DNA from: Acidobacteriota bacterium
GTDB taxonomy: Bacteria; Acidobacteriota; Vicinamibacteria; Vicinamibacterales; SCN-69-37
Reading direction: 5' to 3'
NCBI GenBank assembly: GCA_005799825.1
Contig: SYFT01000006.1
Location: forward strand, 52,130 to 116,129
DNA: 64,000 nt
Shown here: one piece after another, positions 1 through 64,000 of the stretch
Position numbering within the stretch: position 1 is the first letter of the stretch
Layout: the number at the start of each line of letters is the position of its first letter
Position numbers and translations under genes: made by a program
Notes under the pieces: generated by a model
Databases searched by the model: none
Seen by the model: the letters and a program-made list of their open reading frames with translations, nothing else
What the model was told of the DNA's origin: nothing

Positions 1-1301
1 CCGTTCTGCACGGGCGTGTACGCGGGCGGCGGCACGTCCGGCGTCTGTGACTCGAATGTGCGGCGCGTGCCGGCCAGACCCGTGGCGGGCAGTGCCGTGA
101 ACGCCGACGCTGCAATCGTGGCCACGCGGGCGCGCAGCGGCGTGACGTCACCTTTGCCGTCAGGATGCACCCGGTTGGACATGAACACGACGAACACCTG
201 CGTGGCCGGGTCCACCCAAAGCGACGTGCCGGTGAAACCCGTGTGGCCGAAGGAGCCGATGGGCAGCAGTTCGCCGCGGTTGGAGGAATAGGACGAGTCC
301 ATGTCCCAACCGAGGCCACGCACACTGGGCAGGCCATCGGGCGTGGACGGACTTGTCATTCGCGCCACCGCCAGCGGCGAGAGCACACGGGCGCCGCCCA
401 GGTCCCCGCCACGCAGCAACATGCGTGCGAATCGTGCGGTGTCGTCGGCAGTGCTGAAGAGACCCGCGTGTCCGGCCACGCCACCCATACGGCGCGCAGT
501 GGGGTCGTGCACGATGCCGCGAAGCATCTGGGCGCCAGGACCGGCGCAGGGCCATCCGTACTGCGTGCACACCTCGGTCGGTGCGATGCGGCCGCGCAAC
601 GCTGCCGGCGGCATGAACATCGTGTCCTTCATGCCGAGCGGTCGAAACAGGCGCGCGCCGACAAATTGTTCAAAGGGCTGCCCGCTGACTCTGGCCACGA
701 TGTCTGCCAGCAGGAAGAACCCGATATCGCTGTAGACGAACTGCCGGCCGGGCGCGGAGCCAAGCACTTCGTCGTTCGCGAGTGTGATGGCTGCCTCGTA
801 GCCGACCCACGGGTCGGCCAGGTCCACATCGGGCCGAAGGCCTGACATGTGCGTCAGAAGGTGACGGACGGTGACACGGTCTTTGCCGTACTTCGCGAAC
901 TCAGGGATGAACTGCGCCACCGGATCGCTCAGGCGAACCTTGCCGTCTTCGACGAGCATCATCACGGCGCTTGTGGTGGCGATGACTTTGGTCAGCGAGG
1001 CCATGTCGAACATCGTGCCGACAGTCATCGTCTCGGGGGCGGGCATCAACGCGCGATGGCCGTACGCTTTTCGAAAAACGACCGTGTCACCGCGGCCGAC
1101 CAGCACCACGGCGCCTGGCAGCTTTTTTTCGGCGATTGCCTCGGCGACGACTTCGTCGATCTTCGCAAGCCGCGCGGCATCCACCCGTGCCGCTCCAGCG
1201 GGCGTTGGCGAGGCCACCTGCGCCTGAGGCATCATCACCGCCGCTGCCCAGGCCACCACTCCGCATGCTACCAGCCACGGGCGCCGTTGTTCTCGCGTCA
1301 T
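1..1301 (-). CDS. serine hydrolase, beta-lactamase/PBP-like family; C-terminus runs off the left window edge
   Basis: Missing from the supplied ORF track because it has no stop inside the window. My own minus-strand translation from the ATG at 1301..1299 gives MTREQRRPWLVACGVVAWAAAVMMPQAQVASPTPAG...GTMFDMASLTKVIATTSAVMMLVEDGKVRLSDPVAQFIPEF...YSDIGFFLL...GSFGHTGFTGTSLWVDP... It has a signal peptide, an S-x-x-K motif (SLTK), YSD at the Y-x-N position and HTG at the KTG position. The frame stays open to base 1. Confidence 0.8.
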   Translation of the reverse strand, partial: MTREQRRPWLVACGVVAWAAAVMMPQAQVASPTPAGAARVDAARLAKIDEVVAEAIAEKKLPGAVVLVGRGDTVVFRKAYGHRALMPAPETMTVGTMFDMASLTKVIATTSAVMMLVEDGKVRLSDPVAQFIPEFAKYGKDRVTVRHLLTHMSGLRPDVDLADPWVGYEAAITLANDEVLGSAPGRQFVYSDIGFFLLADIVARVSGQPFEQFVGARLFRPLGMKDTMFMPPAALRGRIAPTEVCTQYGWPCAGPGAQMLRGIVHDPTARRMGGVAGHAGLFSTADDTARFARMLLRGGDLGGARVLSPLAVARMTSPSTPDGLPSVRGLGWDMDSSYSSNRGELLPIGSFGHTGFTGTSLWVDPATQVFVVFMSNRVHPDGKGDVTPLRARVATIAASAFTALPATGLAGTRRTFESQTPDVPPPAYTPVQN

Positions 1302-1510
1302 GGCGGCAATTATACGGGCGGCAGGCCGCCTCAAGCTGGGCCTTGCCACCGACTTTAGACTGACGACTATCTGGCCGCGTTCGCCCAGTCTGCGTCCGCC
1401 ACCCTGGTCACGCTCGACCGGAAGGTCCGAACAAGATACCCTACAGTAGACGTGCTCGCGCTGGCGTAGCCGATTCCTGCTAATGTTCCTCTGGAGGCTC
1501 CAGATACATC

Positions 1511-2473
1511 GTGACGACTGACACGCTTCGCCCCCGAATACTTGTGCTTCTAGCCGGGCTGCTCGGCCTTGCGGTCACGTTCGGGGCGTTCACGACGCCC
1601 GGACTGACGGCAACGAGCCAGGAAGAAAAGAGTCTTTATCTCACTGTCGTCGACAAAGACGGCAAGTCGGTGACGGACCTGACGACGCCGGAAGTCCTCA
1701 TTCGCGAAGACAACCAGGACCGCGAAGTGGTGAGCGTGAAACGGGCGACGGCACCTATGGCCATTGTGCTTCTGGCGGACACAACGACAAATGCCGGCGA
1801 GGGCTCGATGATGAGCGGCCGGGGCAGTCAAGGCGTCGGCCTCGGCACGTTCTCGCCCGAACTCATCCGGGACATCCGCAAGGCGATCGGCGGGTTCGTG
1901 AAAGACATGGCGGCCGCCAGTCCTGAAACGCAGATGGAGTTGATGGAGTTCGGCCAGGCGGCGATCACCATCACGAAGATGACGTCAAACGTTGCGGACC
2001 TCGACAAGGGCGTGGCGCGCTTGTTCCCAAAGCCCGGGGCGGCTTCCGTACTGCTCGAGGCGATTATCGAGGCCAGCAAGTCGCTGTCGAAAACCAAGAC
2101 GCCTCGCCGGAACATCGTCGCCCTCAATATTGAGCCCGGCGACGAGCAGAGCCGCCAGAACATCCGCCAGTTGCATGAAGAACTGTCGAAGTCACACGCC
2201 AACCTGTGGGCGGTCTCGTTGCAGCCTGGCACGAATCAGAACGCGGCGCGCGGCCTGGTGCTCGAACAGTTGACCGCCAACACCGGCGGCCGGCGTGAGT
2301 TCATCCACGCCGAGTCGGCGCTCGAGACCATGATGAAGAACATCGTGGACAACCTGAACCACCAGTACGAAGTGACCTACAAGCGGCCCGGCGGCGGTAG
2401 GGCACAGGGCGTGCTCGTAGGTGTCCGGCGTGACGGCCTGAAGCTCTACGCCAACCGGATCCCACCGCAGTAG
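1511..2473 (+). CDS. secreted VWA-like protein, Acidobacteria-type (TIGR03436-like) paralog 1
   Basis: 320-aa ORF with a GTG start and GGAGG 13 nt upstream. Hydrophobic N-terminus LVLLAGLLGLAVTFGAF. The N-terminal motif LYLTVVDKDGKSVTDLTTPEVLIREDNQDREVVSV is shared with the ORFs at 4685 and 6866. The VWA-like core has a degenerate MIDAS position (LLADTTTN). Confidence 0.6.
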   Translation: MTTDTLRPRILVLLAGLLGLAVTFGAFTTPGLTATSQEEKSLYLTVVDKDGKSVTDLTTPEVLIREDNQDREVVSVKRATAPMAIVLLADTTTNAGEGSMMSGRGSQGVGLGTFSPELIRDIRKAIGGFVKDMAAASPETQMELMEFGQAAITITKMTSNVADLDKGVARLFPKPGAASVLLEAIIEASKSLSKTKTPRRNIVALNIEPGDEQSRQNIRQLHEELSKSHANLWAVSLQPGTNQNAARGLVLEQLTANTGGRREFIHAESALETMMKNIVDNLNHQYEVTYKRPGGGRAQGVLVGVRRDGLKLYANRIPPQ

Positions 2474-2489
2474 CGCGGATTCCAGGACC

Positions 2490-4610
2490 ATGATTCGTCG
2501 CGGGGTGTCCGTGGGCCTGGCGGCCCTTGTGGTGGCCGCCGGCACGGCCTGGCTGCTGAACCGTACGCCCGCGTACGACCTCAGCCAGCAGGCCGACCAA
2601 AACATCCTGCTCATCACCATCGACACCCTGCGCGCCGACGCGCTGGGGTCGTATGGTGGCAGGGCGGCCACGCCGCACCTGGACGCACTGGCATCACAGG
2701 GCGCGAGGTTCACATTCGCACACGCCCACGCGGTCGTGACGCTGCCCTCACACACCTCCATTCTCACAGGGCAGCTGCCGTACGAACACGGCATGCGCGA
2801 CAACGCCGGCTTTCGCGTGAAAGACGGCACGGCCACACTCGCCACGCGGCTGAAGCCGCTGGGGTTTGCCACGGGAGCTTTCGTCGGAGGTTTCCCCCTC
2901 ACCAAGCGGTTCGGCCTGTCGCCGGGGTTTGACGTGTACGACGACCAGATCAGCGAGATGAAGAGCGACGTGACCTTCACGCTGCCTGAACGGCGGGCCG
3001 ATGAAGTGGTGACACGCGCGCTCGATTGGGTCCGCCGCACGCCCGGAAAGTTCTTCGGGTGGGTGCACGTCTTCGACCCGCATTCCCCATACAAACCGCC
3101 CGCCGAGTTCGCCGGCAAGTCGCCCCGCCCGTACGACGACGAAGTGTCGTGGGTGGACCACGCACTCGAGCCACTGCTGACGCACCTGGCCACGCTGTCG
3201 AGGCCCACCACGGTGATCGTCACGTCCGACCACGGCGAGAGCCTGGGCGAACATGGCGAAGAAACCCACGGCATGTTCGCGTACGAGGCGACCTTGCGCG
3301 TGCCTCTGATTGTGGCGACCATCCAGCCGGCCGGCGCCATCGCGAAGACACGCGGGACAACGATCGACACCCCGGCCCGCCATATCGACATTGCACCGAC
3401 CGTGCTCGATGCCGTCGGCGTTCCCGTCGACCCGAAATGGCTGGGCACATCGTTGCGCCCGCTGATCGCCGATGGCGACGGTCCCGACCGGCCGAGCTAC
3501 TTCGAATCCATGAGCTTCAATCTCGTACGCGGCTGGGCACCGCTCCGTGGCGTGCTGCAGGAACGCACGAAATACATCGACCAGCCGATCCCCGAAATCT
3601 ACGACCTGGCCGCGGACCCGGGCGAGGCAAGCAACCTCGCGACCCGCCAGTCCGACCGCCTTCAAGTACTGACGAATCTGCTCCGCACCTTCAGCACGGC
3701 GCCGCCGGATCGACCGGGACAAATTTCAGCCTCGGAGCGGGAAGCCCTGCGGTCACTGAGCTACATCGCAGGCAGCGCTCCTGAGCGCACGGTGTTCACG
3801 GAAGCCGACGACCTCAAGAACCTGGTCACCCTCGATCGCGACCTGCATCGGGCCTCCGAATTGTTTCGGGAGAATCGAACGGCTGAAGGCGTGCAGATGC
3901 TCCGCAGCGTCATCTCCCGTCGTCCCGACACGGCCGACGCGTATATTTCGTTGGCCTATTCGGAGTGGGAATCGGGCCAGTGGCCGGCAGCGATCGCCAC
4001 GCTCGAGGCGGGCCTGGCGGCCGGCGCCCCTGACCGTGACCTCCGTATCAGGCTGGGCATCTACCTGGCTGAGAGTGGCACCAACCTCCCGAAGGCGATT
4101 GCCCTCCTCGAGTCGCTGCCGGACACCGACGTGGAAGGCCTCAACTCCCTCGGCCTGGCCTATGGCCGCGCCGGGCGCTTTCGGGACGCGATTGCCGCGT
4201 TCCAGAAAATCCTCGCGCTCGATGCCACGAGCGCCCTCGCACACCAGAACATTGCGACGATGCTGCTGGAGGAGGCGGGGAGGCCCGGCGGTGACCGCGG
4301 CGCGAAATTGCGCGAAGCGGAACAGTTCGCGCGACGAGCGGTGGACCTCGACTCGTCACTGGCCAAAGGCTTCACTACTCTGGGAGTCATCCTGGCCCAG
4401 ACCAACCGGAGGCCTGACGCGATCGAAAGTTGGAAGCGCGCAGCACAGTTGGATCCGGAGGAATTCGACGCCCTCTACAACCTGATCGTGTTGCTCGCCG
4501 ACGCGGGCCGCATCGGCGAAGCACGCACCTACGGTGAGCAGTACGTGAGGACGGCTCCGCCGCAACTGGCCGGCGATGTGGAAGCCATCCGGCAACTCCT
4601 GAGGCGATGA
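2490..4610 (+). CDS. membrane-anchored sulfatase-fold (alkaline phosphatase superfamily) hydrolase/transferase fused to C-terminal TPR repeats
   Basis: 706 aa with an N-terminal TM segment. It carries LLITIDTLRADALGSYGG and VVTLPSHTSILTG, where the sulfatase C/S-x-P-x-R box reads T-L-P-S-H, so a formylglycine nucleophile is not expected. TSDHGESLGEHGE is also present. The C-terminal ~250 aa are TPR-like (AYISLAYSEWESGQW, ALAHQNIATMLLE, NLIVLLADAGRIGEA). Confidence 0.8.
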   Translation: MIRRGVSVGLAALVVAAGTAWLLNRTPAYDLSQQADQNILLITIDTLRADALGSYGGRAATPHLDALASQGARFTFAHAHAVVTLPSHTSILTGQLPYEHGMRDNAGFRVKDGTATLATRLKPLGFATGAFVGGFPLTKRFGLSPGFDVYDDQISEMKSDVTFTLPERRADEVVTRALDWVRRTPGKFFGWVHVFDPHSPYKPPAEFAGKSPRPYDDEVSWVDHALEPLLTHLATLSRPTTVIVTSDHGESLGEHGEETHGMFAYEATLRVPLIVATIQPAGAIAKTRGTTIDTPARHIDIAPTVLDAVGVPVDPKWLGTSLRPLIADGDGPDRPSYFESMSFNLVRGWAPLRGVLQERTKYIDQPIPEIYDLAADPGEASNLATRQSDRLQVLTNLLRTFSTAPPDRPGQISASEREALRSLSYIAGSAPERTVFTEADDLKNLVTLDRDLHRASELFRENRTAEGVQMLRSVISRRPDTADAYISLAYSEWESGQWPAAIATLEAGLAAGAPDRDLRIRLGIYLAESGTNLPKAIALLESLPDTDVEGLNSLGLAYGRAGRFRDAIAAFQKILALDATSALAHQNIATMLLEEAGRPGGDRGAKLREAEQFARRAVDLDSSLAKGFTTLGVILAQTNRRPDAIESWKRAAQLDPEEFDALYNLIVLLADAGRIGEARTYGEQYVRTAPPQLAGDVEAIRQLLRR

Positions 4611-4630
4611 TGTTTTTCGTTGCGCGTAGT

Positions 4631-4678
4631 GGACTCGGGCTCGAGTAACAGCCCGATCCGCGTTCCCCGAGCTACGAC
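4631..4678. repeat. degenerate copy of the dispersed REP/MITE-like repeat (copy D)
   Basis: GGGCTCGAGTAACAGCCCGA (4637-4656) and CCGAGCTACG (4667-4676) resemble the unit GGSCTTGARAACCAGSCCGAGCTACGTTC seen at 20083, 44000 and 60107. The copy sits in the gap between two convergent genes. Confidence 0.35.
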
Positions 4679-4684
4679 CGAATT

Positions 4685-6796
4685 TCAGCGCTTTCTAACT
4701 GTCGCGATCGCTGCGCCGGCCTGTTGGCCACCGACGCGGACGTTGGCGCGCAGGCGGTAGACGCCCGGCTTGAGGTCGTCGATCGGATACTCGACCGCTA
4801 CGCGCAGAACGCCGGGCGAAAACTGCGGCACCACTTCGCGCTCGTCGACGGGGTCGGTCTCTCCTGCGCGCGTGAGAATCAGCTCCACCTCGACGTCGTT
4901 CTTCAGTGCGTCGATCATGCCGGGGGCGCCTCCCGAGGGCGCGTAGAGTTCCAACAGCGCCTGGAGGCTTGTGGCCGCCGGCGGCAGTTCTTCAAGCGCC
5001 ATGCCGTGCGGTTGCCCCTTGGCGTCCACCCACGCGATGATCAAATCGCTGGCGGCAAACGGTCCCATCGAACTGAGCTCGGCCTCAACCGGAACCTCCA
5101 GCGCGCCCAGAGCGCCTGTGGCATCAGCCACGGCCAGCCGCAATCGATACGAGCCGGGTTCCGCCGGCAGCGACACGGACACCGTGAACGGCTCGCCGGT
5201 TGCGGGCACGCCGATCTCGCGGCGGCCGGTGGTGATCGCGCCCAGTGAGGCGCCGTCCTTCACCAATCCGAACATCGCCACCAGCGGCCCGCGCACGGTG
5301 CTCGGGATCTCCGCGTTCACGTTGAGGTCAAGGGCAGACGATGATGACCGGCGGAGAGCGGTGGCCACCTTGAGCGGCACCGCGCCGTGAGACTGGCCTT
5401 GGCCGATGGCCGCCCTAAGTCTGTCGTCCACGGTGGGCACCGCGGCGGCCAGGACTGACGACGCAGGCGCCACACCGTGTCGGTTGGCAAGCACCGTCAA
5501 TCCACGGCGCCTCACTTTGGCCTCGACGCTTGTGATGCGTGACGGATCCACGTCGGGCGGTGGCTCGATGCCTAGACGATAGACAGCAGCACTGGCGTTT
5601 CGCACGCGTGCGAAGAACGTATCGGGCTGGCCGATGATCCGGTAGAACTGCCCGCCCGCCATCTCGGCGGCCAATTGTCCGCCCGCAAGAAACATCTTGT
5701 TGTCTTCAATGCGGCGCTGCGGCGCACCGGTGTCGGCCTGTGCCGTCACCGAAGGCGCCACCTGATGGCGCCCCGCGTCGGTCAGGCTGAGGTCCCGCTC
5801 TTCCATCAGCACGCTCACTTGAACGCCTGCCGCGGCGGCCGCACGAGCCACAGGCGTGAGTTCGTCGGCCCTGCGGCCGACGGCGAGCCCGTCCGACAGC
5901 AGCACCAGATGCTTCAACCCTGTCGCCGCGCGCATCGCGTCGATCACCGAGACGTACGCGGACACCTGTCGCCGGGTAGTCTGTCGGGTGCGGGACGCGA
6001 TGGTACGCGCCTGCCGGCTGACTTGTCCGGCGCAGTTATTGTTCGCGATGACCACCTCGAGTGCCTGCGCATCCACGGTGGATCGATCCCCGTTGAAACA
6101 CGCCCGGGCAATCGCCACTTTAAGTTCCTCGAGATTCCCATCGTCGATCTCGATGGCCTGGTGAACACCCACCGAACCGTCTGCGTCAGGCTCTGCAGTC
6201 TCGGCGGCGGGAGCACCGACAGGAGTCAGCGCCTGCGGATTGCCCCCCTCGCCCGCTGCCTTGGCGAGCACCGCCCGGACACGCGGTCGGTCGGCCGTCG
6301 GATTAACGGCGGCTGACCCGCTGGTCGTGGCGATGCCCACAAGATCGACGGCCGGTAGAGCGTCCACGAACTTCTTTGCCGCCTGAAACAGCGCCTGGCC
6401 GCGCATCGGCTCAAACGACAAGTCATCGATCAGCAGGACGAATACGCGGTCTTCGCCGGCCTTGATGGCGGCTGCCACGACGCCCTCATTGGTGACCGTC
6501 TGCCGCCCCTGCCGGACGCCTTCAGGAGCCTCGGCTAGTTTCGGCACAACGGCTACGGCGGTCGGGGCCAACTCCCCGGCTGCCTGCACGAAGCTCAGCA
6601 CCTTGACAGGACGTACCTTGCCGTTGAGTCTTACCTCAAAATCACTGGCCGCGAGACCGGCCACAGGCTTACCGTCCCGGTCGAGAACGGACACATCCAT
6701 GGTCACGAGCGTGACCGCGCTCCGGAACGTCGGCAGTTGCTGCGACTGAGGCGACAACGCCGTCACCAACGTCAGCGCCAGACAGACATACCGCAT
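4685..6796 (-). CDS. secreted VWA-like protein, Acidobacteria-type (TIGR03436-like) paralog 2, with a long C-terminal extension
   Basis: 703 aa with a signal peptide. It has the motif TFRSAVTLVTMDVSVLDRDGKPVAGLAASDFEVRLNGKVRPVKVLSF, followed by a VWA-like core (VFVLLIDDLSFEP). Confidence 0.7.
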   Translation of the reverse strand: MRYVCLALTLVTALSPQSQQLPTFRSAVTLVTMDVSVLDRDGKPVAGLAASDFEVRLNGKVRPVKVLSFVQAAGELAPTAVAVVPKLAEAPEGVRQGRQTVTNEGVVAAAIKAGEDRVFVLLIDDLSFEPMRGQALFQAAKKFVDALPAVDLVGIATTSGSAAVNPTADRPRVRAVLAKAAGEGGNPQALTPVGAPAAETAEPDADGSVGVHQAIEIDDGNLEELKVAIARACFNGDRSTVDAQALEVVIANNNCAGQVSRQARTIASRTRQTTRRQVSAYVSVIDAMRAATGLKHLVLLSDGLAVGRRADELTPVARAAAAAGVQVSVLMEERDLSLTDAGRHQVAPSVTAQADTGAPQRRIEDNKMFLAGGQLAAEMAGGQFYRIIGQPDTFFARVRNASAAVYRLGIEPPPDVDPSRITSVEAKVRRRGLTVLANRHGVAPASSVLAAAVPTVDDRLRAAIGQGQSHGAVPLKVATALRRSSSSALDLNVNAEIPSTVRGPLVAMFGLVKDGASLGAITTGRREIGVPATGEPFTVSVSLPAEPGSYRLRLAVADATGALGALEVPVEAELSSMGPFAASDLIIAWVDAKGQPHGMALEELPPAATSLQALLELYAPSGGAPGMIDALKNDVEVELILTRAGETDPVDEREVVPQFSPGVLRVAVEYPIDDLKPGVYRLRANVRVGGQQAGAAIATVRKR

Positions 6797-6865
6797 GTGA
6801 CCATCCTACCCCCGAGGCGGGTGTAGAATCGCACTACCAGCCTCGATCGCTTCCGGAGCCCGCGC

Positions 6866-8146
6866 ATGCGCAATTACCGCAGCCTCGCCTGTGTCATTCT
6901 CGGTCTTGTGGCCTTGTGGAGCGGTGGTGTGGCCACCCAGTCCGTTCCGCCGACCCAGGCGCCGCCTCAGGCCACCTTCCGTACCATCACCTCGCTCGTC
7001 GAAGTGGATGTGGTCATTCACGACAAGAAGGGCGACTTCGTCGGCGGGTTGACCGCTGACGACCTGCAGCTGTTTGAAGACGGCACGGCCCAGAAGATCG
7101 AACAGTTCTATATGGTCTCGCACGAGCGGGGCGGGCAGCTCATCCCGGTCACCGGCGACCAGGACGTGACACCTGAAGACCGCGCGCGGCGCATCTTCGT
7201 AGTGATGTTCGACGAGGGCCACCTGGCCCACGACTCGCTGATGCGCAGCAAGGCCGGCGTGGCCACGTTCATCAAAGAGAACATCGGGCCAGGCGATTTT
7301 GGAGGAATCTTCCTGAACGGCAAGATGCACAATGGGCGCCTGACGACGAGTCCGGCTGAACTTCTGGCCGGCGTCGGCAGCGTGACGATGGGCTTTGAGA
7401 ACCGGCAGTCGATCCTCTCGACGTTCCGCGAATTCCCCAGGATCCCGAGCGAAATCGACGCCATGCGTATCTCGGAAGGGTCGATTGAGGTGGCGCGGCG
7501 CCTGGGCGCGGCCGTCTGCCAGGAGGACCCCCAGTCGTGCGCGCTCAACGGCGGCCTGAACCAGGTGGAGAACCTCATCCAACAGAAGTCGCGTCTGTAC
7601 GTGCGCCAGGCGCGCATCCTGACATATGCAACGCTGCAAAATCTGCGGTATGTCGTCAGCCGCCTCAGTCGCATCCCAGGCCGGAAGACTTTAATCTTCC
7701 TCTCAGAAGGGTTTTTCGTGGAGGAATCTCGCGACGACCTGCTCGCCATCGGCGCGGACGCGGCGCGCGGTGGGACGACGATCTACTCAATCGACGGCCG
7801 CGGCCTGATTGGTACGCCCTCGGCGACGTCGGACGCGCTGCGCACGGAAGCCGGCCGGTCTACGTCTTTTGATAGCGGTGAGGTCGCACCGTTCCTGCTG
7901 ACGTCGGCCACGGGCGGTCTGCGCATCCAGAACATCGACTTCATCAGCCGTGCGTTGAACATCGTGGTGCGCGACACGAGCACGTACTATGTGATTGGGT
8001 ATCGTCCCAACAACGCTGTCATGGACGGCAAGTTCCGAAAGATTGAAGTGAAGGCGAACGTGTCGGGCGTCAATGTCCGCTCGCGCAAGGGCTATGCCGC
8101 CGTGGCCCTGCCGCCCATGCAGGCCGTGCGCGAAGGTTGGAAGTAG
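6866..8146 (+). CDS. secreted VWA-like protein, Acidobacteria-type (TIGR03436-like) paralog 3
   Basis: 426 aa with a signal peptide. It has ATFRTITSLVEVDVVIHDKKGDFVGGLTADDLQLFEDGTAQKIEQF and a VWA-like core (IFVVMFDEGHL ... TLIFLSEGF). Confidence 0.7.
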   Translation: MRNYRSLACVILGLVALWSGGVATQSVPPTQAPPQATFRTITSLVEVDVVIHDKKGDFVGGLTADDLQLFEDGTAQKIEQFYMVSHERGGQLIPVTGDQDVTPEDRARRIFVVMFDEGHLAHDSLMRSKAGVATFIKENIGPGDFGGIFLNGKMHNGRLTTSPAELLAGVGSVTMGFENRQSILSTFREFPRIPSEIDAMRISEGSIEVARRLGAAVCQEDPQSCALNGGLNQVENLIQQKSRLYVRQARILTYATLQNLRYVVSRLSRIPGRKTLIFLSEGFFVEESRDDLLAIGADAARGGTTIYSIDGRGLIGTPSATSDALRTEAGRSTSFDSGEVAPFLLTSATGGLRIQNIDFISRALNIVVRDTSTYYVIGYRPNNAVMDGKFRKIEVKANVSGVNVRSRKGYAAVALPPMQAVREGWK

Positions 8147-8148
8147 CT

Positions 8149-9036
8149 CTACTTGATCGTGACCTTGACCTCGAAGCGCCGGTAATTGCGGTAGTCGGCC
8201 ACGCTGCGAATCTCCTCGAATTGCGTCTGAATTCGCGTGCGGGGATCGGACCCCACCTGCCCTCGGGCGCCCTCAAGATAGTGTTCGATGAACCTGGTCG
8301 GCACCCACATGCCGAGCCGGGCCTCCAGGGCGTATTCCGTGGTCAATTCGGCCTGCACCGCACCCAGCGTGGCTTTCAGTATCGCCTGCTTGATGCGGCC
8401 GGTGGTCGCGTGCACAACGAACTCTCCGGTTGAGGGCACGGGCGAGCGTGACAGGTCCTGTAGCAGCGTGTCTGGCACACGGGCTTCCTTCGCGGCGATC
8501 GTCACCCAGACGCCATCCGCCCTCTTTTGCACACGCCTACGCTCGAATGTGACGTGAGGGCGATAACGATCAGCTAGCAGCAGGAGGCTCAGGGTTGGCT
8601 CGTTAAAGTTGTGGACAATGCGGCCCAGATTGAACCGCGAGTTGTATCGTTTGAATGTCCTGGCGACCTCGTCGGGCGGGAGCCTGCGCAGGGCTTCGCG
8701 CAGGTTGGGCCGGTCGTTGATGGCCTTGCCGTTTTGTGCGAGCACGTCACGGATGGCCATCCAGTCGCTGCCGGGCGCGTACATAAAAAACACCTCACTC
8801 TGAAGGGTCCTCAGGCGTGGCATGGTCTCTTCGCGCGGCGCCTGACCATGAATCTGCTGCCGGTATTCCTCGTTGGCCAGGATGGCAGTCAGTTCACGCT
8901 GGTAGCCATTGACGTAGGCGACGGCTGCCGCCACCACGGTGTCGAGGCTCGTGGAGTCCTCGACGGCCGCGCGCTGCCGCGCCCCCAGCGGCAGAGTGGC
9001 AGCGACTAGCAGGCTCAGGACGAGCGCACGTCTCAC
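8149..9036 (-). CDS. hypothetical secreted protein
   Basis: The ORF track gives 8149..9060 with a TTG start. I prefer the GTG at 9036 because AAGGAGG lies 5 nt upstream and it yields VRRALVLSLLVAATLPLGA as a signal peptide. No family recognised. Confidence 0.55.
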   Translation of the reverse strand: MRRALVLSLLVAATLPLGARQRAAVEDSTSLDTVVAAAVAYVNGYQRELTAILANEEYRQQIHGQAPREETMPRLRTLQSEVFFMYAPGSDWMAIRDVLAQNGKAINDRPNLREALRRLPPDEVARTFKRYNSRFNLGRIVHNFNEPTLSLLLLADRYRPHVTFERRRVQKRADGVWVTIAAKEARVPDTLLQDLSRSPVPSTGEFVVHATTGRIKQAILKATLGAVQAELTTEYALEARLGMWVPTRFIEHYLEGARGQVGSDPRTRIQTQFEEIRSVADYRNYRRFEVKVTIK

Positions 9037-9058
9037 GCGGCCTCCTTGAGTGGCAGGC

Positions 9059-9095
9059 AAAAAAAACGGCCCCGGGCATTGTATGCCCGGGGCCG
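9059..9095 (-). terminator. Rho-independent terminator downstream of the TonB-dependent receptor gene
   Basis: On the minus strand: CGGCCCCGGGCAT-ACA-ATGCCCGGGGCCG, a 13-bp perfect stem with a 3-nt loop, followed by TTTTTTTT. Confidence 0.85.
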
Positions 9096-9119
9096 GTATG
9101 TTGTTCGCTTACGCCCTGT

Positions 9120-12100
9120 CTAGAACCAGAGCGTCACGCCGGCGCGGAACACGCGCGGCGGCAGGATCGAGCTGATGCGGTCGATCGGAAGAACCGGGTT
9201 CAACGCCGTACCCAGCTCGCTCAGGTTGTTGCTCGCGAAGCCGAGCACCGGCGCCGAGTTCGTGATGTTGAATCCGTCAAGCGTAAACTTGACCCGGTTC
9301 TGACCGCCCCTGAACGTGAACGTTTTGTTCAGGCCAAGGTCCCACAGGAGCGTCCGCTCCAACCGCGTCGTATCTTCGGGCTGGAACCGCAGCGAGCTGT
9401 AGCTGATCGCGCCCGTGGTGCCACCATACACCTGACCGGGGCCGTTGATAAACATGGTGCGCTGCTGGCCATCGTTCATGTTGAAGTTCGTGGACGCCAT
9501 GATGCCCCAAGGCAGGTCATAGCTGCCGTTCACCTTGAACAGATACCGCGCGCCGGTGTTCAACCCATTGTAGTACTCGAGACCTGTTGGATTGCTGTAG
9601 CTGCCCAATGGGCTGTAGTCATTGCGCTTCTGCAGTGTGAGCGCGATGTTGAGCTGCCACTTGTCGCTGTACCGCTTGTTGAGGGTCAGGTCCACGCCCT
9701 GGTAGGTCTGGTAGCTCAAGCTCGTGTCGGTGACCGACGCGCCGGAGGGTCGCGCCAGCCCCTGCTTCACCACGTAGTAGTTCGCCGATTTGCCTGTCAC
9801 CGGATCTACGTAGACGTTGGGGGTCGTGTCATAGACACTCGACGCGGGAAAGCCCGCCGCCCCAGGCTCGAAGCCGATAATGTAGCCAGCGGTGCCATTG
9901 TCATACCGGCGGTAGATGTAGTCTGCCCCCACCGCCAGGTTGGGCACCAGTTCGTGCGAGGCGCCAACCGTGACTTCCCTCGTCCGGCTGAGCTTCGCAC
10001 TATCGGCCACGCGGTTGCCCGAGGCAACGATTGAGCCGTTCACAAAATTGCTTGGCAAGGCTGCTATGCCGACAAGTTCCGGGCGCTGGATCAATCCATC
10101 ACGATTCGCGTCTGTCCAGCAGCTGGCACCCGCCGTGACGCTGCACGCGCCACTGGCCTGGTTGGGACCCCAGCCCACAATGAAGTTGCCCAGCCCCGAC
10201 AGGGCGTTGGCCAGCGTGATCTTCGTCTGGTAGTAGTAGGACCCTGAGGCCTTCAGCGCCGTCTTGCCGTTGCCAAACAGGTCATATGTCATCGACACCC
10301 TGGGCGAGAACTGATGGAACGCGCGCAATTCTTCGACCTGGCCCGTCAGGGGGCTCAGGCCGCCCGTGGCCCCCTGTTCGCAGTAGCCCGGCAGAATATC
10401 CGGAATAATTTCATTCGCCGTCACGCACCCACCCAGCCACTTGGACTGCTGCCAGTCGTACCGCAGACCCGCGTTCACGCGCAGCCGCTTGTAGCTGTAG
10501 GAATCCTGGATGTAGCCATTGTACGACCACCAGTCGTTGTTGAGCAGGTAGTCGCGGGCTAGTTGCGCCTGGTAGGGCACCAGCCCGGTCGCCCCACCCA
10601 CGGCTGTGTAGGCCCTGCCGTCGCCACAGTTCGCGAGCAAGTTGCCCACGCACTGCACGACCGCCCGGCCGCCGCCGCTCGGGTGCGTGAACGACGTAAT
10701 CGGATTCTTGCGGTAGCCGACGCCGAACTTGAAGCTGTGGTCGCCGCCGAGGACGTTCGTCAGGAACAACGTGCCGTCCGTTTTGATGTCGAGCGACGGG
10801 CGGATGGTCTGGTAGTTACTGAAGAGTGAGCGGCTCAGGTTACCTGTGGTTCGAATCTGCTGCTGCTGGATGTTGAACATGCACTGAGGTTTGTTCGCCT
10901 GCGGATAGGACGACCGGTTGATGTCGCCCGTGTACCGCGTGCCGCCGCAGTCGCCCTGCGTGTCCTGATAGTCCAGGAAGAAGCCGCCGAACACCTTGGT
11001 CAGCGCCGTGTTGAACACGAGACGGTCGCTCGCGATGAACGTGTGCGTGAGCTGGTGCAGCGGGAGCGGGAAGTACTTCCAGTACGTTTCCGACGTCTGG
11101 ATGGTGGTCGCTTCCTTTTCCGTGAACGCACTCGCACCGCGGGCGTTGCGGAACTTGTTGTCGCTCGAGAACTGGTACTGGAACTTGTGCGCCGCATTCA
11201 ACTGGAAGTTCATCTTCCCTTGCTTGTTCTTGAGGACCGTAAGGTCGCTCGACAGGCAGTCCTGCACCGTTGCGAGGTTCCCATAGGTCAGGGTGCCGCC
11301 CGTCAGCAACGTGCCGGCGCGCTGGGCGTCGGCATACTGCACGCAGGCGGGCCGCGCGCGGTCGAAGAAGTTCACAACGCCGGCATTGATCGACGTCTTG
11401 TCGACCGCTGCCCAAAACCAGAGGCGGTTCTTGATGATCGGACCGCCGTACTCGCCCGAGAAGGCGTAAATATTCTTGATCGGCGCGCCCGACAAGAATC
11501 CGCCCGTCCCACGCGAGAACTGCGTTTCGGTCACGTTGTTCGCCTGCATCTGGTCGTTCTGGAACGTGCTCAGCGCCGAGCCCTTGAACACGTTGCTGCC
11601 GCTCTTGGTCACCAAGTTGATCGACAGGCCCGACGACTGCACCGACACGTCGCCGCCGCCGTTGGTCACCGAGATCTGGTCGAACGAGTCAAAGTTGAAG
11701 TACGCCGGCGACGAGTTGGACGAGAGGTCCGTGATTGACCCGCCTTCCAAGTTCCACTGCACGTTGCTACCCGTGCCACGCGACTGCAGGCCGACCTGCT
11801 GGCCCGACGACGAGCCGCCGACGTTGAGGCCCGCCTGCACACCGGGGGTCATGTTGATAATCTGCCACGGGTCGCGCGCGGTCGGAATCTTCTCGAGGAT
11901 TTCCGACGTGAACGTCGCACCCGACGTAGTCTTCTTCGTGTCGACGACGGGCGCCGCCGCCGTGACGGTAAGTTCTTCCGACATCGCGCCAACTTCCATC
12001 TTCATGTCGACGGGCGCGTTAAAGCCGGAGGTAATCACAATACCGTTGCGTACGACCTTCTTGAAGCCGCTCAGTTCAAATGTCACCGAAAACGTGCCGT

Positions 12101-12317
12101 TCGGCACCGACGGCATCTGGTACGCGCCACTGCTAGCAGTGACCACCACCAACGGCGCCTGGAGCGCCGGACCTGCCACGGTCACCGTCACGCCGGGTAA
12201 CACGCCGCCGGACGCATCGTTGACTTTTCCGAAGATCGAACCCTGCGCCAGGGCCGCTCCGGTCATCATCGCGGTAGCCATAGCGGCTAACGCCATTACT
12301 CGCAAGACTCGCATCAT
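9120..12317 (-). CDS. TonB-dependent receptor with N-terminal carboxypeptidase-regulatory-like domain
   Basis: ORF 9120..12332. I prefer the ATG at 12317, with GGAGGAG just upstream, giving MMRVLRVMALAAMATAMMTGAALA. The CarboxypepD_reg motif is GKVNDASGGVLPGVTVTVAGP...SGAYQMPSVPNGTFSVTFELSGFKK. A plug and a long beta-barrel follow, ending in the C-terminal aromatic VTLWF. Confidence 0.85.
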   Translation of the reverse strand: MMRVLRVMALAAMATAMMTGAALAQGSIFGKVNDASGGVLPGVTVTVAGPALQAPLVVVTASSGAYQMPSVPNGTFSVTFELSGFKKVVRNGIVITSGFNAPVDMKMEVGAMSEELTVTAAAPVVDTKKTTSGATFTSEILEKIPTARDPWQIINMTPGVQAGLNVGGSSSGQQVGLQSRGTGSNVQWNLEGGSITDLSSNSSPAYFNFDSFDQISVTNGGGDVSVQSSGLSINLVTKSGSNVFKGSALSTFQNDQMQANNVTETQFSRGTGGFLSGAPIKNIYAFSGEYGGPIIKNRLWFWAAVDKTSINAGVVNFFDRARPACVQYADAQRAGTLLTGGTLTYGNLATVQDCLSSDLTVLKNKQGKMNFQLNAAHKFQYQFSSDNKFRNARGASAFTEKEATTIQTSETYWKYFPLPLHQLTHTFIASDRLVFNTALTKVFGGFFLDYQDTQGDCGGTRYTGDINRSSYPQANKPQCMFNIQQQQIRTTGNLSRSLFSNYQTIRPSLDIKTDGTLFLTNVLGGDHSFKFGVGYRKNPITSFTHPSGGGRAVVQCVGNLLANCGDGRAYTAVGGATGLVPYQAQLARDYLLNNDWWSYNGYIQDSYSYKRLRVNAGLRYDWQQSKWLGGCVTANEIIPDILPGYCEQGATGGLSPLTGQVEELRAFHQFSPRVSMTYDLFGNGKTALKASGSYYYQTKITLANALSGLGNFIVGWGPNQASGACSVTAGASCWTDANRDGLIQRPELVGIAALPSNFVNGSIVASGNRVADSAKLSRTREVTVGASHELVPNLAVGADYIYRRYDNGTAGYIIGFEPGAAGFPASSVYDTTPNVYVDPVTGKSANYYVVKQGLARPSGASVTDTSLSYQTYQGVDLTLNKRYSDKWQLNIALTLQKRNDYSPLGSYSNPTGLEYYNGLNTGARYLFKVNGSYDLPWGIMASTNFNMNDGQQRTMFINGPGQVYGGTTGAISYSSLRFQPEDTTRLERTLLWDLGLNKTFTFRGGQNRVKFTLDGFNITNSAPVLGFASNNLSELGTALNPVLPIDRISSILPPRVFRAGVTLWF

Positions 12318-12462
12318 CCTGTTCTCCTCCATCAGTTACAAAAGAACCACGTACCGGCAAAGGCAACGCCCTTCGACAGCCGTATGAACTATTGCGACGG
12401 TGAGGCATCCTACGCCTGTTCGAGGAATGTGGTCAAGACCGTCGGCGGGGAATTTTTGATGG

Positions 12463-12481
12463 TATACCCAGTAGGGGTATA
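12463..12481 (-). promoter_or_regulatory. CsoR-type operator-like palindrome TATACCC-AGTAG-GGGTATA
   Basis: Perfect 7-bp arms with a 5-nt spacer. It lies 28 nt downstream of the csoR-like stop and about 146 nt upstream of the receptor start codon. The shape matches the TACCC...GGGTA operators described for CsoR family repressors (from memory). Confidence 0.55.
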
Positions 12482-12508
12482 TTCTTGTGCCCGATGTGCC
12501 GGGCGGGT

Positions 12509-12781
12509 TCAGGAGAACCGGTCGAAGATATCGACCAGTTCCTTCAGGCGGGCTTGGCCCTCTTCACGGCCCTGTTCGACGCCCGAGGGGACGCACTGTT
12601 CGACGTGCGTCCGCAGGACGGCTAGGCTGATGCGATTCAGGGCGGCCTCGGCCGCCGAGAGCTGCTGCAGGATCTCCACACACAGACGGGGCTCCTGCAC
12701 CATCCGCCGGATCCCGCGTATCTGCCCTTCGACCCGGTTGAGCCGAGTCACCAGAAGTTGCTGCTGGGCCGCGTCTAACAT
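12509..12781 (-). CDS. csoR: CsoR/RcnR-family metal-sensing transcriptional repressor, Cu(I)-sensor fingerprint
   Basis: 90 aa: LVTRLNRVEGQIRGIRRMVQEPRLCVEILQQLSAAEAALNRISLAVLRTHVEQC. The ligand positions are C34, H59 and C63, with spacing 25 and 4 as in C36/H61/C65 of M. tuberculosis CsoR. There is no N-terminal His, so it is not RcnR-like. Confidence 0.8.
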   Translation of the reverse strand: MLDAAQQQLLVTRLNRVEGQIRGIRRMVQEPRLCVEILQQLSAAEAALNRISLAVLRTHVEQCVPSGVEQGREEGQARLKELVDIFDRFS

Positions 12782-12850
12782 GCCCTTAACTACGACCGTC
12801 CGCGACGCCTGTTACAACTGATCCTCCGGCCTTGACGCCGGACGCTCAAA

Positions 12851-12868
12851 TGAATGAACATTCATTCA
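12851..12868. promoter_or_regulatory. TetR(FadR)-type operator candidate TGAATGAA-CA-TTCATTCA
   Basis: Perfect 8-bp inverted arms with a 2-nt spacer. It ends 4 nt before the TetR ATG (12873). A TTGACG -35-like hexamer sits at 12832-12837. Confidence 0.5.
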
Positions 12869-12872
12869 GTTT

Positions 12873-13487
12873 ATGGCCCGCTCGCTCCGCATCGCAAGCC
12901 TCGCCGCACCCGACGCAGACAAACGCGTCCTCATCCTCGACGCCGCCACGCGCGTCTTTGCCGAACGCGGGTTCTTCGGCGCCCAGGTGGCCGACATCGC
13001 CCGCCGCGCCGGAATCGCCGCCGGCACGGTCTACCTCTACTTCCGCAGCAAAGACGAACTGCTCATCAGCGTGTTCGATCGCACCATGCAGGACGCCATC
13101 CGCGAAGGCCGCGAGACTCTGGCGACCATCGACGACCCGACCGCCCGCCTACACCGCATCGCCCACCTCCACCTCGCCCGCCTAGGAAGCGACCGCGACC
13201 TCGCCGTGGTGTTTCAGGTGGAACTGCGGCAGTCCACAAAGTTCATGGCGCGCCTCTCCACGTCGCGCCTGCGCGACTACCTTGGCCTCATCCGCGACAC
13301 CATCGCCGACGGACAGGCGCGCGGCGCCTTTCGCGCGCAGGTCCCGGCCACACTCGCCGCCAAAGTGTTCTTCGGCGCGCTCGACGAAATGGCCACCAAC
13401 TGGATCCTCTCCGACCGCCGCTACGCGCTGGTGGACGATGCGGATGCGGTGGTGGATGTGTTTCTTCATGGAGTGAGCACATCATGA
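12873..13487 (+). CDS. TetR-family transcriptional regulator, probable fatty-acid-degradation repressor
   Basis: 204 aa with the HTH VLILDAATRVFAERGFFGAQVADIARRAGIAAGTVYLYFRSKDELL. Its stop overlaps the next start (ATGA at 13484-13487). Confidence 0.85.
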   Translation: MARSLRIASLAAPDADKRVLILDAATRVFAERGFFGAQVADIARRAGIAAGTVYLYFRSKDELLISVFDRTMQDAIREGRETLATIDDPTARLHRIAHLHLARLGSDRDLAVVFQVELRQSTKFMARLSTSRLRDYLGLIRDTIADGQARGAFRAQVPATLAAKVFFGALDEMATNWILSDRRYALVDDADAVVDVFLHGVSTS

Positions 13488-15721
13488 CGCACCGCCTTCA
13501 GTCCGCCGCGGTGCTTGGCGCGGGCACGATGGGCGCGCCAATTGCCGCCCACCTCGCCAATGCCGGCATCCCGGTCCACCTCTTTGATGTGACCGCTAAA
13601 GCGGCCGACGCCGGCCTGGCGCGGGCACGCGCGCTCAAGCCCGACCCGTTTTTTGTCCCCGATGCGGCGGCACTCATCCACACCGGCAGCCTGGATGATC
13701 TGTCACCCCTCGCCACCGTCGACTGGATCATCGAGGCGGTCGTCGAAAATCTTGCGATTAAACAGGCCCTGGCCGAGCGCATCGATGCCGTGCGCGCCCC
13801 TCACGCCGTGGTCTCGTCCAACACGTCGGGCATTCCCCTGGCACTGGTCGCAGAGGGACGTTCGGAAGGATTCAGACGCCATTGGATGGGCACGCACTTC
13901 TTTAACCCGCCGCGGTACCTCCGTCTGGTGGAACTCATCGCCACCACCGACACCGACCCGGCGGTCACGGCACGCGTGCGCCACTGGCTGGACCACGTGC
14001 TGGGCAAAGGCGTGGTCGAGGCGAAGGACACGCCGGCGTTCATCGCCAATCATCTGGGCCTCTTCGGCGTCGTGCGGTTGCTCGATGCCGTGGCCGACGG
14101 TAGCGTGTCGATTGAAGAAGTGGACGCGATGACCGGACCGATCATCGGCCGGCCCAAAAGCGCGACCTTCCGCACTGTTGATATCGCAGGCCTCGATATC
14201 CTCACCAAAGTCGCGCACGATCTGTCGGTCCGTCTTCCACGTGAGGACGACCGCCGCGCGTTTGTGCCGCCGGCGTTTGTGGCCGCCATGCTCAAGCGCG
14301 GCCTGCTGGGCGACAAGACGGGCCAGGGCTTCTACAAAAAGACGCGCGCGGCTGGCGCCACCAAGATTGTGACGCTGGACCCGGCTTCTCTGAGCTATCG
14401 CGAGAAGCAGTCCGTTCGTCTCCCGGAACTGGACGCTGCACGCGGCACGACGGAAACCGGCGCCCGCACCCGCGATCTTTTCCTTGGCAAACACAAGACC
14501 GGCGACCTCCTACGGCGCACGCTCGGACCGACACTGCTCTACGCCGCGCGAATTGCCGGTGACATCGCGCACGACATCAACGACATCGATCGCGCCATGC
14601 GCTGGGGCTTCGGCTGGGATCTCGGCCTCTTCGAACTGTGGGACGCGATTGGGGTGGACAACGTGCTGTCGGCCTGCGGCGTCACCGAACGACCGGCGAT
14701 GCTGCCCGGGCGCACGCGGTTCCGCGAAGGCCGGCTCCCCGCCGCGGCACCCGACGTGCTGATTCTTCAATCCGCGCGGGATCGAAGCGCGGTCGTCGCG
14801 AGCAACGAAGGCGCAAGCCTGATCGACGTCGGCAACGGATGCCTCTGCGTGGAGTTCCACTCCAAGATGAACGCCATCGGCGGCGACTCGATCGCGATGC
14901 TGCAGGCGGGCGTGCGCGAAGCGGAGGCCAACTTCGAGGCCCTGGTGGTGGGCAACGATGCGCCGAACTTCTCGGCCGGCGCCAACCTGATGCTGCTTCT
15001 GCTCGAGGCCCAGGCAGGCAACTGGGACGAGGTCGATCTGATGATCCGCGCCTTCCAGGGCGCGACGATGGCGCTTAAGACGGCGGCTGTGCCCGTGGTC
15101 ATCGCGCCCGGCGGCCTGACGCTCGGCGGCGGATGCGAACTGAGCCTGCACGGCGACCGCGTGCAGGCGGCGGCCGAAACCTACATGGGCCTGGTCGAGG
15201 TGGGCGTCGGCCTGGTTCCCGCTGGCGGCGGGACGAAGGAGATGTTGCTGCGACAACCCGACGCGCAAGCGGCCTTTGAGACCATCGGCTTCGGCAAGGT
15301 CTCGACGAGCGGCCCGGATGCGAAACGGCTTGGGTATTTGCAGCGGCACGACGGCATCTCGATGAACCGCGAACGGCTCATCACCGACGCCAAAGCCGTC
15401 GCCCTGGGGTTGGCGCGCACGGGTTACCGGGCGCCGGCGCGGCGCGACGCGATCCCAGTGGGTGGCCCCTCGGCGTTTGCCACCTTGTCCCTTGGCGTGC
15501 ACCTCGCATGGCGCGCTGGCCGGCTCAGCGATCACGACGTCGTCATCGGCCGCAAGCTCGCCTGGATCCTGACGGGCGGCAACGTCCCGCACGCCACGAC
15601 ACTCTCGGAAGATCAGCTCCTCGACCTAGAACGCGAAGCGTTCCTCAGCTTGTGCGGGGAACCAAACACGCTCGAACGGATCGCATACACGCTCAAGACC
15701 GGAAAGACGTTGAGAAACTGA
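13484..15721 (+). CDS. fadN: bifunctional 3-hydroxyacyl-CoA dehydrogenase / enoyl-CoA hydratase (FadN architecture: dehydrogenase N-terminal, crotonase C-terminal)
   Basis: The true start is MTHRLQSAAVLGAGTMGAPIAAHLANAGIPV (Rossmann GxGxxG). The ORF-track start at 12854 is an Arg/Pro-rich read-through. HFFNPP is the dehydrogenase signature. The C-terminal crotonase fold has FSAGANL ... GGGCELSLH. Confidence 0.85.
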   Translation: MTHRLQSAAVLGAGTMGAPIAAHLANAGIPVHLFDVTAKAADAGLARARALKPDPFFVPDAAALIHTGSLDDLSPLATVDWIIEAVVENLAIKQALAERIDAVRAPHAVVSSNTSGIPLALVAEGRSEGFRRHWMGTHFFNPPRYLRLVELIATTDTDPAVTARVRHWLDHVLGKGVVEAKDTPAFIANHLGLFGVVRLLDAVADGSVSIEEVDAMTGPIIGRPKSATFRTVDIAGLDILTKVAHDLSVRLPREDDRRAFVPPAFVAAMLKRGLLGDKTGQGFYKKTRAAGATKIVTLDPASLSYREKQSVRLPELDAARGTTETGARTRDLFLGKHKTGDLLRRTLGPTLLYAARIAGDIAHDINDIDRAMRWGFGWDLGLFELWDAIGVDNVLSACGVTERPAMLPGRTRFREGRLPAAAPDVLILQSARDRSAVVASNEGASLIDVGNGCLCVEFHSKMNAIGGDSIAMLQAGVREAEANFEALVVGNDAPNFSAGANLMLLLLEAQAGNWDEVDLMIRAFQGATMALKTAAVPVVIAPGGLTLGGGCELSLHGDRVQAAAETYMGLVEVGVGLVPAGGGTKEMLLRQPDAQAAFETIGFGKVSTSGPDAKRLGYLQRHDGISMNRERLITDAKAVALGLARTGYRAPARRDAIPVGGPSAFATLSLGVHLAWRAGRLSDHDVVIGRKLAWILTGGNVPHATTLSEDQLLDLEREAFLSLCGEPNTLERIAYTLKTGKTLRN

Positions 15722-15722
15722 A

Positions 15723-16514
15723 ATGTCGCTCTCTTCGCTTCCGCTCGTCGTCGTTCCCGGCATCCAGGGCCGATGGGAATGGATGCGCCCAGCGATTCGC
15801 GCGCTGGCGCGCCGCAGCCCATTAGGCGAAGGCGGCGTGTGGACCTTCTCACTCAACGAAGAAGACGGCACCGGCGATCCATTTGAGCAGTGGATGACCA
15901 CGATTAATCGGTTGATTGATCGCGCGGGAGGCGCGCCTGTGGTACTCGTCGGCGTGTCGTTTGGCGGGCTGGTGGCGGCGCGCTTCGCTGCGCACTATCC
16001 CGATCGCGTGGGTGCGCTAGTGCTGGTGTCCACCCCATCGCCACAGATGCGGCTCGGCGCGGGCGATCAGGCGATGGTGCGGCGCCCCTTCGCGAAACTA
16101 CCATTGTTTGCCATGCGTAGCGTGCGGCGACTGGCCCCTGAGATCTTTGCGGCGAAACCCACGTGGCGTGGGCGGGTCGCGTTCACCGCCGTGTACGCCT
16201 GGCGGGTCTTGAGCCATCCGGTGTCACCGCGGCAGATGGCACGATGGGTGCACGCCTGGCAGGCCACGGACATTGCATCCGAGTGCGCGCGCATCACGGC
16301 ACCGACACATCTCATCACCGGCGAGCCGAGGCTCGATCGAGTGGTGCCGGTGCAGAGCACGCTGCACTATCTGACGCTGATTCCCGGCTCGACATTTTCC
16401 CGGCTCTCGCGAAGCGGCCACATTGGTCTAGTCTCGCGACCGGACGATTTTTCTGTTCTGGTAAGTGAGTTCCTCGATGCTGCTGATAGTGAGGCCATGA
16501 GGCAATGCAGCTGA
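15723..16514 (+). CDS. alpha/beta-fold hydrolase
   Basis: 263 aa with the nucleophile elbow VLVGVSFGGLVA (G-x-S-x-G). It starts 2 nt after the fadN stop. Confidence 0.7.
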   Translation: MSLSSLPLVVVPGIQGRWEWMRPAIRALARRSPLGEGGVWTFSLNEEDGTGDPFEQWMTTINRLIDRAGGAPVVLVGVSFGGLVAARFAAHYPDRVGALVLVSTPSPQMRLGAGDQAMVRRPFAKLPLFAMRSVRRLAPEIFAAKPTWRGRVAFTAVYAWRVLSHPVSPRQMARWVHAWQATDIASECARITAPTHLITGEPRLDRVVPVQSTLHYLTLIPGSTFSRLSRSGHIGLVSRPDDFSVLVSEFLDAADSEAMRQCS

Positions 16515-17143
16515 CGATTCCAGGTCCCGCCGGCCCGCTTGAAGCGTTGCTGGATGTGCCGCCGGCCGCCGCCGGCGCCGCGCCGCTGCGTGGGGCCGTG
16601 GTGTTTGCACACCCGCATCCGTCGTACGGCGGCACCATGCACACGCGCGCCGTGTATCACGGGGCCAAGGGTCTTGTTCGCGCTGGGTGCGCCGTGCTGC
16701 GGTTCAACTTCCGGGGTGTCGGCGCCAGCGCAGGCGCCTTCGACGAGGGGCGGGGCGAAGTGGATGACTACCGCGCGGCACTCAACGAGATGCACGATCG
16801 ATTTGCCGGTGTGCCGCTCTGGGTCGCGGGGTTTTCCTTCGGTTCGTGGATTGCGCTCGAGACAGGGGCCAGCGACCCGCGCGTCTCTGCGCTCATCGCG
16901 GTCGCGCCCCCCGTGACGCGCGACGGATACCACTTCACGCACACGCTCGAAAGCACAAAACCGAAGTTTTTTGTGCAGGGCGAACTTGATGAGCTGTGCC
17001 CGCTGAAAGACCTGCGGGCGTTTTACGCGCGCTGCCACGAACCGAAGGAACTCGTCGTCGTGGACGGCGCGTCGCATCTGTTTGATGGACAGGGCCGTGA
17101 AGTGGGAGACGCCCTCGAAGACCTGCTGGGAGACTTCGCATGA
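16505..17143 (+). CDS. alpha/beta-fold hydrolase (short, COG2945-like)
   Basis: 212 aa: AVVFAHPHPSYGGTMHTRAV ... LRFNFRGVGASAG ... WVAGFSFGSWIAL (G-x-S-x-G). It overlaps the upstream gene by 10 nt and the downstream gene by 4 nt. Confidence 0.7.
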   Translation: MQLTIPGPAGPLEALLDVPPAAAGAAPLRGAVVFAHPHPSYGGTMHTRAVYHGAKGLVRAGCAVLRFNFRGVGASAGAFDEGRGEVDDYRAALNEMHDRFAGVPLWVAGFSFGSWIALETGASDPRVSALIAVAPPVTRDGYHFTHTLESTKPKFFVQGELDELCPLKDLRAFYARCHEPKELVVVDGASHLFDGQGREVGDALEDLLGDFA

Positions 17144-18297
17144 TGGACGCCGTGGTCGTCGCCGCTGCACGCACGCCGATCGGACGCGCCCCCAAAGGCA
17201 TGTTCCGCACCACCCGGCCCGACGATCTCGCGGCACTGGCGGTGGCGGAGGTGCTGCGACGCGTCCCGAATCTCGACCCAGTCGAAGTGGAGGATGTGAT
17301 CCTCGGCTGCGCGCTGCCGGAAGCCGAGCAGGGCCTCAACGTGGCGCGCATCGCGAGCCTGCGCGCGGGGGTGCCGGTCTCGGCATCCGCCATGACCGTG
17401 AACCGGTTCTGCGCGTCGGGCCTGGAAGCCGTCGCCCAGGCCGCCGGGCGAATCATGGTGGGTGCCGCCGACGTCATCATCGCGGGCGGTACCGAGTCCA
17501 TGAGCCTGGTGCCGATGGGCGGCCACAAGGTGGCGCCGAACCCAACGCTCGTGCGCGACTACCCGGACGTCTATCTCAGCACGGGCCTGGTGGCCGAGAA
17601 CCACGCGCGCGAAAGCCACATCAGCCGCGAAGCGCAGGATGCGTTTGCGCTGCAGAGCCACGCGCGCGCAATCGCAGCCATCGACGCGGGCCGCTTCACT
17701 GACGAGATCGTCCCTGTCGATGTTCACACCCTCACCGGGAGGGTGACGATGGGTGTGGATGAAGGACCGCGGCGAGATACATCGCTCGCCGCGCTCGCCG
17801 GGCTTCGACCGGCATTCCACGTGCAGGGCACGGTTACCGCCGGCAATTCGTCGCAAACGAGCGACGCGGCTGCCGCGGTGATTGTCATGAGTGCGGCCCG
17901 CGCGCGGGCGCTCGGACTGACGCCACTTGCGAGATTCGTGGGCTACGCCACCGCCGGCGTGAAGCCGGAGATGTTTGGCATTGGTCCGGTGCCGGCCATC
18001 CGCAAAGTGCTGTCGCGATGCGGGCTAACGATCGACGCCATGGATCTGGTGGAACTCAACGAAGCGTTCGCAGCGCAGGTGCTGGCGTGCACGCAAGTGC
18101 TGCCGATCGATCCCGAACGCCTGAACGTCAACGGTGGCGCCATCGCGCTGGGTCATCCCCTTGGCTGCACTGGCGCGCGTCTGACCACGTCGCTGTTGTA
18201 CGAGCTGCGCCGGCGACAGGGCCGATACGGCCTGGTCACCATGTGTGTGGGCGGCGGCATGGGCGCCGCCGCCATCTTCGAACGTCTGTCCGACTGA
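17140..18297 (+). CDS. fadA: acetyl-CoA C-acyltransferase (3-ketoacyl-CoA thiolase)
   Basis: 385 aa. It has VNRFCASGLEAV (active-site Cys), NEAFAAQVL, NVNGGAIALGHPLGCTGARL and CVGGGMG. Confidence 0.9.
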   Translation: MMDAVVVAAARTPIGRAPKGMFRTTRPDDLAALAVAEVLRRVPNLDPVEVEDVILGCALPEAEQGLNVARIASLRAGVPVSASAMTVNRFCASGLEAVAQAAGRIMVGAADVIIAGGTESMSLVPMGGHKVAPNPTLVRDYPDVYLSTGLVAENHARESHISREAQDAFALQSHARAIAAIDAGRFTDEIVPVDVHTLTGRVTMGVDEGPRRDTSLAALAGLRPAFHVQGTVTAGNSSQTSDAAAAVIVMSAARARALGLTPLARFVGYATAGVKPEMFGIGPVPAIRKVLSRCGLTIDAMDLVELNEAFAAQVLACTQVLPIDPERLNVNGGAIALGHPLGCTGARLTTSLLYELRRRQGRYGLVTMCVGGGMGAAAIFERLSD

Positions 18298-18304
18298 GGC
18301 CATC

Positions 18305-20077
18305 ATGACTACGACACCTGCTGTTCGCCGCGGCGCCGACTGGCTGCTCGACTCCACCGCGCCTCACGACGTGCTGACGCCGGAAGGCTTGTCCGACGAC
18401 CATCGGCTCATGGCCAAAACCGCGACTGAGTTTGTGGATCAAGAGATTCTGCCGGCCCTCGATCGGCTCGAGCAGAAAGACTGGACGTTGGCACGGGCGC
18501 TGGTGAAACGCGCCGGCGATCTCGGCCTGCTCGGCACGGATGTGCCCGAAGCCTTCGGCGGCATTGGGCTCGACAAGGCCGCGGCCGTGGTGGTGGGCGA
18601 AGGTATGGGCGGCAGCGCGTCGTTCTCCACCACGTTTGGCGCCCAGACGGGCCTCGCGATTATCCCCATCCTCTGCTTCGGCAGCGAGGCGCAACAGCAC
18701 AAGTACCTCCCGGGCATCGTCTCGGGCGATCTGGTGGGCGCGTACTGCCTGAGTGAAGCGGGGTCGGGATCGGATGCGCTCGGAGCGCGGACGAAGGCCG
18801 TGCGCCAGCCCGACGGCTCGTGGGTGCTCAACGGCGAGAAGATGTGGATCACCAACGGCGGGTTCGCCGATCTCTACATCGTGTTTGCCAAGGTGGACGG
18901 CGAGCAGTTCTCCGCCTTCATCGTAGAGCGCTCGTTTCCCGGTGTCGTGCCAGGCAAGGAAGAACACAAGATGGGCCTGCACGGTTCGTCCACGGCGCCC
19001 CTGGTGCTGCAGGACGCGCGAGTGCCGGCAGAGAACCTGCTGGGGGAAGTGGGTAAGGGCCACAAGATCGCGTTCAACGTGCTCAACTACGGGCGGCTGA
19101 AACTCGCCGGTATGTGCAGCGGCGGGGCGAAGTTCGTGATGCGCGAGGCCACGACGTACGCCACGACGAGGCGCCAGTTCGGACAGCCAATCGCGTCGTT
19201 TGGCACCATCCGCCACAAACTCGCCGAGATGACCGCCCGCGCGTACGGCGTGGAAAGCATGCTGTATCGCACAACTGGCCTGATCGACGAGATGATCGCT
19301 CGCGGGGGCCACACACCTGCGGCGGCGCTGGCCGCACTCGAGGAGTTCGCGATTGAGGCGTCGCTGCTGAAGGTGTCGAGCAGCGAGATGGCCGACTTTG
19401 TCCTTGATGAAAACGTGCAGATCCACGGCGGCAACGGCTTCGTGCGTGACTACGCGGCCGAACGCCACTATCGTGACGCTAGGGTCAACCGGATTTTCGA
19501 AGGGACCAACGAGATCAATCGGCTGCTGGTGCCGGGGATGCTCATCAAACGCGCGCTCAAGGGTGGAGTGCCCATCATTGCGGCGGCCAAGCGGCTGCAG
19601 GAGGAACTGCTCGCGCCCCCGGCCTGTGCAGCCCCCAGCGGGACGACGCCCGCCGAGTTGGTCGCGGCCACTGTGGCCGGCATGAAGAAGACGGCCATCA
19701 TGGTGCTGGGTCTGGCGATGCAGACCTATGGCACTGCGCTGGAAGAACAACAGGAAGTGCTGATGCTCGCATCGGACATCATGATGGACACCTTCATGGC
19801 CGAAAGCTCGCTGCTGCGAGCCGCACAATCGGCCGCGTCTGGATCACCGACCGCCGCGCTCCAGGCGGATGCTGCCGCCGTGCTCACCCATGACGCCGGC
19901 TTGCGCGCGGACGCCGCAGCCCGCACCGCCATCCAGGCCATGACCGGCGGCGACACGCAGCGCACCATGCTGGCGGCGCTGCGGCGCCTGTTGAAAGTCA
20001 CGCCGGTAGACACCATCGCCGCGCGCCGCCGCCTGGCCGACGCGATCGTCAATCGGAAGGGCTATATCTTCGTCTAG
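18305..20077 (+). CDS. fadE: long-form acyl-CoA dehydrogenase (FadE/YusJ-like, about 590 aa)
   Basis: I prefer the ATG at 18305 (MTTTPAVRRGADWLL), in frame with the ORF-track start at 18245. It has YCLSEAGSGSDA, WITNGGFADLY and HGGNGFVRDYAAERHYRDARVNRIFEGTNEI, plus a C-terminal extension. Confidence 0.85.
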   Translation: MTTTPAVRRGADWLLDSTAPHDVLTPEGLSDDHRLMAKTATEFVDQEILPALDRLEQKDWTLARALVKRAGDLGLLGTDVPEAFGGIGLDKAAAVVVGEGMGGSASFSTTFGAQTGLAIIPILCFGSEAQQHKYLPGIVSGDLVGAYCLSEAGSGSDALGARTKAVRQPDGSWVLNGEKMWITNGGFADLYIVFAKVDGEQFSAFIVERSFPGVVPGKEEHKMGLHGSSTAPLVLQDARVPAENLLGEVGKGHKIAFNVLNYGRLKLAGMCSGGAKFVMREATTYATTRRQFGQPIASFGTIRHKLAEMTARAYGVESMLYRTTGLIDEMIARGGHTPAAALAALEEFAIEASLLKVSSSEMADFVLDENVQIHGGNGFVRDYAAERHYRDARVNRIFEGTNEINRLLVPGMLIKRALKGGVPIIAAAKRLQEELLAPPACAAPSGTTPAELVAATVAGMKKTAIMVLGLAMQTYGTALEEQQEVLMLASDIMMDTFMAESSLLRAAQSAASGSPTAALQADAAAVLTHDAGLRADAAARTAIQAMTGGDTQRTMLAALRRLLKVTPVDTIAARRRLADAIVNRKGYIFV

Positions 20078-20082
20078 ATAGT

Positions 20083-20154
20083 GGCCTCGGCCTTGAGGAA
20101 CAGGCCGAGCGACGTACTCGGGACGGTACGTTGCTCGAGCTGGTTCTCAAGCCC
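20083..20154. repeat. REP/MITE-like palindromic element (copy A), probable terminator or mRNA stabiliser after fadE
   Basis: The left arm GGCCTCGGCCTTGAGGAACAGGCCGAGCGACGTAC (20083-20117) is an imperfect inverted copy of the right arm GTACGTTGCTCGAGCTGGTTCTCAAGCCC (20126-20154). The central ACGTAC/GTACGT pair is perfect. Confidence 0.55.
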
Positions 20155-20177
20155 AAGGGACGCGGTAGAATCGTGAC

Positions 20178-20840
20178 GTGCGTCGCGCCCTGATTTTCGC
20201 CCTGACTGCGGCGGCCGTGCTGGCCGCCTGCACCTCTGGTCCGCAGCCCATCGAAGACGGGTCGAATGATCAAAGCATTCTCGCGTGGCGGGCCAGTAAG
20301 GATGCGATGTTCAAGTCGAACGACGATCTGGATGGCGATGGCCAGCCCGATTCGCCGCTGCTCCCGGCCGACAAGGTCGTATTCACCGGACTGCCCTACT
20401 ACCCGATCGATCCCGCCCATCAGATGCCGGCGGTGCTGAACGAAAACCGCTCGCCACGACTCCTCATCGAATTGCCGACATCCTCCACGGAACTGCGGCG
20501 GATGCAGCGCGTGGGCACGTTGACGTTTACGCTGAAAGGCACGACCCTGACGCTGACCGCGTTCGCCGACGAAGGCGCGCGCACGATCACGCGGCTGTTT
20601 GTACCGTTCGGCGATCTGACCAGCGGCACTGACACGTACAAAGGCGGCCGGTACCTGGAGCTCGATCGTACATCGACGACGTTGTACGATTTGGACTTCA
20701 ATCGCGCGTATCACCCGTTCTGTGTGTTCAACCCGTCGTACGTCTGTCCGGTGCCTCCAGGGGAGAATCGCCTGGCGGTGGCCATCCAGGCCGGCGAGCG
20801 TCTGCGCAGCGCCACGTTAAGCGGTCGTAGTCTGTATTGA
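20178..20840 (+). CDS. DUF1684-domain lipoprotein
   Basis: 220 aa with lipobox AVLAAC. The C-terminal motif GGRYLELD ... AYHPFCVFNPSYVCPVPPGENRL is typical of DUF1684. Confidence 0.7.
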   Translation: MRRALIFALTAAAVLAACTSGPQPIEDGSNDQSILAWRASKDAMFKSNDDLDGDGQPDSPLLPADKVVFTGLPYYPIDPAHQMPAVLNENRSPRLLIELPTSSTELRRMQRVGTLTFTLKGTTLTLTAFADEGARTITRLFVPFGDLTSGTDTYKGGRYLELDRTSTTLYDLDFNRAYHPFCVFNPSYVCPVPPGENRLAVAIQAGERLRSATLSGRSLY

Positions 20841-20881
20841 CCCGTTCTGCCGGGCGGTATAGCGTCGGAGAGATCCCTTTC

Positions 20882-23071
20882 ATGCGACATAAATTTCTCA
20901 TTGTGCTGTTCGCGGCGGGCCTTGCGCCCGCGCTCGTGGCGAGTGACTGGCCGGAATCCCGCGGTCCATCGCGGGACGGCACATCGCCAGAAAACAAACT
21001 CCTCTCGCGCTGGTCGCCGGCCGGAGAGAATCTGGCCTGGACGCTGCCCTTCGGCGGGCGTTCCACACCGGTCATTCACGGCAACCGCCTGTATCTGCAG
21101 ACCACCACCGTCGGCGACGTCTCGGTCACGCAGGAGCGACTCGTCGCGGTGGACGCCAACTCCGGACGTGTGCTCTGGGAGCATCGGGTGCCGCAGTTCC
21201 TGAGCGACGTGCCGCAACACCGAGCGGCGTGGGCCTCACCCGCGGTCGATCGGCAAAGCGGCAACATCTACATGTTTACCGTGTCCGCCGAACTCCTGGC
21301 GCTGTCGCCGCAGGGCGCGGTCCTGTGGAAGCGGTCGCTGCCTGAGGAGTACGGCGCGATCACCACCCATGGCGGCCGCACCACCTCCCCCATCATCGAA
21401 GGACAGATGGTCATCCTCAACACCCTGCTGCAGGGTTGGGGCGACCTGGGCCGTCCGGGCAACCGCTACTTCGCTTTCGACAAGACCACTGGCCAGACGA
21501 TCTGGGTCAGCGCGCCGCAAACGCGGCACTACGACACGAACTACTCGAGCCCGATCGTCGCCGACGTCAACGGCATGCGCCAGCTCATCGTGGGCGGCAC
21601 CGACGGCGTGTTTCACGGTCTCAAGGTCACCACGGGCCAGCCGGTGTGGAGCCTGGAAGTCAGCAAGCGCGCCATTCTCAACAGCCCGTTGTTTCGCAAC
21701 AACACGATCTATATCGCCCACGGGGAGGAGAACATCGACACGACGGAGATGGGCATGCTGGCGGCCGTTGATGCCACCGGCACAGGTGCGCTGACCGGCG
21801 CGGCGATCAAATGGAAGACCCATGGCTTCCTGTCGACGTTTGCGTCCCCCGTGATGGATGGTAGCCGGTTGTATGGCATGGACAACGGCGCGATTCTCGC
21901 GGCGGTCGATCTGACTACGGGCAAGGCACTCTGGAAGAAGACACTCGGCACCCTGCAGAAGGGGTCGCCGACTCTGGCCGACGGCAAGTTGTATATCGGC
22001 ACGGAAAACGGCAAGTTCTACATCCTGCGGCCGAGTGCGACGGGCGTGGAAGTCCTAGATGAGGATGTGCTCGGTACGGCGGGAAGTCCCGAACCCATCC
22101 TGGCGTCGCCGGCGGTGGCCAACGGACGGGTATATGTGACGTCGATGGAGCGCGTGTATGCGATCGGGCCCAAACAGGCGACGGCCGCGAGCGCGTCACC
22201 TGCCGCCGCAACACCTGCGGCCTCGTCGGCTCCGGTCGCGGCGGTGCAGGTGTTTCCGTATGAAGCGCTCCTCAACCCTGGCGATAAACAGGCCTTTGTC
22301 GTGCGGCTCTTTGATGCCAACGGTGTGTTCATTCGCCAGGCCAAAGCAGGTGACGTGCAGTGGACCACAGACCAGCTGGCGGGAACAATTGGAGCCGACG
22401 GCGCGTTCGTGGCGCCCGGTGGCGGCGCCGCGGGCTACGTCAAGGCGGCCGTAATCGGCGCGGCCGGGCCCATCACGGGGCAGGCGAGAGTGCGTGTGAT
22501 TCCACCGCTGCCCTGGTCCTACGACTTCGACGGCCTCAAGGCGACTCCCGCGTGGTGGACGTCGAACATGAAGGCGCTACCTCGTGAACTGGACGGCAGC
22601 GGGGTGCTGGTGCGGCCACGCGACGACACCGTGGGCCGGCGCACGAAACTGATGATGGGACGGCCGGAGTGGTCCGACTACACCGTGGAAGCCGACGTGC
22701 GCGGCCTGGTGATGCGACGGCAGCGCGGTGACGTGGGCCTCATCAATCAACGCTACGTGCTGATGATGTTTGGCAACAACCAGAAGATCGAGTTGCAGCC
22801 CTGGCAGGCCGCCAATGAGATGACGGTCAGCGTGGAAAAATTCACATGGCCGGTGGACACGTGGTACCGGATGAAACTTCGCGTCGAGAACCGGGCCGAC
22901 GGCACCACGCTGGTGCAGGGCAAAGTCTGGCCCCGTGACAGGGCCGAGCCTGCGGCCTGGACGATCAAAAAAGTGGACCGCATTCCCCATCGCTCTGGCG
23001 CGCCCGGCCTGTACGGCGACGGCATCTCCGACGTCTTTTTTGACAATTTCAAGGTCTACAGGAATCAGTAG
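20882..23071 (+). CDS. secreted PQQ-like beta-propeller protein with Big_2-like and C-terminal LamG/DUF1080-like domains
   Basis: I prefer the ATG at 20882 (MRHKFLIVLFAAGLAPALVA). WPESRGPSRDG begins the repeated propeller blades (AVDANSGRVLWE, LSPQGAVLWK, DKTTGQTIWV, KVTTGQPVWS, DLTTGKALWK). An Ig-like segment (VQVFPYEALLNPGDKQAF) follows, then a jelly-roll tail ending GISDVFFDNFKVY. Confidence 0.75.
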   Translation: MRHKFLIVLFAAGLAPALVASDWPESRGPSRDGTSPENKLLSRWSPAGENLAWTLPFGGRSTPVIHGNRLYLQTTTVGDVSVTQERLVAVDANSGRVLWEHRVPQFLSDVPQHRAAWASPAVDRQSGNIYMFTVSAELLALSPQGAVLWKRSLPEEYGAITTHGGRTTSPIIEGQMVILNTLLQGWGDLGRPGNRYFAFDKTTGQTIWVSAPQTRHYDTNYSSPIVADVNGMRQLIVGGTDGVFHGLKVTTGQPVWSLEVSKRAILNSPLFRNNTIYIAHGEENIDTTEMGMLAAVDATGTGALTGAAIKWKTHGFLSTFASPVMDGSRLYGMDNGAILAAVDLTTGKALWKKTLGTLQKGSPTLADGKLYIGTENGKFYILRPSATGVEVLDEDVLGTAGSPEPILASPAVANGRVYVTSMERVYAIGPKQATAASASPAAATPAASSAPVAAVQVFPYEALLNPGDKQAFVVRLFDANGVFIRQAKAGDVQWTTDQLAGTIGADGAFVAPGGGAAGYVKAAVIGAAGPITGQARVRVIPPLPWSYDFDGLKATPAWWTSNMKALPRELDGSGVLVRPRDDTVGRRTKLMMGRPEWSDYTVEADVRGLVMRRQRGDVGLINQRYVLMMFGNNQKIELQPWQAANEMTVSVEKFTWPVDTWYRMKLRVENRADGTTLVQGKVWPRDRAEPAAWTIKKVDRIPHRSGAPGLYGDGISDVFFDNFKVYRNQ

Positions 23072-23081
23072 GAATCACGTG

Positions 23082-24515
23082 ATGAAGACACTTTCGCTCG
23101 TCGTGTTGTGTACGTTGGTGGCCACCACTGCTTCGTCCGGGGCCGGCAAAGGTCTGACCGAGTGGCACATGTGGGGCGGGTCACCCGACCGCAACATGGT
23201 GTCGGACGCCACCGGAATGCCCTCGACCTGGAACGTGAAGACTGGAGAAAACATCAAGTGGGTGGCCGCGCTCGGCTCCCAGAGCTACGGCAACCCTGTA
23301 GTGGCCGGCGGCGTAGTGCTTGTGGGCACAAACAACGAAGCCACACGCGACCCCAAACAGGCCGGCGACCGCGGCGTACTGATGGCGTTTCGCGAATCGA
23401 CAGGCGAGTTCATGTGGCAGGCGACCTACGAGAAGCTGACGTCGGGGCGCGCGAACGACTGGCCCTTCCAGGGCATCGCGTCGTCGCCGCTCATCATTGG
23501 CGAGATCGCGTACTTCGTGTCCAACCGCGGCGTGGTGGTGGCGGCCGACATCCAGGGCTTCCACGACAACGAAAACGACGGCGAGTTTAAGACCGAAACC
23601 CTCACCGGCAAGCACGATCCGGACGTCGTCTGGCAATACGACATGATGGAAGAGGTTGGTGCCTTCCCGCACAACCTGGCCAACTCGTCGCCGAATTTTT
23701 ACCAGAACCTGCTCTACGTCTCGACCGGCAACGGCCAGGATGAAAGCCACGTGAACATCCCGTCACCCAACGCGCCGGCCCTCATCGCGCTTGATCGCAC
23801 CACCGGAAAACTGGTGTGGGAGGACGCGTCGCCGGCCGACAAGATCCTGCACGGCCAGTGGTCAACGCCCACGGTCGGCAGCATCGGCGGTGTCGTGCAG
23901 GTCGTGCACGGACAGGGCGACGGCTGGGTGCGCAGCTACGAGGCGCTGACCGGCAAGAAGTTGTGGGAGTTCGACACGAACCCGAAAGATGCCGTCTGGC
24001 CGAAGACGCGCAACGAGATTATTGCCACACCGGTGATCTACGAGGACGTAGTGTATCTCGCCAACGGCCAGGACCCCGAACACGGCGAAGGGATCGGCCA
24101 CCTGTACGCGATCGACGCCACCAAACGCGGCGACATCACGGACACGGGCCGCCTCTGGCACTACACGGACATTCGCCGGACGATTTCGACGCCGTCGATC
24201 CAGGACGGGCTGCTCTACTACCCGGACTTCAGCGGTTTCTTCCACTGCATCGACCTGGAGACCGGCAAGCAGGTCTGGAAACACGACATGTTCGCTGCGA
24301 TGTGGAGCTCACCGATGATTGTGGACGGCAAAGTCTACCTGGGTGACGAAGACGGCGACGTCACCATCTTCCAGCACGGCCTGGAGAAGAAAGTGCTCAA
24401 CGAAGTGAACATGGGCAGCTCTGTCTACTCCACGGTCGTCACCTCCAACGGCGCGATGTTCGTGATGACACGCAATAACCTGTTCGCGATTCAACAGGGC
24501 GCGAAGCGGCAATGA
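23082..24515 (+). CDS. secreted PQQ-like beta-propeller protein
   Basis: I prefer the ATG at 23082 (MKTLSLVVLCTLVATTASS), in frame with the ORF-track start at 22935. Blades include RESTGEFMWQ, DRTTGKLVWE, EALTGKKLWE and DLETGKQVWK. Confidence 0.75.
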   Translation: MKTLSLVVLCTLVATTASSGAGKGLTEWHMWGGSPDRNMVSDATGMPSTWNVKTGENIKWVAALGSQSYGNPVVAGGVVLVGTNNEATRDPKQAGDRGVLMAFRESTGEFMWQATYEKLTSGRANDWPFQGIASSPLIIGEIAYFVSNRGVVVAADIQGFHDNENDGEFKTETLTGKHDPDVVWQYDMMEEVGAFPHNLANSSPNFYQNLLYVSTGNGQDESHVNIPSPNAPALIALDRTTGKLVWEDASPADKILHGQWSTPTVGSIGGVVQVVHGQGDGWVRSYEALTGKKLWEFDTNPKDAVWPKTRNEIIATPVIYEDVVYLANGQDPEHGEGIGHLYAIDATKRGDITDTGRLWHYTDIRRTISTPSIQDGLLYYPDFSGFFHCIDLETGKQVWKHDMFAAMWSSPMIVDGKVYLGDEDGDVTIFQHGLEKKVLNEVNMGSSVYSTVVTSNGAMFVMTRNNLFAIQQGAKRQ

Positions 24516-24661
24516 GGCAATGCCGGGAATGGGCCCAATGAGGCAATGACGCGCGGCCCGATGCGACGGCGTAGCGACCGGGGGGCGATGCTCGTCGCCA
24601 CCATGCTGGCTATTGCCTTCAGCGCCGTCATTGGGCCCATTCCCGGCATTGCCTCATTGCC
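24508..24661. repeat. 34-bp perfect inverted repeat (arms 24508-24541 and 24628-24661, 86-nt spacer)
   Basis: The left arm is GGCAATGAGGCAATGCCGGGAATGGGCCCAATGA. The right arm TCATTGGGCCCATTCCCGGCATTGCCTCATTGCC is its exact reverse complement, checked base by base. The 10-mer AATGAGGCAA/TTGCCTCATT occurs four times (24511, 24538, 24650, 24689). Confidence 0.9.
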
Positions 24662-25778
24662 TACTGGCTTATTGCCCAATTGGCTCTTTGCCTCATTTCA
24701 ACAGGCCGCTCCTGCCCCCGCCCACTGGCCTCAGTTCCGCAACTCCCCCACGCTGACCGGCGTGGCGGCATCCCCGCTGCCGGCGACCTTGCGCCTGCTG
24801 TGGACCTATGAGGCCGGCTCGGCGATCGAGTCTTCAGCCGCGGTAGTCGATGGTGTGGCGTATGTGGGCACGTCCGGGGGCGCGCTGGTGGCGATTGATG
24901 CAGCCAGCGGGAAGCTGAAGTGGTCCTACCGGGCGACGTCTGACGACCTGGGTATCGGCGAATCGTCGCCAGCGGTGGCCAATGGCGTAGTGTACATCGG
25001 CGATCTCTCGGGCGTGTTTCACGCGGTAGACGCGGCCACTGGCAAGGCGCGCTGGACATACAAAACCGGCGCGGAGATCAAATCATCACCGGTGGTGGCC
25101 GGCCACACGGTCCTGATCGGATCGTACGACGGTCATTTGTACGGTTTGAACGCCGTGACGGGCGCGTTCCGCTGGAAAGCCGGCACCGACAACTACGTGC
25201 ATTCCACGCCGGCCATCTGGAACGGAGTGGCGTACTTCGGCGGTTGTGACGAGGTGTTTCATGGCGTCCGCATCAGCGATGGCACCAAAGTGCTGTCCAT
25301 GGCCACGCAGGCCTACACAGCCGCCTCACCAGCCATCGCCGCCGGCGTGGCGTACTACGGCACATTCGCGAACGAGGTGGTGGCGGTAGACATCGCCGCG
25401 AAGCGCGTGAGGTGGCGGTTCATCGATCCCGACCGCCAGTTCCCGTTTTATTCGTCAGCCGCTCTCAGCGTCAGCGGCAACGGCGGAACCATGGTGCTGG
25501 GCGGCCGCGACAAGAACGTGCGTGCCATCGACATGGCCACCGGGAAACAGCGCTGGTCGTTCACCACCCGGGCGCGGGTGGAATCCTCACCGGCCATCGC
25601 AGGCACCCGCGTCCTTGTGGGGTCAAGCGACGGCAAGCTCTACGTGCTCGATCTTGCCTCAGGCAAGAAGCTCTGGGAGTTCGATGGCGCCGCGCCCTTC
25701 ACGGCCTCTCCTGCTGTCGCCGATGGGCGCGTCATCGTCGGTGACGGAGACGGACGCCTGTACGCCTTCGGTCAGTAG
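24546..25778 (+). CDS. secreted PQQ-like beta-propeller protein (start codon uncertain: 24546, 24561 or 24588)
   Basis: 410-aa [16 protein letters not shown] begins the blades ([59 protein letters not shown]). The three candidate ATGs all lie in the loop of the inverted repeat. Confidence 0.7.
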
Positions 25779-26217
25779 GCCGGAAAAGACTCGCGACAGT
25801 GTAGGCTACTCTGGCTATGGACATAACGAAGCCCATGCCTGAGCTGGTGGCCATTCTGTCTGCCAGGTACTTTGCAACGGGCGCATCGAGGTCGAGTTGT
25901 CCCGCATCGATCAGTTGAAGCGCGAGCGCCGCAACAAATGTCTTGCCTGTACTACCGGCCAACAGCAAAGCGTCGGAGATCAACGGCGTCTTTGTGCCGC
26001 GGTCAGCCACACCCGCGACGGCGGGGATCATCCGGCCGTCAGCAAGGACGATGCTCACCGATACGCCGGGCACCGACGACTACGCGTGCCACTCACGCAG
26101 GTAGGCTTCAACGCGCGCTTGTGGTGTTGCGCCTGCCGGCGCCACCTGAGGCGGCGCAGTCTGCGCATGCAACGGCACGCAGGCGATCGCCGCCACAACG
26201 AGCAAACGACGGATCAC
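25732..26217 (-). pseudogene. decayed serine hydrolase (beta-lactamase family) gene: in-frame TAG and 3' truncation
   Basis: Minus-strand translation from the GTG at 26217 gives VIRRLLVVAAIACVPLHAQTAPPQVAPAGATPQARVEAYLREWHA, then TAG (26082..26080), then SSVPGVSVSIVLADGRMIPAVAGVADRGTKTPLISDALLLAGSTGKTFVAALALQLIDAGQLDLDAPVAKYL. The S-x-x-K motif (STGK) is present. Family-like sequence stops around 25865 and the reading frame then runs into the end of the propeller gene. Confidence 0.6.
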
Positions 26218-26303
26218 ACAGAGACGCTGAGACGCAGCAGTTCCTGTTCAAAGCCCCAAGCCAGCGACCTCAGCATCTCAACACTTCCTCTGATCCGTCG
26301 TGA

Positions 26304-26822
26304 TCACCGATGCTCTCGTGTCCATGTCAGCGCCGCGATTCCCGGCGCCCAGGCAACCGTCCACGCGACGAGATGCCAGAGGTAGTTGCGTGACTCGGGG
26401 TGATCCGTCCAGATGCCCGAGACACGATAAAATATCAGCCCGCTCCCAATCGCGGCCAGCGCACCGGGCACAAGCCAACGACCGGCCGCGACGAGCGCGC
26501 CCTGCAGCCATGCGGCGACCGCCGCAAGGAAGATCCACATGAACACCCAGGCGGCAATCAGGGCGCCCAGATAGCCCGCCAGGCCGACGACCGCATAAAA
26601 CGCGAGGGCCCCGGCCACGCCGGCCGCCACGCCGCCGGCCGCGCCACGCACCACCGATCCTGCGTGATGCCCCAACACCAATCCGACAGCCAGCAACAGC
26701 GCGGCGCCATGCAGGACGCCATGCGCCGGCGTATGGCGCACGCCGAACTCGAACCAGACGTAGTCGCCGAGCGTGGCGACGAAGGCCACAAACACCACGC
26801 GCGCCAGCAGGATCAACACCAC
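26304..26822 (-). CDS. hypothetical polytopic membrane protein
   Basis: 172 aa with about 5 hydrophobic helices (ARVVFVAFVATLG, GAALLLAVGLVLG, ALAFYAVVGLAGYLGALIAAWVFMWIFLAAVAAWL). It starts 9 nt after the MFS stop. No family recognised. Confidence 0.5.
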   Translation of the reverse strand: MVLILLARVVFVAFVATLGDYVWFEFGVRHTPAHGVLHGAALLLAVGLVLGHHAGSVVRGAAGGVAAGVAGALAFYAVVGLAGYLGALIAAWVFMWIFLAAVAAWLQGALVAAGRWLVPGALAAIGSGLIFYRVSGIWTDHPESRNYLWHLVAWTVAWAPGIAALTWTREHR

Positions 26823-26830
26823 GAAAAGTC

Positions 26831-28204
26831 CTATTCGGGCAGGTCCGTGCCCTTGGGTTCAGGCAGGAAACAACTGAGGCCGAAGCCCGCGATGTACACA
26901 AACGTCGCGACGATCGTGGCCGCCATCGCCAGTTGCACGTGAGGCGCGCCACCGAGGTTCGACGCGAGCGTGGTGGTGACGAAGGCGAATCCAGTGCCGA
27001 GCATGCGGCCGCCGACATTTGCGGCAAATGCCTCTCCCGTGCCACGCAGGTGCGTCGGGTAAACGCGCGGCAGATAGTTGCCCCAGAAACTGAACTGCGC
27101 CACCGTGAACAGGCCCGCGAAGAACATGCCTATCTTCAGCGTGTCGAGACTCGACGTAGGCGCGAACCAGAACACGAGTGGCACGACGATGATTCCAGGG
27201 ACCTGAAACACGCGCAGGAGGCCTCGTCGGCTGGCGATGACAATCACGAGCATCGCCAGCAGCGTACGGCCGGCCAGGCCACCAATCTCCTGCCACCACT
27301 GCACAGCAGCCGACTGCTGCTGCTTCATGCGGCCGCTCTCGGCACGCCATAACGCCGCGTCAGGCGCATCCTGCGGCATCGGACGTTCAGGCGCCATCAT
27401 GACCACGTCCGGTGTGGCCGGCACAATGCGCGGCATGTGCTGAATAGCCCCGAACGCTGCACCATATGAACACGCGAACATGAGCGTGGTAACGATGGTG
27501 GTGCGACGCAGTTCGGGGCTGAACAACTGCGCCACACTGGGCCGGCGCAGCGTGCCGGCCTGTTTCTTGGCCAGCCACGCCGGTGACTCCGGCAGGAACG
27601 GCCGGATGATGATGAGCGGCAGGGCCGGCACCACGCCTGACATCAACGTGTAGCGCCAGGCTTCGTGTGCGCCGTAGATCTCGGGCAACGACGCCGCGTT
27701 GGCCAGAATCCACACACTGGCAGCCGTGACGAGAGCGCCACCCAGGGAAGAAAACGCCTGCGTATAACCAAGCACCTTCTCGCGCTGCTTCGCGTCCGGG
27801 AAGAGCTCCGCCAGCCAGGAGACTGCAGCCACAAATTCCACACACACGCCGATGAACGTCAGGCTGCGGAAGAAGAGGAACTGCCAGATAGTGGTGCTGA
27901 ACCCGGCCGCGAACGCGGAGAACGCGTAGAGGAGGATGCTCCATGTGAGCACGCGGCGGCGGCCCAGGCGATCGGTGAGATAGCCACCAAGCAGGCCGAA
28001 GATGCCGCCGGCGATGGCCGGCACCCACAACATCACGCCGACCCAGTCGTTGTAGGCCGGCGTGCCAGGTGCCACATTTACCAGCTCGCGCAGTGCCGGC
28101 GCGATAATGAGCGGCAGCATCAACAATTCGTAGATATCAAACGCGAAGCCGATGGCCGCGATTACGCAGATCAGCCATTGCGTGGATGTGAGCCGGTTCG
28201 TCAT
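26831..28204 (-). CDS. MFS transporter (paralog of 31674..33020)
   Basis: 457 aa and 12-TM-like, with the MFS signature GGYLTDRLGRRRVL. Confidence 0.85.
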   Translation of the reverse strand: MTNRLTSTQWLICVIAAIGFAFDIYELLMLPLIIAPALRELVNVAPGTPAYNDWVGVMLWVPAIAGGIFGLLGGYLTDRLGRRRVLTWSILLYAFSAFAAGFSTTIWQFLFFRSLTFIGVCVEFVAAVSWLAELFPDAKQREKVLGYTQAFSSLGGALVTAASVWILANAASLPEIYGAHEAWRYTLMSGVVPALPLIIIRPFLPESPAWLAKKQAGTLRRPSVAQLFSPELRRTTIVTTLMFACSYGAAFGAIQHMPRIVPATPDVVMMAPERPMPQDAPDAALWRAESGRMKQQQSAAVQWWQEIGGLAGRTLLAMLVIVIASRRGLLRVFQVPGIIVVPLVFWFAPTSSLDTLKIGMFFAGLFTVAQFSFWGNYLPRVYPTHLRGTGEAFAANVGGRMLGTGFAFVTTTLASNLGGAPHVQLAMAATIVATFVYIAGFGLSCFLPEPKGTDLPE

Positions 28205-28412
28205 CGGGCGAGCCTCATGAAATGCACGGTATTATGGCACGGGGGGTAACCACTCCACCGTCGAGGTCCGTGTCATGGAACTGGGCGCGGCGCTGAAAAC
28301 GGACACTGGCCGGCATCGCCTGCTCCAAGGCGGACATCGTGGTCTTTTCCGGCATACGAAAACTACCCCTATACTTTCTGCAGACGCCCCGCGTTTGGTG
28401 AAGAGGACAGTA

Positions 28413-31400
28413 ATGATTCGATGTGTGTTCGTTTGTGCGTTCGCTCTCTTCGGCTGGACGACAGCAGCCCACGCGCAGACCGGCGCCACGCTCGCCGGCC
28501 TGGTGCAGGACGGCACTGGCGCGGTACTGCCCGGTGCACAGGTGGTGGCGCGCCAGATGGCGACCGGCGCGATACGCCAGGCCACGAGTGGTGCTGATGG
28601 CCGCTTCACTATCTCCGCTCTCCCGGCCGGCAACTACGAGGTACGGTCGGAGTTGGCCGGCTTCCGCCCGCTCGTGCGCGCCGGCATCATCCTCTCGGTC
28701 GGTGAACACGCCGCCGTCGTCCTGACTATGAAAGTGGGCGCGACCGAAGCCGTGACGGTGACCGCCGCCACGTCTCAGGTGAACACGAGATCGTCGGAAT
28801 TAAGTTTCCTCGTCGATCAGCGCACCATCGCGCAGATTCCCGTGAACGGACGCAACTACACCGACCTGATGTCGCTGCTCCCGGGCGTGACGCCCTTCGC
28901 GCATCGCGACAACGGTTCAGTGGTGGCGCACGGCGTAGCGATGAGCGTCAACGGCCAGGACCCGCGCGCTAACGTGTATCTGCTCGACGGCACATTGCTC
29001 AACGATTTCACCAACGGACCTGCGGGATCGGCGGCCAGCACCGCTCTGGGCATGGACACCGTCCAGGAATTCCGGCTCGAGTCCAACTCCTACAGCGCCC
29101 AGTTTGGGCGGAACATCGGCGGCCAGGTCAACGCCATCACCAAGTCGGGGTCGAACCAATTCACCGGCAGCGCGTTCGAGTTCCACCGGAACGAGGCGCT
29201 CGACGCGCGCAACTACTTCGACGTGGGCGATAAACCCGATTTCATGCGCAACCAGTTTGGCGGCACTCTCGGCGGGCCGCTTGTCCGCGACCGGCTCTTC
29301 TTTTTTGCCGGCTACGAGGCACTCCTTGAAACACTGGGTCGCTCGATTCTGACGACCGTACCCGACGACAACGCACGGCTCGGGCTGCTTCCGGGCGGCG
29401 TCACGATCCCGATCAACCCCCAGGTGCTGCCCTACCTCAACGAGTTCCCGCGGGCGAACGGCGAGAACCTCGGCGGCGGCCTGGCGCGCTACACGTTCCC
29501 GTTTGACCAGAAGCTCGACCAGCACTTCGCCCAGCTCCGCCTGGACGCCGTCCTCGCCAATGGCGCCCAGCTCTTCGCCCGCTACACGTTCGACGATGCG
29601 GAACAACGGCTGCCGACCGACTTTCCGCAGTTCCCTCGCTCGTTCATCTCGCGTAATCAGTTTGCGACGGCGGAATATCGCCAGGCTCTGGGACAACGGA
29701 CCTTCTACACCGTGCACCTGGGCTACAGCCGCACGCGCGTGGGTCAGAACGTGGAGGCCAACACGATGCAGCCGGTCAGTGAGTTTGCCGCCGGCCGCTC
29801 CCTGATGGGCGCCATCGACATCGGTGGAATCCCCCGTTTTGGCCCGCAGCTGTCGGCCAACCTTCGTCTGCGCCAGGACGTGCTGAGCCTGAAGTACGAC
29901 ATCACGCAGTCTCGCGGGCGCCATTTCCTGAAGGCCGGCGCGCTGGCTGAATATTACGTCTCGAGCGAGTTCAACCCGACGTTCAGCCTTGGCGTGTTCC
30001 GCTTCGCCAACATCGCAGCGTTCCTGCGCAACACGCCTGCGAGTTTCATCGGCCTGACGCCGCAGGGCGACGTCAACCGCCGCTGGCCGTTCACGATCTT
30101 CGGCGCCTACCTGCAGGACGACATTCAGCTGACGTCCCGGGTCACCGCCAACGTGGGCCTCCGGTTCGAAGGATCGACGATGCCCCGTGATGAGGGGGGG
30201 CGCGATATCAACATGCCCGACCTGCTGGGCGTGCCGGTCGTGGGCCAGTTGTACGACAATCCGGCGCCGACGCTCTCGCCCCGCGCGGGCGTGGTCTGGG
30301 ATGTGCGCGGTGATGGCCGCACGTCGATTCGCAGCGGCTACGGGCTCTACTACAACACCAGCAACCACCAGAATCTGATCGTCACCGTAACTAACCCGCC
30401 GAGTACGCCGCGGGTAGTCATTGCGAGTCCGACGTTTCCGGTGCCGCCATTCGAGCGGTTAACAGGCATCTCGGTGCGGCCGATTCAGAACGACGTGCAA
30501 CTGCCGCGCGTCCACATGTGGAACGCGAGTGTGCAGCAGGAATTCTTTACGGACTGGGTGGCGACCGTCAGTTATGCCGGAGCGCGCGGCACACACTTGT
30601 GGCGGAATTCGGACGTTAACGTCCCTGCACCAGCCACGCTGGCCGACGGCACGTTGTTTTATGCAGCGGGCCTACAGCGCCCCAACCGCAACTACTCGGC
30701 GATTGAGCTCAAGTCCAGCAACGGTGACTCCTGGTACAAAGCACTCATCGTCGAGGTCAAGAAGCGATGGAATCGCGGCCTGCAGGTGCAATCGTCGTAC
30801 ACGTGGTCGAAGTCCGAAGACACCACACAGAACTCCACGTTTTTTTCGGACTCAACCACTGCCACCACGTCGGCGATGCCCGAGTTCATCAAGGGCTACA
30901 ACAAGGGTCTGTCGGATTTCCACGCAGAACACAATTGGGTGACTAACTTCGTGTGGGAGCCCTTCAGGGGATGGCGCCTGTCGGGCATCGTGCGCCTGCG
31001 CAGCGGCAGCCCGCTGACGCCGTTTGTGCAGACGAACCGGTCGCGGTCGCTGTGGTCGCCGTCGTTGGGCCCCGGCACGGGGCCGGATCGGCCGAGTTAT
31101 GCGCCTGGCCGCAACGCGTCGAACGCCGTCACGGGCAATCCGGCCCAGTGGTTTGATCCGACGGCGTTTGTGCTGCAGCCAATCGGCACGTTCGGCAAGG
31201 TCGGCCGCAACGAACTCATTGGACCCGATCTGCGGACAGTGGATCTGGCGGTGAGCAAAGTAGTCGGGTTGAGCCGTCTTGGCGCGGGCCGCAGCACAGT
31301 GGGACTGCGCGCGGAGGTGTTCAACCTTCTCAATCGCGCAAACTTTGGCCCGCCGTCGCTTGTGGCCTTCGCCGGGAGCGCCGACAACGAAGCGCCGCTC

Positions 31401-31475
31401 ACCTCGTTCGGCCAGATTCGTTCGACCATTACGTCCGCGCGGCAGATGCAGCTGGGGCTGCGCATCAGTTTCTAG
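28413..31475 (+). CDS. TonB-dependent receptor with N-terminal carboxypeptidase-regulatory-like domain
   Basis: I prefer the ATG at 28413 (MIRCVFVCAFALFGWTTAAHA), in frame with the ORF-track start at 28275. It has GLVQDGTGAVLPGAQVVARQMATG...DGRFTISALPAGNYEVRSELAGFRP and a plug (VNGRNYTDLMSLLPGV). The C-terminus is LGLRISF. Confidence 0.85.
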   Translation: MIRCVFVCAFALFGWTTAAHAQTGATLAGLVQDGTGAVLPGAQVVARQMATGAIRQATSGADGRFTISALPAGNYEVRSELAGFRPLVRAGIILSVGEHAAVVLTMKVGATEAVTVTAATSQVNTRSSELSFLVDQRTIAQIPVNGRNYTDLMSLLPGVTPFAHRDNGSVVAHGVAMSVNGQDPRANVYLLDGTLLNDFTNGPAGSAASTALGMDTVQEFRLESNSYSAQFGRNIGGQVNAITKSGSNQFTGSAFEFHRNEALDARNYFDVGDKPDFMRNQFGGTLGGPLVRDRLFFFAGYEALLETLGRSILTTVPDDNARLGLLPGGVTIPINPQVLPYLNEFPRANGENLGGGLARYTFPFDQKLDQHFAQLRLDAVLANGAQLFARYTFDDAEQRLPTDFPQFPRSFISRNQFATAEYRQALGQRTFYTVHLGYSRTRVGQNVEANTMQPVSEFAAGRSLMGAIDIGGIPRFGPQLSANLRLRQDVLSLKYDITQSRGRHFLKAGALAEYYVSSEFNPTFSLGVFRFANIAAFLRNTPASFIGLTPQGDVNRRWPFTIFGAYLQDDIQLTSRVTANVGLRFEGSTMPRDEGGRDINMPDLLGVPVVGQLYDNPAPTLSPRAGVVWDVRGDGRTSIRSGYGLYYNTSNHQNLIVTVTNPPSTPRVVIASPTFPVPPFERLTGISVRPIQNDVQLPRVHMWNASVQQEFFTDWVATVSYAGARGTHLWRNSDVNVPAPATLADGTLFYAAGLQRPNRNYSAIELKSSNGDSWYKALIVEVKKRWNRGLQVQSSYTWSKSEDTTQNSTFFSDSTTATTSAMPEFIKGYNKGLSDFHAEHNWVTNFVWEPFRGWRLSGIVRLRSGSPLTPFVQTNRSRSLWSPSLGPGTGPDRPSYAPGRNASNAVTGNPAQWFDPTAFVLQPIGTFGKVGRNELIGPDLRTVDLAVSKVVGLSRLGAGRSTVGLRAEVFNLLNRANFGPPSLVAFAGSADNEAPLTSFGQIRSTITSARQMQLGLRISF

Positions 31476-31673
31476 GTCACTACGGGTCACAAGGAGGACG
31501 GGTCACACGCAAGGATCTGCATGACGGCGTCCGCGCGCTGGTGGACCGGGCGCTGCACACGGCCGATCGGTTGCTCGCGACGGCCGACCTCCATCCGCTC
31601 ACCAGGGGCGGTCGCAAGGCGCATCGGCTGGAGTCGAAAGCGGGCGGCGCCTAAAGGTTACGGGTCGCCGCGT

Positions 31674-33020
31674 CTACTGCGGCAGTTGGTCTGACGTGGG
31701 CTCAGTCAGGAACCGGCTGGCGATGAGTCCCAGGACGCAGGCCAGCGTGGCCACCGAAGCGGCCGTCAGGGCGAGGGATCGGCCCGCGCCGTAGGCGGGC
31801 GTCAATTGGGTCGCGAGTGTGGTGGTGACCATCGCCGCGGTGGTGCCGATGATACGGCCACCCACATTTGCCGCAAAGCTTTCGCCCGTGCCACGCAAGT
31901 GTGTGGGAAACACGCGAGGGAGATAGCTTCCCCAGAAGTTGAACTGCGCGGCGGTAATCATGGCCGTGAGGAACACGCCAAAGCCCAGCGGTGTGAACCC
32001 CGTACCGCTCAGCCATACGAACGTCAGCGGGAACGCCACCAGCGCCGCCATCTGCAGAACGCGCAGCATGCGTCGCCGCGCCACAACAACCACGACCAGT
32101 CCGGCGAGCATGAAGCGGCCCACGAGGCCACCCGACTCCTGGATCATCTGCATCTGCCCTGAAGCTTCCTTCCTGGCGCTCTCAGCGAGGACGCTGATTT
32201 CCGGCAGCATCGACACAAATCTGGGCAGGTGCTGCATTGCCCCGTACGCCAACGCGTAGGTGCACGCCGTGGCGGCAATGGCCGCCATGGTTGTGCGCCG
32301 CATCGACCTTTCGAAGAGTGCGCCCACCCGCGGTCGTGCCTGCATCCGGCCCTTCACCCACATCGGCGATTCGGGCAGGAAGGGCCGCACGGCAATGAGC
32401 GGGATCGCAGGCAGCAGGCCCGATAAACACAGATACCGCCACTCCGCGTGCCCTCCGGCGATCGCCGGAAACCCGTCCGCGTAGCGAATGATCAGCAGCC
32501 AGACGCCGGTGACCGCGAGTCCGCCAAACCCCGCCACGGCCTGAGCCAGTCCCACGGCAGCTTCACGCCGCCGGGGGTCCTTGAACATCTCGGCCAGCCA
32601 GGCGATGCCGGCCACAAACTCCACACACACGCCGGCCATGATGAGGCAGCGGCACAGGAGGAACATCAGCGCCGAGGTGCTGAACGCGGCCGCCAGCGAG
32701 GCGCCGGCATACACGAGGATGCTCCAAACCAGAATCTGCCGCCGCCCGAAGCGATCGGCGAGGTACCCGCCGGCAAGGCCAAACAGCCCACCACACACGG
32801 CAGGGGCCCAGAAGATCAAGCCGGCCCAGAAGTTGAATGTGGGCGACTCTGGCGCGGCCGCCAGCAGGTCCAGGAACGCAGGCCCCACAATCAGCGGCAG
32901 CGTCAGCAGTTCGTACGCGTCGAAAAAGAAGCCAAACGCGGCCACTGCCACAACGAGTCGCTCTGCCCGGGTCAGTGCCACCACCGCCGCATCATATGAT
33001 GGTGTGCGCAAAGGACGCAC
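31674..33020 (-). CDS. MFS transporter (paralog of 26831..28204); the true start is possibly an internal GTG
   Basis: 448 aa. It aligns by eye along its length with the other MFS (FFFDAYELLTLPLIVGPAF vs FAFDIYELLMLPLIIAPAL; GGYLADRFGRRQIL vs GGYLTDRLGRRRVL). The ATG at 33020 leaves only 14 nt to the divergent yqaA-like start. Confidence 0.8.
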   Translation of the reverse strand: MRPLRTPSYDAAVVALTRAERLVVAVAAFGFFFDAYELLTLPLIVGPAFLDLLAAAPESPTFNFWAGLIFWAPAVCGGLFGLAGGYLADRFGRRQILVWSILVYAGASLAAAFSTSALMFLLCRCLIMAGVCVEFVAGIAWLAEMFKDPRRREAAVGLAQAVAGFGGLAVTGVWLLIIRYADGFPAIAGGHAEWRYLCLSGLLPAIPLIAVRPFLPESPMWVKGRMQARPRVGALFERSMRRTTMAAIAATACTYALAYGAMQHLPRFVSMLPEISVLAESARKEASGQMQMIQESGGLVGRFMLAGLVVVVVARRRMLRVLQMAALVAFPLTFVWLSGTGFTPLGFGVFLTAMITAAQFNFWGSYLPRVFPTHLRGTGESFAANVGGRIIGTTAAMVTTTLATQLTPAYGAGRSLALTAASVATLACVLGLIASRFLTEPTSDQLPQ

Positions 33021-33034
33021 AGACGGGCCCCATT

Positions 33035-33637
33035 ATGATCAAGAAGATTCGCGCGTGGATCCGCGGCATGTACGACTGGACGATGAAGTGGGCGGACTCG
33101 CCTCAGAGCCTCCTGGCCCTGTTTTTGATCGCGCTCGTTGAGTCCTCGGTCTTCCCTATTCCTCCCGACGTTCTGCTGATTGCCATCGTTGCAGCCAACA
33201 CGCACCGGTGGGTGAGCGCAGCGCTTCTGTGCACGGCTGGTTCGGTGGTTGGTGCGGCCGTTGGATACTGGATCGGCATGATGGCCATGCCGACCATCGG
33301 CCAGCCGATCATCGACTTCTATCAGGCCCAGGGGGCGTGGGACAGAGTCGAGGCGATGTACCGGAGTGATGTCGGCATCTGGTTTCTGCTGGCAGCGGCG
33401 TTTACCCCAATCCCGTTCAAGGTCGCGACGATTGCCGCCGGCGCCACAGGCATGGCATTGGGGCCATTCGTAGTTGTCAGCCTGATCGGCCGTGCCTCTC
33501 GGTTCTTCCTCGTGGCCATCATTCTGCGCATTTTTGGCGCACCGGTCCGCGCGATGATTGAGACACACTTCGACAAGTTTTCACTCGCGTTTCTCGTGTT
33601 GCTCGTCGCCGGGTTTCTGGTAATCCGCGTGATGTGA
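33035..33637 (+). CDS. YqaA-family (DedA-related, COG1238) membrane protein
   Basis: I prefer the ATG at 33035 (MIKKIRAWIRGMYDWTMKWADSP...). It has LFLIALVESSVFPIPPDVLLIAI ... FTPIPFKVATIAAG. Confidence 0.7.
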   Translation: MIKKIRAWIRGMYDWTMKWADSPQSLLALFLIALVESSVFPIPPDVLLIAIVAANTHRWVSAALLCTAGSVVGAAVGYWIGMMAMPTIGQPIIDFYQAQGAWDRVEAMYRSDVGIWFLLAAAFTPIPFKVATIAAGATGMALGPFVVVSLIGRASRFFLVAIILRIFGAPVRAMIETHFDKFSLAFLVLLVAGFLVIRVM

Positions 33638-34903
33638 TCAGATGAACGTCAGGCTGCTCTTCCGGTAGTCCCCGCCAAGGATGGGAACGGAGTTCGTCCC
33701 AAGCCAATTATCGAGCACGCGTGCGTAGACCGATCGGAAATCGGTTTCGTACTTCACGTCGCCGCCGTTGTTCTCGAGCGTGCCGTCTACGTTGTTCGGA
33801 TCGAGCGACGCGGCGGTGCCGTACAGGCCACCCTGCACACCGCCCCCCATTGCCATCATCACGCCGGCGGCGCCATGGTCGGTGCCCTGGCTGCCGTTTT
33901 CGCTAATGCGGCGGCCAAACTCCGAAAACTGCAGGACGAGCGTGTCGTTGAGCAGTCCCTGATTGCGCATGTCGTTGTAGAACGCCAACAGCCCGTCGCC
34001 CACAGACCCCATGAGGTTCGCATAACCAGCATTCGCCGCGTTGGTGTTCTGCGCCGCGTGTGTGTCGAACCCACCCAGCTGCACCCAGAAGACCTTCGTG
34101 CCGATGCCTCTGGCGATTGAGCCCGCCACCGCCTTGAGTGCCTGCGCCAGTCCGTTGTTGGCGTAGGCGACCGTCCCCGTGTAGGTGCCGACCGAGGCGA
34201 CGCGGTCGATCGTGGCTAGCGCCGCCTTCGACGTGGCATTCACAAACGCCAGGTGCGGGCGGTCCACCGGCACATGCGACGCCATCGTCGCCATCGTCGC
34301 ACGCGAATATCCGGCTTCGGCGCCGACGTTCGGGCTAAGGAATGAATAACCGGCCACCGAGGGGATGGCGGCCACGCTGACTTCGCGCGATTTCAGCGCG
34401 TGTGGCAATTCGCGCACGGTGCTCCACGCCACCAGCGGGTCCACGGGATCTGGCAGCGCGTCGAGGTAGCGGCCGAGCCAGCCCGTGCCGGTTGAATTGA
34501 CTAGGTTGGCGGTAGACCAGATGTCCGTGCCCAGAAAATGCGATCGACTGGAATTGGTGTATCCCGTGCGCTGGATGAGCGCAAGCTTTCCCTGATTGAA
34601 GATTTGCCTCAGGCCGGTCAGGCGCGGATGCAGGCCGAGCATTTTGCCGGACGAGTCGGTGCCGATCTGGAGGACGTTGGCCGCCGGAACAGCGATCGCG
34701 GGGCGCCGGCTGTAGTAGAAGCTGTCGCCGTATGGGATCAGGGTGCTGAGCGCGTCGTTGCCGCCGCTCAGATACAACACCACCAGGTTCCGGCGTGACG
34801 CGCCCTGCGCCCTCGCGATGTCTGAGAGAAACGCGGGTGCGGCAAAACTGACGGTGAATGCCGTCACGCCGCCTTTGACAAATTGTCGTCGAGTCACCTT
34901 CAT
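33638..34903 (-). CDS. DUF1501-domain protein (sulfatase-fold, Tat-exported)
   Basis: 421 aa with the twin-arginine signal MKVTRRQFVKGGVTAF. It has LVVLYLSGGNDALST and GGFDTHAAQ. Confidence 0.8.
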   Translation of the reverse strand: MKVTRRQFVKGGVTAFTVSFAAPAFLSDIARAQGASRRNLVVLYLSGGNDALSTLIPYGDSFYYSRRPAIAVPAANVLQIGTDSSGKMLGLHPRLTGLRQIFNQGKLALIQRTGYTNSSRSHFLGTDIWSTANLVNSTGTGWLGRYLDALPDPVDPLVAWSTVRELPHALKSREVSVAAIPSVAGYSFLSPNVGAEAGYSRATMATMASHVPVDRPHLAFVNATSKAALATIDRVASVGTYTGTVAYANNGLAQALKAVAGSIARGIGTKVFWVQLGGFDTHAAQNTNAANAGYANLMGSVGDGLLAFYNDMRNQGLLNDTLVLQFSEFGRRISENGSQGTDHGAAGVMMAMGGGVQGGLYGTAASLDPNNVDGTLENNGGDVKYETDFRSVYARVLDNWLGTNSVPILGGDYRKSSLTFI

Positions 34904-34933
34904 GGTTGTCCTTCGCGGGTTCTGATGCGGGCG

Positions 34934-36433
34934 TTAGACGAACTGATACTCGCCGGATCCGAGGAGCAGGTGAAACACGCCACCGGCCTTGTTGAGCAAC
35001 TGGGTCTCCGACCCCGTCCACGTACCACCGGCGCGCACGTAGTCCACCAGCGGGTTGTACACTTCTGCGCGTACTTTCGGCAGGCTGAGGCGGCTGATGG
35101 CGTAATCGATCAGCGTTTCAGGAGTCTGGTTATAGGGCCGCGACGTGGTGCGTAAATCGAACCGTTGGTTGGTGGCCAACGCCGACGCGAAGTTCATTCG
35201 CGCAAGCATGCCGCCGGTGGAGAACCAGGCAGACCCAAGGGCCCACCCATTCACGTCGGGCGGCTCAAACAACTGTTGCCCCATGTTGAGCATCGGCGTG
35301 AGGGTGTCGTTCGCCGAAAACCCTAGGCAACCCACTTCCTTCAGCGCACGCACCACATACTCAACAGGCCACGCATGGCGCTGGTAGCGATGGCGCGGGT
35401 CGCGGAACTGCGACGAGCGCACGACTGCGCGAATCACCTTACGCATGTCGGTGCCCGACGAGAGATACGCCGCAGCGATCGCGCTCACAAACGCCGGGTC
35501 CGGCACCTCGATATCGCTGACAAACCAGTTCCACAGTCGACCCGCCATCCGCCGCGCCGTTTCGGGATGCACGGCGAGTGCCGCGATCAGGTCGAGACCA
35601 TCCTGTATGCCCGTTGCCGGGTCCCGCGCCGGAATGGTCTTCGACCCGTTGTCATAGATCGGGAACGAAAACGTCTTGGCCGCCACATCGTGCTGCACCG
35701 CGTTGTAGTTGAAGGCGTAGTAGCTGGTGGGCGTGTCGCGCGTGCCGCGCTGCGCGATGTTCCATCCTGTGAACACCCGAGCGGCCGCATACACGTCCTG
35801 TTCCGTGAAGTTACCCACACCAAACGTAAACAGCTCTAGGAGTTCGCGGCCAAAATTTTCCTGCGGCCTGGCCTTGACGTTCGTGTTGCCGTCGAGCCAA
35901 TAGATCATGGCCGGGTCTTTGGCCACTTCCACCAGCAGGTCGCTGAACCTGCCAAGCCCCATCTGCCGGAAGAGTTCGATTTGCCCGCGCACCTGGGCCG
36001 TGTCTTCCGTCGGCTTGGCCGCCATCAGGCGTGCGCCTTCAGTGCCGCCCACTTGGGACACCTTGCTGTAGGCCGTGGCGAAGTGGTGATGCCAGAGCAT
36101 CGCCATCCGCTCCTGAAGCGGCACCGGGGAATGCACCATCCGGAACACCCAACGCTGCCGCGCATCGTTGATCACCGTATTCGGCATGAACCCGTTGCGC
36201 GCCGTGATGCCCAGGAACCCAGGCGTCCCGATTCTGGCGTCCACATCATTGGCGGGATCGGTAGGATCAAAATCCACCAGGGCACGGACCACCCTGGGGT
36301 ACGACATCTCCTCGTAGAGGGCGCGCTCGGCTGGCGTCGCGCCAAAGCCGATGCGCCGCAACAGGTGGTCTAGCTCGGATTGCTCACCGAGCTGTGAGCT
36401 ACTGCGCATGATGTTACCCCTTCTACTTGACAC
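34934..36433 (-). CDS. DUF1800-domain protein
   Basis: 499 aa with LDHLLRRIGFGATPAE and MLWHHHFAT. It is the usual upstream partner of DUF1501. Confidence 0.75.
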   Translation of the reverse strand: MSSRRGNIMRSSSQLGEQSELDHLLRRIGFGATPAERALYEEMSYPRVVRALVDFDPTDPANDVDARIGTPGFLGITARNGFMPNTVINDARQRWVFRMVHSPVPLQERMAMLWHHHFATAYSKVSQVGGTEGARLMAAKPTEDTAQVRGQIELFRQMGLGRFSDLLVEVAKDPAMIYWLDGNTNVKARPQENFGRELLELFTFGVGNFTEQDVYAAARVFTGWNIAQRGTRDTPTSYYAFNYNAVQHDVAAKTFSFPIYDNGSKTIPARDPATGIQDGLDLIAALAVHPETARRMAGRLWNWFVSDIEVPDPAFVSAIAAAYLSSGTDMRKVIRAVVRSSQFRDPRHRYQRHAWPVEYVVRALKEVGCLGFSANDTLTPMLNMGQQLFEPPDVNGWALGSAWFSTGGMLARMNFASALATNQRFDLRTTSRPYNQTPETLIDYAISRLSLPKVRAEVYNPLVDYVRAGGTWTGSETQLLNKAGGVFHLLLGSGEYQFV

Positions 36434-36460
36434 AAACCCGAAGCCAAAGGTGATGAGACC

Positions 36461-37693
36461 TTACCACGAACGCATGAACCCCTGCATCTGGTCGTCTTTA
36501 GTGGCCTGATTCGTGAAAAACCGCGCCGCCGCCCTGGCTGCCAGCCAGGCAAACGCCTCCCCATGCCACCCAAAGGCCAGGGAAAAGAAGTGAAACGGAT
36601 AGTTTCGGTGGGGACCGATCCACGGTAGCCCGTCAGCGGTACTGACGATGGGCAGGTCCCAGCCGAAGGCGGGTGGGAGGCCAGAAATATCAGGATACCG
36701 GAGTGAAAACTCGTACATCAGCTGATTCGCCCGTTGTCGCACCGCCGCGTCCCGCAACGGCGCCGACGCCATCTCGGGCCCCGTCAATCCCGCAAACAAT
36801 GCGCGATTCCCGTCGAGCCAACGAAGGAACCTGGGCGACTCCGTGCCTTCGGTATACAGGGCCTCGCGCGGCCCGACGAGCTTGCGCATGGCCGGTGTGA
36901 GCGGTTCGGTGACCACCACGTATCCTCGCGTCGTCCTGACGTGGCGGTCGAGTTGGTGGAACACGGAACCTGGCGTCCCTGTGGCCACCAGAACTCCGCG
37001 GGTGACGATGGTGCCGCCGTTGAAGGCGACCGTCGCATCTTTGCGGGTGAACGTAGTTTTCTTCACACGTATGTGTTCGAAGATGCGGGCGCCCTTCGCC
37101 CGAGCGGCGTCGGCCAGCCCGAGAGCGGCGCGCACCGGGTGCAGGGTCGCGGCATCGTGCAGGCGCATCGCGCCCTGTGTTTCGGTGGCCAGGGCCTCGC
37201 TCGACGCAGCCCGCGTCAGCCACGTGGCATCAAGCTTGGCGGCCTTGCGCGCCGACACTTCTTTTTTCAGGACGGCCGCATCGTTGGTGAACGGCGCATT
37301 AACCAGGAGCGGCATCGCGCTGAGGTCGCAGCGGATCTTTAACCGCTTCAAGGTGGTGGACAGATCACGCACGCTCCGTTGAAGTTCGGCATAGGCGATG
37401 TGCGCTGCGCGTTTGCCGGCCGTCTTTTCCACTTCGATCAGTGATCCATCCGGCACGGGCAGTACCGCCCCAATCGACCCCTGCGTGGCACCCGACGCCA
37501 ATCGATCCGCTTCGAGCAACACCACGTCGAGCCCGGCCTGGGCCAACGTGTAAGCCGCCGCACACCCTGTGAAGCCGCCGCCAATGACGACCACGTCGGC
37601 CGTGAGACGACCCTTCGCCGGCTTGCCATGCGCGGTTCGTGATCTGGCCGGCGCCGCGTGAGGAGCCCAATATGAAAGTCCGTAGCCTGACAT
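36461..37693 (-). CDS. FAD-dependent oxidoreductase (DAO family)
   Basis: 410 aa with the dinucleotide fold DVVVIGGGFTGCAAAYTLAQAGLDVVLLE. Confidence 0.75.
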   Translation of the reverse strand: MSGYGLSYWAPHAAPARSRTAHGKPAKGRLTADVVVIGGGFTGCAAAYTLAQAGLDVVLLEADRLASGATQGSIGAVLPVPDGSLIEVEKTAGKRAAHIAYAELQRSVRDLSTTLKRLKIRCDLSAMPLLVNAPFTNDAAVLKKEVSARKAAKLDATWLTRAASSEALATETQGAMRLHDAATLHPVRAALGLADAARAKGARIFEHIRVKKTTFTRKDATVAFNGGTIVTRGVLVATGTPGSVFHQLDRHVRTTRGYVVVTEPLTPAMRKLVGPREALYTEGTESPRFLRWLDGNRALFAGLTGPEMASAPLRDAAVRQRANQLMYEFSLRYPDISGLPPAFGWDLPIVSTADGLPWIGPHRNYPFHFFSLAFGWHGEAFAWLAARAAARFFTNQATKDDQMQGFMRSW

Positions 37694-37713
37694 TACGAGA
37701 CAGAATAGCCCAC

Positions 37714-39012
37714 ATGAAACGGGACTCGTTGGGATTCTGGATGGTGGCCGCCCTCGTCATGGGCAACATGGTGGGATCCGGCGTCTTCCTGTTGCCGTCA
37801 TCGCTCGCGGCATTTGGGGGCCTGAGCCTGGTGGGCTGGGTGGCGTCCGCCGCGGGCGCCACGTGCCTGGCCCTCGTGTTCGCGCGCCTCGCTCGCATCC
37901 GGCCCGCGACCGGTGGACCGTACGCGTACACGAGAATGGCTTTCGGGGATCTTCCGGCGTTCATGGTGGCGTGGGGCTACTGGATTTCGGTCTGGAGCAC
38001 CACGGCCGCACTGGCCGTTGCGGGTGTCGGGTACCTCGATTCGTTTTTCCCCACCGTCGTTCGCACTCCGGTGTCAGCCGCCATGCTGGCCATCACCATG
38101 GTGTGGACATTCACGCTGATCAATATCGCTGGAGTCCGGCGGGCCGGCCAGGTGCAGGTGGTGACCACGGTGCTAAAGTTGATGCCGCTTGTGCTCGTGG
38201 GGATCGGGGGCCTGTTCTATTTTTCTCCCGCACACTTCCCGGTCACGGCCACGTCGTTTGGTGATGCGGCCGGGCAGGTAACGCAGGTGGCCACGCTCAC
38301 GCTCTGGGCATTCCTGGGCCTTGAGGCCGCGACCATCCCGGCAGGACACGTCGCGAATCCAGAAACGATCATTCCGCGCGCGACCATTGCCGGAACGTTG
38401 ATCGCCGCCACCATCTATGTCGTGAGTACGATCGGCGTCATGTCACTCGTGCCGGCCGCAACACTGGCGACGACGACCGCGCCGTTTGCGGATGGGGCAC
38501 GCGCGCTGTTTGGCAACACTGCGGCGAGCCTGGTGGCGATTGGCGCCGCCATCTCCTGTTTCGGTGCACTCAACGGGTGGACCCTGATTGTCGGGCAGTT
38601 GCCGCTGGCGATCGCGCGGGACGGCCTGTTTCCGAAGGTCTTCGCCCGCGTATCACCGGCAGGCACACCAATAGCGGGCATGCTTGTGGCCGGCGTGCTG
38701 GCCTCGGTGCTCATTGCGGCCAATCACACCAGAGGCCTGGTCGAACTCTTCACGTTCATCATCCTGCTCTCGACGCTGTCAACGCTCGTGCCCTATGTGT
38801 TCTCGGCCCTCGCGACGTTTCGAATCAAGGATCCGTCGGCACCACCTGGCGCCGGACAGCTGCCAGCCCGGATGAAGGCCGTCGCGGGGCTGGCATTCGC
38901 GTATGGGTTGTGGGCCATCGGCGGCGCCGGAGCGGAAACGGTCTACTGGGGCTTTCTGCTGTTGCTGGCGGGCCTGCCGGTCTTTGTCTGGGTGACTCGC
39001 GACCATGTCTGA
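37714..39012 (+). CDS. APC-superfamily amino-acid permease/antiporter (AdiC/ArcD-like N-terminus)
   Basis: The ORF track starts at 37639. I prefer the ATG at 37714 (MKRDSLGFWMVAALVMGNMVGSGVFLLPSSLA), which removes the overlap with the divergent gene. Confidence 0.8.
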   Translation: MKRDSLGFWMVAALVMGNMVGSGVFLLPSSLAAFGGLSLVGWVASAAGATCLALVFARLARIRPATGGPYAYTRMAFGDLPAFMVAWGYWISVWSTTAALAVAGVGYLDSFFPTVVRTPVSAAMLAITMVWTFTLINIAGVRRAGQVQVVTTVLKLMPLVLVGIGGLFYFSPAHFPVTATSFGDAAGQVTQVATLTLWAFLGLEAATIPAGHVANPETIIPRATIAGTLIAATIYVVSTIGVMSLVPAATLATTTAPFADGARALFGNTAASLVAIGAAISCFGALNGWTLIVGQLPLAIARDGLFPKVFARVSPAGTPIAGMLVAGVLASVLIAANHTRGLVELFTFIILLSTLSTLVPYVFSALATFRIKDPSAPPGAGQLPARMKAVAGLAFAYGLWAIGGAGAETVYWGFLLLLAGLPVFVWVTRDHV

Positions 39013-39889
39013 CGTCGGCCCCTGGAACCGCATCCTCGTGCGTCACGTGCGCCAGGCGTTTGTGGATGACGCAATGATCGCCGGGCAATGGCAGTCGCTC
39101 AATTTCACCGCGGCGCCAGATTTCGGCAAGGCCGTCGAGCAGTACGAGCGGTTCGTGGAATTGCTGAGCACAGGCGCGCCTGTGTACCAGTGCGCCAGCA
39201 GATCCGAGCACCTGAACCTGGACTCCATCTATGTCCGCGACGCCTCGGTCATGTGTGCCAGGGGCGCTATTCTCTGCCGCATGGGAAAACCCTTGCGCGA
39301 CCTCGAACCCGCGGCACTTGCCGAAACCTACCGTGCGCTCAGCATTCCCATCGTCGGCGTCATCGAAGCACCCGGAACACTTGAGGGCGGCGATGTCACG
39401 TGGCTCGGCCCGCGACTCGCGGCGGTGGGCCGCAGCTACCGCACCAACGACGAGGGCATTCGACAGCTTCGCCTCCTGCTCGGCGACACGGTTGATGAGC
39501 TCATCGTCGTTCCCTTGCCTCATTTCCGGGGGCCGGGTGATGTGTTTCATCTGATGTCGATCATCAGTCCCGTGGACCATGACCTCGCAGTGGTGTATTT
39601 ACCTCTGATGCCTGTGCCGTTTCGTGAACGCCTGATCGGGCTCGGCTACACGCTCGTAGAGGTGCGCGATGAGGAGTTCAATTCCATGGGCGCGAATGTG
39701 CTGGCGATTGCCCCCCGCAAGTGCCTGATGGTCGAAGGCAATCCCAGGACACGCGCAGCACTTGAACGCGCCGGCGCCGAGGTGCTGGCCTACGACGGGT
39801 CGGAGATCTCGCTCAAGGGCGGGGGAGGTCCTACTTGTTTGACAAGACCCATATCACTGGGACACTGGGGAACTGTACACACTTCGTAG
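39005..39889 (+). CDS. guanidino-group-modifying enzyme (DDAH / arginine deiminase / amidinotransferase fold)
   Basis: 294 aa with LDSIYVRDA, TLEGGDV, GRSYRTNDEG and HLMS. The C-terminal catalytic-Cys box is ISLKGGGGPTCLTRPI. It overlaps the permease stop by 8 nt. Confidence 0.7.
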   Translation: MSDVGPWNRILVRHVRQAFVDDAMIAGQWQSLNFTAAPDFGKAVEQYERFVELLSTGAPVYQCASRSEHLNLDSIYVRDASVMCARGAILCRMGKPLRDLEPAALAETYRALSIPIVGVIEAPGTLEGGDVTWLGPRLAAVGRSYRTNDEGIRQLRLLLGDTVDELIVVPLPHFRGPGDVFHLMSIISPVDHDLAVVYLPLMPVPFRERLIGLGYTLVEVRDEEFNSMGANVLAIAPRKCLMVEGNPRTRAALERAGAEVLAYDGSEISLKGGGGPTCLTRPISLGHWGTVHTS

Positions 39890-40181
39890 CTCGGGCAGTG
39901 CATCGTGCGCATTCTGATCAGCAGGGCCGCGGCCACAACCCACTAGAGTCCTACCGTGATCCAGGCAACCGGAGATGTGCTGAGAGCCCACGGGTGTATA
40001 GCCTCAGCCACGGCAGACGGGACGATGTCTTTGGTGTCGTTCACAGCCAAGCGGAAATGACTGGCCAGTGGTGGTAGTGCCCGTTACACAGATAGCGGCA
40101 GGTGCCACACGGCCCACATTGCGCCAAGTAGAAGGCTTGCGCGTGAGATGACGGCCCGCGGGCGAGTCAGTTCATCGCGGC

Positions 40182-42560
40182 TCAGAACTTCCACTCGAAA
40201 CCCAGGATAGGAAACAGCCCCTGCTGCTCCTGGAGGCGCACGGTGTTAGTACGGCGGTTCCAGCTGAAGCCGGAGAAATTCCTGCGGTTCGTGAGGTTCT
40301 GCACGCCGGCGAACAGCACAAACGGCCGCGTCGCCCCGAACGTGCGCTGTACGCGCACGTCGAGACGGAAGTAAGCGGGCGCGCGCGCATCGTTCACGCG
40401 CGTGAGGTCGAACACGCCGCGGCGGACGCTCTGTGAAAGTGCTTCGTCAAACGGCGTATACGGCCGCCCGCTCAGCCATGACATGCGCGTGGACGCCCGC
40501 CACTTTGGCGACAGGTTCACGCCGCCGGTCACGTTCACCACAAAGGGATAGTCAAACGACCCCGGCCTCAGCACGTCGTCCTGCCCTGCCTGCTCCGACT
40601 TCGCCACCGACACATTCGCCTGGCCGTAATAACGACCTCCTGGGGCCTTCTCGATGAAAGCCTCCACGCCCATCGCTCGTCCGCGACCCTGGCTCGTCAT
40701 CGGAAAGAGGACCTCGCGCACGTTAAACGTGTCGCCCACGTTCGCGAGCGACAGCGTTGGAAACTGCGTGGATACAGGATAGTCCGCGTATCGCTTGTAG
40801 TAGCCCTCAAGGGTCAGGCGCACCGAATCCGACGGCACATAGGTGAAGCCCGACACTACGTGTTCCGACTTGAAGGGCTTGAGGCGTTCATTCTGTGGGA
40901 ACGACGCGAGAAAGAGAAAAAATGGCTGTTGGAAGTACAGCCCGTAACTCGCGCTCCACGTCAGACGGTCACTCACCTTGAATCCGACTCCGGCGCGCGG
41001 GCTGAAACGAGTGTGGCCGATGTACTGGTAGTCATCCACCCGGCCGCCCCAGGTAAAATTGAGGCGCGACGTGACGTCCATGGTCCCCTGGACGTACGCG
41101 CCACTCTGATACGCGGTGAAGGATCGGTCCAATATGAAGGCATTAACGCCGGGCTTCACCGAGAACGGACTGTCGTTGCCGAGGGGAGATCCGGTGTCGT
41201 AGGTCAGCCGGAAGATCTTGAAGCTGCCGCCCACCTGAATCTTGTTCTGCCGGCCCATCATGGTGGCGTAGGTGGTCAGGTCGTACTTGAGGGTCGTTTC
41301 GCCCTCGCGCGCGGCTTCGGTAAATACCAATGGTCCCTGGTCGATAATGCCGTCGACGGGAGTGCCGGTCGGGGGGACACCATCGCGTACGAGGTCCTTC
41401 ACCTTAGACGTGACTGAGGCTTCGGAGTGCGTGACGCTTAGCAAACCAACACCACGCGTGCCGAACACACGCTGCCAGTTCAGGCCTGTGGCACTGCGCC
41501 AACCCTGATACCGGATGTCGAACTCGGCCAGGCCTTCATCTAGGTCAGTCTCTTCCGTAAGACCCAGCCGGATCCGATCGACACCACTGACATTCACCAG
41601 CCACAGGCGATCGAGCGGCGTCACGTCGTATACGGCTTTCGCATTCAGTGTGTAGAGCACGGGGACGCCGCCAAACCCGACGTCCTTGGTGAACAGATCC
41701 AGAAAACTCCTCCGCGCCGAGACAATCCATGATCCTCTGCCCTGACGAATCGGGCCCTCAAGAATGGCGCCTGCGCCGGCAAACCCCAGCGTGGCGCGAC
41801 CGCGCACTTTCTCACGGTCACCCTCCCGTTGCGCAATCTGCAGCACGCTCGAAACCCGATTGATGTACGGCGCCGGGTATCCACCCGTCAGGAACGTCAC
41901 ATCCTGAATCAGTTCCGTATCAAGAATGCTGACCGTCCCTCCGGCTGACGCAAAGTTCGCGAACGCGTTGATGTTGGGAATCTCGATGTTGTCCACGATA
42001 AACAGATTCTCAAGAGGACTGCCGCCGCGCACGATGATGTCGTTGCGGAAGTCGTTGGTGCCGATGACCACACCGGGCAGTGTCTGCAGATAGCGCGACA
42101 CGTCCTGCAACGCCGCCGCGCTTTCGCGAATCTGGAGCGGACGGATGAGGTAGTTCGACGTCTTCATCTCCTCAGACGCGACAAACGCGGGCGCGGTGAC
42201 CGTCACCGACTGCTGCACCGCCGACGGCGCAGGGAGCGAAATCTCCACGAGCGCGTCCAGTCCAGCCCGCACCTCGATGGGCTCGGTCAGAAATCGGGGC
42301 TCACCCGGAGGCGTCACCTCCAGGCGATAGGAGCCTGAGCGGACGTCTGTGAGTCGGAACTTCCCGTTGTCATCCGACAACACGCATCGGATGGAATCCA
42401 CCAGGCACACGGTGACCGCCAAGCCAGGCTGCTTGTCGTGCGTGATCACGAGGCCGGCGATGGCGCCTGTGCCGGTCGTGTCCTGAGCCCACACGTGAAC
42501 TGGGGAAAACGAAGAAACTACGAACAAGACGACTGAGAACACAACGCTCCGGACACCCAT
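40182..42560 (-). CDS. TonB-dependent receptor with N-terminal carboxypeptidase-regulatory-like domain
   Basis: 792 aa with a signal peptide. It has DNGKFRLTDVRSGSYRLEVTPPG and a plug (DVSRYLQTLPGVVIGTNDFRNDIIVRGGSPLENLFIVDNIEIPN). The C-terminus is GFEWKF. Confidence 0.85.
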   Translation of the reverse strand: MGVRSVVFSVVLFVVSSFSPVHVWAQDTTGTGAIAGLVITHDKQPGLAVTVCLVDSIRCVLSDDNGKFRLTDVRSGSYRLEVTPPGEPRFLTEPIEVRAGLDALVEISLPAPSAVQQSVTVTAPAFVASEEMKTSNYLIRPLQIRESAAALQDVSRYLQTLPGVVIGTNDFRNDIIVRGGSPLENLFIVDNIEIPNINAFANFASAGGTVSILDTELIQDVTFLTGGYPAPYINRVSSVLQIAQREGDREKVRGRATLGFAGAGAILEGPIRQGRGSWIVSARRSFLDLFTKDVGFGGVPVLYTLNAKAVYDVTPLDRLWLVNVSGVDRIRLGLTEETDLDEGLAEFDIRYQGWRSATGLNWQRVFGTRGVGLLSVTHSEASVTSKVKDLVRDGVPPTGTPVDGIIDQGPLVFTEAAREGETTLKYDLTTYATMMGRQNKIQVGGSFKIFRLTYDTGSPLGNDSPFSVKPGVNAFILDRSFTAYQSGAYVQGTMDVTSRLNFTWGGRVDDYQYIGHTRFSPRAGVGFKVSDRLTWSASYGLYFQQPFFLFLASFPQNERLKPFKSEHVVSGFTYVPSDSVRLTLEGYYKRYADYPVSTQFPTLSLANVGDTFNVREVLFPMTSQGRGRAMGVEAFIEKAPGGRYYGQANVSVAKSEQAGQDDVLRPGSFDYPFVVNVTGGVNLSPKWRASTRMSWLSGRPYTPFDEALSQSVRRGVFDLTRVNDARAPAYFRLDVRVQRTFGATRPFVLFAGVQNLTNRRNFSGFSWNRRTNTVRLQEQQGLFPILGFEWKF

Positions 42561-43064
42561 CTATCAAGCGTATACCCACAATGATCAGCGCGGTAGTCAT
42601 CACGGTCATTATCGCACTCGCGCTGTTCGCCGCGGCAGTCGGACTGTGGCGTGCCGCTCAGTCGCCTGGCGTTAAAGGCCCCCCCGCAGCGGGGCGGCCC
42701 TGCCGCGACACGGAAGTCGCGCGGGGATCACGCAATCACCTCCACCCGTCGTACCGACCGGTGATGCTGCGTTCGACAACGCGTGGCATCTCTAGTCAGA
42801 CGCACCGGCCGCGGCGCTGTTGCGGCTCACGCCGGACGCGCATGCCTCCCTCGTCGCCAGGCACAACGCCTGCGTGCCCGAGGGACCGGCGTAGACGGAA
42901 CACGCCAGTTCAACACTTCTGCTGGGATCTTTCGAGATCACGCCGGAACGCGCCAACTACGTTCTCTATGGCAGTCCGACCAGGAAAACCGGCGCTCACG
43001 TCGCCGGCACCGTCACCCCGCTGGCCACACGCGCTGGCCGATGACGTTCCCCAGTTCCCCAGGT

Positions 43065-43928
43065 TCAAAGCATGGTGCCGATCGCGGAATAGTCCAGATC
43101 GGCGCCGCCTGAGGCAACCAGCGCGTCGACCAGTGCCGCGACGAGCGTCGCCGTCGGCATCGCGGCGCCATTAGCGGCGCCGGCCTCAAGGGCGATGCGC
43201 AGATCCTTCTGGTACAGGCGGCTGCGAAAGCCGGGCGTGAACTGGCTCGTCAGAATCCGTTCACCATGGACCTCAAGCACACGACTTGACGCGAACCCGC
43301 CGAGCAGCGCCTGGCGGACGCGCGCGCCATCCACGCCGGCCTTGCGCGCCAGCGCCAACGCCTCGCTCACACCAGCCAGTGCGCCACCAATGGCCACCTG
43401 ATTGCAGACTTTGCAGAGTTGTCCCGAACCGGGTTCGGCGCCGATGTGGACGATGCGGTCCGCATGGCCGAGGCATTCGAAGATTGGACGCGCGCGCTCA
43501 AACGCCTCGGCACTGCCGCCCACCATGATCGACAGCGAGGCGTTGATCGCCCCGATCTCGCCGCCGCTCACTGGCGCATCGAGCATCGTGCACCCGACCT
43601 CTGCAACCTTCGCGGCCAAAGCCCGCGCAGCCACGGGCGAAATGCTGCTCATGTCGATGGCCATCCCGCCTGTCGCCAGACCGCGGATCACACCGTTCGG
43701 ACCCGTCAGCACTCGCTCCACGTCGGGCGTGTCGGGCAACATGGTGATTACCACGTCAGACTGACGCGCTACTTCCACTGGCGACGCGGCAGCCACGGCG
43801 CCGGCGGCCACCAGCGCGTCCACAGGACCGCGGCTTCGGCTGTGCACGACCAACGGATATCCTCTGGCGAGTAGATGTGACGCCATGGGCTTTCCCATCA
43901 CGCCCAATCCGATAAATCCAATTTTCAT
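43065..43928 (-). CDS. NAD(P)-dependent 3-hydroxyisobutyrate dehydrogenase / 2-hydroxy-3-oxopropionate reductase family
   Basis: I prefer the ATG at 43928 (MKIGFIGLGVMGKPMASHLLARGYPLVVHSRS). DAPVSGG is present, along with a 6PGDH-like C-terminal domain. Confidence 0.85.
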   Translation of the reverse strand: MKIGFIGLGVMGKPMASHLLARGYPLVVHSRSRGPVDALVAAGAVAAASPVEVARQSDVVITMLPDTPDVERVLTGPNGVIRGLATGGMAIDMSSISPVAARALAAKVAEVGCTMLDAPVSGGEIGAINASLSIMVGGSAEAFERARPIFECLGHADRIVHIGAEPGSGQLCKVCNQVAIGGALAGVSEALALARKAGVDGARVRQALLGGFASSRVLEVHGERILTSQFTPGFRSRLYQKDLRIALEAGAANGAAMPTATLVAALVDALVASGGADLDYSAIGTML

Positions 43929-43999
43929 AGCCTTCGTGCGCTCCTTGCCCATTGTCGCCCTTGCCGTGTTCGCCCTGGCGTGTATTTGGTGTGCGTGTA

Positions 44000-44101
44000 G
44001 GCCTCGGCCTTGAAAACCAGGCCGAGCTACGTTCGGGAGGATCGAGCTACGTTCGGGAGGGTCGGGCTACGCACGCGCGGATCTCGATCCGGAACGTAGC
44101 C
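44000..44101. repeat. REP/MITE-like element (copy B) with internal 20-nt tandem duplication
   Basis: GGCCTCGGCCTTGAAAACCAGGCCGAGCTACGTTCGGGAGG is followed by ATCGAGCTACGTTCGGGAGG, then GTCGGGCTACGCACGCGCGG. An inverted CCGGAACGTAGCCC lies at 44089-44102. Confidence 0.6.
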
Positions 44102-44235
44102 CATTCCGTGGCGCCGGCGCGATCCGAATCCCGCGTCCAAAGCGATCGTCGGCGAACGGCGGCTCGTTGGCCCAGGCCGCGGCCACGAGGGACGCTGTGC
44201 CGAGCGTCAGCCCGAGCGTGCCCCAGCGGGCCACC

Positions 44236-47200
44236 CTACCGAGCCGGAAGTGCAAGTGCGCGAGCGAGGAGGATGGCATCAAGCTCTCCAGAGACGGGCA
44301 TCTGTCCCAACGACTGTCGCGCGGCCACGGCGAGCCCGTCGATTGGGATGCCGCCGCCGGCGCCGGTGGCGGCGATGACGGCCTCGAAGTGCGCCTGCGC
44401 TTGAGCGGGCCGGCCCTGTCGTTGCGCAACACGACCGAGCAAGAACCTGATCAGCCGCTCCTCGGGGTCGTAGGGCTTGCCCTGGCCGAGGCGCTCGGGC
44501 CACTCGAGGCCCGCGGTCAGATGCGTGACAGCCTGTGCCCATCGACCTGCGTTGTAGTTGACCAACGCAGCAAGCACATGCGCCTGCACGTACATCTGAT
44601 GGGTTTCGCGCGAGTGCTCGGAGGGCAACACTCTAGTGACGCTCAGCACCGCGAGCGCCTCCATCGGCCGTTCGAGGTGCAGCAGCGCGCGCACATGGAG
44701 CAGGTCCAGGTTGAAGTCTTCTGGAAATTGCTGCCGGGCCCGAGCGGAAACCGCCAGCGCCTCCGCCCACCTGGCCTGCTTCTGGTAGTGCTGAATCAGG
44801 GGGATCCGAACGGTGCGATCGGTCCCAGCCAACGTCTCGGCGCGTTTGAGGTCGGGTTCTGGATCCCCGCCGGCCTTCTCAACAAGGTGTGCCCGGGAAA
44901 CATAGAACGCAGCCACATCAGGGGTGTTGCCCAGTGGCGTCAGCAGTTGTGCGGCTTCCGGCAGCCGGTCGAACGCCCACAGATTAAGCGCCCGCAGATA
45001 GATCCAGCTCCAATGATTGTTCTGTTGCGCCGCCCATCCGAGGACGGGCAGCGTCTCAAGCCGGTACGGAAACACCAACGAGACATCCGCGGAACCGAGG
45101 GCCGCCGCGTCCTTCTTGAGATAGGTTAGCCAGGCGCGCAGCAATGGGTTTTTCATATGCGCCGTGGCCACTTCGAGGAGGGTGATGGCATCAGCCGCCT
45201 GGCCACGGTTCGCATACCCGATGGCCAACTCAAGCACCGACTGGTCAGGAAACTCGCTGCGTAAACCGTTCAGGAACGCCGCAGAAGTGGCCGCACCAGG
45301 CATGGACAGAAAGGCTTCCGCCCGCACGAAGTGGTGCAGGGGATCGAACTCGATCAACTGGGCAGACGCCGTGGAGGCCTGCGCGGCGTTGCCCGTTTTG
45401 CGACCCACAAGCGCGAGGATCTGCCAGGCGGACAAATTCAGCCGGTTGTAGTCGATCGCGATGCGCGCGTACCGATCGGCCTCGCTCATGTCGCCACGAA
45501 CCAGAGCCAGTTCGGCCAGTTGCACATTCGCGGCCGATCGGTAGGCCAGCGCACGTGCGGCCCAGCCAAACGCGTCGCGGGCATCCGCGGTCTTGCCGAT
45601 CGCGCGATACAGATTGCCCGCGACGAAGTTCGCCTCGGCGTCGTACGCGTCGAGACGCAAGGCCCGAACCACGTGTGCAAGGCCGGCATCGAACCGCGCG
45701 CGCCGATACTCGAGGTCGCCCATGGCAAGCAGGGCGCCGCGATGCCAGGGACTTTTTACCAGCGCCTCGTCGAGCATCGGCCTCGCCTGCTCGTACCGTC
45801 TACCTTGAATGAGTTCCTTGGCCTCACAGACTAACCTGTCGGCGTCAGGGATGGACGCCTCAGCGGCGGCTTCCATCTCGAACGGGCGCGCCAGCGTCCG
45901 TGCAGCCGGATCCGACGAATAATCGACGCCGAGGCCCCGCAGTTCCACGCGATACGACGTGCCCGTCGCATGGGGCACGGTCGTCGTGAACGGCTCGAGC
46001 GGCGCCAGTGTCACCGGTTGTTCCAGCACCAACTTGCCACCCGACCACGCGCGCAGTGTATCGGAGGCCTGTCCAAACGCATTCACGCCGATCTGTAACT
46101 GGCCGCCGGCCTCTCGTACAAACATCGCAGCCTCTCGCGAGGCATCCGTCAATCCGCCAAGGCCCTCAAGCGGAAACCAAGTCTCCGTCCACTGGTCCGT
46201 CGCAAAGGGATCAAAACCCGCCTGCGTGATGGGATTGACGTGCGCATCCGGGGCGAACTGCACCAGCAGTCGTCCGGCCTGGTACTCCACATATTGGCCG
46301 TCGGTGTCGGTCAGTAGGTCTTCCCAGATGCCGCCGGCGCGCGAAAGCGCCCACAGCCACAACTTCTGCCCGGGCATCTCTTCGTGCCTGGCCCAGTGGC
46401 CGAACCCGTACCCGGCGTCGCGATAATAGCCGCCGAAGAAGTCCTTGAGTTCACCGACCACGTGAAAGGACTTGTTGGACCCGAAGGTGTTGTTCTTGTA
46501 GACCGGCAGGAACCGGTCCTGCCCATCGCGTGGCCACGATTCTCGCGCGCCTGGATGCGTCAGATACGCGTTACCGGGGATGGACATCTCCAGGTCGTCC
46601 TTCGCGAACGCCGCGGCCGTCATCCAGTTGTAATATGGCTGCTCGATCGCCGTCCCGTTGTGCCATAACACGTTTGTTTCAAACGACGCTCTGTCGGACG
46701 GCAGCCGGATCTCCACCCGCCATTCCGTACGTGAGGACAAGTCCATCGTGCCGACGATGCAGCTCACGCTGCCGTCGGGGTTTTGCCTGAGCACATAGTC
46801 GACGGGCGTGGCCGTGGAGGGCGTGTGGCCAATGACGCCGAAGTTGAACTCGATGCCACCCGAAGTCCAAGGTCCGCGCAGGGCGATGTTGCGGAACTTG
46901 ACGACCTCGTTTCGATAAATGAATTCGTGTCCGGTCTTTTTCACGCGCGCGCCCCAGACCTTGCCGCCGATCTCGGGCAGCACAAAGACCTCGATCAGAT
47001 CATTCTCGAGCGTCACGACCTTCCACTCACGCGGCGTGCCTTCGTGTTCATACCCTTCGAACGCGTGGTACGGATACAGCCTGGTGTCCTTCGTGAGAAT
47101 CGGCACCGGGTTAGGTTCGGAGAAGGCGTATGTCTTGAGAGTCTGCAGGCCTTCCGAGATTCGAGCTGCTTTGACGTTCTGTCCGGTGTGAACGGGTGCG

Positions 47201-47247
47201 GCTGCACACACCGAGGCAAAGGTGACGAGTACCCATCGACGGACCAT
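44236..47247 (-). CDS. DUF5107-domain protein fused to TPR repeats
   Basis: 1003 aa. The N-terminal ~400 aa match my memory of DUF5107 (YAFSEPNPVPIL...RLYPYHAFEGY...WKVVTLENDLIEVFVLPEIGGKVWGA...GPWTSGGIEFNFG). The C-terminal half is TPR-like. Confidence 0.7.
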   Translation of the reverse strand: MVRRWVLVTFASVCAAAPVHTGQNVKAARISEGLQTLKTYAFSEPNPVPILTKDTRLYPYHAFEGYEHEGTPREWKVVTLENDLIEVFVLPEIGGKVWGARVKKTGHEFIYRNEVVKFRNIALRGPWTSGGIEFNFGVIGHTPSTATPVDYVLRQNPDGSVSCIVGTMDLSSRTEWRVEIRLPSDRASFETNVLWHNGTAIEQPYYNWMTAAAFAKDDLEMSIPGNAYLTHPGARESWPRDGQDRFLPVYKNNTFGSNKSFHVVGELKDFFGGYYRDAGYGFGHWARHEEMPGQKLWLWALSRAGGIWEDLLTDTDGQYVEYQAGRLLVQFAPDAHVNPITQAGFDPFATDQWTETWFPLEGLGGLTDASREAAMFVREAGGQLQIGVNAFGQASDTLRAWSGGKLVLEQPVTLAPLEPFTTTVPHATGTSYRVELRGLGVDYSSDPAARTLARPFEMEAAAEASIPDADRLVCEAKELIQGRRYEQARPMLDEALVKSPWHRGALLAMGDLEYRRARFDAGLAHVVRALRLDAYDAEANFVAGNLYRAIGKTADARDAFGWAARALAYRSAANVQLAELALVRGDMSEADRYARIAIDYNRLNLSAWQILALVGRKTGNAAQASTASAQLIEFDPLHHFVRAEAFLSMPGAATSAAFLNGLRSEFPDQSVLELAIGYANRGQAADAITLLEVATAHMKNPLLRAWLTYLKKDAAALGSADVSLVFPYRLETLPVLGWAAQQNNHWSWIYLRALNLWAFDRLPEAAQLLTPLGNTPDVAAFYVSRAHLVEKAGGDPEPDLKRAETLAGTDRTVRIPLIQHYQKQARWAEALAVSARARQQFPEDFNLDLLHVRALLHLERPMEALAVLSVTRVLPSEHSRETHQMYVQAHVLAALVNYNAGRWAQAVTHLTAGLEWPERLGQGKPYDPEERLIRFLLGRVAQRQGRPAQAQAHFEAVIAATGAGGGIPIDGLAVAARQSLGQMPVSGELDAILLARALALPAR

Positions 47248-47439
47248 GCCGGGTATCTTACTCCCAGCCTGTTTAGGTGCCCCTAGGTGCCGGCGCTAAG
47301 CGACGCGTAACAGTCCACCGCACGGAACAACTTGGCTTCGGTCTCGGTCATCAGCAGCGGCGCGGCGGTTGGGCTCGTCGCGCACAAGAATCGCCGGAAT
47401 CGGCGCGGTCGGCAACTTGAGCTCCTGCGGCCAGCCCGC

Positions 47440-47646
47440 GCGCCCCTAAAACGCTGCTCGCACATCGTCGCGTTCCGCCTTGGCTTCCACCTGAACGGAA
47501 ACAGTCATGCGGACGAAACCGCGCCGGGATCCAGGTTTGGCCTGGCAATCGTGCGCGACCTCGCCGAAGTCTCTGGTGGGGGCATCAGGCTCAGCCGGTC
47601 GCACCTGGGCGGGTTGCGGGCCAAGCTCACGCTCCCAGCGGCGTGA
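47440..47646 (+). pseudogene. C-terminal remnant of a sensor histidine kinase (HATPase_c G2-box region only)
   Basis: The tail of ORF 47332..47646 reads ...GSRFGLAIVRDLAEVSGGGIRLSRSHLGGLRAKLTLPAA, resembling GSGLGLAIV...GG.I.L.S..GG....L.LP. No HisKA, N-box or G1-box is found upstream in any frame. Confidence 0.4.
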
Positions 47647-47668
47647 GCGGCGCCCGACGAAATACGGA

Positions 47669-48055
47669 CTACTTGACGGTGAACTGGAAGGTCCCGGTCA
47701 GGATGTGGCCGTCGGCGCCAGACGTCCTCCAACTGACCGTGTACACACCCGGCGCCACCGTCCCGACAACGGGTGCGACGACAGAGTTGTCGGCCTTGCC
47801 TTCGGCCATCCCCGGGGCGACCTTGCCGAGTTCGATCTTGCCGGCAGGCCCCTCAAGGACCAGACCGCTCACCGCGACGATGGGGGCCTGTGAAAACCAC
47901 ACCTGAATCCGCGCGGGCGCCGTGGCCACGGTGGCGTCTGAAACCGGAAACGTCTTGTCCACTTTCAAATGGGCAGAGACCACCGCCACACAGGCGAAGA
48001 GGATGACCATGAGTGGCCGAGGGGACTGCAACTGCGACCGAGACATTTGCCTCAT
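47669..48055 (-). CDS. copC: CopC-domain periplasmic copper-binding protein
   Basis: I prefer the ATG at 48055 (MRQMSRSQLQSPRPLMVILFACVAVVSA, then HLKVDKTFP...). His is the first mature residue. It also has PGVYTVSWRTSGADGHILTGTFQFTV. Confidence 0.8.
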   Translation of the reverse strand: MRQMSRSQLQSPRPLMVILFACVAVVSAHLKVDKTFPVSDATVATAPARIQVWFSQAPIVAVSGLVLEGPAGKIELGKVAPGMAEGKADNSVVAPVVGTVAPGVYTVSWRTSGADGHILTGTFQFTVK

Positions 48056-48235
48056 CGTAGCAGGCTCTGCGCCGGGCTTAAAAACTGACCGAGCCATGAC
48101 ATGACAACAGCCAGCGCCTCCTCTTGCTGGCGCTCGCGACTGATCCAGGCACCATCAGGTCGCCGGTGACCCACACAAGGCGGATGCGGCAATGCCACAC
48201 CTTCAGGCGCGCCCGTCGGCTTTCAGCCACACCGG

Positions 48236-49819
48236 TCATGCGCGCGCAATCGCGTCGGCGGACCTGAGCGCGAGGGCGACGAACGTCAACGTGCCGTTCG
48301 TGCAGCCGCCGGTGGGGAGCGTTGGTGAGCCCACCACGAACAGATTCTCGTGATCGTGCGCGCGGCCGTGTGAATCCACCACGCTCGTGGCCGGGTCGGC
48401 GCCCATGCGACACCCACCGGCGGGATGATCCTGGTACGACAAACCGCTGACGTTGCCCATCCGCCCATCATTAGCCGTCGCCATGGTCGCAAAGACCTGT
48501 TCGAGGTGAATACGAGTGGCCGCCTGGCGGGCTTCCGAAGCCGAATCAATCTTGTGGCGCACGACGGGCAGCGGATCGCCCCACCGGTTCTTCGCCGTCG
48601 GGCTCAGCGTCAGGCGACTGTCGGGGTCCGGATGCACATCAAAGTAGCCGCGGACACGGGCAGTGCCGCGTGTGGTGCGCGTCCGCCAGTCGTCGAGAAG
48701 CGCATCGCCAAGCAGCAGCGATCCATCGGCCGCGCGTAACCTCGGTGTGCGACCGCCGCCGTTCTCCCACACGCGCAGATCGTGACGCACATAGGGCGTG
48801 TTTGGGGCACAGCGGAAGTACTTCCGCGAGATGAGGCTGTGTTGCTCATTCATCCCCGGATAGATCTTCAAGTCCGCATCGACCGTCGTCTGGTACGCGA
48901 GATGGCCGGTCATGTAGCGGCCGACATGGTCTGACCGGTTCGCCAGACCAGTCGGGAAACGACTGTTGGCCGACAGGAGCAGCAGGTGCGGGCTCCACGT
49001 GTAACCCGACGCCAGCACAAAGATGCGCGCGCGGTACTCGTCGGTGCCGCCCGTGCCATCCTGCTTCGCGGCATGCGCCACGGCGATGCGTGACGAGCGC
49101 TCGTCCAGATCGAGTTTGCGCACCAGAGTGTTGTCGTGCAGCTGAATGCGCTTCGCGGCCAGTAGTTGCTTGAACGTGTAGTCGGGCGAATACCGCGCGC
49201 CGGTCGGGCAGATTTCGCAGGTATTGCAGCGCAGGCAGATGCTGCGTCCGCCGTAGCCGTTGACGGTGTTCTTGGCCTGGGGCGTCGTCCAGAACGGCGT
49301 GCCGCTTTTGTCGGCCCAGGCCTTCAACTGGATCAGGTTAAAGGACATGTTCATGGGCGCCATCGGATACGGCTCGGACCGCGCGTCTTCCTTGAGCGGG
49401 CCGGGTTCGCCCGACACACCGAGGCGGCGCTCGGCCTCGCAGTAGTACTTCTCGAGTTCGGTCCAGGTGATTGGCCAGTCAACGGCGAGTCCGTACATCG
49501 ACTTCAGCCGCGTGTCTTCTTCCGAGAATCTGTTGCAGACGCCGCCCCAGTGCAGAGCCGACCCACCGACCGCCATCGTGCGCGAGATGATGCCGTCGGC
49601 GCTCTGGTCGGCCACGTAGTCGCCGGGCCACTGATTCTCGCCGTAGTCGAGGCTGCGCTTGCGGTAGTCCGCACGGTTCTCGACATCAAACAGGGACTTG
49701 CCAGCTTCGACGACGATCATGGAGAGGTTGGGACGAAGGGTGGCGAGTTTCTCCGCAACCATCGCGGCCGTGATGCCGCCGCCGATAATGCACACATCAC
49801 TTTCGTGGACGGCCATCAC
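48236..49819 (-). CDS. GMC-family FAD oxidoreductase (gluconate 2-dehydrogenase flavoprotein-like)
   Basis: 527 aa with DVCIIGGGITAAMVAEKL, the C-terminal GMC motif HPAGGCRMG and NLFVVGSPTLPT. Confidence 0.85.
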   Translation of the reverse strand: MMAVHESDVCIIGGGITAAMVAEKLATLRPNLSMIVVEAGKSLFDVENRADYRKRSLDYGENQWPGDYVADQSADGIISRTMAVGGSALHWGGVCNRFSEEDTRLKSMYGLAVDWPITWTELEKYYCEAERRLGVSGEPGPLKEDARSEPYPMAPMNMSFNLIQLKAWADKSGTPFWTTPQAKNTVNGYGGRSICLRCNTCEICPTGARYSPDYTFKQLLAAKRIQLHDNTLVRKLDLDERSSRIAVAHAAKQDGTGGTDEYRARIFVLASGYTWSPHLLLLSANSRFPTGLANRSDHVGRYMTGHLAYQTTVDADLKIYPGMNEQHSLISRKYFRCAPNTPYVRHDLRVWENGGGRTPRLRAADGSLLLGDALLDDWRTRTTRGTARVRGYFDVHPDPDSRLTLSPTAKNRWGDPLPVVRHKIDSASEARQAATRIHLEQVFATMATANDGRMGNVSGLSYQDHPAGGCRMGADPATSVVDSHGRAHDHENLFVVGSPTLPTGGCTNGTLTFVALALRSADAIARA

Positions 49820-50421
49820 CGGCCTCCCTGTCGCGCGGGCCAGGGTGCCGGCGCACTCTCCGAACCGGCAAGGCCGCGGCAGTCTTCACGGTTGATGGCC
49901 GCGCGGTACGCCAGGTTGTAACCCACCGGCCCGTGGAAGAAGTGCCCCATGAAGTCGGCCACCACATGCACGCCGGACGGCCGCGCCGGCAACTGGGTGA
50001 CGCGTTGCGGCGTCGTCAATAAGGCCTCGACGATCGCGCGCCGAGGCGCGGCTGCAAGTGCAGCCAGCGATTCAGCGCCACCGGCCCGCGCGGCGGCTTC
50101 AAGCGCGGCTAGTTGCGCGGGGTAGGTTGCTGTTGGCGGTGGTCCGGTCGTTCTGAGCCTGGGCGAACCATATCCGGGCCCGATCTCTGCGCCCTCGCGG
50201 TAGTTCGCCACCCACTCCGCGAACTGGGTGACGGCTTCGCCACGCTCCTCGGTCGTCAGCGCCGATGGCAGCGCCACATCGGCGACGGCGCGAAGAGTCG
50301 CGAGGTGGCCGGACGTCAGGACCGTCGCCTGCGAGCGGCCCAGTGCCAGCGCCTTGATCGAAGACAACGGCCATGCGGCCACCAGCGCGGCTGCCCAGCG
50401 AAGCAGGAGGCGTCGTGTCAT
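49816..50421 (-). CDS. Tat-signal small subunit (gluconate 2-dehydrogenase subunit 3-like)
   Basis: 201 aa starting MTRRLLLRWAAALVAAWPL. It has 4-nt ATGA overlaps with both neighbours. Confidence 0.65.
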   Translation of the reverse strand: MTRRLLLRWAAALVAAWPLSSIKALALGRSQATVLTSGHLATLRAVADVALPSALTTEERGEAVTQFAEWVANYREGAEIGPGYGSPRLRTTGPPPTATYPAQLAALEAAARAGGAESLAALAAAPRRAIVEALLTTPQRVTQLPARPSGVHVVADFMGHFFHGPVGYNLAYRAAINREDCRGLAGSESAPAPWPARQGGR

Positions 50422-51050
50422 TGTGGCGGCTCCTCATAGCGGTCAATCCGCAGGTACGGGATCTCGCGGAACGGCGGCAGTCCCGCGGCCGCCGCAATTT
50501 CCTCAAGACCCGCGCGTTCGTGAAATTCTTTTCGGTCGCGGTCGATGACGACGGTGTTGGGATACAGCGGCGCCAGGCGCCGGAACTCCGCGTCGATCAA
50601 TTTGAAACGACTGACGGTCTCTTCAACATTCTCGAACTCGCGTTTGCGCAGCCGGATGTGTTTTTCGATGGTGTCGGTGCTCGATGTCAGCACGATGGTG
50701 ATATCGGGGTTCCAGTGATCGCCCACGACGAGCACGTCTCGCAGCGCGGAATGATACCGGGCCGGGTACTCGGCGATGTGCGCCTCGAGCGTGATCCGGG
50801 CGCCCTCAAAAAACACCACGGACCCCGGCCGCTCGTGAGCGGCGGCGTCGCGGTAGTTCGCGTCGTAGATCCAGCCGAAGTACGCGGTCACGCCCACCGG
50901 GTTCAGCCCGGCTTCGATGTCGGCCAGCACCTCGGGCGCCCAGACGCCCTTTTCACCTTCGCCATATGACCCGTGGTGATAAAGGTCGCCCAATTGTCGA
51001 ACCAGGGTGCTCTTGCCCACTCCGGGCCCGCCGACGATCGCCACGCGCAT
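50418..51050 (-). CDS. P-loop NTPase, deoxynucleoside-kinase / NMP-kinase-like fold, family not recognised
   Basis: I prefer the ATG at 51050 (MRVAIVGGPGVGKSTLVRQL). The TTG-started upstream extension in the ORF track is Cys/Trp-rich and overlaps the MFS gene. A LID-like PDITIVLTSSTDTIEKHIRLRKREFE segment is present. Confidence 0.6.
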   Translation of the reverse strand: MRVAIVGGPGVGKSTLVRQLGDLYHHGSYGEGEKGVWAPEVLADIEAGLNPVGVTAYFGWIYDANYRDAAAHERPGSVVFFEGARITLEAHIAEYPARYHSALRDVLVVGDHWNPDITIVLTSSTDTIEKHIRLRKREFENVEETVSRFKLIDAEFRRLAPLYPNTVVIDRDRKEFHERAGLEEIAAAAGLPPFREIPYLRIDRYEEPPQ

Positions 51051-51063
51051 GAGGCGAATCGTA

Positions 51064-52275
51064 TCAGCCCTGAGCGGGATGCGAAGTGCCCAGTCGAAGG
51101 GTCTCTCTGTCGGGAAGCAGAAACCCAAGCAAGCCAATGAGCGGCAGAAATGCGCACACCCGATACACAAACGCGATGCTGGTGACGTCGGCCAGCCACC
51201 CGAGGACGCCTGCTCCGGCCCCAGCCACCCCGAATGCAAATCCAAAGAAGAGTCCCGACACCAGCCCCACCCGATGCGGCACCAGTTCCTGCGCAAACAC
51301 CAGGATGGCTGAGAACGCAGATGACAACACCAGCCCAATCACCACGCTCAGCACCGTCGTCCAGAACAGATCGGCGTAGGGCAATATCAGCGCGAACGGC
51401 AGGATGCCGACGATGGAGATGAGGATGACGGGTTTGCGGCCGATGCGGTCGCCCACCGGGCCGCCGATAAAGGTGCCTGCCGCGACGGCGCCGAGAAAGG
51501 CGAAGAGGTGCACCTGCGCCTGTTGCACGGACACGCCGAAGCGGTCGATCAGGAAAAACATGAAGAAGCTGACGAAGCTCGAGACGTAGACGTACTTTGA
51601 GAAGACCAGCGCCAGGAGGATGGCCAGCAATCGCTGCACCGTCGCGCGCGGCAGTTGATGCAGCGGGCGCAGGTGCCCGGCGGCGCGGCGCCGTTCCTGG
51701 CCGGTCGTCCAGTACCAACAGCCGATGCGCCACAGGATCAGAATCGCGAACAGTGCCACCAACGAGAACCAGGCCACGCTGCCCTGTCCGCGTGGCAACA
51801 CGAAGAAGGCCGCGAGAAGCGGTCCAAGGGACGTGCCGAAATTGCCGCCCGTTTGAAACAGTGATTGGGCCAGGCCGTGTTTGCCGCCTGAGGCCAGTCG
51901 CGCGATACGCGACGACTCCGGGTGGAAGATCGACGACCCGATTCCCACAAGCGCGGCCGCGGCCAGCAGCCATTCATAGGAGTTGGCGGACGCCAGCAGG
52001 AGGAGTCCGGCCAGCGTGAAGCCCATGCCCACCGGCAATGAATACGGATGTGGCCGCGAGTCGGTGTAGTGACCGACCAGCGGCTGCAGGAGCGATGACG
52101 TGACCTGATTAGTCAACGTGATCATCCCGATCTGCCAGAAGTCGAGTGAGTAGGTGCCCTTGAGCAGCGGATACAACGCCGGCAGCAACGACTGAAGCAA
52201 GTCATTCAGCAGATGGCACACACTGAGGGCGATCAGAACCGGCAGTGCCGGGCGGGGCGGCGTGGTGCCTGGCAT
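51064..52275 (-). CDS. MFS transporter, Fsr (fosmidomycin-resistance)-like subfamily
   Basis: I prefer the ATG at 52275 (MPGTTPPRPALPVLIALSVCHLLNDLLQSLLPALYPLLK...LLQPLVGHYTDSRP). The ORF-track extension to 52677 overlaps the EVE gene in another frame. Confidence 0.8.
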   Translation of the reverse strand: MPGTTPPRPALPVLIALSVCHLLNDLLQSLLPALYPLLKGTYSLDFWQIGMITLTNQVTSSLLQPLVGHYTDSRPHPYSLPVGMGFTLAGLLLLASANSYEWLLAAAALVGIGSSIFHPESSRIARLASGGKHGLAQSLFQTGGNFGTSLGPLLAAFFVLPRGQGSVAWFSLVALFAILILWRIGCWYWTTGQERRRAAGHLRPLHQLPRATVQRLLAILLALVFSKYVYVSSFVSFFMFFLIDRFGVSVQQAQVHLFAFLGAVAAGTFIGGPVGDRIGRKPVILISIVGILPFALILPYADLFWTTVLSVVIGLVLSSAFSAILVFAQELVPHRVGLVSGLFFGFAFGVAGAGAGVLGWLADVTSIAFVYRVCAFLPLIGLLGFLLPDRETLRLGTSHPAQG

Positions 52276-52757
52276 CAGCGCGTTGCGGATTTCAGCTTCC
52301 GGCCGAGGCGTACGACGATGTTGTATTCGCCTTTTGTGGCGGGCTGCACCGAGAGGCGGCTGCCCTTCTGGATCACTTTCATGTCTTCGAGGCCCGGCGT
52401 GGCCTTCAGCGTTCCGAGCGGCACCGTGCCGGCAAACTCTTCTTCGAAGGCAAGGTCCACCATGAACCAGAGGGGCTTTGCTTGTGTACTTGCGGCGTCG
52501 AAGTACTTGTGGCCCTTCTTCCAGGACAGGTGATCGGGATACCCGGCGCGGGCGATGGTGGCGAGGCCGGTGACGCCTGACGGATCGGCGTTGGACGCGT
52601 AGAAGAGGACTGCGTCGCCCTCCTGCATCTGATCGCGCATGAAGTTGCGCGCCTGATAGTTGCGTACGCCTTCCCAACTCGTGCGGCCATCCCTTTTGAG
52701 ATCCGCGATGGTATACGCGGCGGGCTCACACTTCATCAGCCAATATTTCTTCGCCAT
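52275..52757 (-). CDS. EVE-domain (PUA-like) protein
   Basis: 160 aa: MAKKYWLMKCEPAAYTIADLKRDGRTSWEGVRNYQARNFMRDQMQEGDAVLFYASN... Its stop shares one base with the MFS start (TGATG). Confidence 0.8.
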   Translation of the reverse strand: MAKKYWLMKCEPAAYTIADLKRDGRTSWEGVRNYQARNFMRDQMQEGDAVLFYASNADPSGVTGLATIARAGYPDHLSWKKGHKYFDAASTQAKPLWFMVDLAFEEEFAGTVPLGTLKATPGLEDMKVIQKGSRLSVQPATKGEYNIVVRLGRKLKSATR

Positions 52758-52784
52758 CGGGAAAGGATACCAGCGTCGGCTGGT

Positions 52785-54098
52785 TTATCGTCGCGACCGG
52801 GCCACGTACAACAAAGAGCCGACGGCCACACACGCTCCGAACGCGCGCCACTCCTTATAAGCGAGGCCGGTCAACAGCCACGCGATGATGAGGCAGGTGA
52901 CCCATGGCAGGACTGTGGCGAACGGGACGCGGAAAGGCGTCTGGCCTTCGGTGGTGATGCCGGACGAGCGGAGCTTCCACGACGCCAGCGCGCAACCCAG
53001 ATAGAGCGCGAGCGCGGACACGTTGGCGAGCAGCGCCAGTCGTTCAAACGTCCCCGACAGGGCCAACATCAGCGTGATCGCGGACTGGGCGATGACCGAG
53101 GCCGGTGGTGAATGAAATCGCGGGTGGACTGCGGTGAACATCCGCGGCAGGAAGCCATCGCGCGCGAAGGCAAAGACCATACGCGGCATTGAGAAGGTCA
53201 TGCCGCCCAGATACCCGAACATCGATACCGACGCGCCAACAAGCAGCAGCGTACGAGCCCAGCCGCCCAGTGAGGCGTTCGCCGCGTCGGCCAGCGGCGA
53301 CGCGGTCGCCTGTACCAATCCGGGCCCCAGAATGCCCTGCGAGACGATCTGCAGCAGCAGATACAACGTGGTAATGCCGATCATCGCCAGAGCGATGGCC
53401 CGTGGCACCGTGCGCGCGGTGTCACGCACTTCGCCGCTCGGCACCAGGGCGACCTCGACGCCGGCGAACGCGAAGATCAACAGCAACGACGTGCGCGCCA
53501 CGTCCGCCGCGGCCGGCGCGGCCGTCCACGTAAGATTGTCGGTGTTGATGAAGAAGAGTCCGGCCACGGCCAGCAGCACGAGCGGCACCAGCTTCGCAGC
53601 GGTCGCCACACCGTTCAAGCGCGCCGCCAGGCCCACGCCGCGGACATTGATGAACGTCCAGAACGCGAAGGCACCCACCAGCACCGCAGCATTCATTGCC
53701 TGGCTGCTCGCCGCAGGCACAAGGAGGCCAATGCTGCCGGCGAACACTGTGGACACCGCCGCACTGGCGAATGTGCCGAGCATCCATAACAGGAGCCCCG
53801 TGATGAAGCCGGCGTACGGGCCGAAGGCGGTGCCGACGTAGGCATACGGCCCACCAGTGAGCGACACGCGGCTGCCGGCATCGGCGATGCACAGAACGAT
53901 CAGCCCCATCGCGACGGCGCACACGAGATAGGCCACCGGCGCGGCCGCGCCGAGTGAACCCGCCACGTTGGCCGGCAGCCGAAAGATGCCACCGCCAATC
54001 GTGATGTTCACGATGGCGGCCGCGAGGCCAAACGTGCCCATGACACGAACGAGCCCCTCAGTGGGGCTGTGGGGAGCAGCAGAACGCGATGGAGCCAT
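52785..54098 (-). CDS. APC-superfamily amino-acid permease
   Basis: 437 aa and about 12 TM, with FGLAAAIVNITIGGGIFRLPANVA. Confidence 0.8.
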   Translation of the reverse strand: MAPSRSAAPHSPTEGLVRVMGTFGLAAAIVNITIGGGIFRLPANVAGSLGAAAPVAYLVCAVAMGLIVLCIADAGSRVSLTGGPYAYVGTAFGPYAGFITGLLLWMLGTFASAAVSTVFAGSIGLLVPAASSQAMNAAVLVGAFAFWTFINVRGVGLAARLNGVATAAKLVPLVLLAVAGLFFINTDNLTWTAAPAAADVARTSLLLIFAFAGVEVALVPSGEVRDTARTVPRAIALAMIGITTLYLLLQIVSQGILGPGLVQATASPLADAANASLGGWARTLLLVGASVSMFGYLGGMTFSMPRMVFAFARDGFLPRMFTAVHPRFHSPPASVIAQSAITLMLALSGTFERLALLANVSALALYLGCALASWKLRSSGITTEGQTPFRVPFATVLPWVTCLIIAWLLTGLAYKEWRAFGACVAVGSLLYVARSRR

Positions 54099-54247
54099 GT
54101 GGGGCGCTAGGGTAGCACCCCTGCGTGGGCCGTCAGGGCGGAGTGGTGGAATGAGTCTGAGGATTCACCATGTAGGACATGAAGATCTATGAAGGGCGCG
54201 GGATTGGGGGCCCGGCTTTGCCGGGGCCGCACGATCGAAGGGGCGCG

Positions 54248-54433
54248 TTACTGAATCTGGGCGCGGCCGTCGGCGCGGCCATCCTCGAGGTCGATCTGAT
54301 TCAGCTTCTCGCCACACTCGGTGGTCGTGCATACGCCCTTCTCCACCATGACGCGCTGCATAATCTTGACGGCGAGCGCGAGTTCGCCGATCGCTCGTTC
54401 CAGCTTCTCGGCGTCCACGCCTCCACTCGGCAC
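54248..54433 (-). CDS. small hypothetical protein (boundaries uncertain)
   Basis: 61-aa ORF with a GTG start and high third-position G+C. The sequence is AEKLERAIGELALAVKIMQRVMVEKGVCTTTECGEKLNQIDLEDGRADGR. A stem-loop (GGGCCCGGC-TTT-GCCGGGGCC region, 54209-54235) follows it. Confidence 0.3.
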   Translation of the reverse strand: MPSGGVDAEKLERAIGELALAVKIMQRVMVEKGVCTTTECGEKLNQIDLEDGRADGRAQIQ

Positions 54434-54649
54434 TCTGACCGACGCCTCGGCTCAGGCGCGCGCCGTCTCACCACGCAGTTTGTCGATCTGCGTGTGCTGA
54501 TAGATGTCGACAATCTAGTTAATCAATCCCACAGAGTCTGCCTCTAGCCCTTCACAAACGACCCTGTAGGCTCCGCAGTTCAGGGCGGGCCGTCGGTCAG
54601 CGGAGCGGCCTCGGCTCTAAGCCGGGCCTGGCCCAGGGCGGCTAAGTGA

Positions 54650-55432
54650 TCACGAAATTAACTCGGGCTCAATGACCCGCTCCACCACCTGTCCTCCCGC
54701 GACACTGACGTGATACACCTTCGCGCCCGCGCGGGTGGCGACAACGCGCTTTACCGAGTTGTCTTCAAAGTAGATCCCCGCGTCGTTGTCGCACGCGTAG
54801 CCGGGCTTCATCACGCCCGACCCGATGAGTTTCTGATAAAGCAGCCGGCGGCCGGGCTCCGCGTCGTAGTGCGGCGAGTGACTCCCCTTGATGAATCCGA
54901 GCCCTTGCACCGTGGTCAGTTCCTTCGGTCGAGAGTCGGTCGTTCCTTCCTCAAACCAGCAGAGCGAGCCTGCGCTGGCGCCGCCGAGCACGATGCCGCG
55001 GTCCCAGGCCAGGCGTAGCACGTGGTCGATGCCCTGTGCCTTCCAGATGGCCTGCTGATTCAGCGTGTTGCCGCCAGAGCAGACGATGCCATCAACCGAA
55101 AGGAACACCTCCTCCCAGCTGCGGGTCTGGCGCGTGCTGGCGATGAAGCTCTCCTGGACCGAAGGCTCAACGTTGAGTGAGGCGCAGTTGCGAAACCAGG
55201 TGATGATGCCGGCGGGCCCGTCGGCGGAAGCGGTCGGCAGATAACAGAGTGTTGGCCTCGGCTTGCCCGTGAGTTCGGCCAGGTAGCGGATGAACGCTGT
55301 GCCAAAGCCGCCGCCCGCGATCAGAATCTTGCGCGTCTCGAAGTCGAGTCTGAGAGCGGATGTCGTCCGGCCTGCGGCGAGCCCGGCGGCCCCCAGAACT
55401 GACGTGATCACAAACTCGCGTCGCTCCATCAC
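54650..55432 (-). CDS. peptidase S51 family (dipeptidase E / cyanophycinase-like), Tat signal
   Basis: 260 aa starting MMERREFVITSVLGAAGLAAG. It has CSGGNTLNQQAIW and VLGGASAGSLCWFE. Confidence 0.75.
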   Translation of the reverse strand: MMERREFVITSVLGAAGLAAGRTTSALRLDFETRKILIAGGGFGTAFIRYLAELTGKPRPTLCYLPTASADGPAGIITWFRNCASLNVEPSVQESFIASTRQTRSWEEVFLSVDGIVCSGGNTLNQQAIWKAQGIDHVLRLAWDRGIVLGGASAGSLCWFEEGTTDSRPKELTTVQGLGFIKGSHSPHYDAEPGRRLLYQKLIGSGVMKPGYACDNDAGIYFEDNSVKRVVATRAGAKVYHVSVAGGQVVERVIEPELIS

Positions 55433-55534
55433 TCCTCCATCTCTTAGACGTGGCCCCTATCAGACCTGCGTTGATGTGACCCGCACACGCATCGCGCTGA
55501 GCCGATCCGAAAAGACCGCGTCCGCGCGAATCGG

Positions 55535-55849
55535 CTACCACTCGTACAAGAACACTTCAATCGGCCGCGACATCGCGACCCAACCGCCGATCAGCAGGCT
55601 TTCGCACACGATACCGGCAAAGCGGCTTGCGGGAGCGAAGGTCTCAACGGCATCGCCGAGCGCGATACATGTCGCGAGAAACGCTACACCAATCAGTAGG
55701 CTTCTGCGCCCCAGCCGGAGCACTTGACGCAGCGTCTGCCGCATGGCATGGGCTCGGCATTCGAAATGGTCGCGCACGGCGATGTGCACGATTGGGCGTC
55801 GGGTCGAACGAGTTGAACAACTGGTTGAAGTCCGAGACCCGCGCCTCAA
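55535..55849 (-). CDS. small two-TM membrane protein; N-terminus unclear (TTG 55849, GTG 55789 or ATG 55744)
   Basis: The C-terminal part LRLGRRSLLIGVAFLATCIALGD...CESLLIGGWVAMSRPIEVFLYEW looks genuine. The first 19 codons of the ORF-track frame look non-coding, while an alternative frame there looks coding (see findings). Confidence 0.4.
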   Translation of the reverse strand: MRRGSRTSTSCSTRSTRRPIVHIAVRDHFECRAHAMRQTLRQVLRLGRRSLLIGVAFLATCIALGDAVETFAPASRFAGIVCESLLIGGWVAMSRPIEVFLYEW

Positions 55850-55914
55850 TCTAGGCGCAGTCGGGCGGAAAGTCTCCGGCGGCCTGGCGGTCAGTCATGA
55901 TCAGATCTGGGGGC

Positions 55915-56478
55915 TCAGTGTCCCACCATCTGCCACTCGCGGACGGCGTCCACCGGTGACACGAGCATGAGGATGTTGAGCGTGAGATTGTCGCGAATCA
56001 GGAACAGCAGCACCACCTCAGTCACCACGACAAACGCGATACTGCTCCGGACGCTCATCTTCCAGGCCAGCACAAACCCAAGGCCGGCTATGACGATGTC
56101 GCTCACCGAATTGAGGATGCTGTCGCCCACATATCCCTGCGCGATGGTCACGGCGCGATACCGATCGATGATGCTGGGAGAATTCTCGAGAATCTCCCAC
56201 ACCGCTTCGAGCGCCACGGCGCCAATGAACCGCGAACGGATGGAACTCTTCTTCGCCACCAGCCACAGCAGCGCGTAGATTAACACGCCGTGGAGGATGT
56301 GCGAGAACGTGTAGGGATCAAACACGCGTTGAGACTGGCTGCTGCTCCAGATGTCCAGCTCGAGCCAGCCAAACCTGCCGTCGGATCCGAACCACGACCG
56401 CCCCATCCACGCCTCGACGGCGATGGTGATGAGGACGATCGCAAAGACTTTGAGTGCCAGCCGCGCCGTGAAGGTCAT
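55915..56478 (-). CDS. UPF0314 / DUF2585-family membrane protein
   Basis: 187 aa with FDPYTFSHILHGVLIY, EAVWEILENSPSIIDRYR, YVGDSILNSVSD and IRDNLTLNILMLVSPV. These match my memory of the Rhizobiales UPF0314 proteins. Confidence 0.75.
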   Translation of the reverse strand: MTFTARLALKVFAIVLITIAVEAWMGRSWFGSDGRFGWLELDIWSSSQSQRVFDPYTFSHILHGVLIYALLWLVAKKSSIRSRFIGAVALEAVWEILENSPSIIDRYRAVTIAQGYVGDSILNSVSDIVIAGLGFVLAWKMSVRSSIAFVVVTEVVLLFLIRDNLTLNILMLVSPVDAVREWQMVGH

Positions 56479-58244
56479 GGCGTGAGTGTCGGCACCATCC
56501 AGGGCACCACATAGGCCTGGAGCATCGCCAGCAGTCCCATCAGTGTGGTCAGGATCAAGCTGTGCACCAGCACGCGGCGAAGGATTTCGCCCTCGCGTCC
56601 AACGGCGCCCACACCGGCCGCGCCCACCGACAGGTTCTGCGGGCTGATCATCTTGCCCATCACACCGGCGGAGCTGTTCGTGGCACCCATCAGGATGGGA
56701 TCAACACCGGTGACCCCGGCGGTGGTCGCCTGCAGCGGTCCAAAGAGCGTGTTCGACGCCGTATCGCTACCGGTCAGGAACACGCCGATCATGCCCAACC
56801 ACGCAGAGAAAAACGGGAACCACCAGCCGGTCTTCGCGAGCGCCAACGCCATTGACGACGTCATGCCCGAATAGTTCATGACGGTGGCGATCGACAGGAT
56901 GAAGGCGATGGTGACGATGGGGAGGCGAAGTTGTCGGACGGTCTGGCCGAACGCGCGGGTCAGCGCGGGAGGGCGAATACCGCACAGGAACATCGGGACA
57001 AAGGCGAGCAGCGCCGCCAGAAACACGAGTGTGCCTGCGGTGGCCAGAAAGTCGAGCCGGTACGTGAGCGGATAAGGACTGGACTTGGGCGCCACCGGCA
57101 CTTCACGCTGCACGACGGCGGCTGGCCTGCCGCCTTCGATCCGATACGCGCCGGGCCAACTGAATTCCCAGACCGGGAACCGCAGTCCCTGCGGATTCAC
57201 CGATGCCTGCTCGCCCAGCCAGGGGTCGGGACACAGTCGGTTGCCAATCTGTCCGCACCGCAGGAGCGACGTCACGTTGGCAGGTGGAGGCACCGACGAC
57301 ATGCCGGCGAAGTTGCCTGACTGACCCATGAGCACGGTCACCACGAGGATGCCGTAGGTGGCGTACGCGCGCATCACACGGCGGCTGGTGTCGGGCGGGC
57401 CATCGTGCGCAAGCGCCGGCACGCCACCGCCGGTGTAATCTTCGGCGGGCCGCCACACTTTCAAGAGCAGTGCGACCGAGGCGAGTGACAGCAGCGCGGC
57501 CAGCGTGTCGGTCAGCTCGGGGCCAACATAGTTCGAGACCACAAACTGTCCGATCGCAAAGCTCAGGCCCGCGACAAACACGGCGGGCCAGACTTCGATC
57601 ATCCGTCGCCATCCGGCGAAGATGACGATCAGATAGGCGGGAATCAGCAGTGAAACAAACGGCAACTGGCGCCCCACCATCTTAGAGAGCGCCATCGTGG
57701 TGGTCTGGGTGTCGCTGGCCAGCATCGGCGCGAGCAGTCCACCCAATGTCGTGACGGGAATGCCCAGCGAGCCAAACGCGACAGGCGCGGTATTCGCCAG
57801 CAACGCGACGACCGCCGCCATGATTGGGTTGATGCCCAGCCCGGCCATCATGGCCGCGGTAATGGCCACCGGGGCGCCGAAGCCGGCGATGCCCTCGATC
57901 AGCGCACCGAAGCAGAACGCGACCAGCACCACCTGCACGCGTCGATCACCGGTCAGGCGTGCCAGCGCCCGCCGAATGACGTCAAAATCTCCGCTCTCGA
58001 CCGAGAGGTTGTAGAAGAACACGGCGCTCAAAACGATCCAGCAGATCGGCCACAGGCCGTAGGCCATGCCGTGGGTGGCGGCCGCCAGCGTGAGCGACAG
58101 CGGCATGCCCCACACGAGCCAGGCCAGCACAAACGCGGCACCCGCGCCGGCGATGGCCGAGCGCCAGGGCGCGACGCGGAGCACGGCCAACATGACCGCG
58201 AGCAACAGGGGTGGCAGTGATGCAACCAGTGCGGACAGCAGCAC
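56475..58244 (-). CDS. L-lactate/glycolate permease (LctP family)
   Basis: 589 aa with HGMAYGLWPICWIVLSAVFFYNL and FCFGALIEGIAGFGAPVAITAAMM. Confidence 0.85.
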   Translation of the reverse strand: MLLSALVASLPPLLLAVMLAVLRVAPWRSAIAGAGAAFVLAWLVWGMPLSLTLAAATHGMAYGLWPICWIVLSAVFFYNLSVESGDFDVIRRALARLTGDRRVQVVLVAFCFGALIEGIAGFGAPVAITAAMMAGLGINPIMAAVVALLANTAPVAFGSLGIPVTTLGGLLAPMLASDTQTTTMALSKMVGRQLPFVSLLIPAYLIVIFAGWRRMIEVWPAVFVAGLSFAIGQFVVSNYVGPELTDTLAALLSLASVALLLKVWRPAEDYTGGGVPALAHDGPPDTSRRVMRAYATYGILVVTVLMGQSGNFAGMSSVPPPANVTSLLRCGQIGNRLCPDPWLGEQASVNPQGLRFPVWEFSWPGAYRIEGGRPAAVVQREVPVAPKSSPYPLTYRLDFLATAGTLVFLAALLAFVPMFLCGIRPPALTRAFGQTVRQLRLPIVTIAFILSIATVMNYSGMTSSMALALAKTGWWFPFFSAWLGMIGVFLTGSDTASNTLFGPLQATTAGVTGVDPILMGATNSSAGVMGKMISPQNLSVGAAGVGAVGREGEILRRVLVHSLILTTLMGLLAMLQAYVVPWMVPTLTP

Positions 58245-58394
58245 GCTGCCGGCGACCGGGTCGTAGACCTGGCGGAAGATGTCAGTCAGTGTGTGGCTCC
58301 GGCAGCGATTATGGCCATGCCGGAGGACCTGTCAAGCTTCTGTCTGACTTCGTGCCAGCCTGTGCGATGATCGCGCGGGTATGTGGAGGCCGTC

Positions 58395-60008
58395 ATGACT
58401 CGTCGATCCCCCTTGAATCTGGCGCTGGCTGTTGTGCTCGCCTGTGGCGCCACAACCCTGGCGCAACGCACCCCGGCCGGCGGCTACCAGGATCTCGTCG
58501 CGCTCTTCACCGACTGGTCGGCGTTTGAGCGCCCGCCGCTCCTAGAGGGCGCGCCCGACTATACGGCCGCGACCACTGCGCGCAGGCATGCCGCGCTCAA
58601 GAGGTATCAATCCCGGCTGGCCGTCATCGACCCGAAGGCCTGGCCCGTCGAACAACGCGTGGACTACGAACTGGTGCGCGCGCAGATGAACGGCCTCGAC
58701 TTCTATATCCGCGTCCTCAAACCGTGGGTGCGCGACCCGGCGTACTACCAGTCGATCTGGACGGCGCAAAGCGACACGCCCGCCCACGAGGGCCCGACAC
58801 ACCACGCAGTCGTTGAGCTCTGGACGTACACCTTTCCGCTTTCTCCGGCTGACGAAGCCCGGCTGGCGGGCGAGCTTCACAGCGTTCCACCGCTCCTGCG
58901 ACAAGCCCGCCGCAACCTCACCGGCAATGCGCGCGACCTCTGGGTGACGGGCATGGGCACCATGCAGAAACAGGTGGAAGACCTGCAGGCGCTGGCAGTC
59001 AGAACCACACCGGCCGGGGGCGAACTCAAGGCGGCGATTCGCGATGCCAGCGCGGCCACGGCCTCCTTTGTCTCGTGGCTCGAGTCGCAGGCGGCGTCGA
59101 GGACCGGGCCGTCGGGCATCGGCAAGGCCGACTATACGTGGAGCCTCCGCAACGTCCATCTGGTGCCGATGTCATGGGAGGAGGAAGTGGTACTCCTCAA
59201 GCGCGAACTCGCGCGAGCCCACGCCTCGCTGCGGCTTGAGGAACAACGCAACCGTGGACTTCCGCCGCTCTCGGCCGCGTCGAGCCCGGAAGAATACACG
59301 CAGCGCGCCAATGCAGCCGTGACGAAGTACATGGCATTCCTGAAAGACAACAATGTGCTCACCGTCGAGGACTACCTGGACCCGGCCCTGCGCGCACACC
59401 TGGGCTCGTACACACCCGAAGCCACGCGCAACTTCTTCGGCATCGCGAGCCACTACGAACCCATCACGCTGTTCACGCACTTCTACCACTGGTTTGATCA
59501 CGCGTGGATGAAGGCCGCGCCGCACGCGAGCGTCATCCGCCGCAATGCCACGCTCTACAACGTCTGGGACAGCCGCTCGGAAGGTATGGCCACTGCGATG
59601 GAGGAGCTCGTCATGCACGCTGGGTATTACGACGACAACCCCAGGGCGCGCGAGATTGTGTGGATCATGCTCGCGCAGCGTTGCGCCCGCGGCCTAGCAT
59701 CGCTCTATGCCCAGGCCAACGAATTCGACATCAAACAGGCCAAGGCTTTCCAGGTGGAATGGACGCCGCGCGGCTGGATGCGGCCCGACCTCGATCTTCT
59801 TGGGTTCGAGCAGCAGCTCTATCTGCGTCAGCCGGGCTACGGCACGAGTTATGTGACCGGCAAAGCGCTGATCGATGAACTCGTCAAAGACCGCGCCCAT
59901 CAACTCGGCAACAGCTTCACGCTCCGCACGTTCTTCGACGAACTGAACAGCGCAGGGCTGATCCCGATGTCGCTGATCAGGTGGCAGCTCACCGGCATTG
60001 AAAAGTAG
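58395..60008 (+). CDS. DUF885-like secreted protein lacking the HExxPGHH box
   Basis: I prefer the ATG at 58395 with GGAGG 6 nt upstream (MTRRSPLNLALAVVLACGATTLA). The C-terminal part fits DUF885 (SEGMATAMEELVM...RQPGYGTSYVTGKALIDEL...FTLRTFFDELNSAGLIPMSLIR). The usual metal-binding box position reads THFYHWFDH. Confidence 0.55.
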   Translation: MTRRSPLNLALAVVLACGATTLAQRTPAGGYQDLVALFTDWSAFERPPLLEGAPDYTAATTARRHAALKRYQSRLAVIDPKAWPVEQRVDYELVRAQMNGLDFYIRVLKPWVRDPAYYQSIWTAQSDTPAHEGPTHHAVVELWTYTFPLSPADEARLAGELHSVPPLLRQARRNLTGNARDLWVTGMGTMQKQVEDLQALAVRTTPAGGELKAAIRDASAATASFVSWLESQAASRTGPSGIGKADYTWSLRNVHLVPMSWEEEVVLLKRELARAHASLRLEEQRNRGLPPLSAASSPEEYTQRANAAVTKYMAFLKDNNVLTVEDYLDPALRAHLGSYTPEATRNFFGIASHYEPITLFTHFYHWFDHAWMKAAPHASVIRRNATLYNVWDSRSEGMATAMEELVMHAGYYDDNPRAREIVWIMLAQRCARGLASLYAQANEFDIKQAKAFQVEWTPRGWMRPDLDLLGFEQQLYLRQPGYGTSYVTGKALIDELVKDRAHQLGNSFTLRTFFDELNSAGLIPMSLIRWQLTGIEK

Positions 60009-60106
60009 ACAACTCCGACTGCGCCGTCAGACGCCGGATGACAGCGGGAGACACCGAGACGCCGAGCCCTCCGTAGGGCGCTCTTCGTTGCATGTAGCGG
60101 ACACCA

Positions 60107-60199
60107 GGGCTTGAGAACCAGCCCGAGCTACGTTCCGGATCGATATCCGCTCGTGTGTAGCCCGGCCCTTTCGAACGTAGCTCGGCCTGGATTTCAAGG
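60107..60199. repeat. REP/MITE-like element (copy C), best-preserved inverted pair
   Basis: The left arm is GGGCTTGAGAACCAGCCCGAGCTACGTTC (60107-60135). The reverse complement of the right arm GAACGTAGCTCGGCCTGGATTTCAAGG (60173-60199) is CCTTGAAATCCAGGCCGAGCTACGTTC. Confidence 0.65.
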
Positions 60200-60232
60200 T
60201 CGCGGGCTATGATTCGCCCGCGAGGGAACCTT

Positions 60233-62011
60233 ATGAAATGGCGTGTCATGTGGCTGGCGTCAGCCATTTCCGTAGTGTCAGCCGGTGCCCAGGCGCCGTC
60301 GTCGATCACAGATATCTCCCCGAGCGTCTGGCCAAAAGGTGAATACGAGCGGTTCATCGCGGCGCAGAATGTGGATCGCACCACAGCCTCGGTCGCCACG
60401 GGCCGCAACGGCGCGGTCACCGTGGCCTACAACGGCATTGCCGCACGCGCTGGGCTGGAAGCGCTTGCGCGCGGCGGCAACGCAATCGACGCCGCCATGA
60501 CGGCTGCCGTCACGCAAGTGGCCGTCACCGCCGGCGCGCCCATCAGTTACTTCGGCATCATGTCACTCGTGTACTACGATACCGCCTCCGGCAAGGTCTA
60601 CACGATGAACGCTGAGTGGAACACCGTGCGCGGCGAGACGAGCGCGGCCACTATTCCCGGCGGCATCAACATGGCATCGCCAGAAGGCCTGCGCGGCACC
60701 GCCGTCAGTGGCCGCACGGCACTCGTGGGCGGATTCATGAAAGGCGTGGGAGCCGCACACGCGAGGTTCGGCACACTCCCCTTCGCTCGCATCTTCGACT
60801 CGGCGATTCACATTGCCGATCACGGCATGCCGGTGACCCGTCATCTGGCCGGTAAGTTTGAATTCCGGCGCGAAGACTTGGCACGCCTCCCCGCCACGCG
60901 CGCGATCTTCCTCAAGGCCGATGGGGCCATATACCGCGTGGGAGACACGTTCAAGCAACCGGCCCTGGCGGCCACGCTGCGGGCTGTTGCCGCGCAAGGC
61001 ACTAACTACATCTACAAAGGCGCGTGGGCCAAGGCACTTGTCGCCGCTGTGCAGGCCGACGGCGGCGCCATGACCCTTGACGACCTCGCTGCGTACGACG
61101 TCACCTGGGACGAGCCGCTCGTGGCGGACTTCGGCGCCTACCGTATTTACACCAACAGTCCGCCCAACGACGGCGGCGTCAACCTAATCGAAGCACAGCG
61201 CCTAGCCGTGGCCGCGGGTCTGGACACGGACCCGCACTGGACGACGTCCGGCGCTGCGCTGAAGAAAGCCCTCACCGTCAGCCAGGTGAACGTCCTTGGG
61301 TTCCTGCCGCAGGCACTCAAGGCTCAGATCTATCCTGGCCTCGACTTCTCGCCGGCATCGCGCACGTCAGCGGCATTCGCTGAGGATTTGTGGAAACGAC
61401 TTGAGGCCGGCGCCAGCCCGTTACGCTGGAAGGCACCCGAAGGCCATCACTCAGACGATGTGGTGGTGATCGACAAGGACGGCAACATCGCGGCGATCAC
61501 GCAGAGCATCAACTGTGTGGACTGGGGACGCACCGCGATCAACATCGATGGCATCTCGATCGGCGACCCTGGGTCGTTTCAGCAGGCCGCCATCGCGCGT
61601 GTTCCGCCGGGGTCGCGATTGCCGGCACCCACCGAAACAGGCATCCTCTTCAAGGATGGTGCGCCGGTGCTCGGCTTCGCCTCAATGGGCTCCGGCCTGC
61701 ACCAGCGCACGTTCCAGGCGCTGGCCAACATCATGCACTTCGGCATGACCGTGGACGACGCCATCAACACCGCGGACTTTCTGCTGCCCGAGACTGACTT
61801 GAAGACCGGTCAGTTGACCTTTCGTGTGCCGAAAGGTCGATTTCCGCTGTCCGTACTCGACGCGGTTGGCTACCAGTACCGGGAAGTGGATCCCAGTGAT
61901 GTGCGTTTTGGTGGAGAAGGACTCTGGGTCGCCATCAGCCGAGATCCGAAAACGGGGATACTCCGAGCTGCGTCGCACAATCGCAACAACAGCGCAGCCG
62001 TCGCCCGATGA
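60233..62011 (+). CDS. gamma-glutamyltransferase-family Ntn hydrolase, Ser at the nucleophile position
   Basis: I prefer the ATG at 60233 (MKWRVMWLASAISVVSAGAQA). It has AARAGLEALARGGNAIDAAMTAAVTQ. The processing site reads GHH-SDDVVVIDKDGNIAAITQSIN, against NQT-THYSVVDKDGNAVAVTYTLN in E. coli GGT. GFASMGSG is also present. Confidence 0.75.
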   Translation: MKWRVMWLASAISVVSAGAQAPSSITDISPSVWPKGEYERFIAAQNVDRTTASVATGRNGAVTVAYNGIAARAGLEALARGGNAIDAAMTAAVTQVAVTAGAPISYFGIMSLVYYDTASGKVYTMNAEWNTVRGETSAATIPGGINMASPEGLRGTAVSGRTALVGGFMKGVGAAHARFGTLPFARIFDSAIHIADHGMPVTRHLAGKFEFRREDLARLPATRAIFLKADGAIYRVGDTFKQPALAATLRAVAAQGTNYIYKGAWAKALVAAVQADGGAMTLDDLAAYDVTWDEPLVADFGAYRIYTNSPPNDGGVNLIEAQRLAVAAGLDTDPHWTTSGAALKKALTVSQVNVLGFLPQALKAQIYPGLDFSPASRTSAAFAEDLWKRLEAGASPLRWKAPEGHHSDDVVVIDKDGNIAAITQSINCVDWGRTAINIDGISIGDPGSFQQAAIARVPPGSRLPAPTETGILFKDGAPVLGFASMGSGLHQRTFQALANIMHFGMTVDDAINTADFLLPETDLKTGQLTFRVPKGRFPLSVLDAVGYQYREVDPSDVRFGGEGLWVAISRDPKTGILRAASHNRNNSAAVAR

Positions 62012-62038
62012 CGCCGTGAGGTGACATCTTTTTCCGCA

Positions 62039-62779
62039 TCAGTACGCAGGTCGCTGCAGCAGCGCGCGGGTGGCGGGATGCAGCGGTGAGTCCAGCACCT
62101 TGCGCGGCTCGCCGACCTCCACTATACGACCCTCGGCGAGGATCACGAGCCGAGTCGCATGCTCACGCACAAAATCGCCGTCGTGCGAGGTGAGCACGAG
62201 CGCGCGACCGGTGGCCGCGAGCCGGCGCAGGCTCAACCCCAGGTCGTTACGGCGCGCCGGGTCAATCGACGCCGTCGGTTCATCGAGCAGCAGCAGCGAC
62301 GGGTCCATGGCGAGCGACCGCGCAATCGCCACGCGCTGCGACTCACCGCCCGACAGTTCACGGGGAAGCGCGTCCGCGCGTTCGCCCACGCCCAGTTGAT
62401 CGAGCAGCGCGCGCGCGCGTGCCACGGCCTCTGCGCGAGGCAGACGCAGCACGTGCACTTGCGCCAGACATACGTTGTCGAGTGCCGTCATGTGCTCGAA
62501 GAGGGAGTGCGACTGGAACACCATGCCGATTGTGCGGCGGAGTGCCGCCGACGCCGCCGTGCGGAGGCCAGCCGTGAGTTCGACGCCGTTGATATGAACT
62601 TCGCCACCGTCGAGTTTCTCAAGCCCGGCTATGGCACGCAGCACGGTACTCTTGCCGGCGCCCGACAGGCCCATCACGACCAGCAGCTCACCTCGAGCCG
62701 CCTCGAAGTCCACACCCGAGAGGATGTCGCGAGTGCCGCGACGCAACCACAGTCCGCGTACTTGAAGGACGGTGCTCAT
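62039..62779 (-). CDS. amino-acid ABC transporter ATP-binding protein
   Basis: I prefer the ATG at 62779 (MSTVLQVRGLWL), which overlaps the permease stop (ATGA). Walker A is GLSGAGKST, the signature is LSGGESQRVAIAR and Walker B is LLLLDEPT. Confidence 0.85.
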   Translation of the reverse strand: MSTVLQVRGLWLRRGTRDILSGVDFEAARGELLVVMGLSGAGKSTVLRAIAGLEKLDGGEVHINGVELTAGLRTAASAALRRTIGMVFQSHSLFEHMTALDNVCLAQVHVLRLPRAEAVARARALLDQLGVGERADALPRELSGGESQRVAIARSLAMDPSLLLLDEPTASIDPARRNDLGLSLRRLAATGRALVLTSHDGDFVREHATRLVILAEGRIVEVGEPRKVLDSPLHPATRALLQRPAY

Positions 62780-64000
62780 GCGGTGGTGGGCGCCTTCCAT
62801 CGCGCTTCAAGACGACGGGCGACATACGCCACGGGCAGCGACATCGCGAGATAGAGGGTCGCGCACATCAGACCCGGGATAATCCAGCTGCCCATGTTGG
62901 TGGCGAAGATCTGGGTCTGTTTGGCCAGCTCCGGCACGGCGATCACCGACACCAGAGATGAATCCTTGAGCAACGCGACGAAGTCGTTGGTCATGGGCGC
63001 CAGCGCGGTGCGCAGCGCCTGAGGGGCACGCACCAGGCGCAGGACCTGCCCTTCGGTCAGGCCAAGCACACGGGCGGCGTCGAGCTGGGTCGTCGACACA
63101 GCTTCGAGAGCGCTTCGGTAGATTTCGCTCTCGTAGGCCGCGTAGTTGAGGCCCAGGCCGAGTACGGCTGCAATATAGGCGTCGAGTGTGATGACGCTGG
63201 CGATGCCATAATAAATGACGAACAGCTGCAGCAGGATGGGCGTGCCGCGCATGACCTCCACGTACGTGGTGAGCATCAGGCGCGTGGAGCGGCTGCCATA
63301 CACGCGGCCCACCGCGATGCCGATGCCCACGACTACCGCACCGACCATCGCCAGGCACGACAACCACAATGTGGTCCATGCCGCCTTTAACAGCTTGGGA
63401 AAAAACGCTCGCGTCGTCTCAAACCAGGAGAGGCGGGGGCCGGTCTCGCCTTGCGTGGCGTTCGACGCGGTCATCGCCTGAAACAGCTTCGGCTGATCGT
63501 CGTTCCACACGCCCGGTTGCTTGCGGAGGATCGCTTCAAGGCGGCCATCCCGCATGGCGCTGCGAAGGATGTCGTTGACTAGGTCGAGCATCCCTGGGTG
63601 TTTCGGCGACACGATCACGACATACTGGCTGGTGGCCACCGCCCCGGGGTGGGTATACAGACCTTTCTCACGCCGCACGGCACGGTCAGCCAACAGGTGG
63701 TCAAGCAACACCGCGTCCACGCGCCCAATCGCCAAATCACTGTACGGATACACATCATCGTCGTATGGCGTGGCAATGACGCCGGCGGTGCGGCCGAGAA
63801 TGTCGGCCGCAATCGTGCCCGAGAGCGTGGCCACCTTGCGACCGCCCAGGTCTGCGAGAGTCTTGAAGCGATCGCGGTCGGCCGCGCGCACCGTGAGCAC
63901 TTCCTTGAACTCGTAGTACGGGATGCTGGTGGGCACCATCCGTCGGCGGGCGGCCGTGTTCTCAATCCCGCTTAGGCCGATGGCGAAATCGCCGCGCAGG
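62776..64000 (-). CDS. fused periplasmic-binding-domain / permease component of a polar amino-acid ABC transporter; N-terminus beyond the right window edge
   Basis: The frame stays open upstream of the internal Met at 63939 to base 64000 (LRGDFAIGLSGIENTAARRRMVPTSIPYYEF is an SBP_bac_3 motif). The permease core follows (TYVEVMRGTPILLQLFVIYYG). Confidence 0.8.
   Translation of the reverse strand, partial: LRGDFAIGLSGIENTAARRRMVPTSIPYYEFKEVLTVRAADRDRFKTLADLGGRKVATLSGTIAADILGRTAGVIATPYDDDVYPYSDLAIGRVDAVLLDHLLADRAVRREKGLYTHPGAVATSQYVVIVSPKHPGMLDLVNDILRSAMRDGRLEAILRKQPGVWNDDQPKLFQAMTASNATQGETGPRLSWFETTRAFFPKLLKAAWTTLWLSCLAMVGAVVVGIGIAVGRVYGSRSTRLMLTTYVEVMRGTPILLQLFVIYYGIASVITLDAYIAAVLGLGLNYAAYESEIYRSALEAVSTTQLDAARVLGLTEGQVLRLVRAPQALRTALAPMTNDFVALLKDSSLVSVIAVPELAKQTQIFATNMGSWIIPGLMCATLYLAMSLPVAYVARRLEARWKAPTTA

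Follow-up and report, generated by a model that had tools for sequence, protein, structure and literature searches.

To our knowledge, known CsoR regulons come from Gram-positive bacteria and a few others and are built around copper efflux, chaperones, and detoxification. In the type-2 systems of Streptomyces lividans (csoR/copZA), B. subtilis, L. monocytogenes, and S. aureus, a CsoR with Cys-His-Cys ligands and an RLXR/Gln contact motif acts on a pseudopalindromic operator that overlaps the csoR or copZA promoter. The streptomycete type-2 consensus is ATATACCCCTNAGGGGTATAT, in which positions 3-8 and 14-19 are conserved around a free N5 centre; the TAC-X9-GTA dyad within it is required for CsoR binding and is contacted, in S. 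lividans CsoR, by the RLXR and Gln residues (PMC3902906). Overlap with the promoter is also the rule for characterized CsoR operators at large, for example, the M. tuberculosis cso site (PMC10318464). The locus analyzed here lies in a 64-kb stretch of DNA (the window, by which we mean this whole stretch) from a soil or freshwater acidobacterium of the order Vicinamibacterales. It shares with the type-2 systems both the pseudopalindrome architecture of the operator and the ligands and contact motif of the regulator. Unlike them, it has its candidate site 27 nt upstream of the predicted –35 element of an outer-membrane transporter gene, a csoR without a recognizable site of its own, and no efflux gene nearby.

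Several described systems resemble this arrangement in part. CueR–OprC of Pseudomonas aeruginosa is a precedent for a cytoplasmic copper sensor that controls a TonB-dependent transporter. However, CueR is an activator of the MerR type, whereas CsoR is a repressor; high copper represses OprC but would induce a CsoR target; and OprC belongs to the NosA-type transporters, whose CxxxM-HxM copper motif the receptor of the window lacks. For CsoR itself, PMC7558416, citing Chillappagari et al. 2009, places B. subtilis ycnJ, a copper-acquisition gene, under YcnK and CsoR, which is a precedent for CsoR acting on a gene of neither efflux nor detoxification; YcnJ is an inner-membrane CopC/CopD fusion of a Gram-positive bacterium, whereas the target proposed here is an outer-membrane TonB-dependent transporter. 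TTHA1953 of Thermus thermophilus, a CsoR-family repressor of sox genes, has a site made of TAC/GTA repeats, TACNNTACNNNNGTANNGTA (PMC10318464). It is a two-Cys redox or persulfide sensor, whereas the protein of the window keeps the His ligand and the site of the window is a single dyad with C/G tracts. On the side of the target, Oar of Myxococcus xanthus, which is needed for secretion of the protease PopC, has the same domain architecture as the receptor of the window (a CarboxypepD_reg extension, a plug, and a 22-strand barrel). The likeness is one of architecture alone, and nothing ties Oar to copper or to CsoR, but the comparison does indicate that this receptor class need not be an importer. 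Our full-text searches of the literature turned up no case of CsoR-family control of a TonB-dependent transporter, and none for Acidobacteria. Judged from its sequence, the locus would therefore combine a regulator–operator pair of known type with a new target class and a new, upstream operator position.

The palindrome matches the consensus of type-2 CsoR operators

The plus strand at 12463-12481 reads TATACCCAGTAGGGGTATA, that is, TATACCC-AGTAG-GGGTATA. This is a perfect 7+5+7 inverted repeat, as a first-pass annotation of this DNA had claimed, and the only exact copy in the window. We searched all 64 kb for TATACCC-N5-GGGTATA with up to three mismatches and recovered this exact match together with two matches that carry three mismatches each; shuffled sequences gave a mean of 0.24 hits, and three hits were reached in none of 100 shuffles. 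The core TACCC-N3-7-GGGTA occurs once in the window, against 0.05 occurrences expected. On the minus strand, the extended 21-nt match (12462-12482), ATATACCCCTACTGGGTATAC, agrees with the consensus at all 12 of its 12 conserved positions (3-8 and 14-19). In this reading the TAC of the dyad falls at 12477-12479 and its GTA at 12465-12467, which is the correct TAC-X9-GTA spacing. The site, a candidate type-2 operator to which we assign no strand, thus has the dyad, the C/G tracts, the AT-rich ends, and the N5 centre of its class, and the AT-flanked TACCC...GGGTA architecture that the annotation had given for CsoR operators proved to be the right one.

Could the palindrome be something other than a protein-binding site, either an inverted repeat that arose by chance or a hairpin in the 3'-terminal part of the csoR mRNA? 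On the transcribed strand, two small hairpins can be folded just past the csoR stop codon (MFE –17.8 kcal/mol, z = –2.25). Against an RNA element, no U-run follows these hairpins, our scan from csoR to the receptor gene returned no terminator-like site, and no Rfam family matched; for these reasons we rejected a terminator or riboswitch reading. Moreover, the orthologues described below keep the arms of the site and vary its loop, and in them the site lies in untranscribed divergent-promoter DNA. Chance, for its part, would have to supply a repeat expected 0.05 times per window and place it on the exact conserved positions of a known operator. We regard this explanation in either form as very improbable.

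The palindrome lies between csoR and an Oar-class receptor gene

Two minus-strand genes flank the palindrome. It starts 27 nt past the stop codon of a csoR-family gene of 90 aa (12509-12781, read from 12781 to 12509) and ends 146 nt ahead of the ATG of a TonB-dependent receptor gene of 1065 aa (9120-12317, read from 12317 to 9120), which confirms the layout first proposed. Two absences noted at the same time also stood up. No site with three or fewer mismatches lies upstream of csoR, and copA and copZ are not adjacent: among the window ORFs scanned we found no P1B-ATPase, HMA-domain, or other copper-homeostasis gene, and a six-frame motif scan of the window found no copper ATPase or HMA domain.

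A TetR gene (12873-13487) lies upstream of csoR in divergent orientation; its product scores 179 bits against the NCBIfam model of the Bacillus-type fatty-acid regulator FadR, just under the 200-bit cut-off. A beta-oxidation operon follows the TetR gene and encodes a 3-hydroxyacyl-CoA dehydrogenase/enoyl-CoA hydratase, two hydrolases, a thiolase, and an acyl-CoA dehydrogenase. In the ORF list, the TetR region and the next gene appear as one 955-aa ORF, which is an artefact.

The receptor start is an ATGATG behind GGAGGAG; the ORF list extends the frame to 12332, giving 1070 aa. The protein has a signal peptide, a CarboxypepD_reg domain as an N-terminal extension, a plug, and an OMP_b-brl_4 beta-barrel (Pfam PF13620, 52.3 bits; PF25183, 100.7 bits; Plug, 23.4 bits, just under the 23.9 cut-off). 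It accordingly falls within the Oar subclass of TonB-dependent transporters as defined in PMC6434023, whose one studied member exports a protease (PMC6434023). An OprC-like CxxxM-HxM copper motif is absent from the receptor, which contains 7 His and 10 Cys with no C...M or H.M, and we found no sign of copper handling by the receptor itself; a homologue search returned no homologue with an informative name. Past the receptor gene, on the same strand, is a strong intrinsic terminator (9059-9096; 12-bp G+C-rich stem, 3-nt loop, T8 run), and the same hairpin stands 3' of the receptor genes in related loci. The receptor gene is thus a single-gene unit at its 3' end. Farther on lies an Acidobacteria-type VWA-domain gene pair (TIGR03436, NCBIfam; 4685-8146), one gene on the plus strand (6866-8146, 426 aa) and one on the minus strand (4685-6796, 703 aa). 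This pair proved to be a marker of positional orthologues of the receptor in other genomes.

The regulator carries a copper-type ligand fingerprint

The 90-aa protein scores 85.9 bits against Pfam PF02583 (Trns_repr_metal; cut-off 22.8), with residues 8-87 covered. Its residues C34, H59, and C63, proposed earlier as a Cu(I)-sensor ligand set, do line up with the Cu(I)-binding residues of the CsoR structures 2hh7, 4adz, and 4m1p, which come from M. tuberculosis, S. lividans, and Geobacillus. The protein therefore has the x-Cys-His-Cys fingerprint, for which the M. tuberculosis counterpart is C36/H61/C65, and it carries in addition R13-L14-x-R16, Q40, and E81. All of these key residues are kept in at least 119 of the 120 closest homologues: Arg13, Arg16, Gln40, Cys34, and Glu81 are invariant (120/120), and H59 and C63 are each retained in 119. 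The best structural-sequence match is 4m1p, a Cu(I) CsoR (E = 2e-17). Scores against the NCBIfam models of named regulators remain below the cut-offs (RicR, 71.9 versus 175 bits; RcnR, 37.7 versus 138; FrmR, 33.8 versus 133), which makes the protein a family member with a copper-type fingerprint and not an orthologue of a named regulator.

In the CsoRs of M. tuberculosis and B. subtilis, a second-shell Tyr35-Glu81 network couples Cu(I) binding to DNA release. The protein of the window has Glu81, but the Tyr of this network is replaced: the residue ahead of the first Cys is Leu, as it is in 117 of the 120 homologues, versus Tyr in the Cu(I) CsoRs 2hh7, 4m1p, and 4adz. Based on the ligand fingerprint, we consider Cu(I) to be the most likely effector, with some doubt left by the absence of the second-shell Tyr.

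That doubt belongs to a different explanation, in which the palindrome is a functional receptor operator but answers to a non-copper signal or to another CsoR-family paralogue; an InrS-like nickel sensor or a CstR/TTHA1953-like sensor of persulfide or oxidants would be candidates. Family members with similar TAC/GTA sites do sense non-metal signals (PMC10318464), and InrS (5fmn; PMC3320959) senses Ni with the same C-H-C set. Beyond the Tyr-to-Leu change, the protein of the window is far under the RicR cut-off; at least one related genome encodes two csoR paralogues (L029 and L042, both from one MAG); and in none of the approximately 190 acidobacterial loci is there a copper gene near csoR. Conversely, the near invariance of the Cys-His-Cys triad and Glu81 (at least 119/120) and the identity of the best structural-sequence match speak for copper, and the N terminus, MLDAAQQQLL, contains neither the His of RcnR and InrS nor the Pro2 of FrmR. 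We judge a non-copper signal or a second paralogue to be unlikely.

The site stands upstream of the predicted receptor promoter

The position of the palindrome relative to promoters is where the locus departs from classical operators. For csoR, we infer a promoter at 12787-12816 on the minus strand, TGTAAC-N18-TAGTTA, with TGTAAC at 12811-12816, an 18-nt spacer, and TAGTTA at 12787-12792. Its GGTCGTAGT core and its position are kept across relatives. The predicted promoter ends 5 nt ahead of the ATG, which suggests a nearly leaderless csoR transcript, and no CsoR box lies in or near it, spacer included. For the receptor, a consensus scan of its strand found a single sigma-70-like promoter, TTGACC-N18-TAGGAT (12407-12436, minus strand), with TTGACC at 12431-12436 and TAGGAT at 12407-12412. 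Both hexamers are invariant in four variants of the locus from the closest relatives (type A, below) and are conserved also in the promoters of orthologous receptors (L197 and L198, below).

The palindrome is 27 nt upstream of this predicted –35 element and overlaps neither the –35 nor the –10 of the predicted receptor promoter; its centre falls at about –73 from the predicted receptor start, and an A-tract, AAAAATT, lies between it and the –35 element. From such an upstream position, a bound repressor is unlikely to act simply by occluding RNA polymerase. The first-pass claim that the palindrome is positioned to control the receptor therefore held in one respect, since the arms of the site are kept upstream of orthologous receptors (below), and failed in another, since a site 27 nt upstream of a –35 element is not placed as a classical operator is.

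The csoR-adjacent palindrome is restricted to a narrow lineage

We collected csoR loci from genomes (79) and metagenomes (80) and added those recovered by 12 exact-protein look-ups. Receptors were told from proteins of approximately 320 aa with CarboxypepD_reg and TPR domains by means of Pfam, as the CarboxypepD_reg domain is common to both. Across 114 distinct acidobacterial loci, the gene after csoR encodes a receptor in 54, the ~320-aa CarboxypepD_reg+TPR protein in 44, and something else in 16. The two genes are, however, part of a larger conserved block that runs through the beta-oxidation operon, the TetR gene, csoR, the receptor, the TPR protein, and a sulfatase, so their adjacency is weak evidence of regulation. 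The synteny that the annotation had suggested checking is thus present, in 54 of 114 loci, but proves little; it is mostly inherited gene order, and we gave it little weight as evidence of regulation. Furthermore, the csoR-adjacent receptors of relatives are often only ~26% identical to that of the window, and many have sigma-54-like promoters. None of the ~190 acidobacterial loci has a copper gene near csoR. As a positive control, two Dehalococcoidia homologues gave a C/G-tract palindrome approximately 37-70 nt upstream of csoR and a gene for a CopA-type ATPase downstream; recovery of this box-csoR-copA layout indicates that our methods do detect canonical arrangements.

Searches of the regions upstream and downstream of csoR in all relatives found the palindrome nowhere outside a narrow lineage, which we call type A and which comprises the window, L100-L105, and L011; GCA_947490735.1 is a type-A genome. 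In L100-L105 it reads CATACCCCTACTGGGTATA and is 6+5+6 perfect in L100 and L101; in L011 it reads CATACCCATACTGAGTATA and is degenerate, with both G/C tracts hit. Genomes of a second type, B, such as GCA_963853495.1 and GCA_016716905.1, encode a CsoR that is 97-99% identical, have an extra tandem receptor, and have no palindrome before either receptor. A comparison of the four type-A variants shows changes at 3 of the 19 palindrome positions, a rate similar to that of the remaining intergenic sequence. The variants are too similar, and the palindrome too much like its flanks in rate, for a selection signal to be readable within type A.

These data bear on the possibility that the palindrome is a real CsoR-family site but a displaced piece or vestige of an earlier divergent control region that affects the receptor hardly, if at all; what effect remained would then fall on the csoR transcript, at its 3' end or through an antisense promoter. 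Such a history would fit a palindrome conserved no better than its flanks and decaying in L011, and it would fit the rearrangement of the csoR-downstream region among close relatives, where one receptor is found in type A and two in type B, alongside REP-like repeats. In addition, a promoter-like match on the plus strand, TTGATG-16-TATATT, spans the site and points into csoR; its –10 element is not conserved, though, reading TATGTT or TATGTG in L100, L101, and L011. Against a vestige, moreover, the repeat has no mismatch in the window, and both L100 and L101 retain a perfect 6+5+6 form. We return to this possibility with the orthologous receptors, which supply evidence on both sides.

The arms of the site are kept upstream of orthologous receptors

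A homologue search with the receptor led to the loci L195-L199, among them L197 (GCA_045862915.1) and L198/L199 (JGI lake metagenome), which represent two other Vicinamibacterales lineages. A receptor in L197 and in L198/L199, T3, is 66% identical to that of the window, and homologues of both VWA genes (426 aa and 703 aa) follow the receptor in L197 and L198, as they do in L195 and L011. Given the 66% identity and the shared VWA gene pair, we take the L197/L198 receptor to be the positional orthologue of the window receptor. No csoR lies within the fetched flanks of the L197 and L198/L199 receptors; in the L197 genome, the locus tag of a csoR homologue (P0065) is about 340 genes away from the receptor.

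Upstream of these receptors we found the site again. In L198/L199 it is ATATACCCC-AGTA-GGAGTATAT, which in L198 stands in the context CATCCATATACCCCAGTAGGAGTATATTTCACC, 25 nt from the –35 of TTGACC-N18-TAGCAT. In L197 it is GATACCCC-CTTG-GGAGTATT, in the context ACCGATACCCCCTTGGGAGTATTGGC, 15 nt from the –35 of TTGACG-N18-TAGGAT. The arms of the two sites are identical (ATACCCC and GGAGTAT) and close to those of the window (ATACCCC and GGGTAT), and the four central bases differ. Constant arms with a variable centre are what a protein-binding site usually leaves as its footprint. The promoter hexamers of these loci align with those of the window as a homologous TTGAC-N18-TAG(G/C)AT. The spacing of the dyad is TAC-X10-GTA in L197 and L198 versus X9 in the window. 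Distances from the site to the –35 element are 27 nt in the window, 25 nt in L198, and 15 nt in L197; the long and short distances differ by about one helical turn, which is suggestive, from three cases.

The site is rare elsewhere. Within the 1.73-1.75 Mb of DNA collected, the strict TAC-CC...GG-GTA element occurs in type A only, plus the X10 variant in L197, and the relaxed arm motif occurs outside type A only in L197, in L198/L199, and in two unrelated places. It is also absent from most paralogous receptor promoters (L195 T1-T3, L196, L197 T1 and T2, and type B T1 and T2). For the claim that orthologous loci carry the palindrome, the outcome was therefore divided: type A and the receptor orthologues of L197 and L198 have it, L011 has a degenerate form, and type B and most csoR-adjacent loci have none.

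In L197 and L198 the site is also about 6 nt from the putative –35 element (TTGACG) of a divergent PMT_2/TPR gene, and it may serve both directions there, or mainly the divergent gene. This arrangement would fit the vestigial reading, as the window retains at this place only a TTGTG, followed by the 3' end of csoR. On the other hand, the arms have been kept over the much larger evolutionary distance to L197 and L198, and always together with the receptor promoter. Weighing these points with those from type A, we assign a low probability to a displaced site with little or no effect on the receptor.

A model for control of the receptor from an upstream site

In our proposal, the palindrome is a true CsoR-family operator of type 2 and forms part of the receptor's promoter module rather than of a control region of csoR itself; we put the probability of this reading at roughly 0.45. 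It draws on the consensus match, the gene layout, the conserved residues of the regulator, the conserved receptor promoter, the arms kept with the orthologous promoters, and a palindrome in the receptor promoter of L016 (below). The adjacent CsoR as the binder, Cu(I) as the effector, repression as the effect, and an upstream mode of repression are the further inferences that complete the model.

Without effector, adjacent CsoR tetramers would bind the TAC-X9-GTA dyad approximately 73 nt upstream of the predicted receptor start. The bound protein would lower receptor transcription in one or both of two ways. It could form a roadblock to read-through from the csoR promoter, which is unterminated and apparently constitutive, or it could interfere with RNA polymerase at the nearby receptor promoter. 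Such interference might act through upstream contacts, for which the A-tract AAAAATT would be a candidate, or through CsoR-driven wrapping of the DNA that hampers the polymerase. DNA wrapping has been described for E. coli RcnR. Cu(I) bound to C34, H59, and C63 would then cause CsoR to leave the DNA, and receptor expression would rise.

A broader and more speculative reading, which we hold to be doubtful, is that CsoR in Vicinamibacterales has been recruited away from cytoplasmic efflux genes to serve an envelope module, which would consist of the Oar-class transporter and, in some lineages, the divergent gene for an ArnT-like PMT_2/TPR glycosyltransferase. The operator would then work at a fixed place upstream of the –35 element (15, 25, or 27 nt), and its mechanism would have to be non-occlusive, be it a roadblock, DNA wrapping, or anti-activation. 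If true, copper would induce an outer-membrane response that possibly exports or sequesters something rather than imports it, which would be new for this repressor family.

Acidobacteria are abundant but poorly studied in soil and freshwater, and they encode dozens of functionally uncharacterized Oar-class TonB-dependent transporters. Should the prediction prove right, it would provide the first regulatory handle on one of these transporters, extend CsoR control to the outer membrane, and offer a test case for a CsoR tetramer that acts upstream of a promoter. The prediction is a concrete one, as it concerns one 19-bp site, one 90-aa protein, and one transcript.

Other candidate sites in the window and in relatives

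Some further sites came to our attention in these searches. A second candidate in the window, at 6807-6825, was left out of the system because its spacing is TAC-X13-GTA and because L011, the closest relative, is alone in keeping it, whereas L195 and L198 do not. A hit in L030, TAGTCCCACGGGGGTACTA, lies inside a coding ORF, and we take it to be due to chance. We had also considered that the type-A palindrome might derive from the spacer in the promoter of the first tandem receptor, as found in type B, L014, and L016; the alignment hints at this but is too short to be relied on, and the T3 promoters of L197 and L198, with their clearer orthology, take its place. Candidate autoregulatory dyads are present upstream of csoR in two lineages, L141 and L084. 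Finally, L016 has a perfect TACTATAC-TGGG-GTATAGTA palindrome within the spacer of its receptor promoter, and this palindrome fits the TACNNTACNNNNGTANNGTA site of TTHA1953, which suggests that CsoR-type sites recur at the promoters of this receptor family in a geometry that is not uniform.

Results

The homologue loci of two Dehalococcoidia (L088 and L089, about 7928-10870; CsoR identity 42%) served as the positive control. Both have the classical layout, in which csoR is preceded by a C/G-tract palindrome and followed directly by a gene for a CopA-type ATPase (with DKTGT, CPC, and GMxCxxC motifs).

Within the window, an imperfect second C/G-tract palindrome, TACCCCCGAGGCGGGTGTA (6807-6825), falls within the 70 bp that separate two divergent VWA genes of the Acidobacteria type (TIGR03436). 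It overlaps a TAGGAT hexamer, and 8 nt separate this hexamer from the start of the 703-aa gene. The palindrome has a non-canonical TAC-X13-GTA spacing; it is conserved in the relative's locus L011 and is not conserved in L195 or L198. Two further CarboxypepD_reg TonB-dependent receptor genes are found at 28275-31475 (+) and 40182-42560 (-), and no CsoR-like site with three or fewer mismatches was detected near either. Ahead of csoR in another relative, L141, we noted a candidate CsoR box, CCATAC-N10-GTATGG, immediately preceded by a tandem heptamer array (CAACCGG)n of about 10 copies (L141 55-130).

Receptor genes have strongly conserved 5' leaders, which exceed the remaining intergenic region in this respect, as observed upstream of the receptors in L007, L017, L019, L039, L045, L058, and L060 and at window positions 12340-12400. 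One group, for example, shares GTGTCCGGTATCGGACACCGTCCG, and type A, the narrow lineage with the CsoR-type palindrome beside csoR, has CACCGTCGCAATAGTTCA.ACGGCTGTCGAAGGGCGTTGCCTTTGC. An Rfam search with the window copy of the leader matched no family.

Many csoR-adjacent receptor genes of relatives are preceded by sigma-54-type promoters (TGGAC/TGGGT-N..-TTGCA, with GG-N10-GC spacing), which we located in the receptor-upstream intergenic regions of L001, L026-L028, L062-L076, L085, L193, L195 (second and third receptor genes, T2 and T3), and L014 (T2). Upstream of these promoters are conserved TCCAA-N4-6-TTGGA palindromes that look like enhancer-binding-protein sites. Together, the promoters and palindromes point to sigma-54 control of Oar-class receptors in Vicinamibacterales.

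A perfect 18-bp palindrome, TGAATGAATGTTCATTCA (window 12851-12868), precedes by 5 nt the start codon of a TetR gene (12873-13487, +) that heads a beta-oxidation operon and matches the NCBIfam model of the Bacillus-type fatty-acid regulator FadR at 179 bits versus a 200-bit cut-off. This palindrome is probably a FadR operator; it is kept, along with a CTTGACG -35 element, across nearly all related loci. A 955-aa ORF at 12854-15721 was rejected as an artefact that fuses the TetR region with a FadB-like gene.

Downstream of csoR lies what appears to be a hot spot for recombination. Close relatives carry one to three tandem receptor genes. The csoR-downstream spacer of L090-L093 and L192 and, between csoR and the first receptor gene (T1), of L014 and L195 contains several copies of short REP-like repeats, among them GTAGGGCG(G/T)CC..., TTACGGC units, and CCTCGTAGGGCGG.

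Follow-up and report, generated by a model that had tools for sequence, protein, structure and literature searches.

The 34-bp perfect inverted repeat that brackets the start of gene 3 is the best-matching register of two opposed runs of a dispersed octamer, GGCAATGA. One run, a (GGCAATGA)n array anchored on the gene 2 stop codon, bears the Shine-Dalgarno sequence and ATG of gene 3. The other, a (TCATTGCC)n array, occupies the tail of the signal peptide of gene 3, a part under weak constraint. The structure is a member of a class of stop-codon-anchored arrays with units of 7–9 nt, which is common at Acidobacteriota gene boundaries, and the arrays of this class often stand head-to-head with an inverse copy downstream. 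Our whole explanation, in which a register of octamer arrays is combined with upkeep of complementarity at the DNA level and with burial of the Shine-Dalgarno sequence behind a ribosome relay, seems to us probable, with considerable room for doubt. The window, in whose numbering positions are given, is the whole 64-kb stretch of DNA analysed. The features at the junction are:

23082–24515, + strand: gene 2, a secreted PQQ-like/BamB-like beta-propeller of 477 aa
24508–24541, + strand: 5′ arm of the inverted repeat, holding the last codon and TGA of gene 2
24508–24549, + strand: 5′ tandem array, (GGCAATGA) x5, period 8, from Tandem Repeats Finder
24542–24627, + strand: loop of 86 nt, with the gene 3 ATG, the charged and hydrophobic parts of the signal peptide, and local helices of its own
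24546–25778, + strand: gene 3, a PQQ-like beta-propeller of 410 aa
24546–24548, + strand: most likely start codon of gene 3, the ATGACG (MTR) start being conserved in the related loci L004, L009 and L013
24628–24661, + strand: 3′ arm of the inverted repeat, gene 3 codons 28–39, at the end of the hydrophobic core of the signal peptide
24647–24697, + strand: 3′ tandem array, (CATTGCCT) x6.5, period 8, from Tandem Repeats Finder

A repeat search and a separate search of our own both returned arms of 34 nt, complementary at 34 of 34 positions and 86 nt apart, as an earlier note on this DNA had claimed. They form the longest close inverted repeat of the 64 kb. With up to three mismatches allowed, the 34-mer was found at two places only in the window, and shuffled sequence gave 0 matches. 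Two independent Logan assemblies, SRR8894382 and SRR8894379, both break at window position 24537. This position is the arm start plus k – 1 (k = 31), just where a perfect inverted repeat exceeding k in length should break an assembly, and confirms that the inverted repeat is real and no assembly artefact. The gene 2 TGA (24513–24515) falls in the left arm, the loop takes in all three candidate ATGs (24546, 24561 and 24588), and the right arm encodes residues of the gene 3 signal peptide, each as the earlier note had it. Its view that the structure is non-random and surrounds the start of gene 3 is upheld.

What that first reading overlooked is that each arm is part of an 8-nt tandem array. The unit of the 3′ array is the inverse complement of the 5′ unit, and the 3′ array is translated within gene 3. 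The last sense codon and stop of gene 2 (CAA TGA) lie within the first repeat unit, and gene 3 begins 30 nt 3′ of gene 2 in a reading frame common to both. The 5′ array presents TGA in three frames (24513, 24539 and 24547) and ATGs at 24512, 24520, 24529, 24538 and 24546, and the 3′ array provides alternative pairing registers at 24644–24659 and 24685–24697. The 10-mer AATGAGGCAA/TTGCCTCATT, previously noticed in and beside the arms, is indeed present there in four copies, at 24511 and 24537 on the + strand and at 24649 and 24688 on the – strand; a further copy lies at 39515.

A direct repeat, TTCAACAGG, had been described as flanking the whole structure. It exists, at 24490 and 24697, and extends to 13 nt at 92%, but gaps of 9 and 35 nt separate it from the arms. 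The direct repeat is not conserved in L004, and the sister lineage has TTCAACAGG against TTCAAGCGG. Since it stands off the arms and differs in the sister lineage, it is not a target-site duplication, and a MITE with a 9-bp target-site duplication of TTCAACAGG was rejected. The sequences immediately flanking the arms (GAAGC-arm and arm-TACTGG) likewise show no duplication. A palindromic insertion that split or re-headed a gene, one of the explanations offered earlier, is therefore unsupported here for want of a target-site duplication; in addition, both arrays are homologous to the arrays of relatives at the same junction, and the loop contains the conserved MTR start and signal-peptide core. 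Splitting or fusion of a gene was also considered from the shared frame of genes 2 and 3 and from the resemblance of the flanking peptides LFAIQQGA and LFASFQQAA. It was rejected, as the likeness is not kept in relatives and is missing in L088, L090 and L091. P0009 (550 aa), the sole ‘fused’ homologue, appears to be a frameshifted gene call. A search for exact-protein records found one for the gene 2 protein and none for the 410-aa or 396-aa form of gene 3.

Calculation of RNA fold energy, a check proposed in the earlier note, gave –132.7 kcal/mol for positions 24480–24720 (z = –6.8). The DNA fold of 24500–24670 gave –68.1 kcal/mol (z = –9.5). The stem contains 34 perfect pairs, or 39 in the minimum-energy RNA fold, and positions up to 24544 are in the stem in the minimum-energy folds of both RNA and DNA. 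A scan of the whole window with Rfam 15 at gathering score gave 0 matches, and a permissive scan of 24300–24900 gave sub-threshold matches only, to plant microRNA-precursor and sRNA models, as generic long hairpins do. An intrinsic terminator was rejected: there is no T run 3′ of the stem, the sequence after the 3′ arm being TACTGGCTTATTGCCC, and a terminator scan of 20000–27000 made no prediction at the junction. Within and beside the 5′ array the following elements were found:

24512–24541, + strand: mini-ORF 1, MRQCREWAQ-stop, its ATG overlapping the gene 2 TGA (ATGA, 24512–24515)
24520–24549, + strand: a second mini-ORF to the same TGA as mini-ORF 2, translated as MPGMGPMRQ-stop
24538–24549, + strand: mini-ORF 2, MRQ-stop, its TGA overlapping the gene 3 ATG (ATGA, 24546–24549)
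24540–24543, + strand: Shine-Dalgarno-like GAGG of gene 3, paired at the loop-side end of the long stem

The TGA of mini-ORF 1 in turn overlaps the ATG of mini-ORF 2 (ATGA, 24538–24541). Translation thus reveals a relay of three successive ATGA overlaps, leading from the gene 2 stop through a 9-codon and a 3-codon mini-ORF to the gene 3 ATG. Comparable relays are present in L090, L011 and L012. The window has the full relay and L090 nearly the full one, its first ATG lying 4 nt past the stop; in L004 the relay is partial, as gene 2 ends in a TAG that no ATG overlaps.

All that we say of the mRNA at this junction is read from the DNA sequence. On a gene 1-2-3 mRNA the two arms would form a very stable stem-loop, with the Shine-Dalgarno sequence of gene 3 buried at its inner end. 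Efficient translation of gene 3 would then probably need ribosomes coming from gene 2, which may be passed along the ATGA overlaps and melt the 5′ arm on the way. A translational gate, as listed among the possibilities in the earlier note, is the most defensible functional reading of the predicted fold. If the relay and the sequestration of the Shine-Dalgarno sequence are both true, gain and loss of units would tune gene ratios within operons in a simple and evolvable way. Substrates of RNase III contain about 20 bp or more of continuous double-stranded RNA. An RNase III site, also suggested earlier, is structurally possible, 34 perfect base pairs being a suitable substrate; a cut would also fall in gene 3 (codons 28–39), so that the cistrons would not simply be uncoupled. 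The suggestion of a binding array for a regulator is unlikely, as repeat units differ among orthologous and neighbouring sites and complementarity is shared rather than sequence. Many arrays of the class are without ATG or TGA, and 21 of 63 GGCAATGA arrays sit before a convergent gene, so the relay cannot be the general role of the class. It is doubtful, in our estimate, that the paired arrays are a selected translational-coupling device in which ribosomes relayed over the mini-ORFs unzip a hairpin that hides the Shine-Dalgarno sequence, the 3′ array having been recruited as coding sequence.

Orthologous junctions were compared, as had been recommended, and the paired-array architecture was found in other Acidobacteriota also. 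At the L090 junction GGAAATGA x4 is paired with CATTTCC(C/T) x5, and at the L091 junction CAACGAGG is paired with CCTCGTTG. Both arrays alter in concert (GGAAATGA/TCATTTCC, CAACGAGG/CCTCGTTG), and elsewhere pairing is found in a shifted register. At the L004 junction CAGTGA is matched with TCACTG over 31 nt at 87%, in a register about 27 nt further downstream. Units at orthologous and neighbouring sites vary widely, and include GGAAATGA, AGATGACG, GGGAATC (the unit of the orthologous junction in L016), CAAAAGG and GAAGGATAC. RNAalifold recovered the long-range helix in 5/5 lineages, with 13 pairs changed on both sides, and its covariation term of +0.84 was not favourable. Of the 34 positions of each arm, 2 in the coding arm and about 14 in the intergenic arm differ between the window and L004. 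Folds with z < –3 were found at 12 of 59 adjacent gene 2–gene 3 junctions, as against 2 control segments inside gene 3.

The structure is absent from several close relatives. The 5′ array is missing, and the junction is short and ordinary, in L008 (95% amino-acid identity), L009, L010 and L018; a degenerate 3′ array survives in L009. The earlier note had pictured orthologues that lack the element while gene 3 keeps the same N-terminus. Some do lack the structure, but their gene 3 N-terminus is different and shorter. Where pairing is present, it persists to about 71–77% amino-acid identity, which suggests that pairing brings some benefit or is at least tolerated, beyond what mutation alone would give. 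The persistence of paired arrays carries a cost in peptide sequence.

Mismatches between the arms were counted twice, giving G:T against A:C totals of 28 vs 30 and 50 vs 83; there is no sense-strand wobble bias, the numbers being modest and young stems being biased neither way. That G:T is not favoured over A:C points to homogenisation at the DNA level, by slippage and template switching. Units would be added and removed by replication slippage, and gene conversion or intrastrand template switching from arm to arm would restore perfect complementarity from time to time, so that complementary arms would not require base-by-base selection on RNA. In the lineage of the window, the coding 3′ arm most likely served as the template from which the intergenic 5′ arm was renewed. 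Concerted change of the arrays would equally result from selection on pairing.

Quasipalindrome correction, or template-switch mutagenesis, is a mechanism reportedly described by Ripley and by Lovett. In it one replication event copies an arm from the other arm, and yields perfect arms and multi-base ‘compensatory’ changes. It fits the 34/34 match, the far greater divergence of the intergenic than of the coding arm, and the lack of a G:U bias. It is a mechanism and not an element family, and the fit is made here by comparison, not by ancestral reconstruction. Template-switch mutagenesis has been treated by Monttinen and Loytynoja 2022 (PMC8794818) and by Lavi et al. 2018 (PMC5941160), and perfect hairpins can arise and be kept up by template switching (PMC8794818). 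Conserved pairing and compensatory double changes, the comparative signs usually taken to argue for a functional RNA, can also come from switching between repeat arrays. A hairpin that is perfect and lies in coding sequence can be mistaken for a purpose-built regulator; the one here is a single register of a repeat process that is probably genome-wide.

These data also bear on a selected cis-regulatory RNA hairpin, either a gate on gene 3 translation or a site of RNase III processing or decay by which the gene 2:gene 3 expression ratio is set, with the repeat units incidental. Such a hairpin is a less likely alternative, though one with an appreciable chance of being right. It would account for the low z of the RNA fold with the Shine-Dalgarno sequence inside the stem, for pairing between the intergenic array and early coding sequence in five lineages despite new sequences and registers, and for the number of orthologous junctions with strong folds. 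A 34-bp perfect duplex is, by general knowledge, long enough for RNase III; however, the gene 3 message would not survive a cut in the 3′ arm. The closest relatives, L008, L009 and L010, manage without the hairpin, arrays of this type occur also before convergent genes and without a partner array, there is no sense-strand excess of G:U-compatible over A:C mismatches, and the covariation term is unfavourable.

The same lack of an RNA-type bias in the mismatches would be expected if the arrays and their complementarity were mutational debris, tolerated in a spacer and in the permissive tail of a signal peptide with no effect on expression. Variation in presence among close relatives and in repeat units among sites agrees with such a neutral by-product, and heptamer repeats have been put down to polymerase slippage (PMC4692102). 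We consider it unlikely, though with a real chance. Translation or mRNA decay would probably not go untouched by a hairpin of –130 kcal/mol in which the Shine-Dalgarno sequence is paired, and the family's strict polarity and its anchoring at stop codons point to a strong filter at the least.

The wider class was examined in 630 kb of related loci by an ungapped anti-diagonal scan, which found 82 inverted repeats, whereas shuffled sequence yielded 1. Most are at gene boundaries and start 0–50 nt past a stop codon. The 5′ arm is purine-rich in 47 cases vs pyrimidine-rich in 12 (12 vs 0 for periodic arms). In metagenomes, (GGCAATGA)x3 was found in at least 120 stretches with unrelated flanks, and several contigs have 2–3 sites; the 64-kb window has one GGCAATGA site and L013 has two. 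The metagenome arrays, of which 82 sites were analysed, are strongly polar, with an inverse array downstream at 29/82 sites and upstream at 0/82. A long ORF ends at or just before the array at 56/82 sites, and the ATG of the last unit is the start of 9 downstream genes. The earlier note had reckoned with a common dispersed repeat that shows no positional preference. The unit, not the 34-mer, is indeed common, but its positional preference is strong. An association with secreted proteins only was rejected, as the metagenome genes 3′ of GGCAATGA arrays are mixed and a third are convergent. A search of the literature on heptamer or tandem inverted repeats in Acidobacteria found no description of the class for this phylum.

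Some metagenome contigs carry a discrete palindromic element of 133–174 bp between unrelated flanks, two of them on the L152 contig. Its form is GTTAATG-(GGCAATGR)n-CAATACAAACGCTTGTC-loop-GACAAGCG..TATTG-(CCYCATTG)n-CATTAAC, and the right array of the window ends in CATTTCAAC, resembling CATTAAC. The junction could accordingly be pictured as a decayed MITE- or REPIN-like palindromic element with GGCAATGA arms, inserted ancestrally and partly absorbed into gene 3. We find this improbable. The window is without the GTTAATG/CATTAAC termini and without the inner CAATACAAACGCTTGTC, no target-site duplication adjoins the arms, and the 34-mer is unique in the 64-kb window. The MTR start and signal-peptide core of the loop are present also in the array-less L009, so the loop is host sequence rather than element, and L009 has its degenerate 3′ array without any 5′ array. 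A REP or REPIN was rejected: the arms have no GTAG/CGTC head and are not self-palindromic, and there is no RAYT-like gene among the called genes of L001.

An invertible DNA switch, in which a recombinase flips the 86-bp loop and the OFF orientation loses the start of gene 3, appears highly improbable, even though perfect arms of switch-typical length bracket the start codon and the inverted loop, translated by hand, leaves no in-frame start codon. No recombinase or integrase was found among the called genes for about 10 kb on either side (Pfam content). The arms are tandem arrays common to hundreds of other sites, many of which have loops of 2–30 nt and are not invertible, and the independent assembly L001, which spans the loop, has the same orientation. 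The two Logan contigs stop inside the left arm and give no information on orientation. A search of JGI metagenomes for the pattern arm-N70-100-arm in either orientation found no copy, a result uninformative on inversion.

The closest known systems are the heptamer repeats of Xanthomonas and Nostoc and the TAACTGA repeats. Heptameric intergenic repeats of Xanthomonas (GGGAATC) and Nostoc (GGGGAYT), including convergent pairs, were described by Rehm et al. 2015 (PMC4692102). In Xanthomonas the paired convergent repeats lie ≤50 bp from stop codons, and 70–75 cases per genome have a nearby inverted second array with which a stem-loop is possible (PMC4692102). The junction resembles these repeats in its tandem unit of 7–8 nt, typically in four or more copies (5.0 and 6.5 here), in a convergent inverse array nearby, and in a purine- or G-rich strand that is the sense strand and lies within about 50 bp of the upstream stop or overlaps it. 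A preference for gaps between co-directional genes, and variation of length and sequence among close relatives, are also shared. It differs in phylum and in having an octamer, whose GG runs leave it without the defining G-quadruplex property: the left arm holds two GGG runs, as against the at least four GGG tracts of a G-quadruplex. The unit here also carries stop, Shine-Dalgarno sequence and start, the 3′ array lies within coding sequence, and the concerted evolution of two arrays is documented.

TAACTGA direct repeats are known from Beggiatoaceae, Cyanobacteria and Bacteroidetes, and a role in translation has been proposed (MacGregor 2015, PMC4679880). They too are short tandem units with forward stops in three frames that overlap the upstream stop, end a few nt from the downstream start and change by indels of whole units. 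In contrast to this junction, they are heptamers of little Shine-Dalgarno character, and 1/170 sets has an inverse copy (PMC4679880). The analysis extends the little-studied class of stop-codon-anchored repeats of 7–8 nt with inverse partners, known in Xanthomonas, Nostoc and Beggiatoa-type genomes, to Acidobacteriota, where a single octamer unit supplies the stop, the Shine-Dalgarno sequence and the start. The cyanobacterial STRR heptanucleotide repeats were reportedly described by Mazel et al. in 1990. STRR are intergenic tandem heptamers, and where they lie on both sides they can lengthen a helix, for example helix P12 of RNase P RNA. They differ from this junction in phylum and units, and are not known to be associated with stop or start codons.

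REP sequences in the malE-malF spacer modulate relative expression within the operon. REP/BIME and the RAYT-associated REPIN (PMC3733652) are, like the arrays, short dispersed intergenic palindromic repeats, often just past stops. Unlike them, the units here differ among sites and have no GTAG/CGTC head. The GTTAATG...CATTAAC subfamily of the metagenomes is nearer to REPIN, but is not the element of the window. Rickettsia palindromic elements are palindromic repeats inside coding sequences. These and the coding palindromes of Nematomorpha (PMC6649704) share with gene 3 a translated arm of a long near-perfect inverted repeat in a permissive region. In those cases both arms are coding or the palindromes are mobile insertions, whereas here the 3′ arm only is coding and the arms are repeat arrays.

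Translation of array arms as segments of signal peptides suggests a route by which secretion signals could be lengthened or renewed. Inverted arrays of Acidobacteriota may repeatedly build or extend signal peptides beyond this locus. In such peptides the charged N-terminal region may come from the purine-rich 5′ arm and the hydrophobic region from the 3′ arm, which is rich in pyrimidines. Further examples of arrays in signal peptides are found in L057 (RIRRRAKDTKERTKERTKERR / SFVSFVSFVSFLSA), L039 and L047.

The three tandem genes code for PQQ-like/BamB-like β-propellers (Pfam PQQ_2). At the junction of the second and third (genes 2 and 3), a repeat finder and the sequence of 24300-24900 bore out the 34-bp perfect inverted repeat with 86-nt spacing described in the earlier note. 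The features of the junction are as follows.

23082-24515: gene 2, TGA at 24513-24515
24508-24541 and 24628-24661: inverted-repeat arms, 34 nt, 100% complementary, 86 nt apart
24508-24549: 5′ array, (GGCAATGA)x5, from Tandem Repeats Finder
24540-24543: Shine-Dalgarno (SD)-like GAGG within the 5′ array
24546: ATG, most likely the gene 3 start codon by sequence comparison (ATGACG/MTR start common to the related loci L004, L009 and L013)
24647-24697: 3′ array, (CATTGCCT)x6.5, from Tandem Repeats Finder

As Tandem Repeats Finder detects arrays on both sides, the inverted repeat is two opposite-orientation arrays of one octamer, and the perfect 34-mer is one pairing register of several (further inverted pairs I2, I4 and I6). 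A window-wide inverted-repeat scan showed the 34-nt pair to be the longest of the close inverted repeats in the 64 kb. When other copies were sought, as had been proposed, none of the 34-mer was found in the window with up to three mismatches (shuffled sequence also gave 0); the octamer unit is dispersed in metagenomes. The window and contig SXQS01000035.1 of GCA_005793715.1 show 3 differences over 21 kb. Two independent Logan assemblies stop at window 24537 (arm start + 30), where a k = 31 graph is expected to break when it meets a perfect inverted repeat. Other read sets thus contain the repeat as well, and an assembly artefact is ruled out.

The fold-energy check gave −132.7 kcal/mol for RNA of 24480-24720 (z = −6.8) and −68.1 kcal/mol for single-stranded DNA of 24500-24670 (z = −9.5). 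In both minimum-energy folds the stem reaches 24544, so that the SD sequence is paired. An intrinsic terminator was rejected or judged unlikely after a terminator scan, and likewise membership in any Rfam family after Rfam scans. Each of the three frames of the 5′ array contains a TGA (24513, 24539 and 24547), and the last unit of the array holds the gene 3 ATG. Translation revealed a chain of three ATGA overlaps: ATG 24512 overlaps the gene 2 TGA and opens the ORF MRQCREWAQ*, whose TGA overlaps ATG 24538; this opens the ORF MRQ*, whose TGA overlaps the gene 3 ATG.

Genes 2 and 3 lie in one shared reading frame, 30 nt apart. They are separated in frame by a single TGA and 10 sense codons (24513-24548), and readthrough of the gene 2 stop, if it occurs, would join both propellers into one protein. 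The junction of L004, a sister-lineage locus, has a second in-frame stop, and the shared frame is therefore probably a coincidence. In a homologous protein of 550 aa, P0009, from a 59-kb ENA contig, the C-terminal portion of gene 2 continues into gene 3 as one ORF by way of an out-of-frame stretch (…VYSTVDHRQRRDVRDDDG…); the junction there probably contains a frameshift or an assembly error and does not represent a real fusion.

The gene 2-gene 3 adjacency is widespread across Acidobacteriota, and orthologous junctions were compared, as also suggested earlier. The architecture is present in the sister lineage (L004-L007, 91% amino-acid identity) and in the more distant L090 (GGAAATGA x4 versus CATTTCC(C/T) x5) and L091 (CAACGAGG versus CCTCGTTG), where whole arrays covary. 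Between window and sister lineage, 2/34 positions of the coding arm differ as against ~14/34 of the intergenic arm, which in the sister lineage pairs ~27 nt further downstream (31 nt, 87%); both arms carry matched lineage-specific changes (CAGTGA/TCACTG). RNAalifold on five lineages kept the long-range helix, with 13 pairs changed on both sides and a covariation term that was not favourable. Other orthologues have unrelated units in the same place (AGATGACG, ATGGGGG, GGGAATC, AAGCC.., GAAGGATAC). The hairpin is absent from the junctions of L008, the nearest species representative (95% amino-acid identity), and of L009, L010 and L018, which are short, with overlapping stop and start and ordinary signal peptides. 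Adjacent junctions folded with z < −3 in 12/59 cases, against 2 controls from inside gene 3. The structure is recurrent and long-lived within one clade, yet dispensable. In L008 (3500-3640, against window 24507-24725) the spacer and signal peptide are wholly unrelated and ~110 nt shorter, and homology restarts exactly at the WPQFR codons of a mature protein 95% identical, as if the entire junction cassette had been swapped out.

An ungapped scan of the window and 80 related loci (630 kb) found 82 inverted repeats, where block-shuffled sequence gave 1. Co-directional genes flank 37 of the 82, convergent genes flank 18, and 13 are located within genes. The left arm mostly begins 0-50 nt past a stop codon. 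The 5′ arm was purine-rich in 47 and pyrimidine-rich in 12 (periodic arms, 12 versus 0). In metagenomes, at least 120 stretches matched (GGCAATGA)x3. Among the matches listed, 82 sites were analysed: the inverse array lay downstream in 29/82 and upstream in 0/82, and a long ORF ended at or just before the array in 56/82. Downstream ORFs at these listed sites were co-directional in 20 cases, 9 of them using the last-unit ATG as start, and convergent in 21. The junction locus is a single instance of this repeat process.

Selection on RNA should leave more G:U than A:C mismatches on the sense strand. Co-directional contexts had 28 G:U-type and 30 A:C mismatches, and the GGCAATGA family had 50 and 83, respectively. 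The lack of G:U excess, the asymmetric divergence of the arms from L004 and the shifted pairing register fit slippage with intrastrand template switching, the mismatch test being modest in power and selection compatible. Template switching makes and mends perfect hairpins in a single step (PMC8794818), and probably homogenises the arms. On the operon mRNA the hairpin would curb independent initiation at gene 3, making its translation dependent on ribosomes arriving from gene 2, and RNase III could cut the stem. The earlier note was correct in its observation and is supported in part in its interpretation; its regulator-binding array is rejected or unlikely. No recombinase or transposase was found among genes near the junction; an inverton, its recombinase sought there, and a MITE with target-site duplication are rejected or unlikely.

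The closest described systems are the Xanthomonas GGGAATC and Nostoc GGGGAYT heptamer repeats, intergenic, ≤50 bp from stop codons and forming 70-75 convergent pairs per genome (PMC4692102), and then TAACTGA repeats, which extend over the stop codon of the gene upstream and lie next to the start of the gene downstream (PMC4679880). The junction differs from these in that its octamer is not G-quadruplex-prone, the unit bears a stop, an SD sequence and a start codon, the 3′ array falls inside sequence that encodes a signal peptide, and concerted evolution of the arrays has been documented. Searches of the literature turned up no description of this array class in Acidobacteriota. A ribosome relay and a link to signal peptides are possible.

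One subfamily is a discrete palindrome, 133-174 bp in length and with unrelated flanks (L095, L104, L151, L152, L164, L169 and L117; two copies on contig L152, 10107-10239 and 11696-11847), of the form GTTAATG-(GGCAATGR)n-CAATACAAACGCTTGTC-variable loop-GACAAGCG..TATTG-(CCYCATTG)n-CATTAAC. With arms made of the same octamer arrays, it resembles a MITE- or REPIN-like family. It is bounded in every case by G-TTAA...TTAA-C, which may reflect a TTAA target. Neither its GTTAATG/CATTAAC termini nor its inner motif was found in the window.

Both arrays are coding in other orthologues of gene 3 (L057 3354-3494; L039 2827-2960; L047 2871-2955; L034 2859-3017; L058, L069 and L060 ~2830-2985). The purine-rich 5′ array then gives a charged N-terminal region (e.g. 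GRIRRRAKDTKERTKERTKERR) and the pyrimidine-rich 3′ array a hydrophobic core (e.g. SFVSFVSFVSFLSA, LLPFALCLLIFAFCLLPF); a twin-arginine motif (SRREFL) lies between the two arrays in L058, L069 and L060. L039 also contains a near-perfect palindrome of ~190 bp at 4069-4260, in which 91-nt arms with 1 mismatch enclose a 10-nt loop; a (CAAAAAAGG)n array makes up the inside of this palindrome, and unique sequence the outside. Three more features of this locus, at 1472-1585, 2835-2961 and 4052-4324, are inverted repeats or pairs of arrays. A second dispersed palindromic repeat in the window, with motif CTTGARAACCAGSCCGAGCTACGTTC, occurs at 44010-44100 (20-nt tandem repeat, 2.5 copies, 44023-44071) and 60110-60198 (26-nt inverted repeat, 88%, 60110-60135/60173-60198). 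In L013 (4065-4156) the gene 3 orthologue ends in ...ATT GGG CAA TGA, and its last codons supply the opening unit of a perfect (GGCAATGA)x4 array, with the inverse array 24 nt beyond it; arrays may be seeded by the conserved C-terminal Gly-Gln-stop of these propellers.

Follow-up and report, generated by a model that had tools for sequence, protein, structure and literature searches.

The locus lies in a 64-kb window (the whole stretch of DNA that was analysed, 64,000 nucleotides) and comprises five open reading frames, all on the minus strand, whose tight junctions can be read directly from the sequence. In transcriptional order these encode a stand-alone (PUA-like) EVE-domain protein (52275..52757, 160 aa; PF01878 over its full length, E=8e-47), an Fsr-like MFS transporter (51064..52275, 403 aa; MFS_1, E=1e-35), a P-loop kinase-like protein of an unnamed family with a predicted nucleoside/nucleotide-kinase fold (50418..51050, 210 aa), a Tat-signal small ("hitch-hiker") subunit with a twin-arginine N-terminus, MTRRLLLRW (49816..50421, 201 aa), and the catalytic subunit of a GMC dehydrogenase, with GMC_oxred_N and GMC_oxred_C domains and a putative Fe-S Cys motif (48236..49816, 526 aa). 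An earlier note on this DNA had described the same five tightly coupled genes, and our domain and homology searches bear out the identities it gave them. Three of its junctions also stand: the EVE stop and the MFS start share 1 nt (TGATG at 52275, spanning 52277-52273), a gap of 13 nt separates the MFS and kinase genes (51063-51051) and the kinase stop overlaps the small-subunit start (ATGA, 50421-50418). The fourth, an ATGA at 49816-49819, has to be corrected: the small subunit/GMC junction is GTGATG (49819-49814), which reads as TGATG with a 1-nt overlap if the GMC gene starts at ATG as in its relatives, or as GTGA if it starts at GTG.

Outside this block, an APC-family amino-acid permease gene (52785..54098, minus strand; AA_permease_2, E=2e-42) lies 27 nt upstream of the EVE gene and is also found in three related loci (L001-L003); its place is taken by a TonB-dependent receptor gene in L087 and by divergent PadR and MacB/FtsX genes in L089, which has an amino-acid permease gene further upstream. 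Downstream, an alpha/beta-hydrolase gene survives as a 5' remnant (48169..48239, minus strand), the ATG of which overlaps the GMC stop (ATGA): homology between the window and L001 stops 70 nt into the 261-aa Abhydrolase_5 gene of the latter, and both L001 and L089 have a full alpha/beta-hydrolase gene after GMC, with a 4-nt overlap.

Crude gene calls on the window and loci L001-L086 served as background for the packing: here, 34% of co-directional neighbour pairs lie at most 15 nt apart and 13% overlap by 4 nt, and one tight junction alone carries little information. In 11 further genomes, the kinase gene itself shares an ATGA overlap with the gene of an unrelated S9 peptidase. These observations suit a reading without any functional link, in which unrelated genes were packed co-directionally by chance in a compact, high-GC genome and the proximity of EVE, MFS and kinase genes is a decaying ancestral remnant. 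Runs with at least four consecutive tight junctions occur only twice in about 960 runs of the same crude calls, and since such long runs are rare, the packing of the five genes is above average density; the block is probably co-transcribed.

The small subunit and the GMC protein are best explained as a periplasmic FAD/iron-sulfur dehydrogenase of the Burkholderia GDH/Gluconobacter FDH type, judging from sequence comparison. The GMC protein is homologous over its full length to the alpha subunit of the Burkholderia cepacia FAD-GDH, a gamma-alpha-beta enzyme (6a2u, 8hdd; E=8e-65), and to the large subunit of Gluconobacter fructose dehydrogenase (7w2j; E=5e-53). Its H89 aligns with the FAD-linked His105 of FAD-GDH, its C194, C200 and C203 fall at the positions of the 3Fe-4S ligands Cys212, Cys218 and Cys222, and its C-terminal His/Asn positions align with those of the 6a2u alpha subunit as well (PMC6719666). 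The protein thus probably binds an Fe-S cluster. Its motif CLRCNTCEICP (C-x2-C-x2-C-x2-C-P), identical in five relatives, differs in spacing from the CC-x4-C-x3-CP of FAD-GDH and FDH. As in these enzymes, a small Tat-signal subunit (Gluconate_2-dh3 type) comes before the catalytic one, and in all loci compared the GMC gene is directly preceded by the small-subunit gene. The small subunit of the window scores 20 bits against PF13618, below the cut-off of 23.4, whilst 14 of its 22 homologues match this family (best E=2.4e-8); it has diverged so far that neither sequence nor fold comparison matches it to solved gamma subunits. Two further differences concern the surroundings: FAD-GDH and FDH have a multihaem cytochrome c subunit, whereas a search for CxxCH in all called proteins of the 64-kb window found none, in line with the earlier note, and the small subunit/GMC pair, unlike FAD-GDH and FDH, usually has a hydrolase gene beside it, for an amidohydrolase on the upstream side or for an alpha/beta-hydrolase on the downstream side. 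Lacking a signal peptide itself, the cofactor-loaded GMC protein would cross the membrane on the Tat signal of its small subunit, oxidise some alcohol or sugar in the periplasm and pass the electrons to an acceptor encoded outside this region.

The P-loop protein contains a Walker A motif (GGPGVGKST, residues 7-15) and a dNK-like LID (IRLRKREFE, residues 132-140) and, in line with the earlier note, which could place it in no family, gave only sub-threshold matches in Pfam and NCBIfam, with no curated family cut-off passed. An AF2 model (pLDDT 94) matched thymidylate kinase, dCK and dGK in Foldseek (TM 0.6-0.72), as well as viral dNK/dTMP kinases, at a sequence identity of 14-22% to solved kinases, and the family profile matched the ribosylnicotinamide-kinase domain of NadR (PF13521, AAA_28; E=6e-9), followed by dNK (PF01712) and TMPK. 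A PHROG profile "thymidylate kinase" also matches the LID region (E=5e-6). The protein has the fold and Walker A in common with dNK, TMPK and the NadR domain, matches the Arg-rich LID of the dNK profile (R-x-R-x-x-E) and also has a Glu-containing motif after strand 2; what sets it apart is an invariant E-G-E motif of its own and a C-terminal tail, GLPPFxExPY, conserved in the close clade. Invariant throughout the family are Walker A, E31-G32-E33 and R135-x-R137-xx-E140. On the strength of a high-confidence model, the protein is a kinase of the deoxynucleoside-kinase/thymidylate-kinase/NadR-RNK fold; because no DR[YH]/ERS motif is recognisable in it and no curated threshold is passed, its substrate class is read from fold and context. 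The family itself comprises 231 loci at 72-97% identity in a collection with one genome per species, with taxon labels mostly of Vicinamibacterales and Gemmatimonadaceae. Amongst relatives at 27-35% identity, the adjoining genes encode dCMP deaminase, with ThyX and SHMT genes nearby, an HMUDK_hel (5-hmdU-DNA-kinase) domain protein, with UDG and MazG genes, a YgjP-like hydrolase or HAD_2 hydrolases. The substrate is most likely a nucleoside or nucleoside monophosphate, which the kinase would phosphorylate in the cytoplasm.

The gene context of the kinase was analysed in 80 species loci centred on its gene, with the caveat that contigs from MAGs, and the taxon names attached to them, could reflect mis-binning. 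The earlier note had regarded the EVE gene as the unexpected member of the block, and here the picture is reversed: EVE is the most recurrent neighbour of the kinase, and GMC is the newcomer. The EVE protein, of a type that binds modified bases, is strongly homologous, over the full-length domain, to the stand-alone EVE proteins PSPTO5229 (2eve, E=2.5e-35), PP5205 (2g2x) and human THYN1, and its gene lies at most three genes from the kinase gene in 17 of the 80 loci. In 20 loci, one of the two genes ahead of the kinase encodes an MFS protein: in 13 it is Fsr-like, and in 7 more a different transporter (Sugar_tr/MFS_1) holds its place. The orders EVE-MFS-K, MFS-K-EVE, K-EVE and MFS'-K-MaoC-EVE all occur, with an unnamed gene (F43) between MFS and kinase in L020 and L052. 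In about three quarters of the kinase loci both EVE and MFS are absent from the vicinity, so that the association is a tendency and not a fixed operon; other contexts include AKR-K-FMO and AlkA-K-MarR. Such absence from most loci, together with the variety of contexts, again suits the reading without a functional link. Against it, EVE and MFS remain near the kinase despite at least one reordering (EVE before or behind), the MFS is exchanged for a different MFS family at some loci whilst the outer flanks are unrelated, a single-copy gene should fall within three genes by chance in only about 6 in several thousand cases, and the small subunit/GMC pair is always adjacent. We regard the absence of any link as unlikely, though by no means negligible. 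A functional tie among EVE, MFS and kinase is thus suggested, with the three genes forming a unit that would be built around the strongly conserved kinase. A published survey of EVE gene contexts does not mention dNK-like kinase or MFS neighbours (PMC7641849), and the proximity of EVE to these kinases seems not to have been described so far.

The MFS protein matches no specific NCBIfam model; close homologues carry the JGI name [quoted passage not shown]. The Fsr family is of the efflux type, a character ill-suited to an uptake-and-trap role. This name and the recurrence of a transporter upstream of the kinase could point to a resistance or detoxification pair, in which efflux is combined with phosphorylation and EVE and GMC are bystanders: small P-loop kinases with this kind of fold do include antibiotic phosphotransferases. 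We consider such a pair very unlikely, as the identity maintained within the kinase family is more typical of core metabolism, the top structural matches contain no antibiotic kinases, and the transporter that replaces the Fsr-like one upstream in some loci belongs to the Sugar_tr type, a family with many metabolite importers among its members.

The earlier note had suggested that the five genes could be a module that oxidises a sugar or polyol in the periplasm (GMC and small subunit), imports the product (MFS) and phosphorylates it (P-loop kinase). The list of activities is formally that of the Pseudomonas 2-ketogluconate route (Gad dehydrogenase, KguT, KguK), the tight junctions include the ATGA overlap between kinase and small subunit, and some P-loop kinases in this broad fold class, such as gluconate kinase, can act on sugar acids. 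However, KguK is a PfkB-type sugar kinase, whereas the window kinase has a nucleoside-kinase fold and distant relatives in nucleotide-metabolism neighbourhoods; the MFS is Fsr-like, the cytochrome subunit is missing and there is no conserved linkage. Only 4 of the 80 species loci (L007-L010) have the small subunit and GMC genes next to the kinase gene; the kinase tree places these four with the window, in its own shallow clade, and the five-gene order is absent beyond this clade. Within the clade the order does persist: it is retained in L087 and L089, and the tight junctions are kept although small-subunit identity drops to 68% (68-75% in these two loci). In L090 and L091 (small subunit 62-65%, GMC 81-83% identical) the Cys motif is identical to that of the window, but the arrangement is Amidohydro_1-ATGA-small-GMC, with no EVE, MFS or kinase gene beside the pair. 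Furthermore, L090 (amidohydrolase-small-GMC) and L052 (EVE-MFS-x-kinase) are contigs 16 and 1 of one MAG, JBBQDM01, which thus carries the two halves on separate contigs. The lack of wider synteny and the nucleoside/nucleotide-kinase fold are two outcomes that the earlier note had itself named as refuting its model. A single pathway of oxidation, import and phosphorylation is therefore very improbable.

Taking the gene identities, homologies, fold and synteny pattern as direct results, we favour, at somewhat better than even odds (roughly 55%), a block that is a juxtaposed, co-directional and probably co-transcribed pair of independently evolving units, the dehydrogenase pair having been placed downstream of the EVE/MFS/kinase unit in one Vicinamibacterales sub-clade, with a dehydrogenase product that would not be a substrate of the kinase. 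Their juxtaposition could conceivably bring some selective or regulatory benefit. The arrangement is thus read as a lineage-specific juxtaposition in one lineage of soil bacteria rather than as a conserved sugar pathway, and its modest novelty lies in the uncharacterised kinase family and the association of this family with EVE and MFS genes.

Reading the sequence between positions 48150 and 52900 confirmed five consecutive genes on the minus strand, which encode an EVE-domain protein (52275-52757, 160 aa; Pfam EVE, E=8e-47), an MFS transporter (51064-52275, 403 aa; Pfam MFS_1, E=1e-35), a P-loop protein, hereafter the kinase (50418-51050, 210 aa; only sub-threshold Pfam AAA_28 and dNK matches), a dehydrogenase small subunit (49816-50421, 201 aa; sub-threshold Pfam Gluconate_2-dh3) and a GMC oxidoreductase (48236-49816, 526 aa; Pfam GMC_oxred_C and GMC_oxred_N). 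The best-supported reading of this block is that two units came to lie side by side in one lineage: a dehydrogenase pair (small subunit and GMC) that would be Tat-exported, carry FAD and an Fe-S cluster and act with hydrolase partners, and a looser EVE/MFS/kinase group that would be centred on a conserved kinase of nucleoside/nucleotide type. The genes are closely packed, with TGATG at the EVE/MFS junction (52277-52273), a 13-nt gap between MFS and kinase (51063-51051) and ATGA at the kinase/small-subunit junction (50421-50418); the ATGA previously read at the small-subunit/GMC junction is in fact GTGATG (49819-49814), giving a TGATG 1-nt overlap if the ATG start is taken from the gene calls of relatives. 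Upstream of the EVE gene an APC amino-acid permease gene ends 27 nt away, and a CopC gene lies ~140 nt after the GMC gene. Across the window and loci L001-L086, spacing of at most 15 nt is found in 34% and a 4-nt overlap in 13% of co-directional neighbour pairs, and runs of at least four junctions of at most 15 nt are rare, these gap statistics being rough since the codon-usage gene caller places starts approximately. Consensus scans for promoters and terminators (47500-55600) did not exceed the shuffled expectation and are uninformative on a single transcript either way; Rfam returned no riboswitch or RNA family within the window, and PADLOC assigned none of the five proteins to a defence system. 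In these high-GC soil genomes, tight stop/start overlaps should not be taken as functional coupling unless synteny supports it.

In a one-genome-per-species scan we found 231 related kinase loci, a lower bound confined to the close clade because the closer alignment (A2) was used, the other (A1) being too diverse; the best 80 (L007-L086) were fetched with 10-kb flanks, and neighbours were counted by tblastn with the window proteins and by clustering of codon-usage gene calls. The MAGs concerned are mostly labelled Vicinamibacterales/Acidobacteriota and Gemmatimonadaceae, with a few Acidimicrobiia or other taxa. Small subunit and GMC stand beside the kinase in only 4 of the 80 loci (L007-L010), and the kinase tree joins these four and the window in a single clade. 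An EVE gene lies within three genes of the kinase in 17/80 loci, or in 15 of the 59 loci that have 3 kb or more on each side, and an MFS gene lies at most two genes upstream in 20/80, 13 of these being Fsr-like and seven of the Sugar_tr type according to Pfam. The orders seen are EVE-MFS-kinase, EVE-MFS-kinase with an unnamed gene before the kinase, MFS-kinase-EVE, kinase-EVE with overlapping stop and start, and Sugar_tr-type MFS-kinase-MaoC-EVE, all with unrelated outer flanks. Eleven further loci (L011, L013, L015, L017, L018, L029, L032, L034, L045, L053 and L056, all at about position 10001) place the kinase start in an ATGA overlap with the stop of a DPP4-like S9 peptidase, which was told apart from the kinase family by inspection and Pfam, and are followed downstream by genes for a P-type ATPase, SUI1 and an HrpB helicase: 4-nt overlaps here join functionally unrelated genes. 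In other contexts the kinase is flanked by an aldo-keto reductase and a flavin monooxygenase, or adjoins AlkA, MarR and YceI. Within L007-L086, kinases from MAGs labelled Vicinamibacterales, Gemmatimonadaceae/Gemmatimonas, Acidimicrobiia and Hyphomicrobium share 72-78% identity, which means that the gene is unusually well conserved or horizontally transferred, or that contigs are mislabelled or mis-binned. A single MAG (CAWFCS01) holds two kinase loci, L025 on contig 27 and L044 on contig 15, in similar SnoaL-SGDH contexts, due either to duplication or to strain-level redundancy in the bin.

Viewed from the dehydrogenase, the five-gene order is kept in L087 and L089 (small subunit 68-75% identical), with different outer neighbours. 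In L090 and L091 the pair (small subunit 62-65%, GMC 81-83% identical to the window, with an identical Cys motif) has neither EVE, MFS nor kinase genes nearby, and an Amidohydro_1 gene (L090, 5787-7004; L091, 5805-7004) overlaps the small-subunit gene through ATGA. Assembly JBBQDM01 holds the two halves on different contigs, the EVE-MFS-unnamed gene-kinase order on contig 1 (L052) and the amidohydrolase-small subunit-GMC order on contig 16 (L090); barring a binning error, they can therefore exist apart in a close relative. An alpha/beta-hydrolase gene overlaps the GMC stop in L001 and L089, and only its first ~70 nt are kept in the window (48169-48239), as a remnant whose ATG still overlaps the GMC stop. 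The dehydrogenase thus has an amidohydrolase partner in the sister clade (L090, L091) and an alpha/beta-hydrolase partner in the window's own clade, and these recurrent hydrolases hint at a dehydrogenase substrate with an ester or amide group. Compared with L001 (12812-16862; kinase 97% identical), the window is without ~3.7 kb between GMC and CopC (47669-48097), a stretch that in L001 encodes an Abhydrolase_5 protein, a histidine kinase and a response regulator. Further downstream, past CopC and on the same strand, the window encodes a 1003-aa DUF5107 and TPR protein (44236-47247), and the GMC-CopC-DUF5107 order is shared with L098 and L099; in L001, CopC is followed by MbnP and a MauG-type peroxidase.

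The earlier note had proposed that the block oxidises, imports and phosphorylates a substrate by analogy with the Pseudomonas 2-ketogluconate route. Dehydrogenase, transporter and kinase are not co-conserved across lineages: GMC adjoins the kinase in 4/80 loci and its close orthologues sit in another context. Since the order shows no synteny elsewhere and the kinase is predicted to be of the nucleotide-kinase kind, which had been named in advance as speaking against such a module, this model fails, and the headline sugar pathway is not supported; in the one clade that keeps the five-gene order, oxidation, import and phosphorylation in series is possible.

The same note could place the P-loop protein in no family, and this holds as far as curated models are concerned: the kinase falls below every curated threshold, including those of PF01712 and PF13521 (dNK 19.9 bits and AAA_28 21.4 bits against cut-offs of 27; Thymidylate_kin 13.3 bits), and all NCBIfam matches are far below cut-off. 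Its fold, however, can be assigned to the nucleoside/nucleotide-kinase class. The AlphaFold model is confident (pLDDT 94) and finds thymidylate, deoxycytidine and deoxyguanosine kinases as best PDB matches (TM 0.6-0.72), with Fap7 and the NadR kinase domain ranking lower; its best matches among viral proteins are deoxynucleoside and dTMP kinases. As a single-sequence PDB query the kinase returned weak NadR matches and otherwise noise, and the family profile was needed, which placed the NadR ribosylnicotinamide-kinase domain first (E=6e-9), then dNK and TMPK; a PHROG family named 'thymidylate kinase' also matches the LID region. The predicted structure and motifs combine the fold, Walker A and Arg-rich LID of the dNK/TMPK/NadR-RNK class. 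Invariant in 29 aligned sequences, both close and distant, are Walker A (G12-K13-S14), E31-G32-E33 and R135-x-R137-xx-E140; E31-G32-E33 sits after strand 2, where the E-P / E-P-G-G motif would fall, and strand 3 is followed by FFEGAR (D/E-G in distant relatives), with neither the TMPK motif DR[YH] nor the dNK motif ERS found in the alignment. Polynucleotide, antibiotic and gluconate-type kinases were considered and are absent from the top structural and profile matches.

Relatives of the kinase are numerous, with 3136 clusters at E<=0.001, and the best 120 of these are 76-97% identical to it, two of the 120 carrying the NCBI name Vicinamibacterales; JGI names for relatives range over deoxyadenosine/deoxycytidine kinase, nicotinamide riboside kinase and thymidylate kinase. 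A 50%-identity library holds essentially one full-length cluster together with ~25 full-length relatives at 27-35% identity. Because the fold and profile matches are to nucleoside and nucleotide kinases, we consider the protein a distinct, unnamed family inside that fold class, with a predicted kinase activity. This highly conserved family is new, the parts of the block otherwise belonging to known kinds. Its close clade shares a conserved, unstructured C-terminal tail, GLPPFxExPY (residues 190-199, window 50451-50483), which the relatives at 27-35% identity do not have and which may be a partner-binding or active-site-capping element.

We looked at the gene neighbourhoods of six distant kinase relatives. 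The first directly follows a dCMP deaminase gene on three contigs, the longest of which also has ThyX and SHMT close by; a YgjP-like hydrolase comes after another, two adjoin HAD_2 hydrolases and one context shows no theme. The relative P0224 (34% identical; contig ERZ1426827, 66 kb) is divergent from a gene for a PF18723 protein (5-hmdU DNA kinase helical domain), with UDG and MazG-like genes nearby, and this region may be a DNA-hypermodification or nucleotide-sanitising island. EVE, MFS and GMC genes occur in none of the six contexts, which therefore support a nucleotide-related substrate for the wider family rather than the EVE link as an ancient feature.

The EVE assignment of the window protein is strong (PF01878, 159 bits against a cut-off of 23, covering profile positions 1-144 of 145; solved stand-alone EVE protein 2eve, E=2.5e-35), and ligand binding is predicted. 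The Fsr label of the MFS protein derives solely from the JGI 'FSR family ... like' annotation of 71-87% identical homologues, no Fsr-specific NCBIfam model matching it; such a label points to efflux rather than uptake. The recurrent EVE/MFS neighbourhood of the kinase is new, and a survey of EVE gene contexts (PMC7641849) mentions no such kinase or transporter. From this recurrent proximity we infer that the three proteins may work together. An undescribed small system for modified nucleosides or nucleotides would be one form of this, which we regard as rather unlikely: the kinase would, for instance, phosphorylate a modified (deoxy)nucleoside or dNMP from nucleic-acid turnover, the EVE protein would be its modified-base-recognising partner and the MFS protein would move the nucleoside or a by-product. 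Such a system is compatible with the data, since EVE stays beside the kinase through gene reordering in several clades, P0224 adjoins a 5-hmdU-kinase-domain gene and a distant relative adjoins dCMP deaminase and ThyX. According to a preprint (bioRxiv 10.64898/2026.01.15.699771), a PUA-like domain can bind a modified mononucleotide in its free form.

[quoted passage not shown] An FAD-binding GxGxxG motif is present at the N-terminus (GGGITAA from residue 12), H89 (LHWGG) aligns with His105 of BcGDH, the FAD-linked residue (PMC6719666), and the C-terminal His and Asn positions are also retained. C194, C200 and C203 align with Cys212, Cys218 and Cys222 of BcGDH, which are 3Fe-4S ligands according to the crystal-structure paper (PMC6719666). 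Homology and retained positions thus identify a BcGDH/FDH-type catalytic subunit with predicted cluster binding. The BcGDH motif is CC-x4-C-x3-CP, whereas an extra Cys197 gives the window protein four evenly spaced cysteines and then a proline (C-x2-C-x2-C-x2-C-P, residues 194-204, window 49208-49240), identically in five relatives; the predicted cluster may be of the 3Fe-4S or the 4Fe-4S type.

The small-subunit gene is always adjacent to the GMC gene (window, L001, L087, L089, L090, L091). Its product scores 20 bits against PF13618 (cut-off 23.4), a model matched by 14/22 of its homologues (best E=2.4e-8); solved gamma subunits were matched neither by its sequence, nor by a profile run against PDB, nor by a Foldseek PDB search with its model (pLDDT 80). 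A single invariant cysteine (Cys181, window 49879-49881) lies in an IxRxxCRGL motif and is a candidate for a disulfide between the subunits. The N-terminus, MTRRLLLRW, is a twin-arginine signal and the GMC protein begins directly with its FAD-binding fold, an arrangement that fits the hitch-hiker export described for this dehydrogenase class (PMC6719666). The absence of a cytochrome c subunit noticed earlier was confirmed, with CxxCH found in no called protein of the 64-kb window; neither is a multihaem cytochrome c subunit found beside the pair in L001, L087, L089, L090 and L091. In contrast to the BcGDH and FDH operons, the electron-transfer cytochrome c subunit is thus without a counterpart in the window, and the pair appears to be a new two-subunit, cytochrome-less variant of the Fe-S GMC dehydrogenases, with predicted Fe-S binding at CxxCxxCxxCP.

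If the composite reading is right, it would be wrong to annotate or mine the block as a new pathway of sugar-acid catabolism. The Fe-S GMC dehydrogenases are of biosensor interest, and the window pair offers an altered-cysteine, cytochrome-less version. The kinase family occurs in abundant, poorly studied soil phyla (labels Vicinamibacterales and Gemmatimonadaceae) and may stand in for a core nucleotide kinase as its non-orthologous replacement. Its recurrent link to EVE opens a way to test which ligands are bound by stand-alone EVE proteins, and a modified-nucleoside system, if true, would place those of bacteria in a concrete small-molecule setting.
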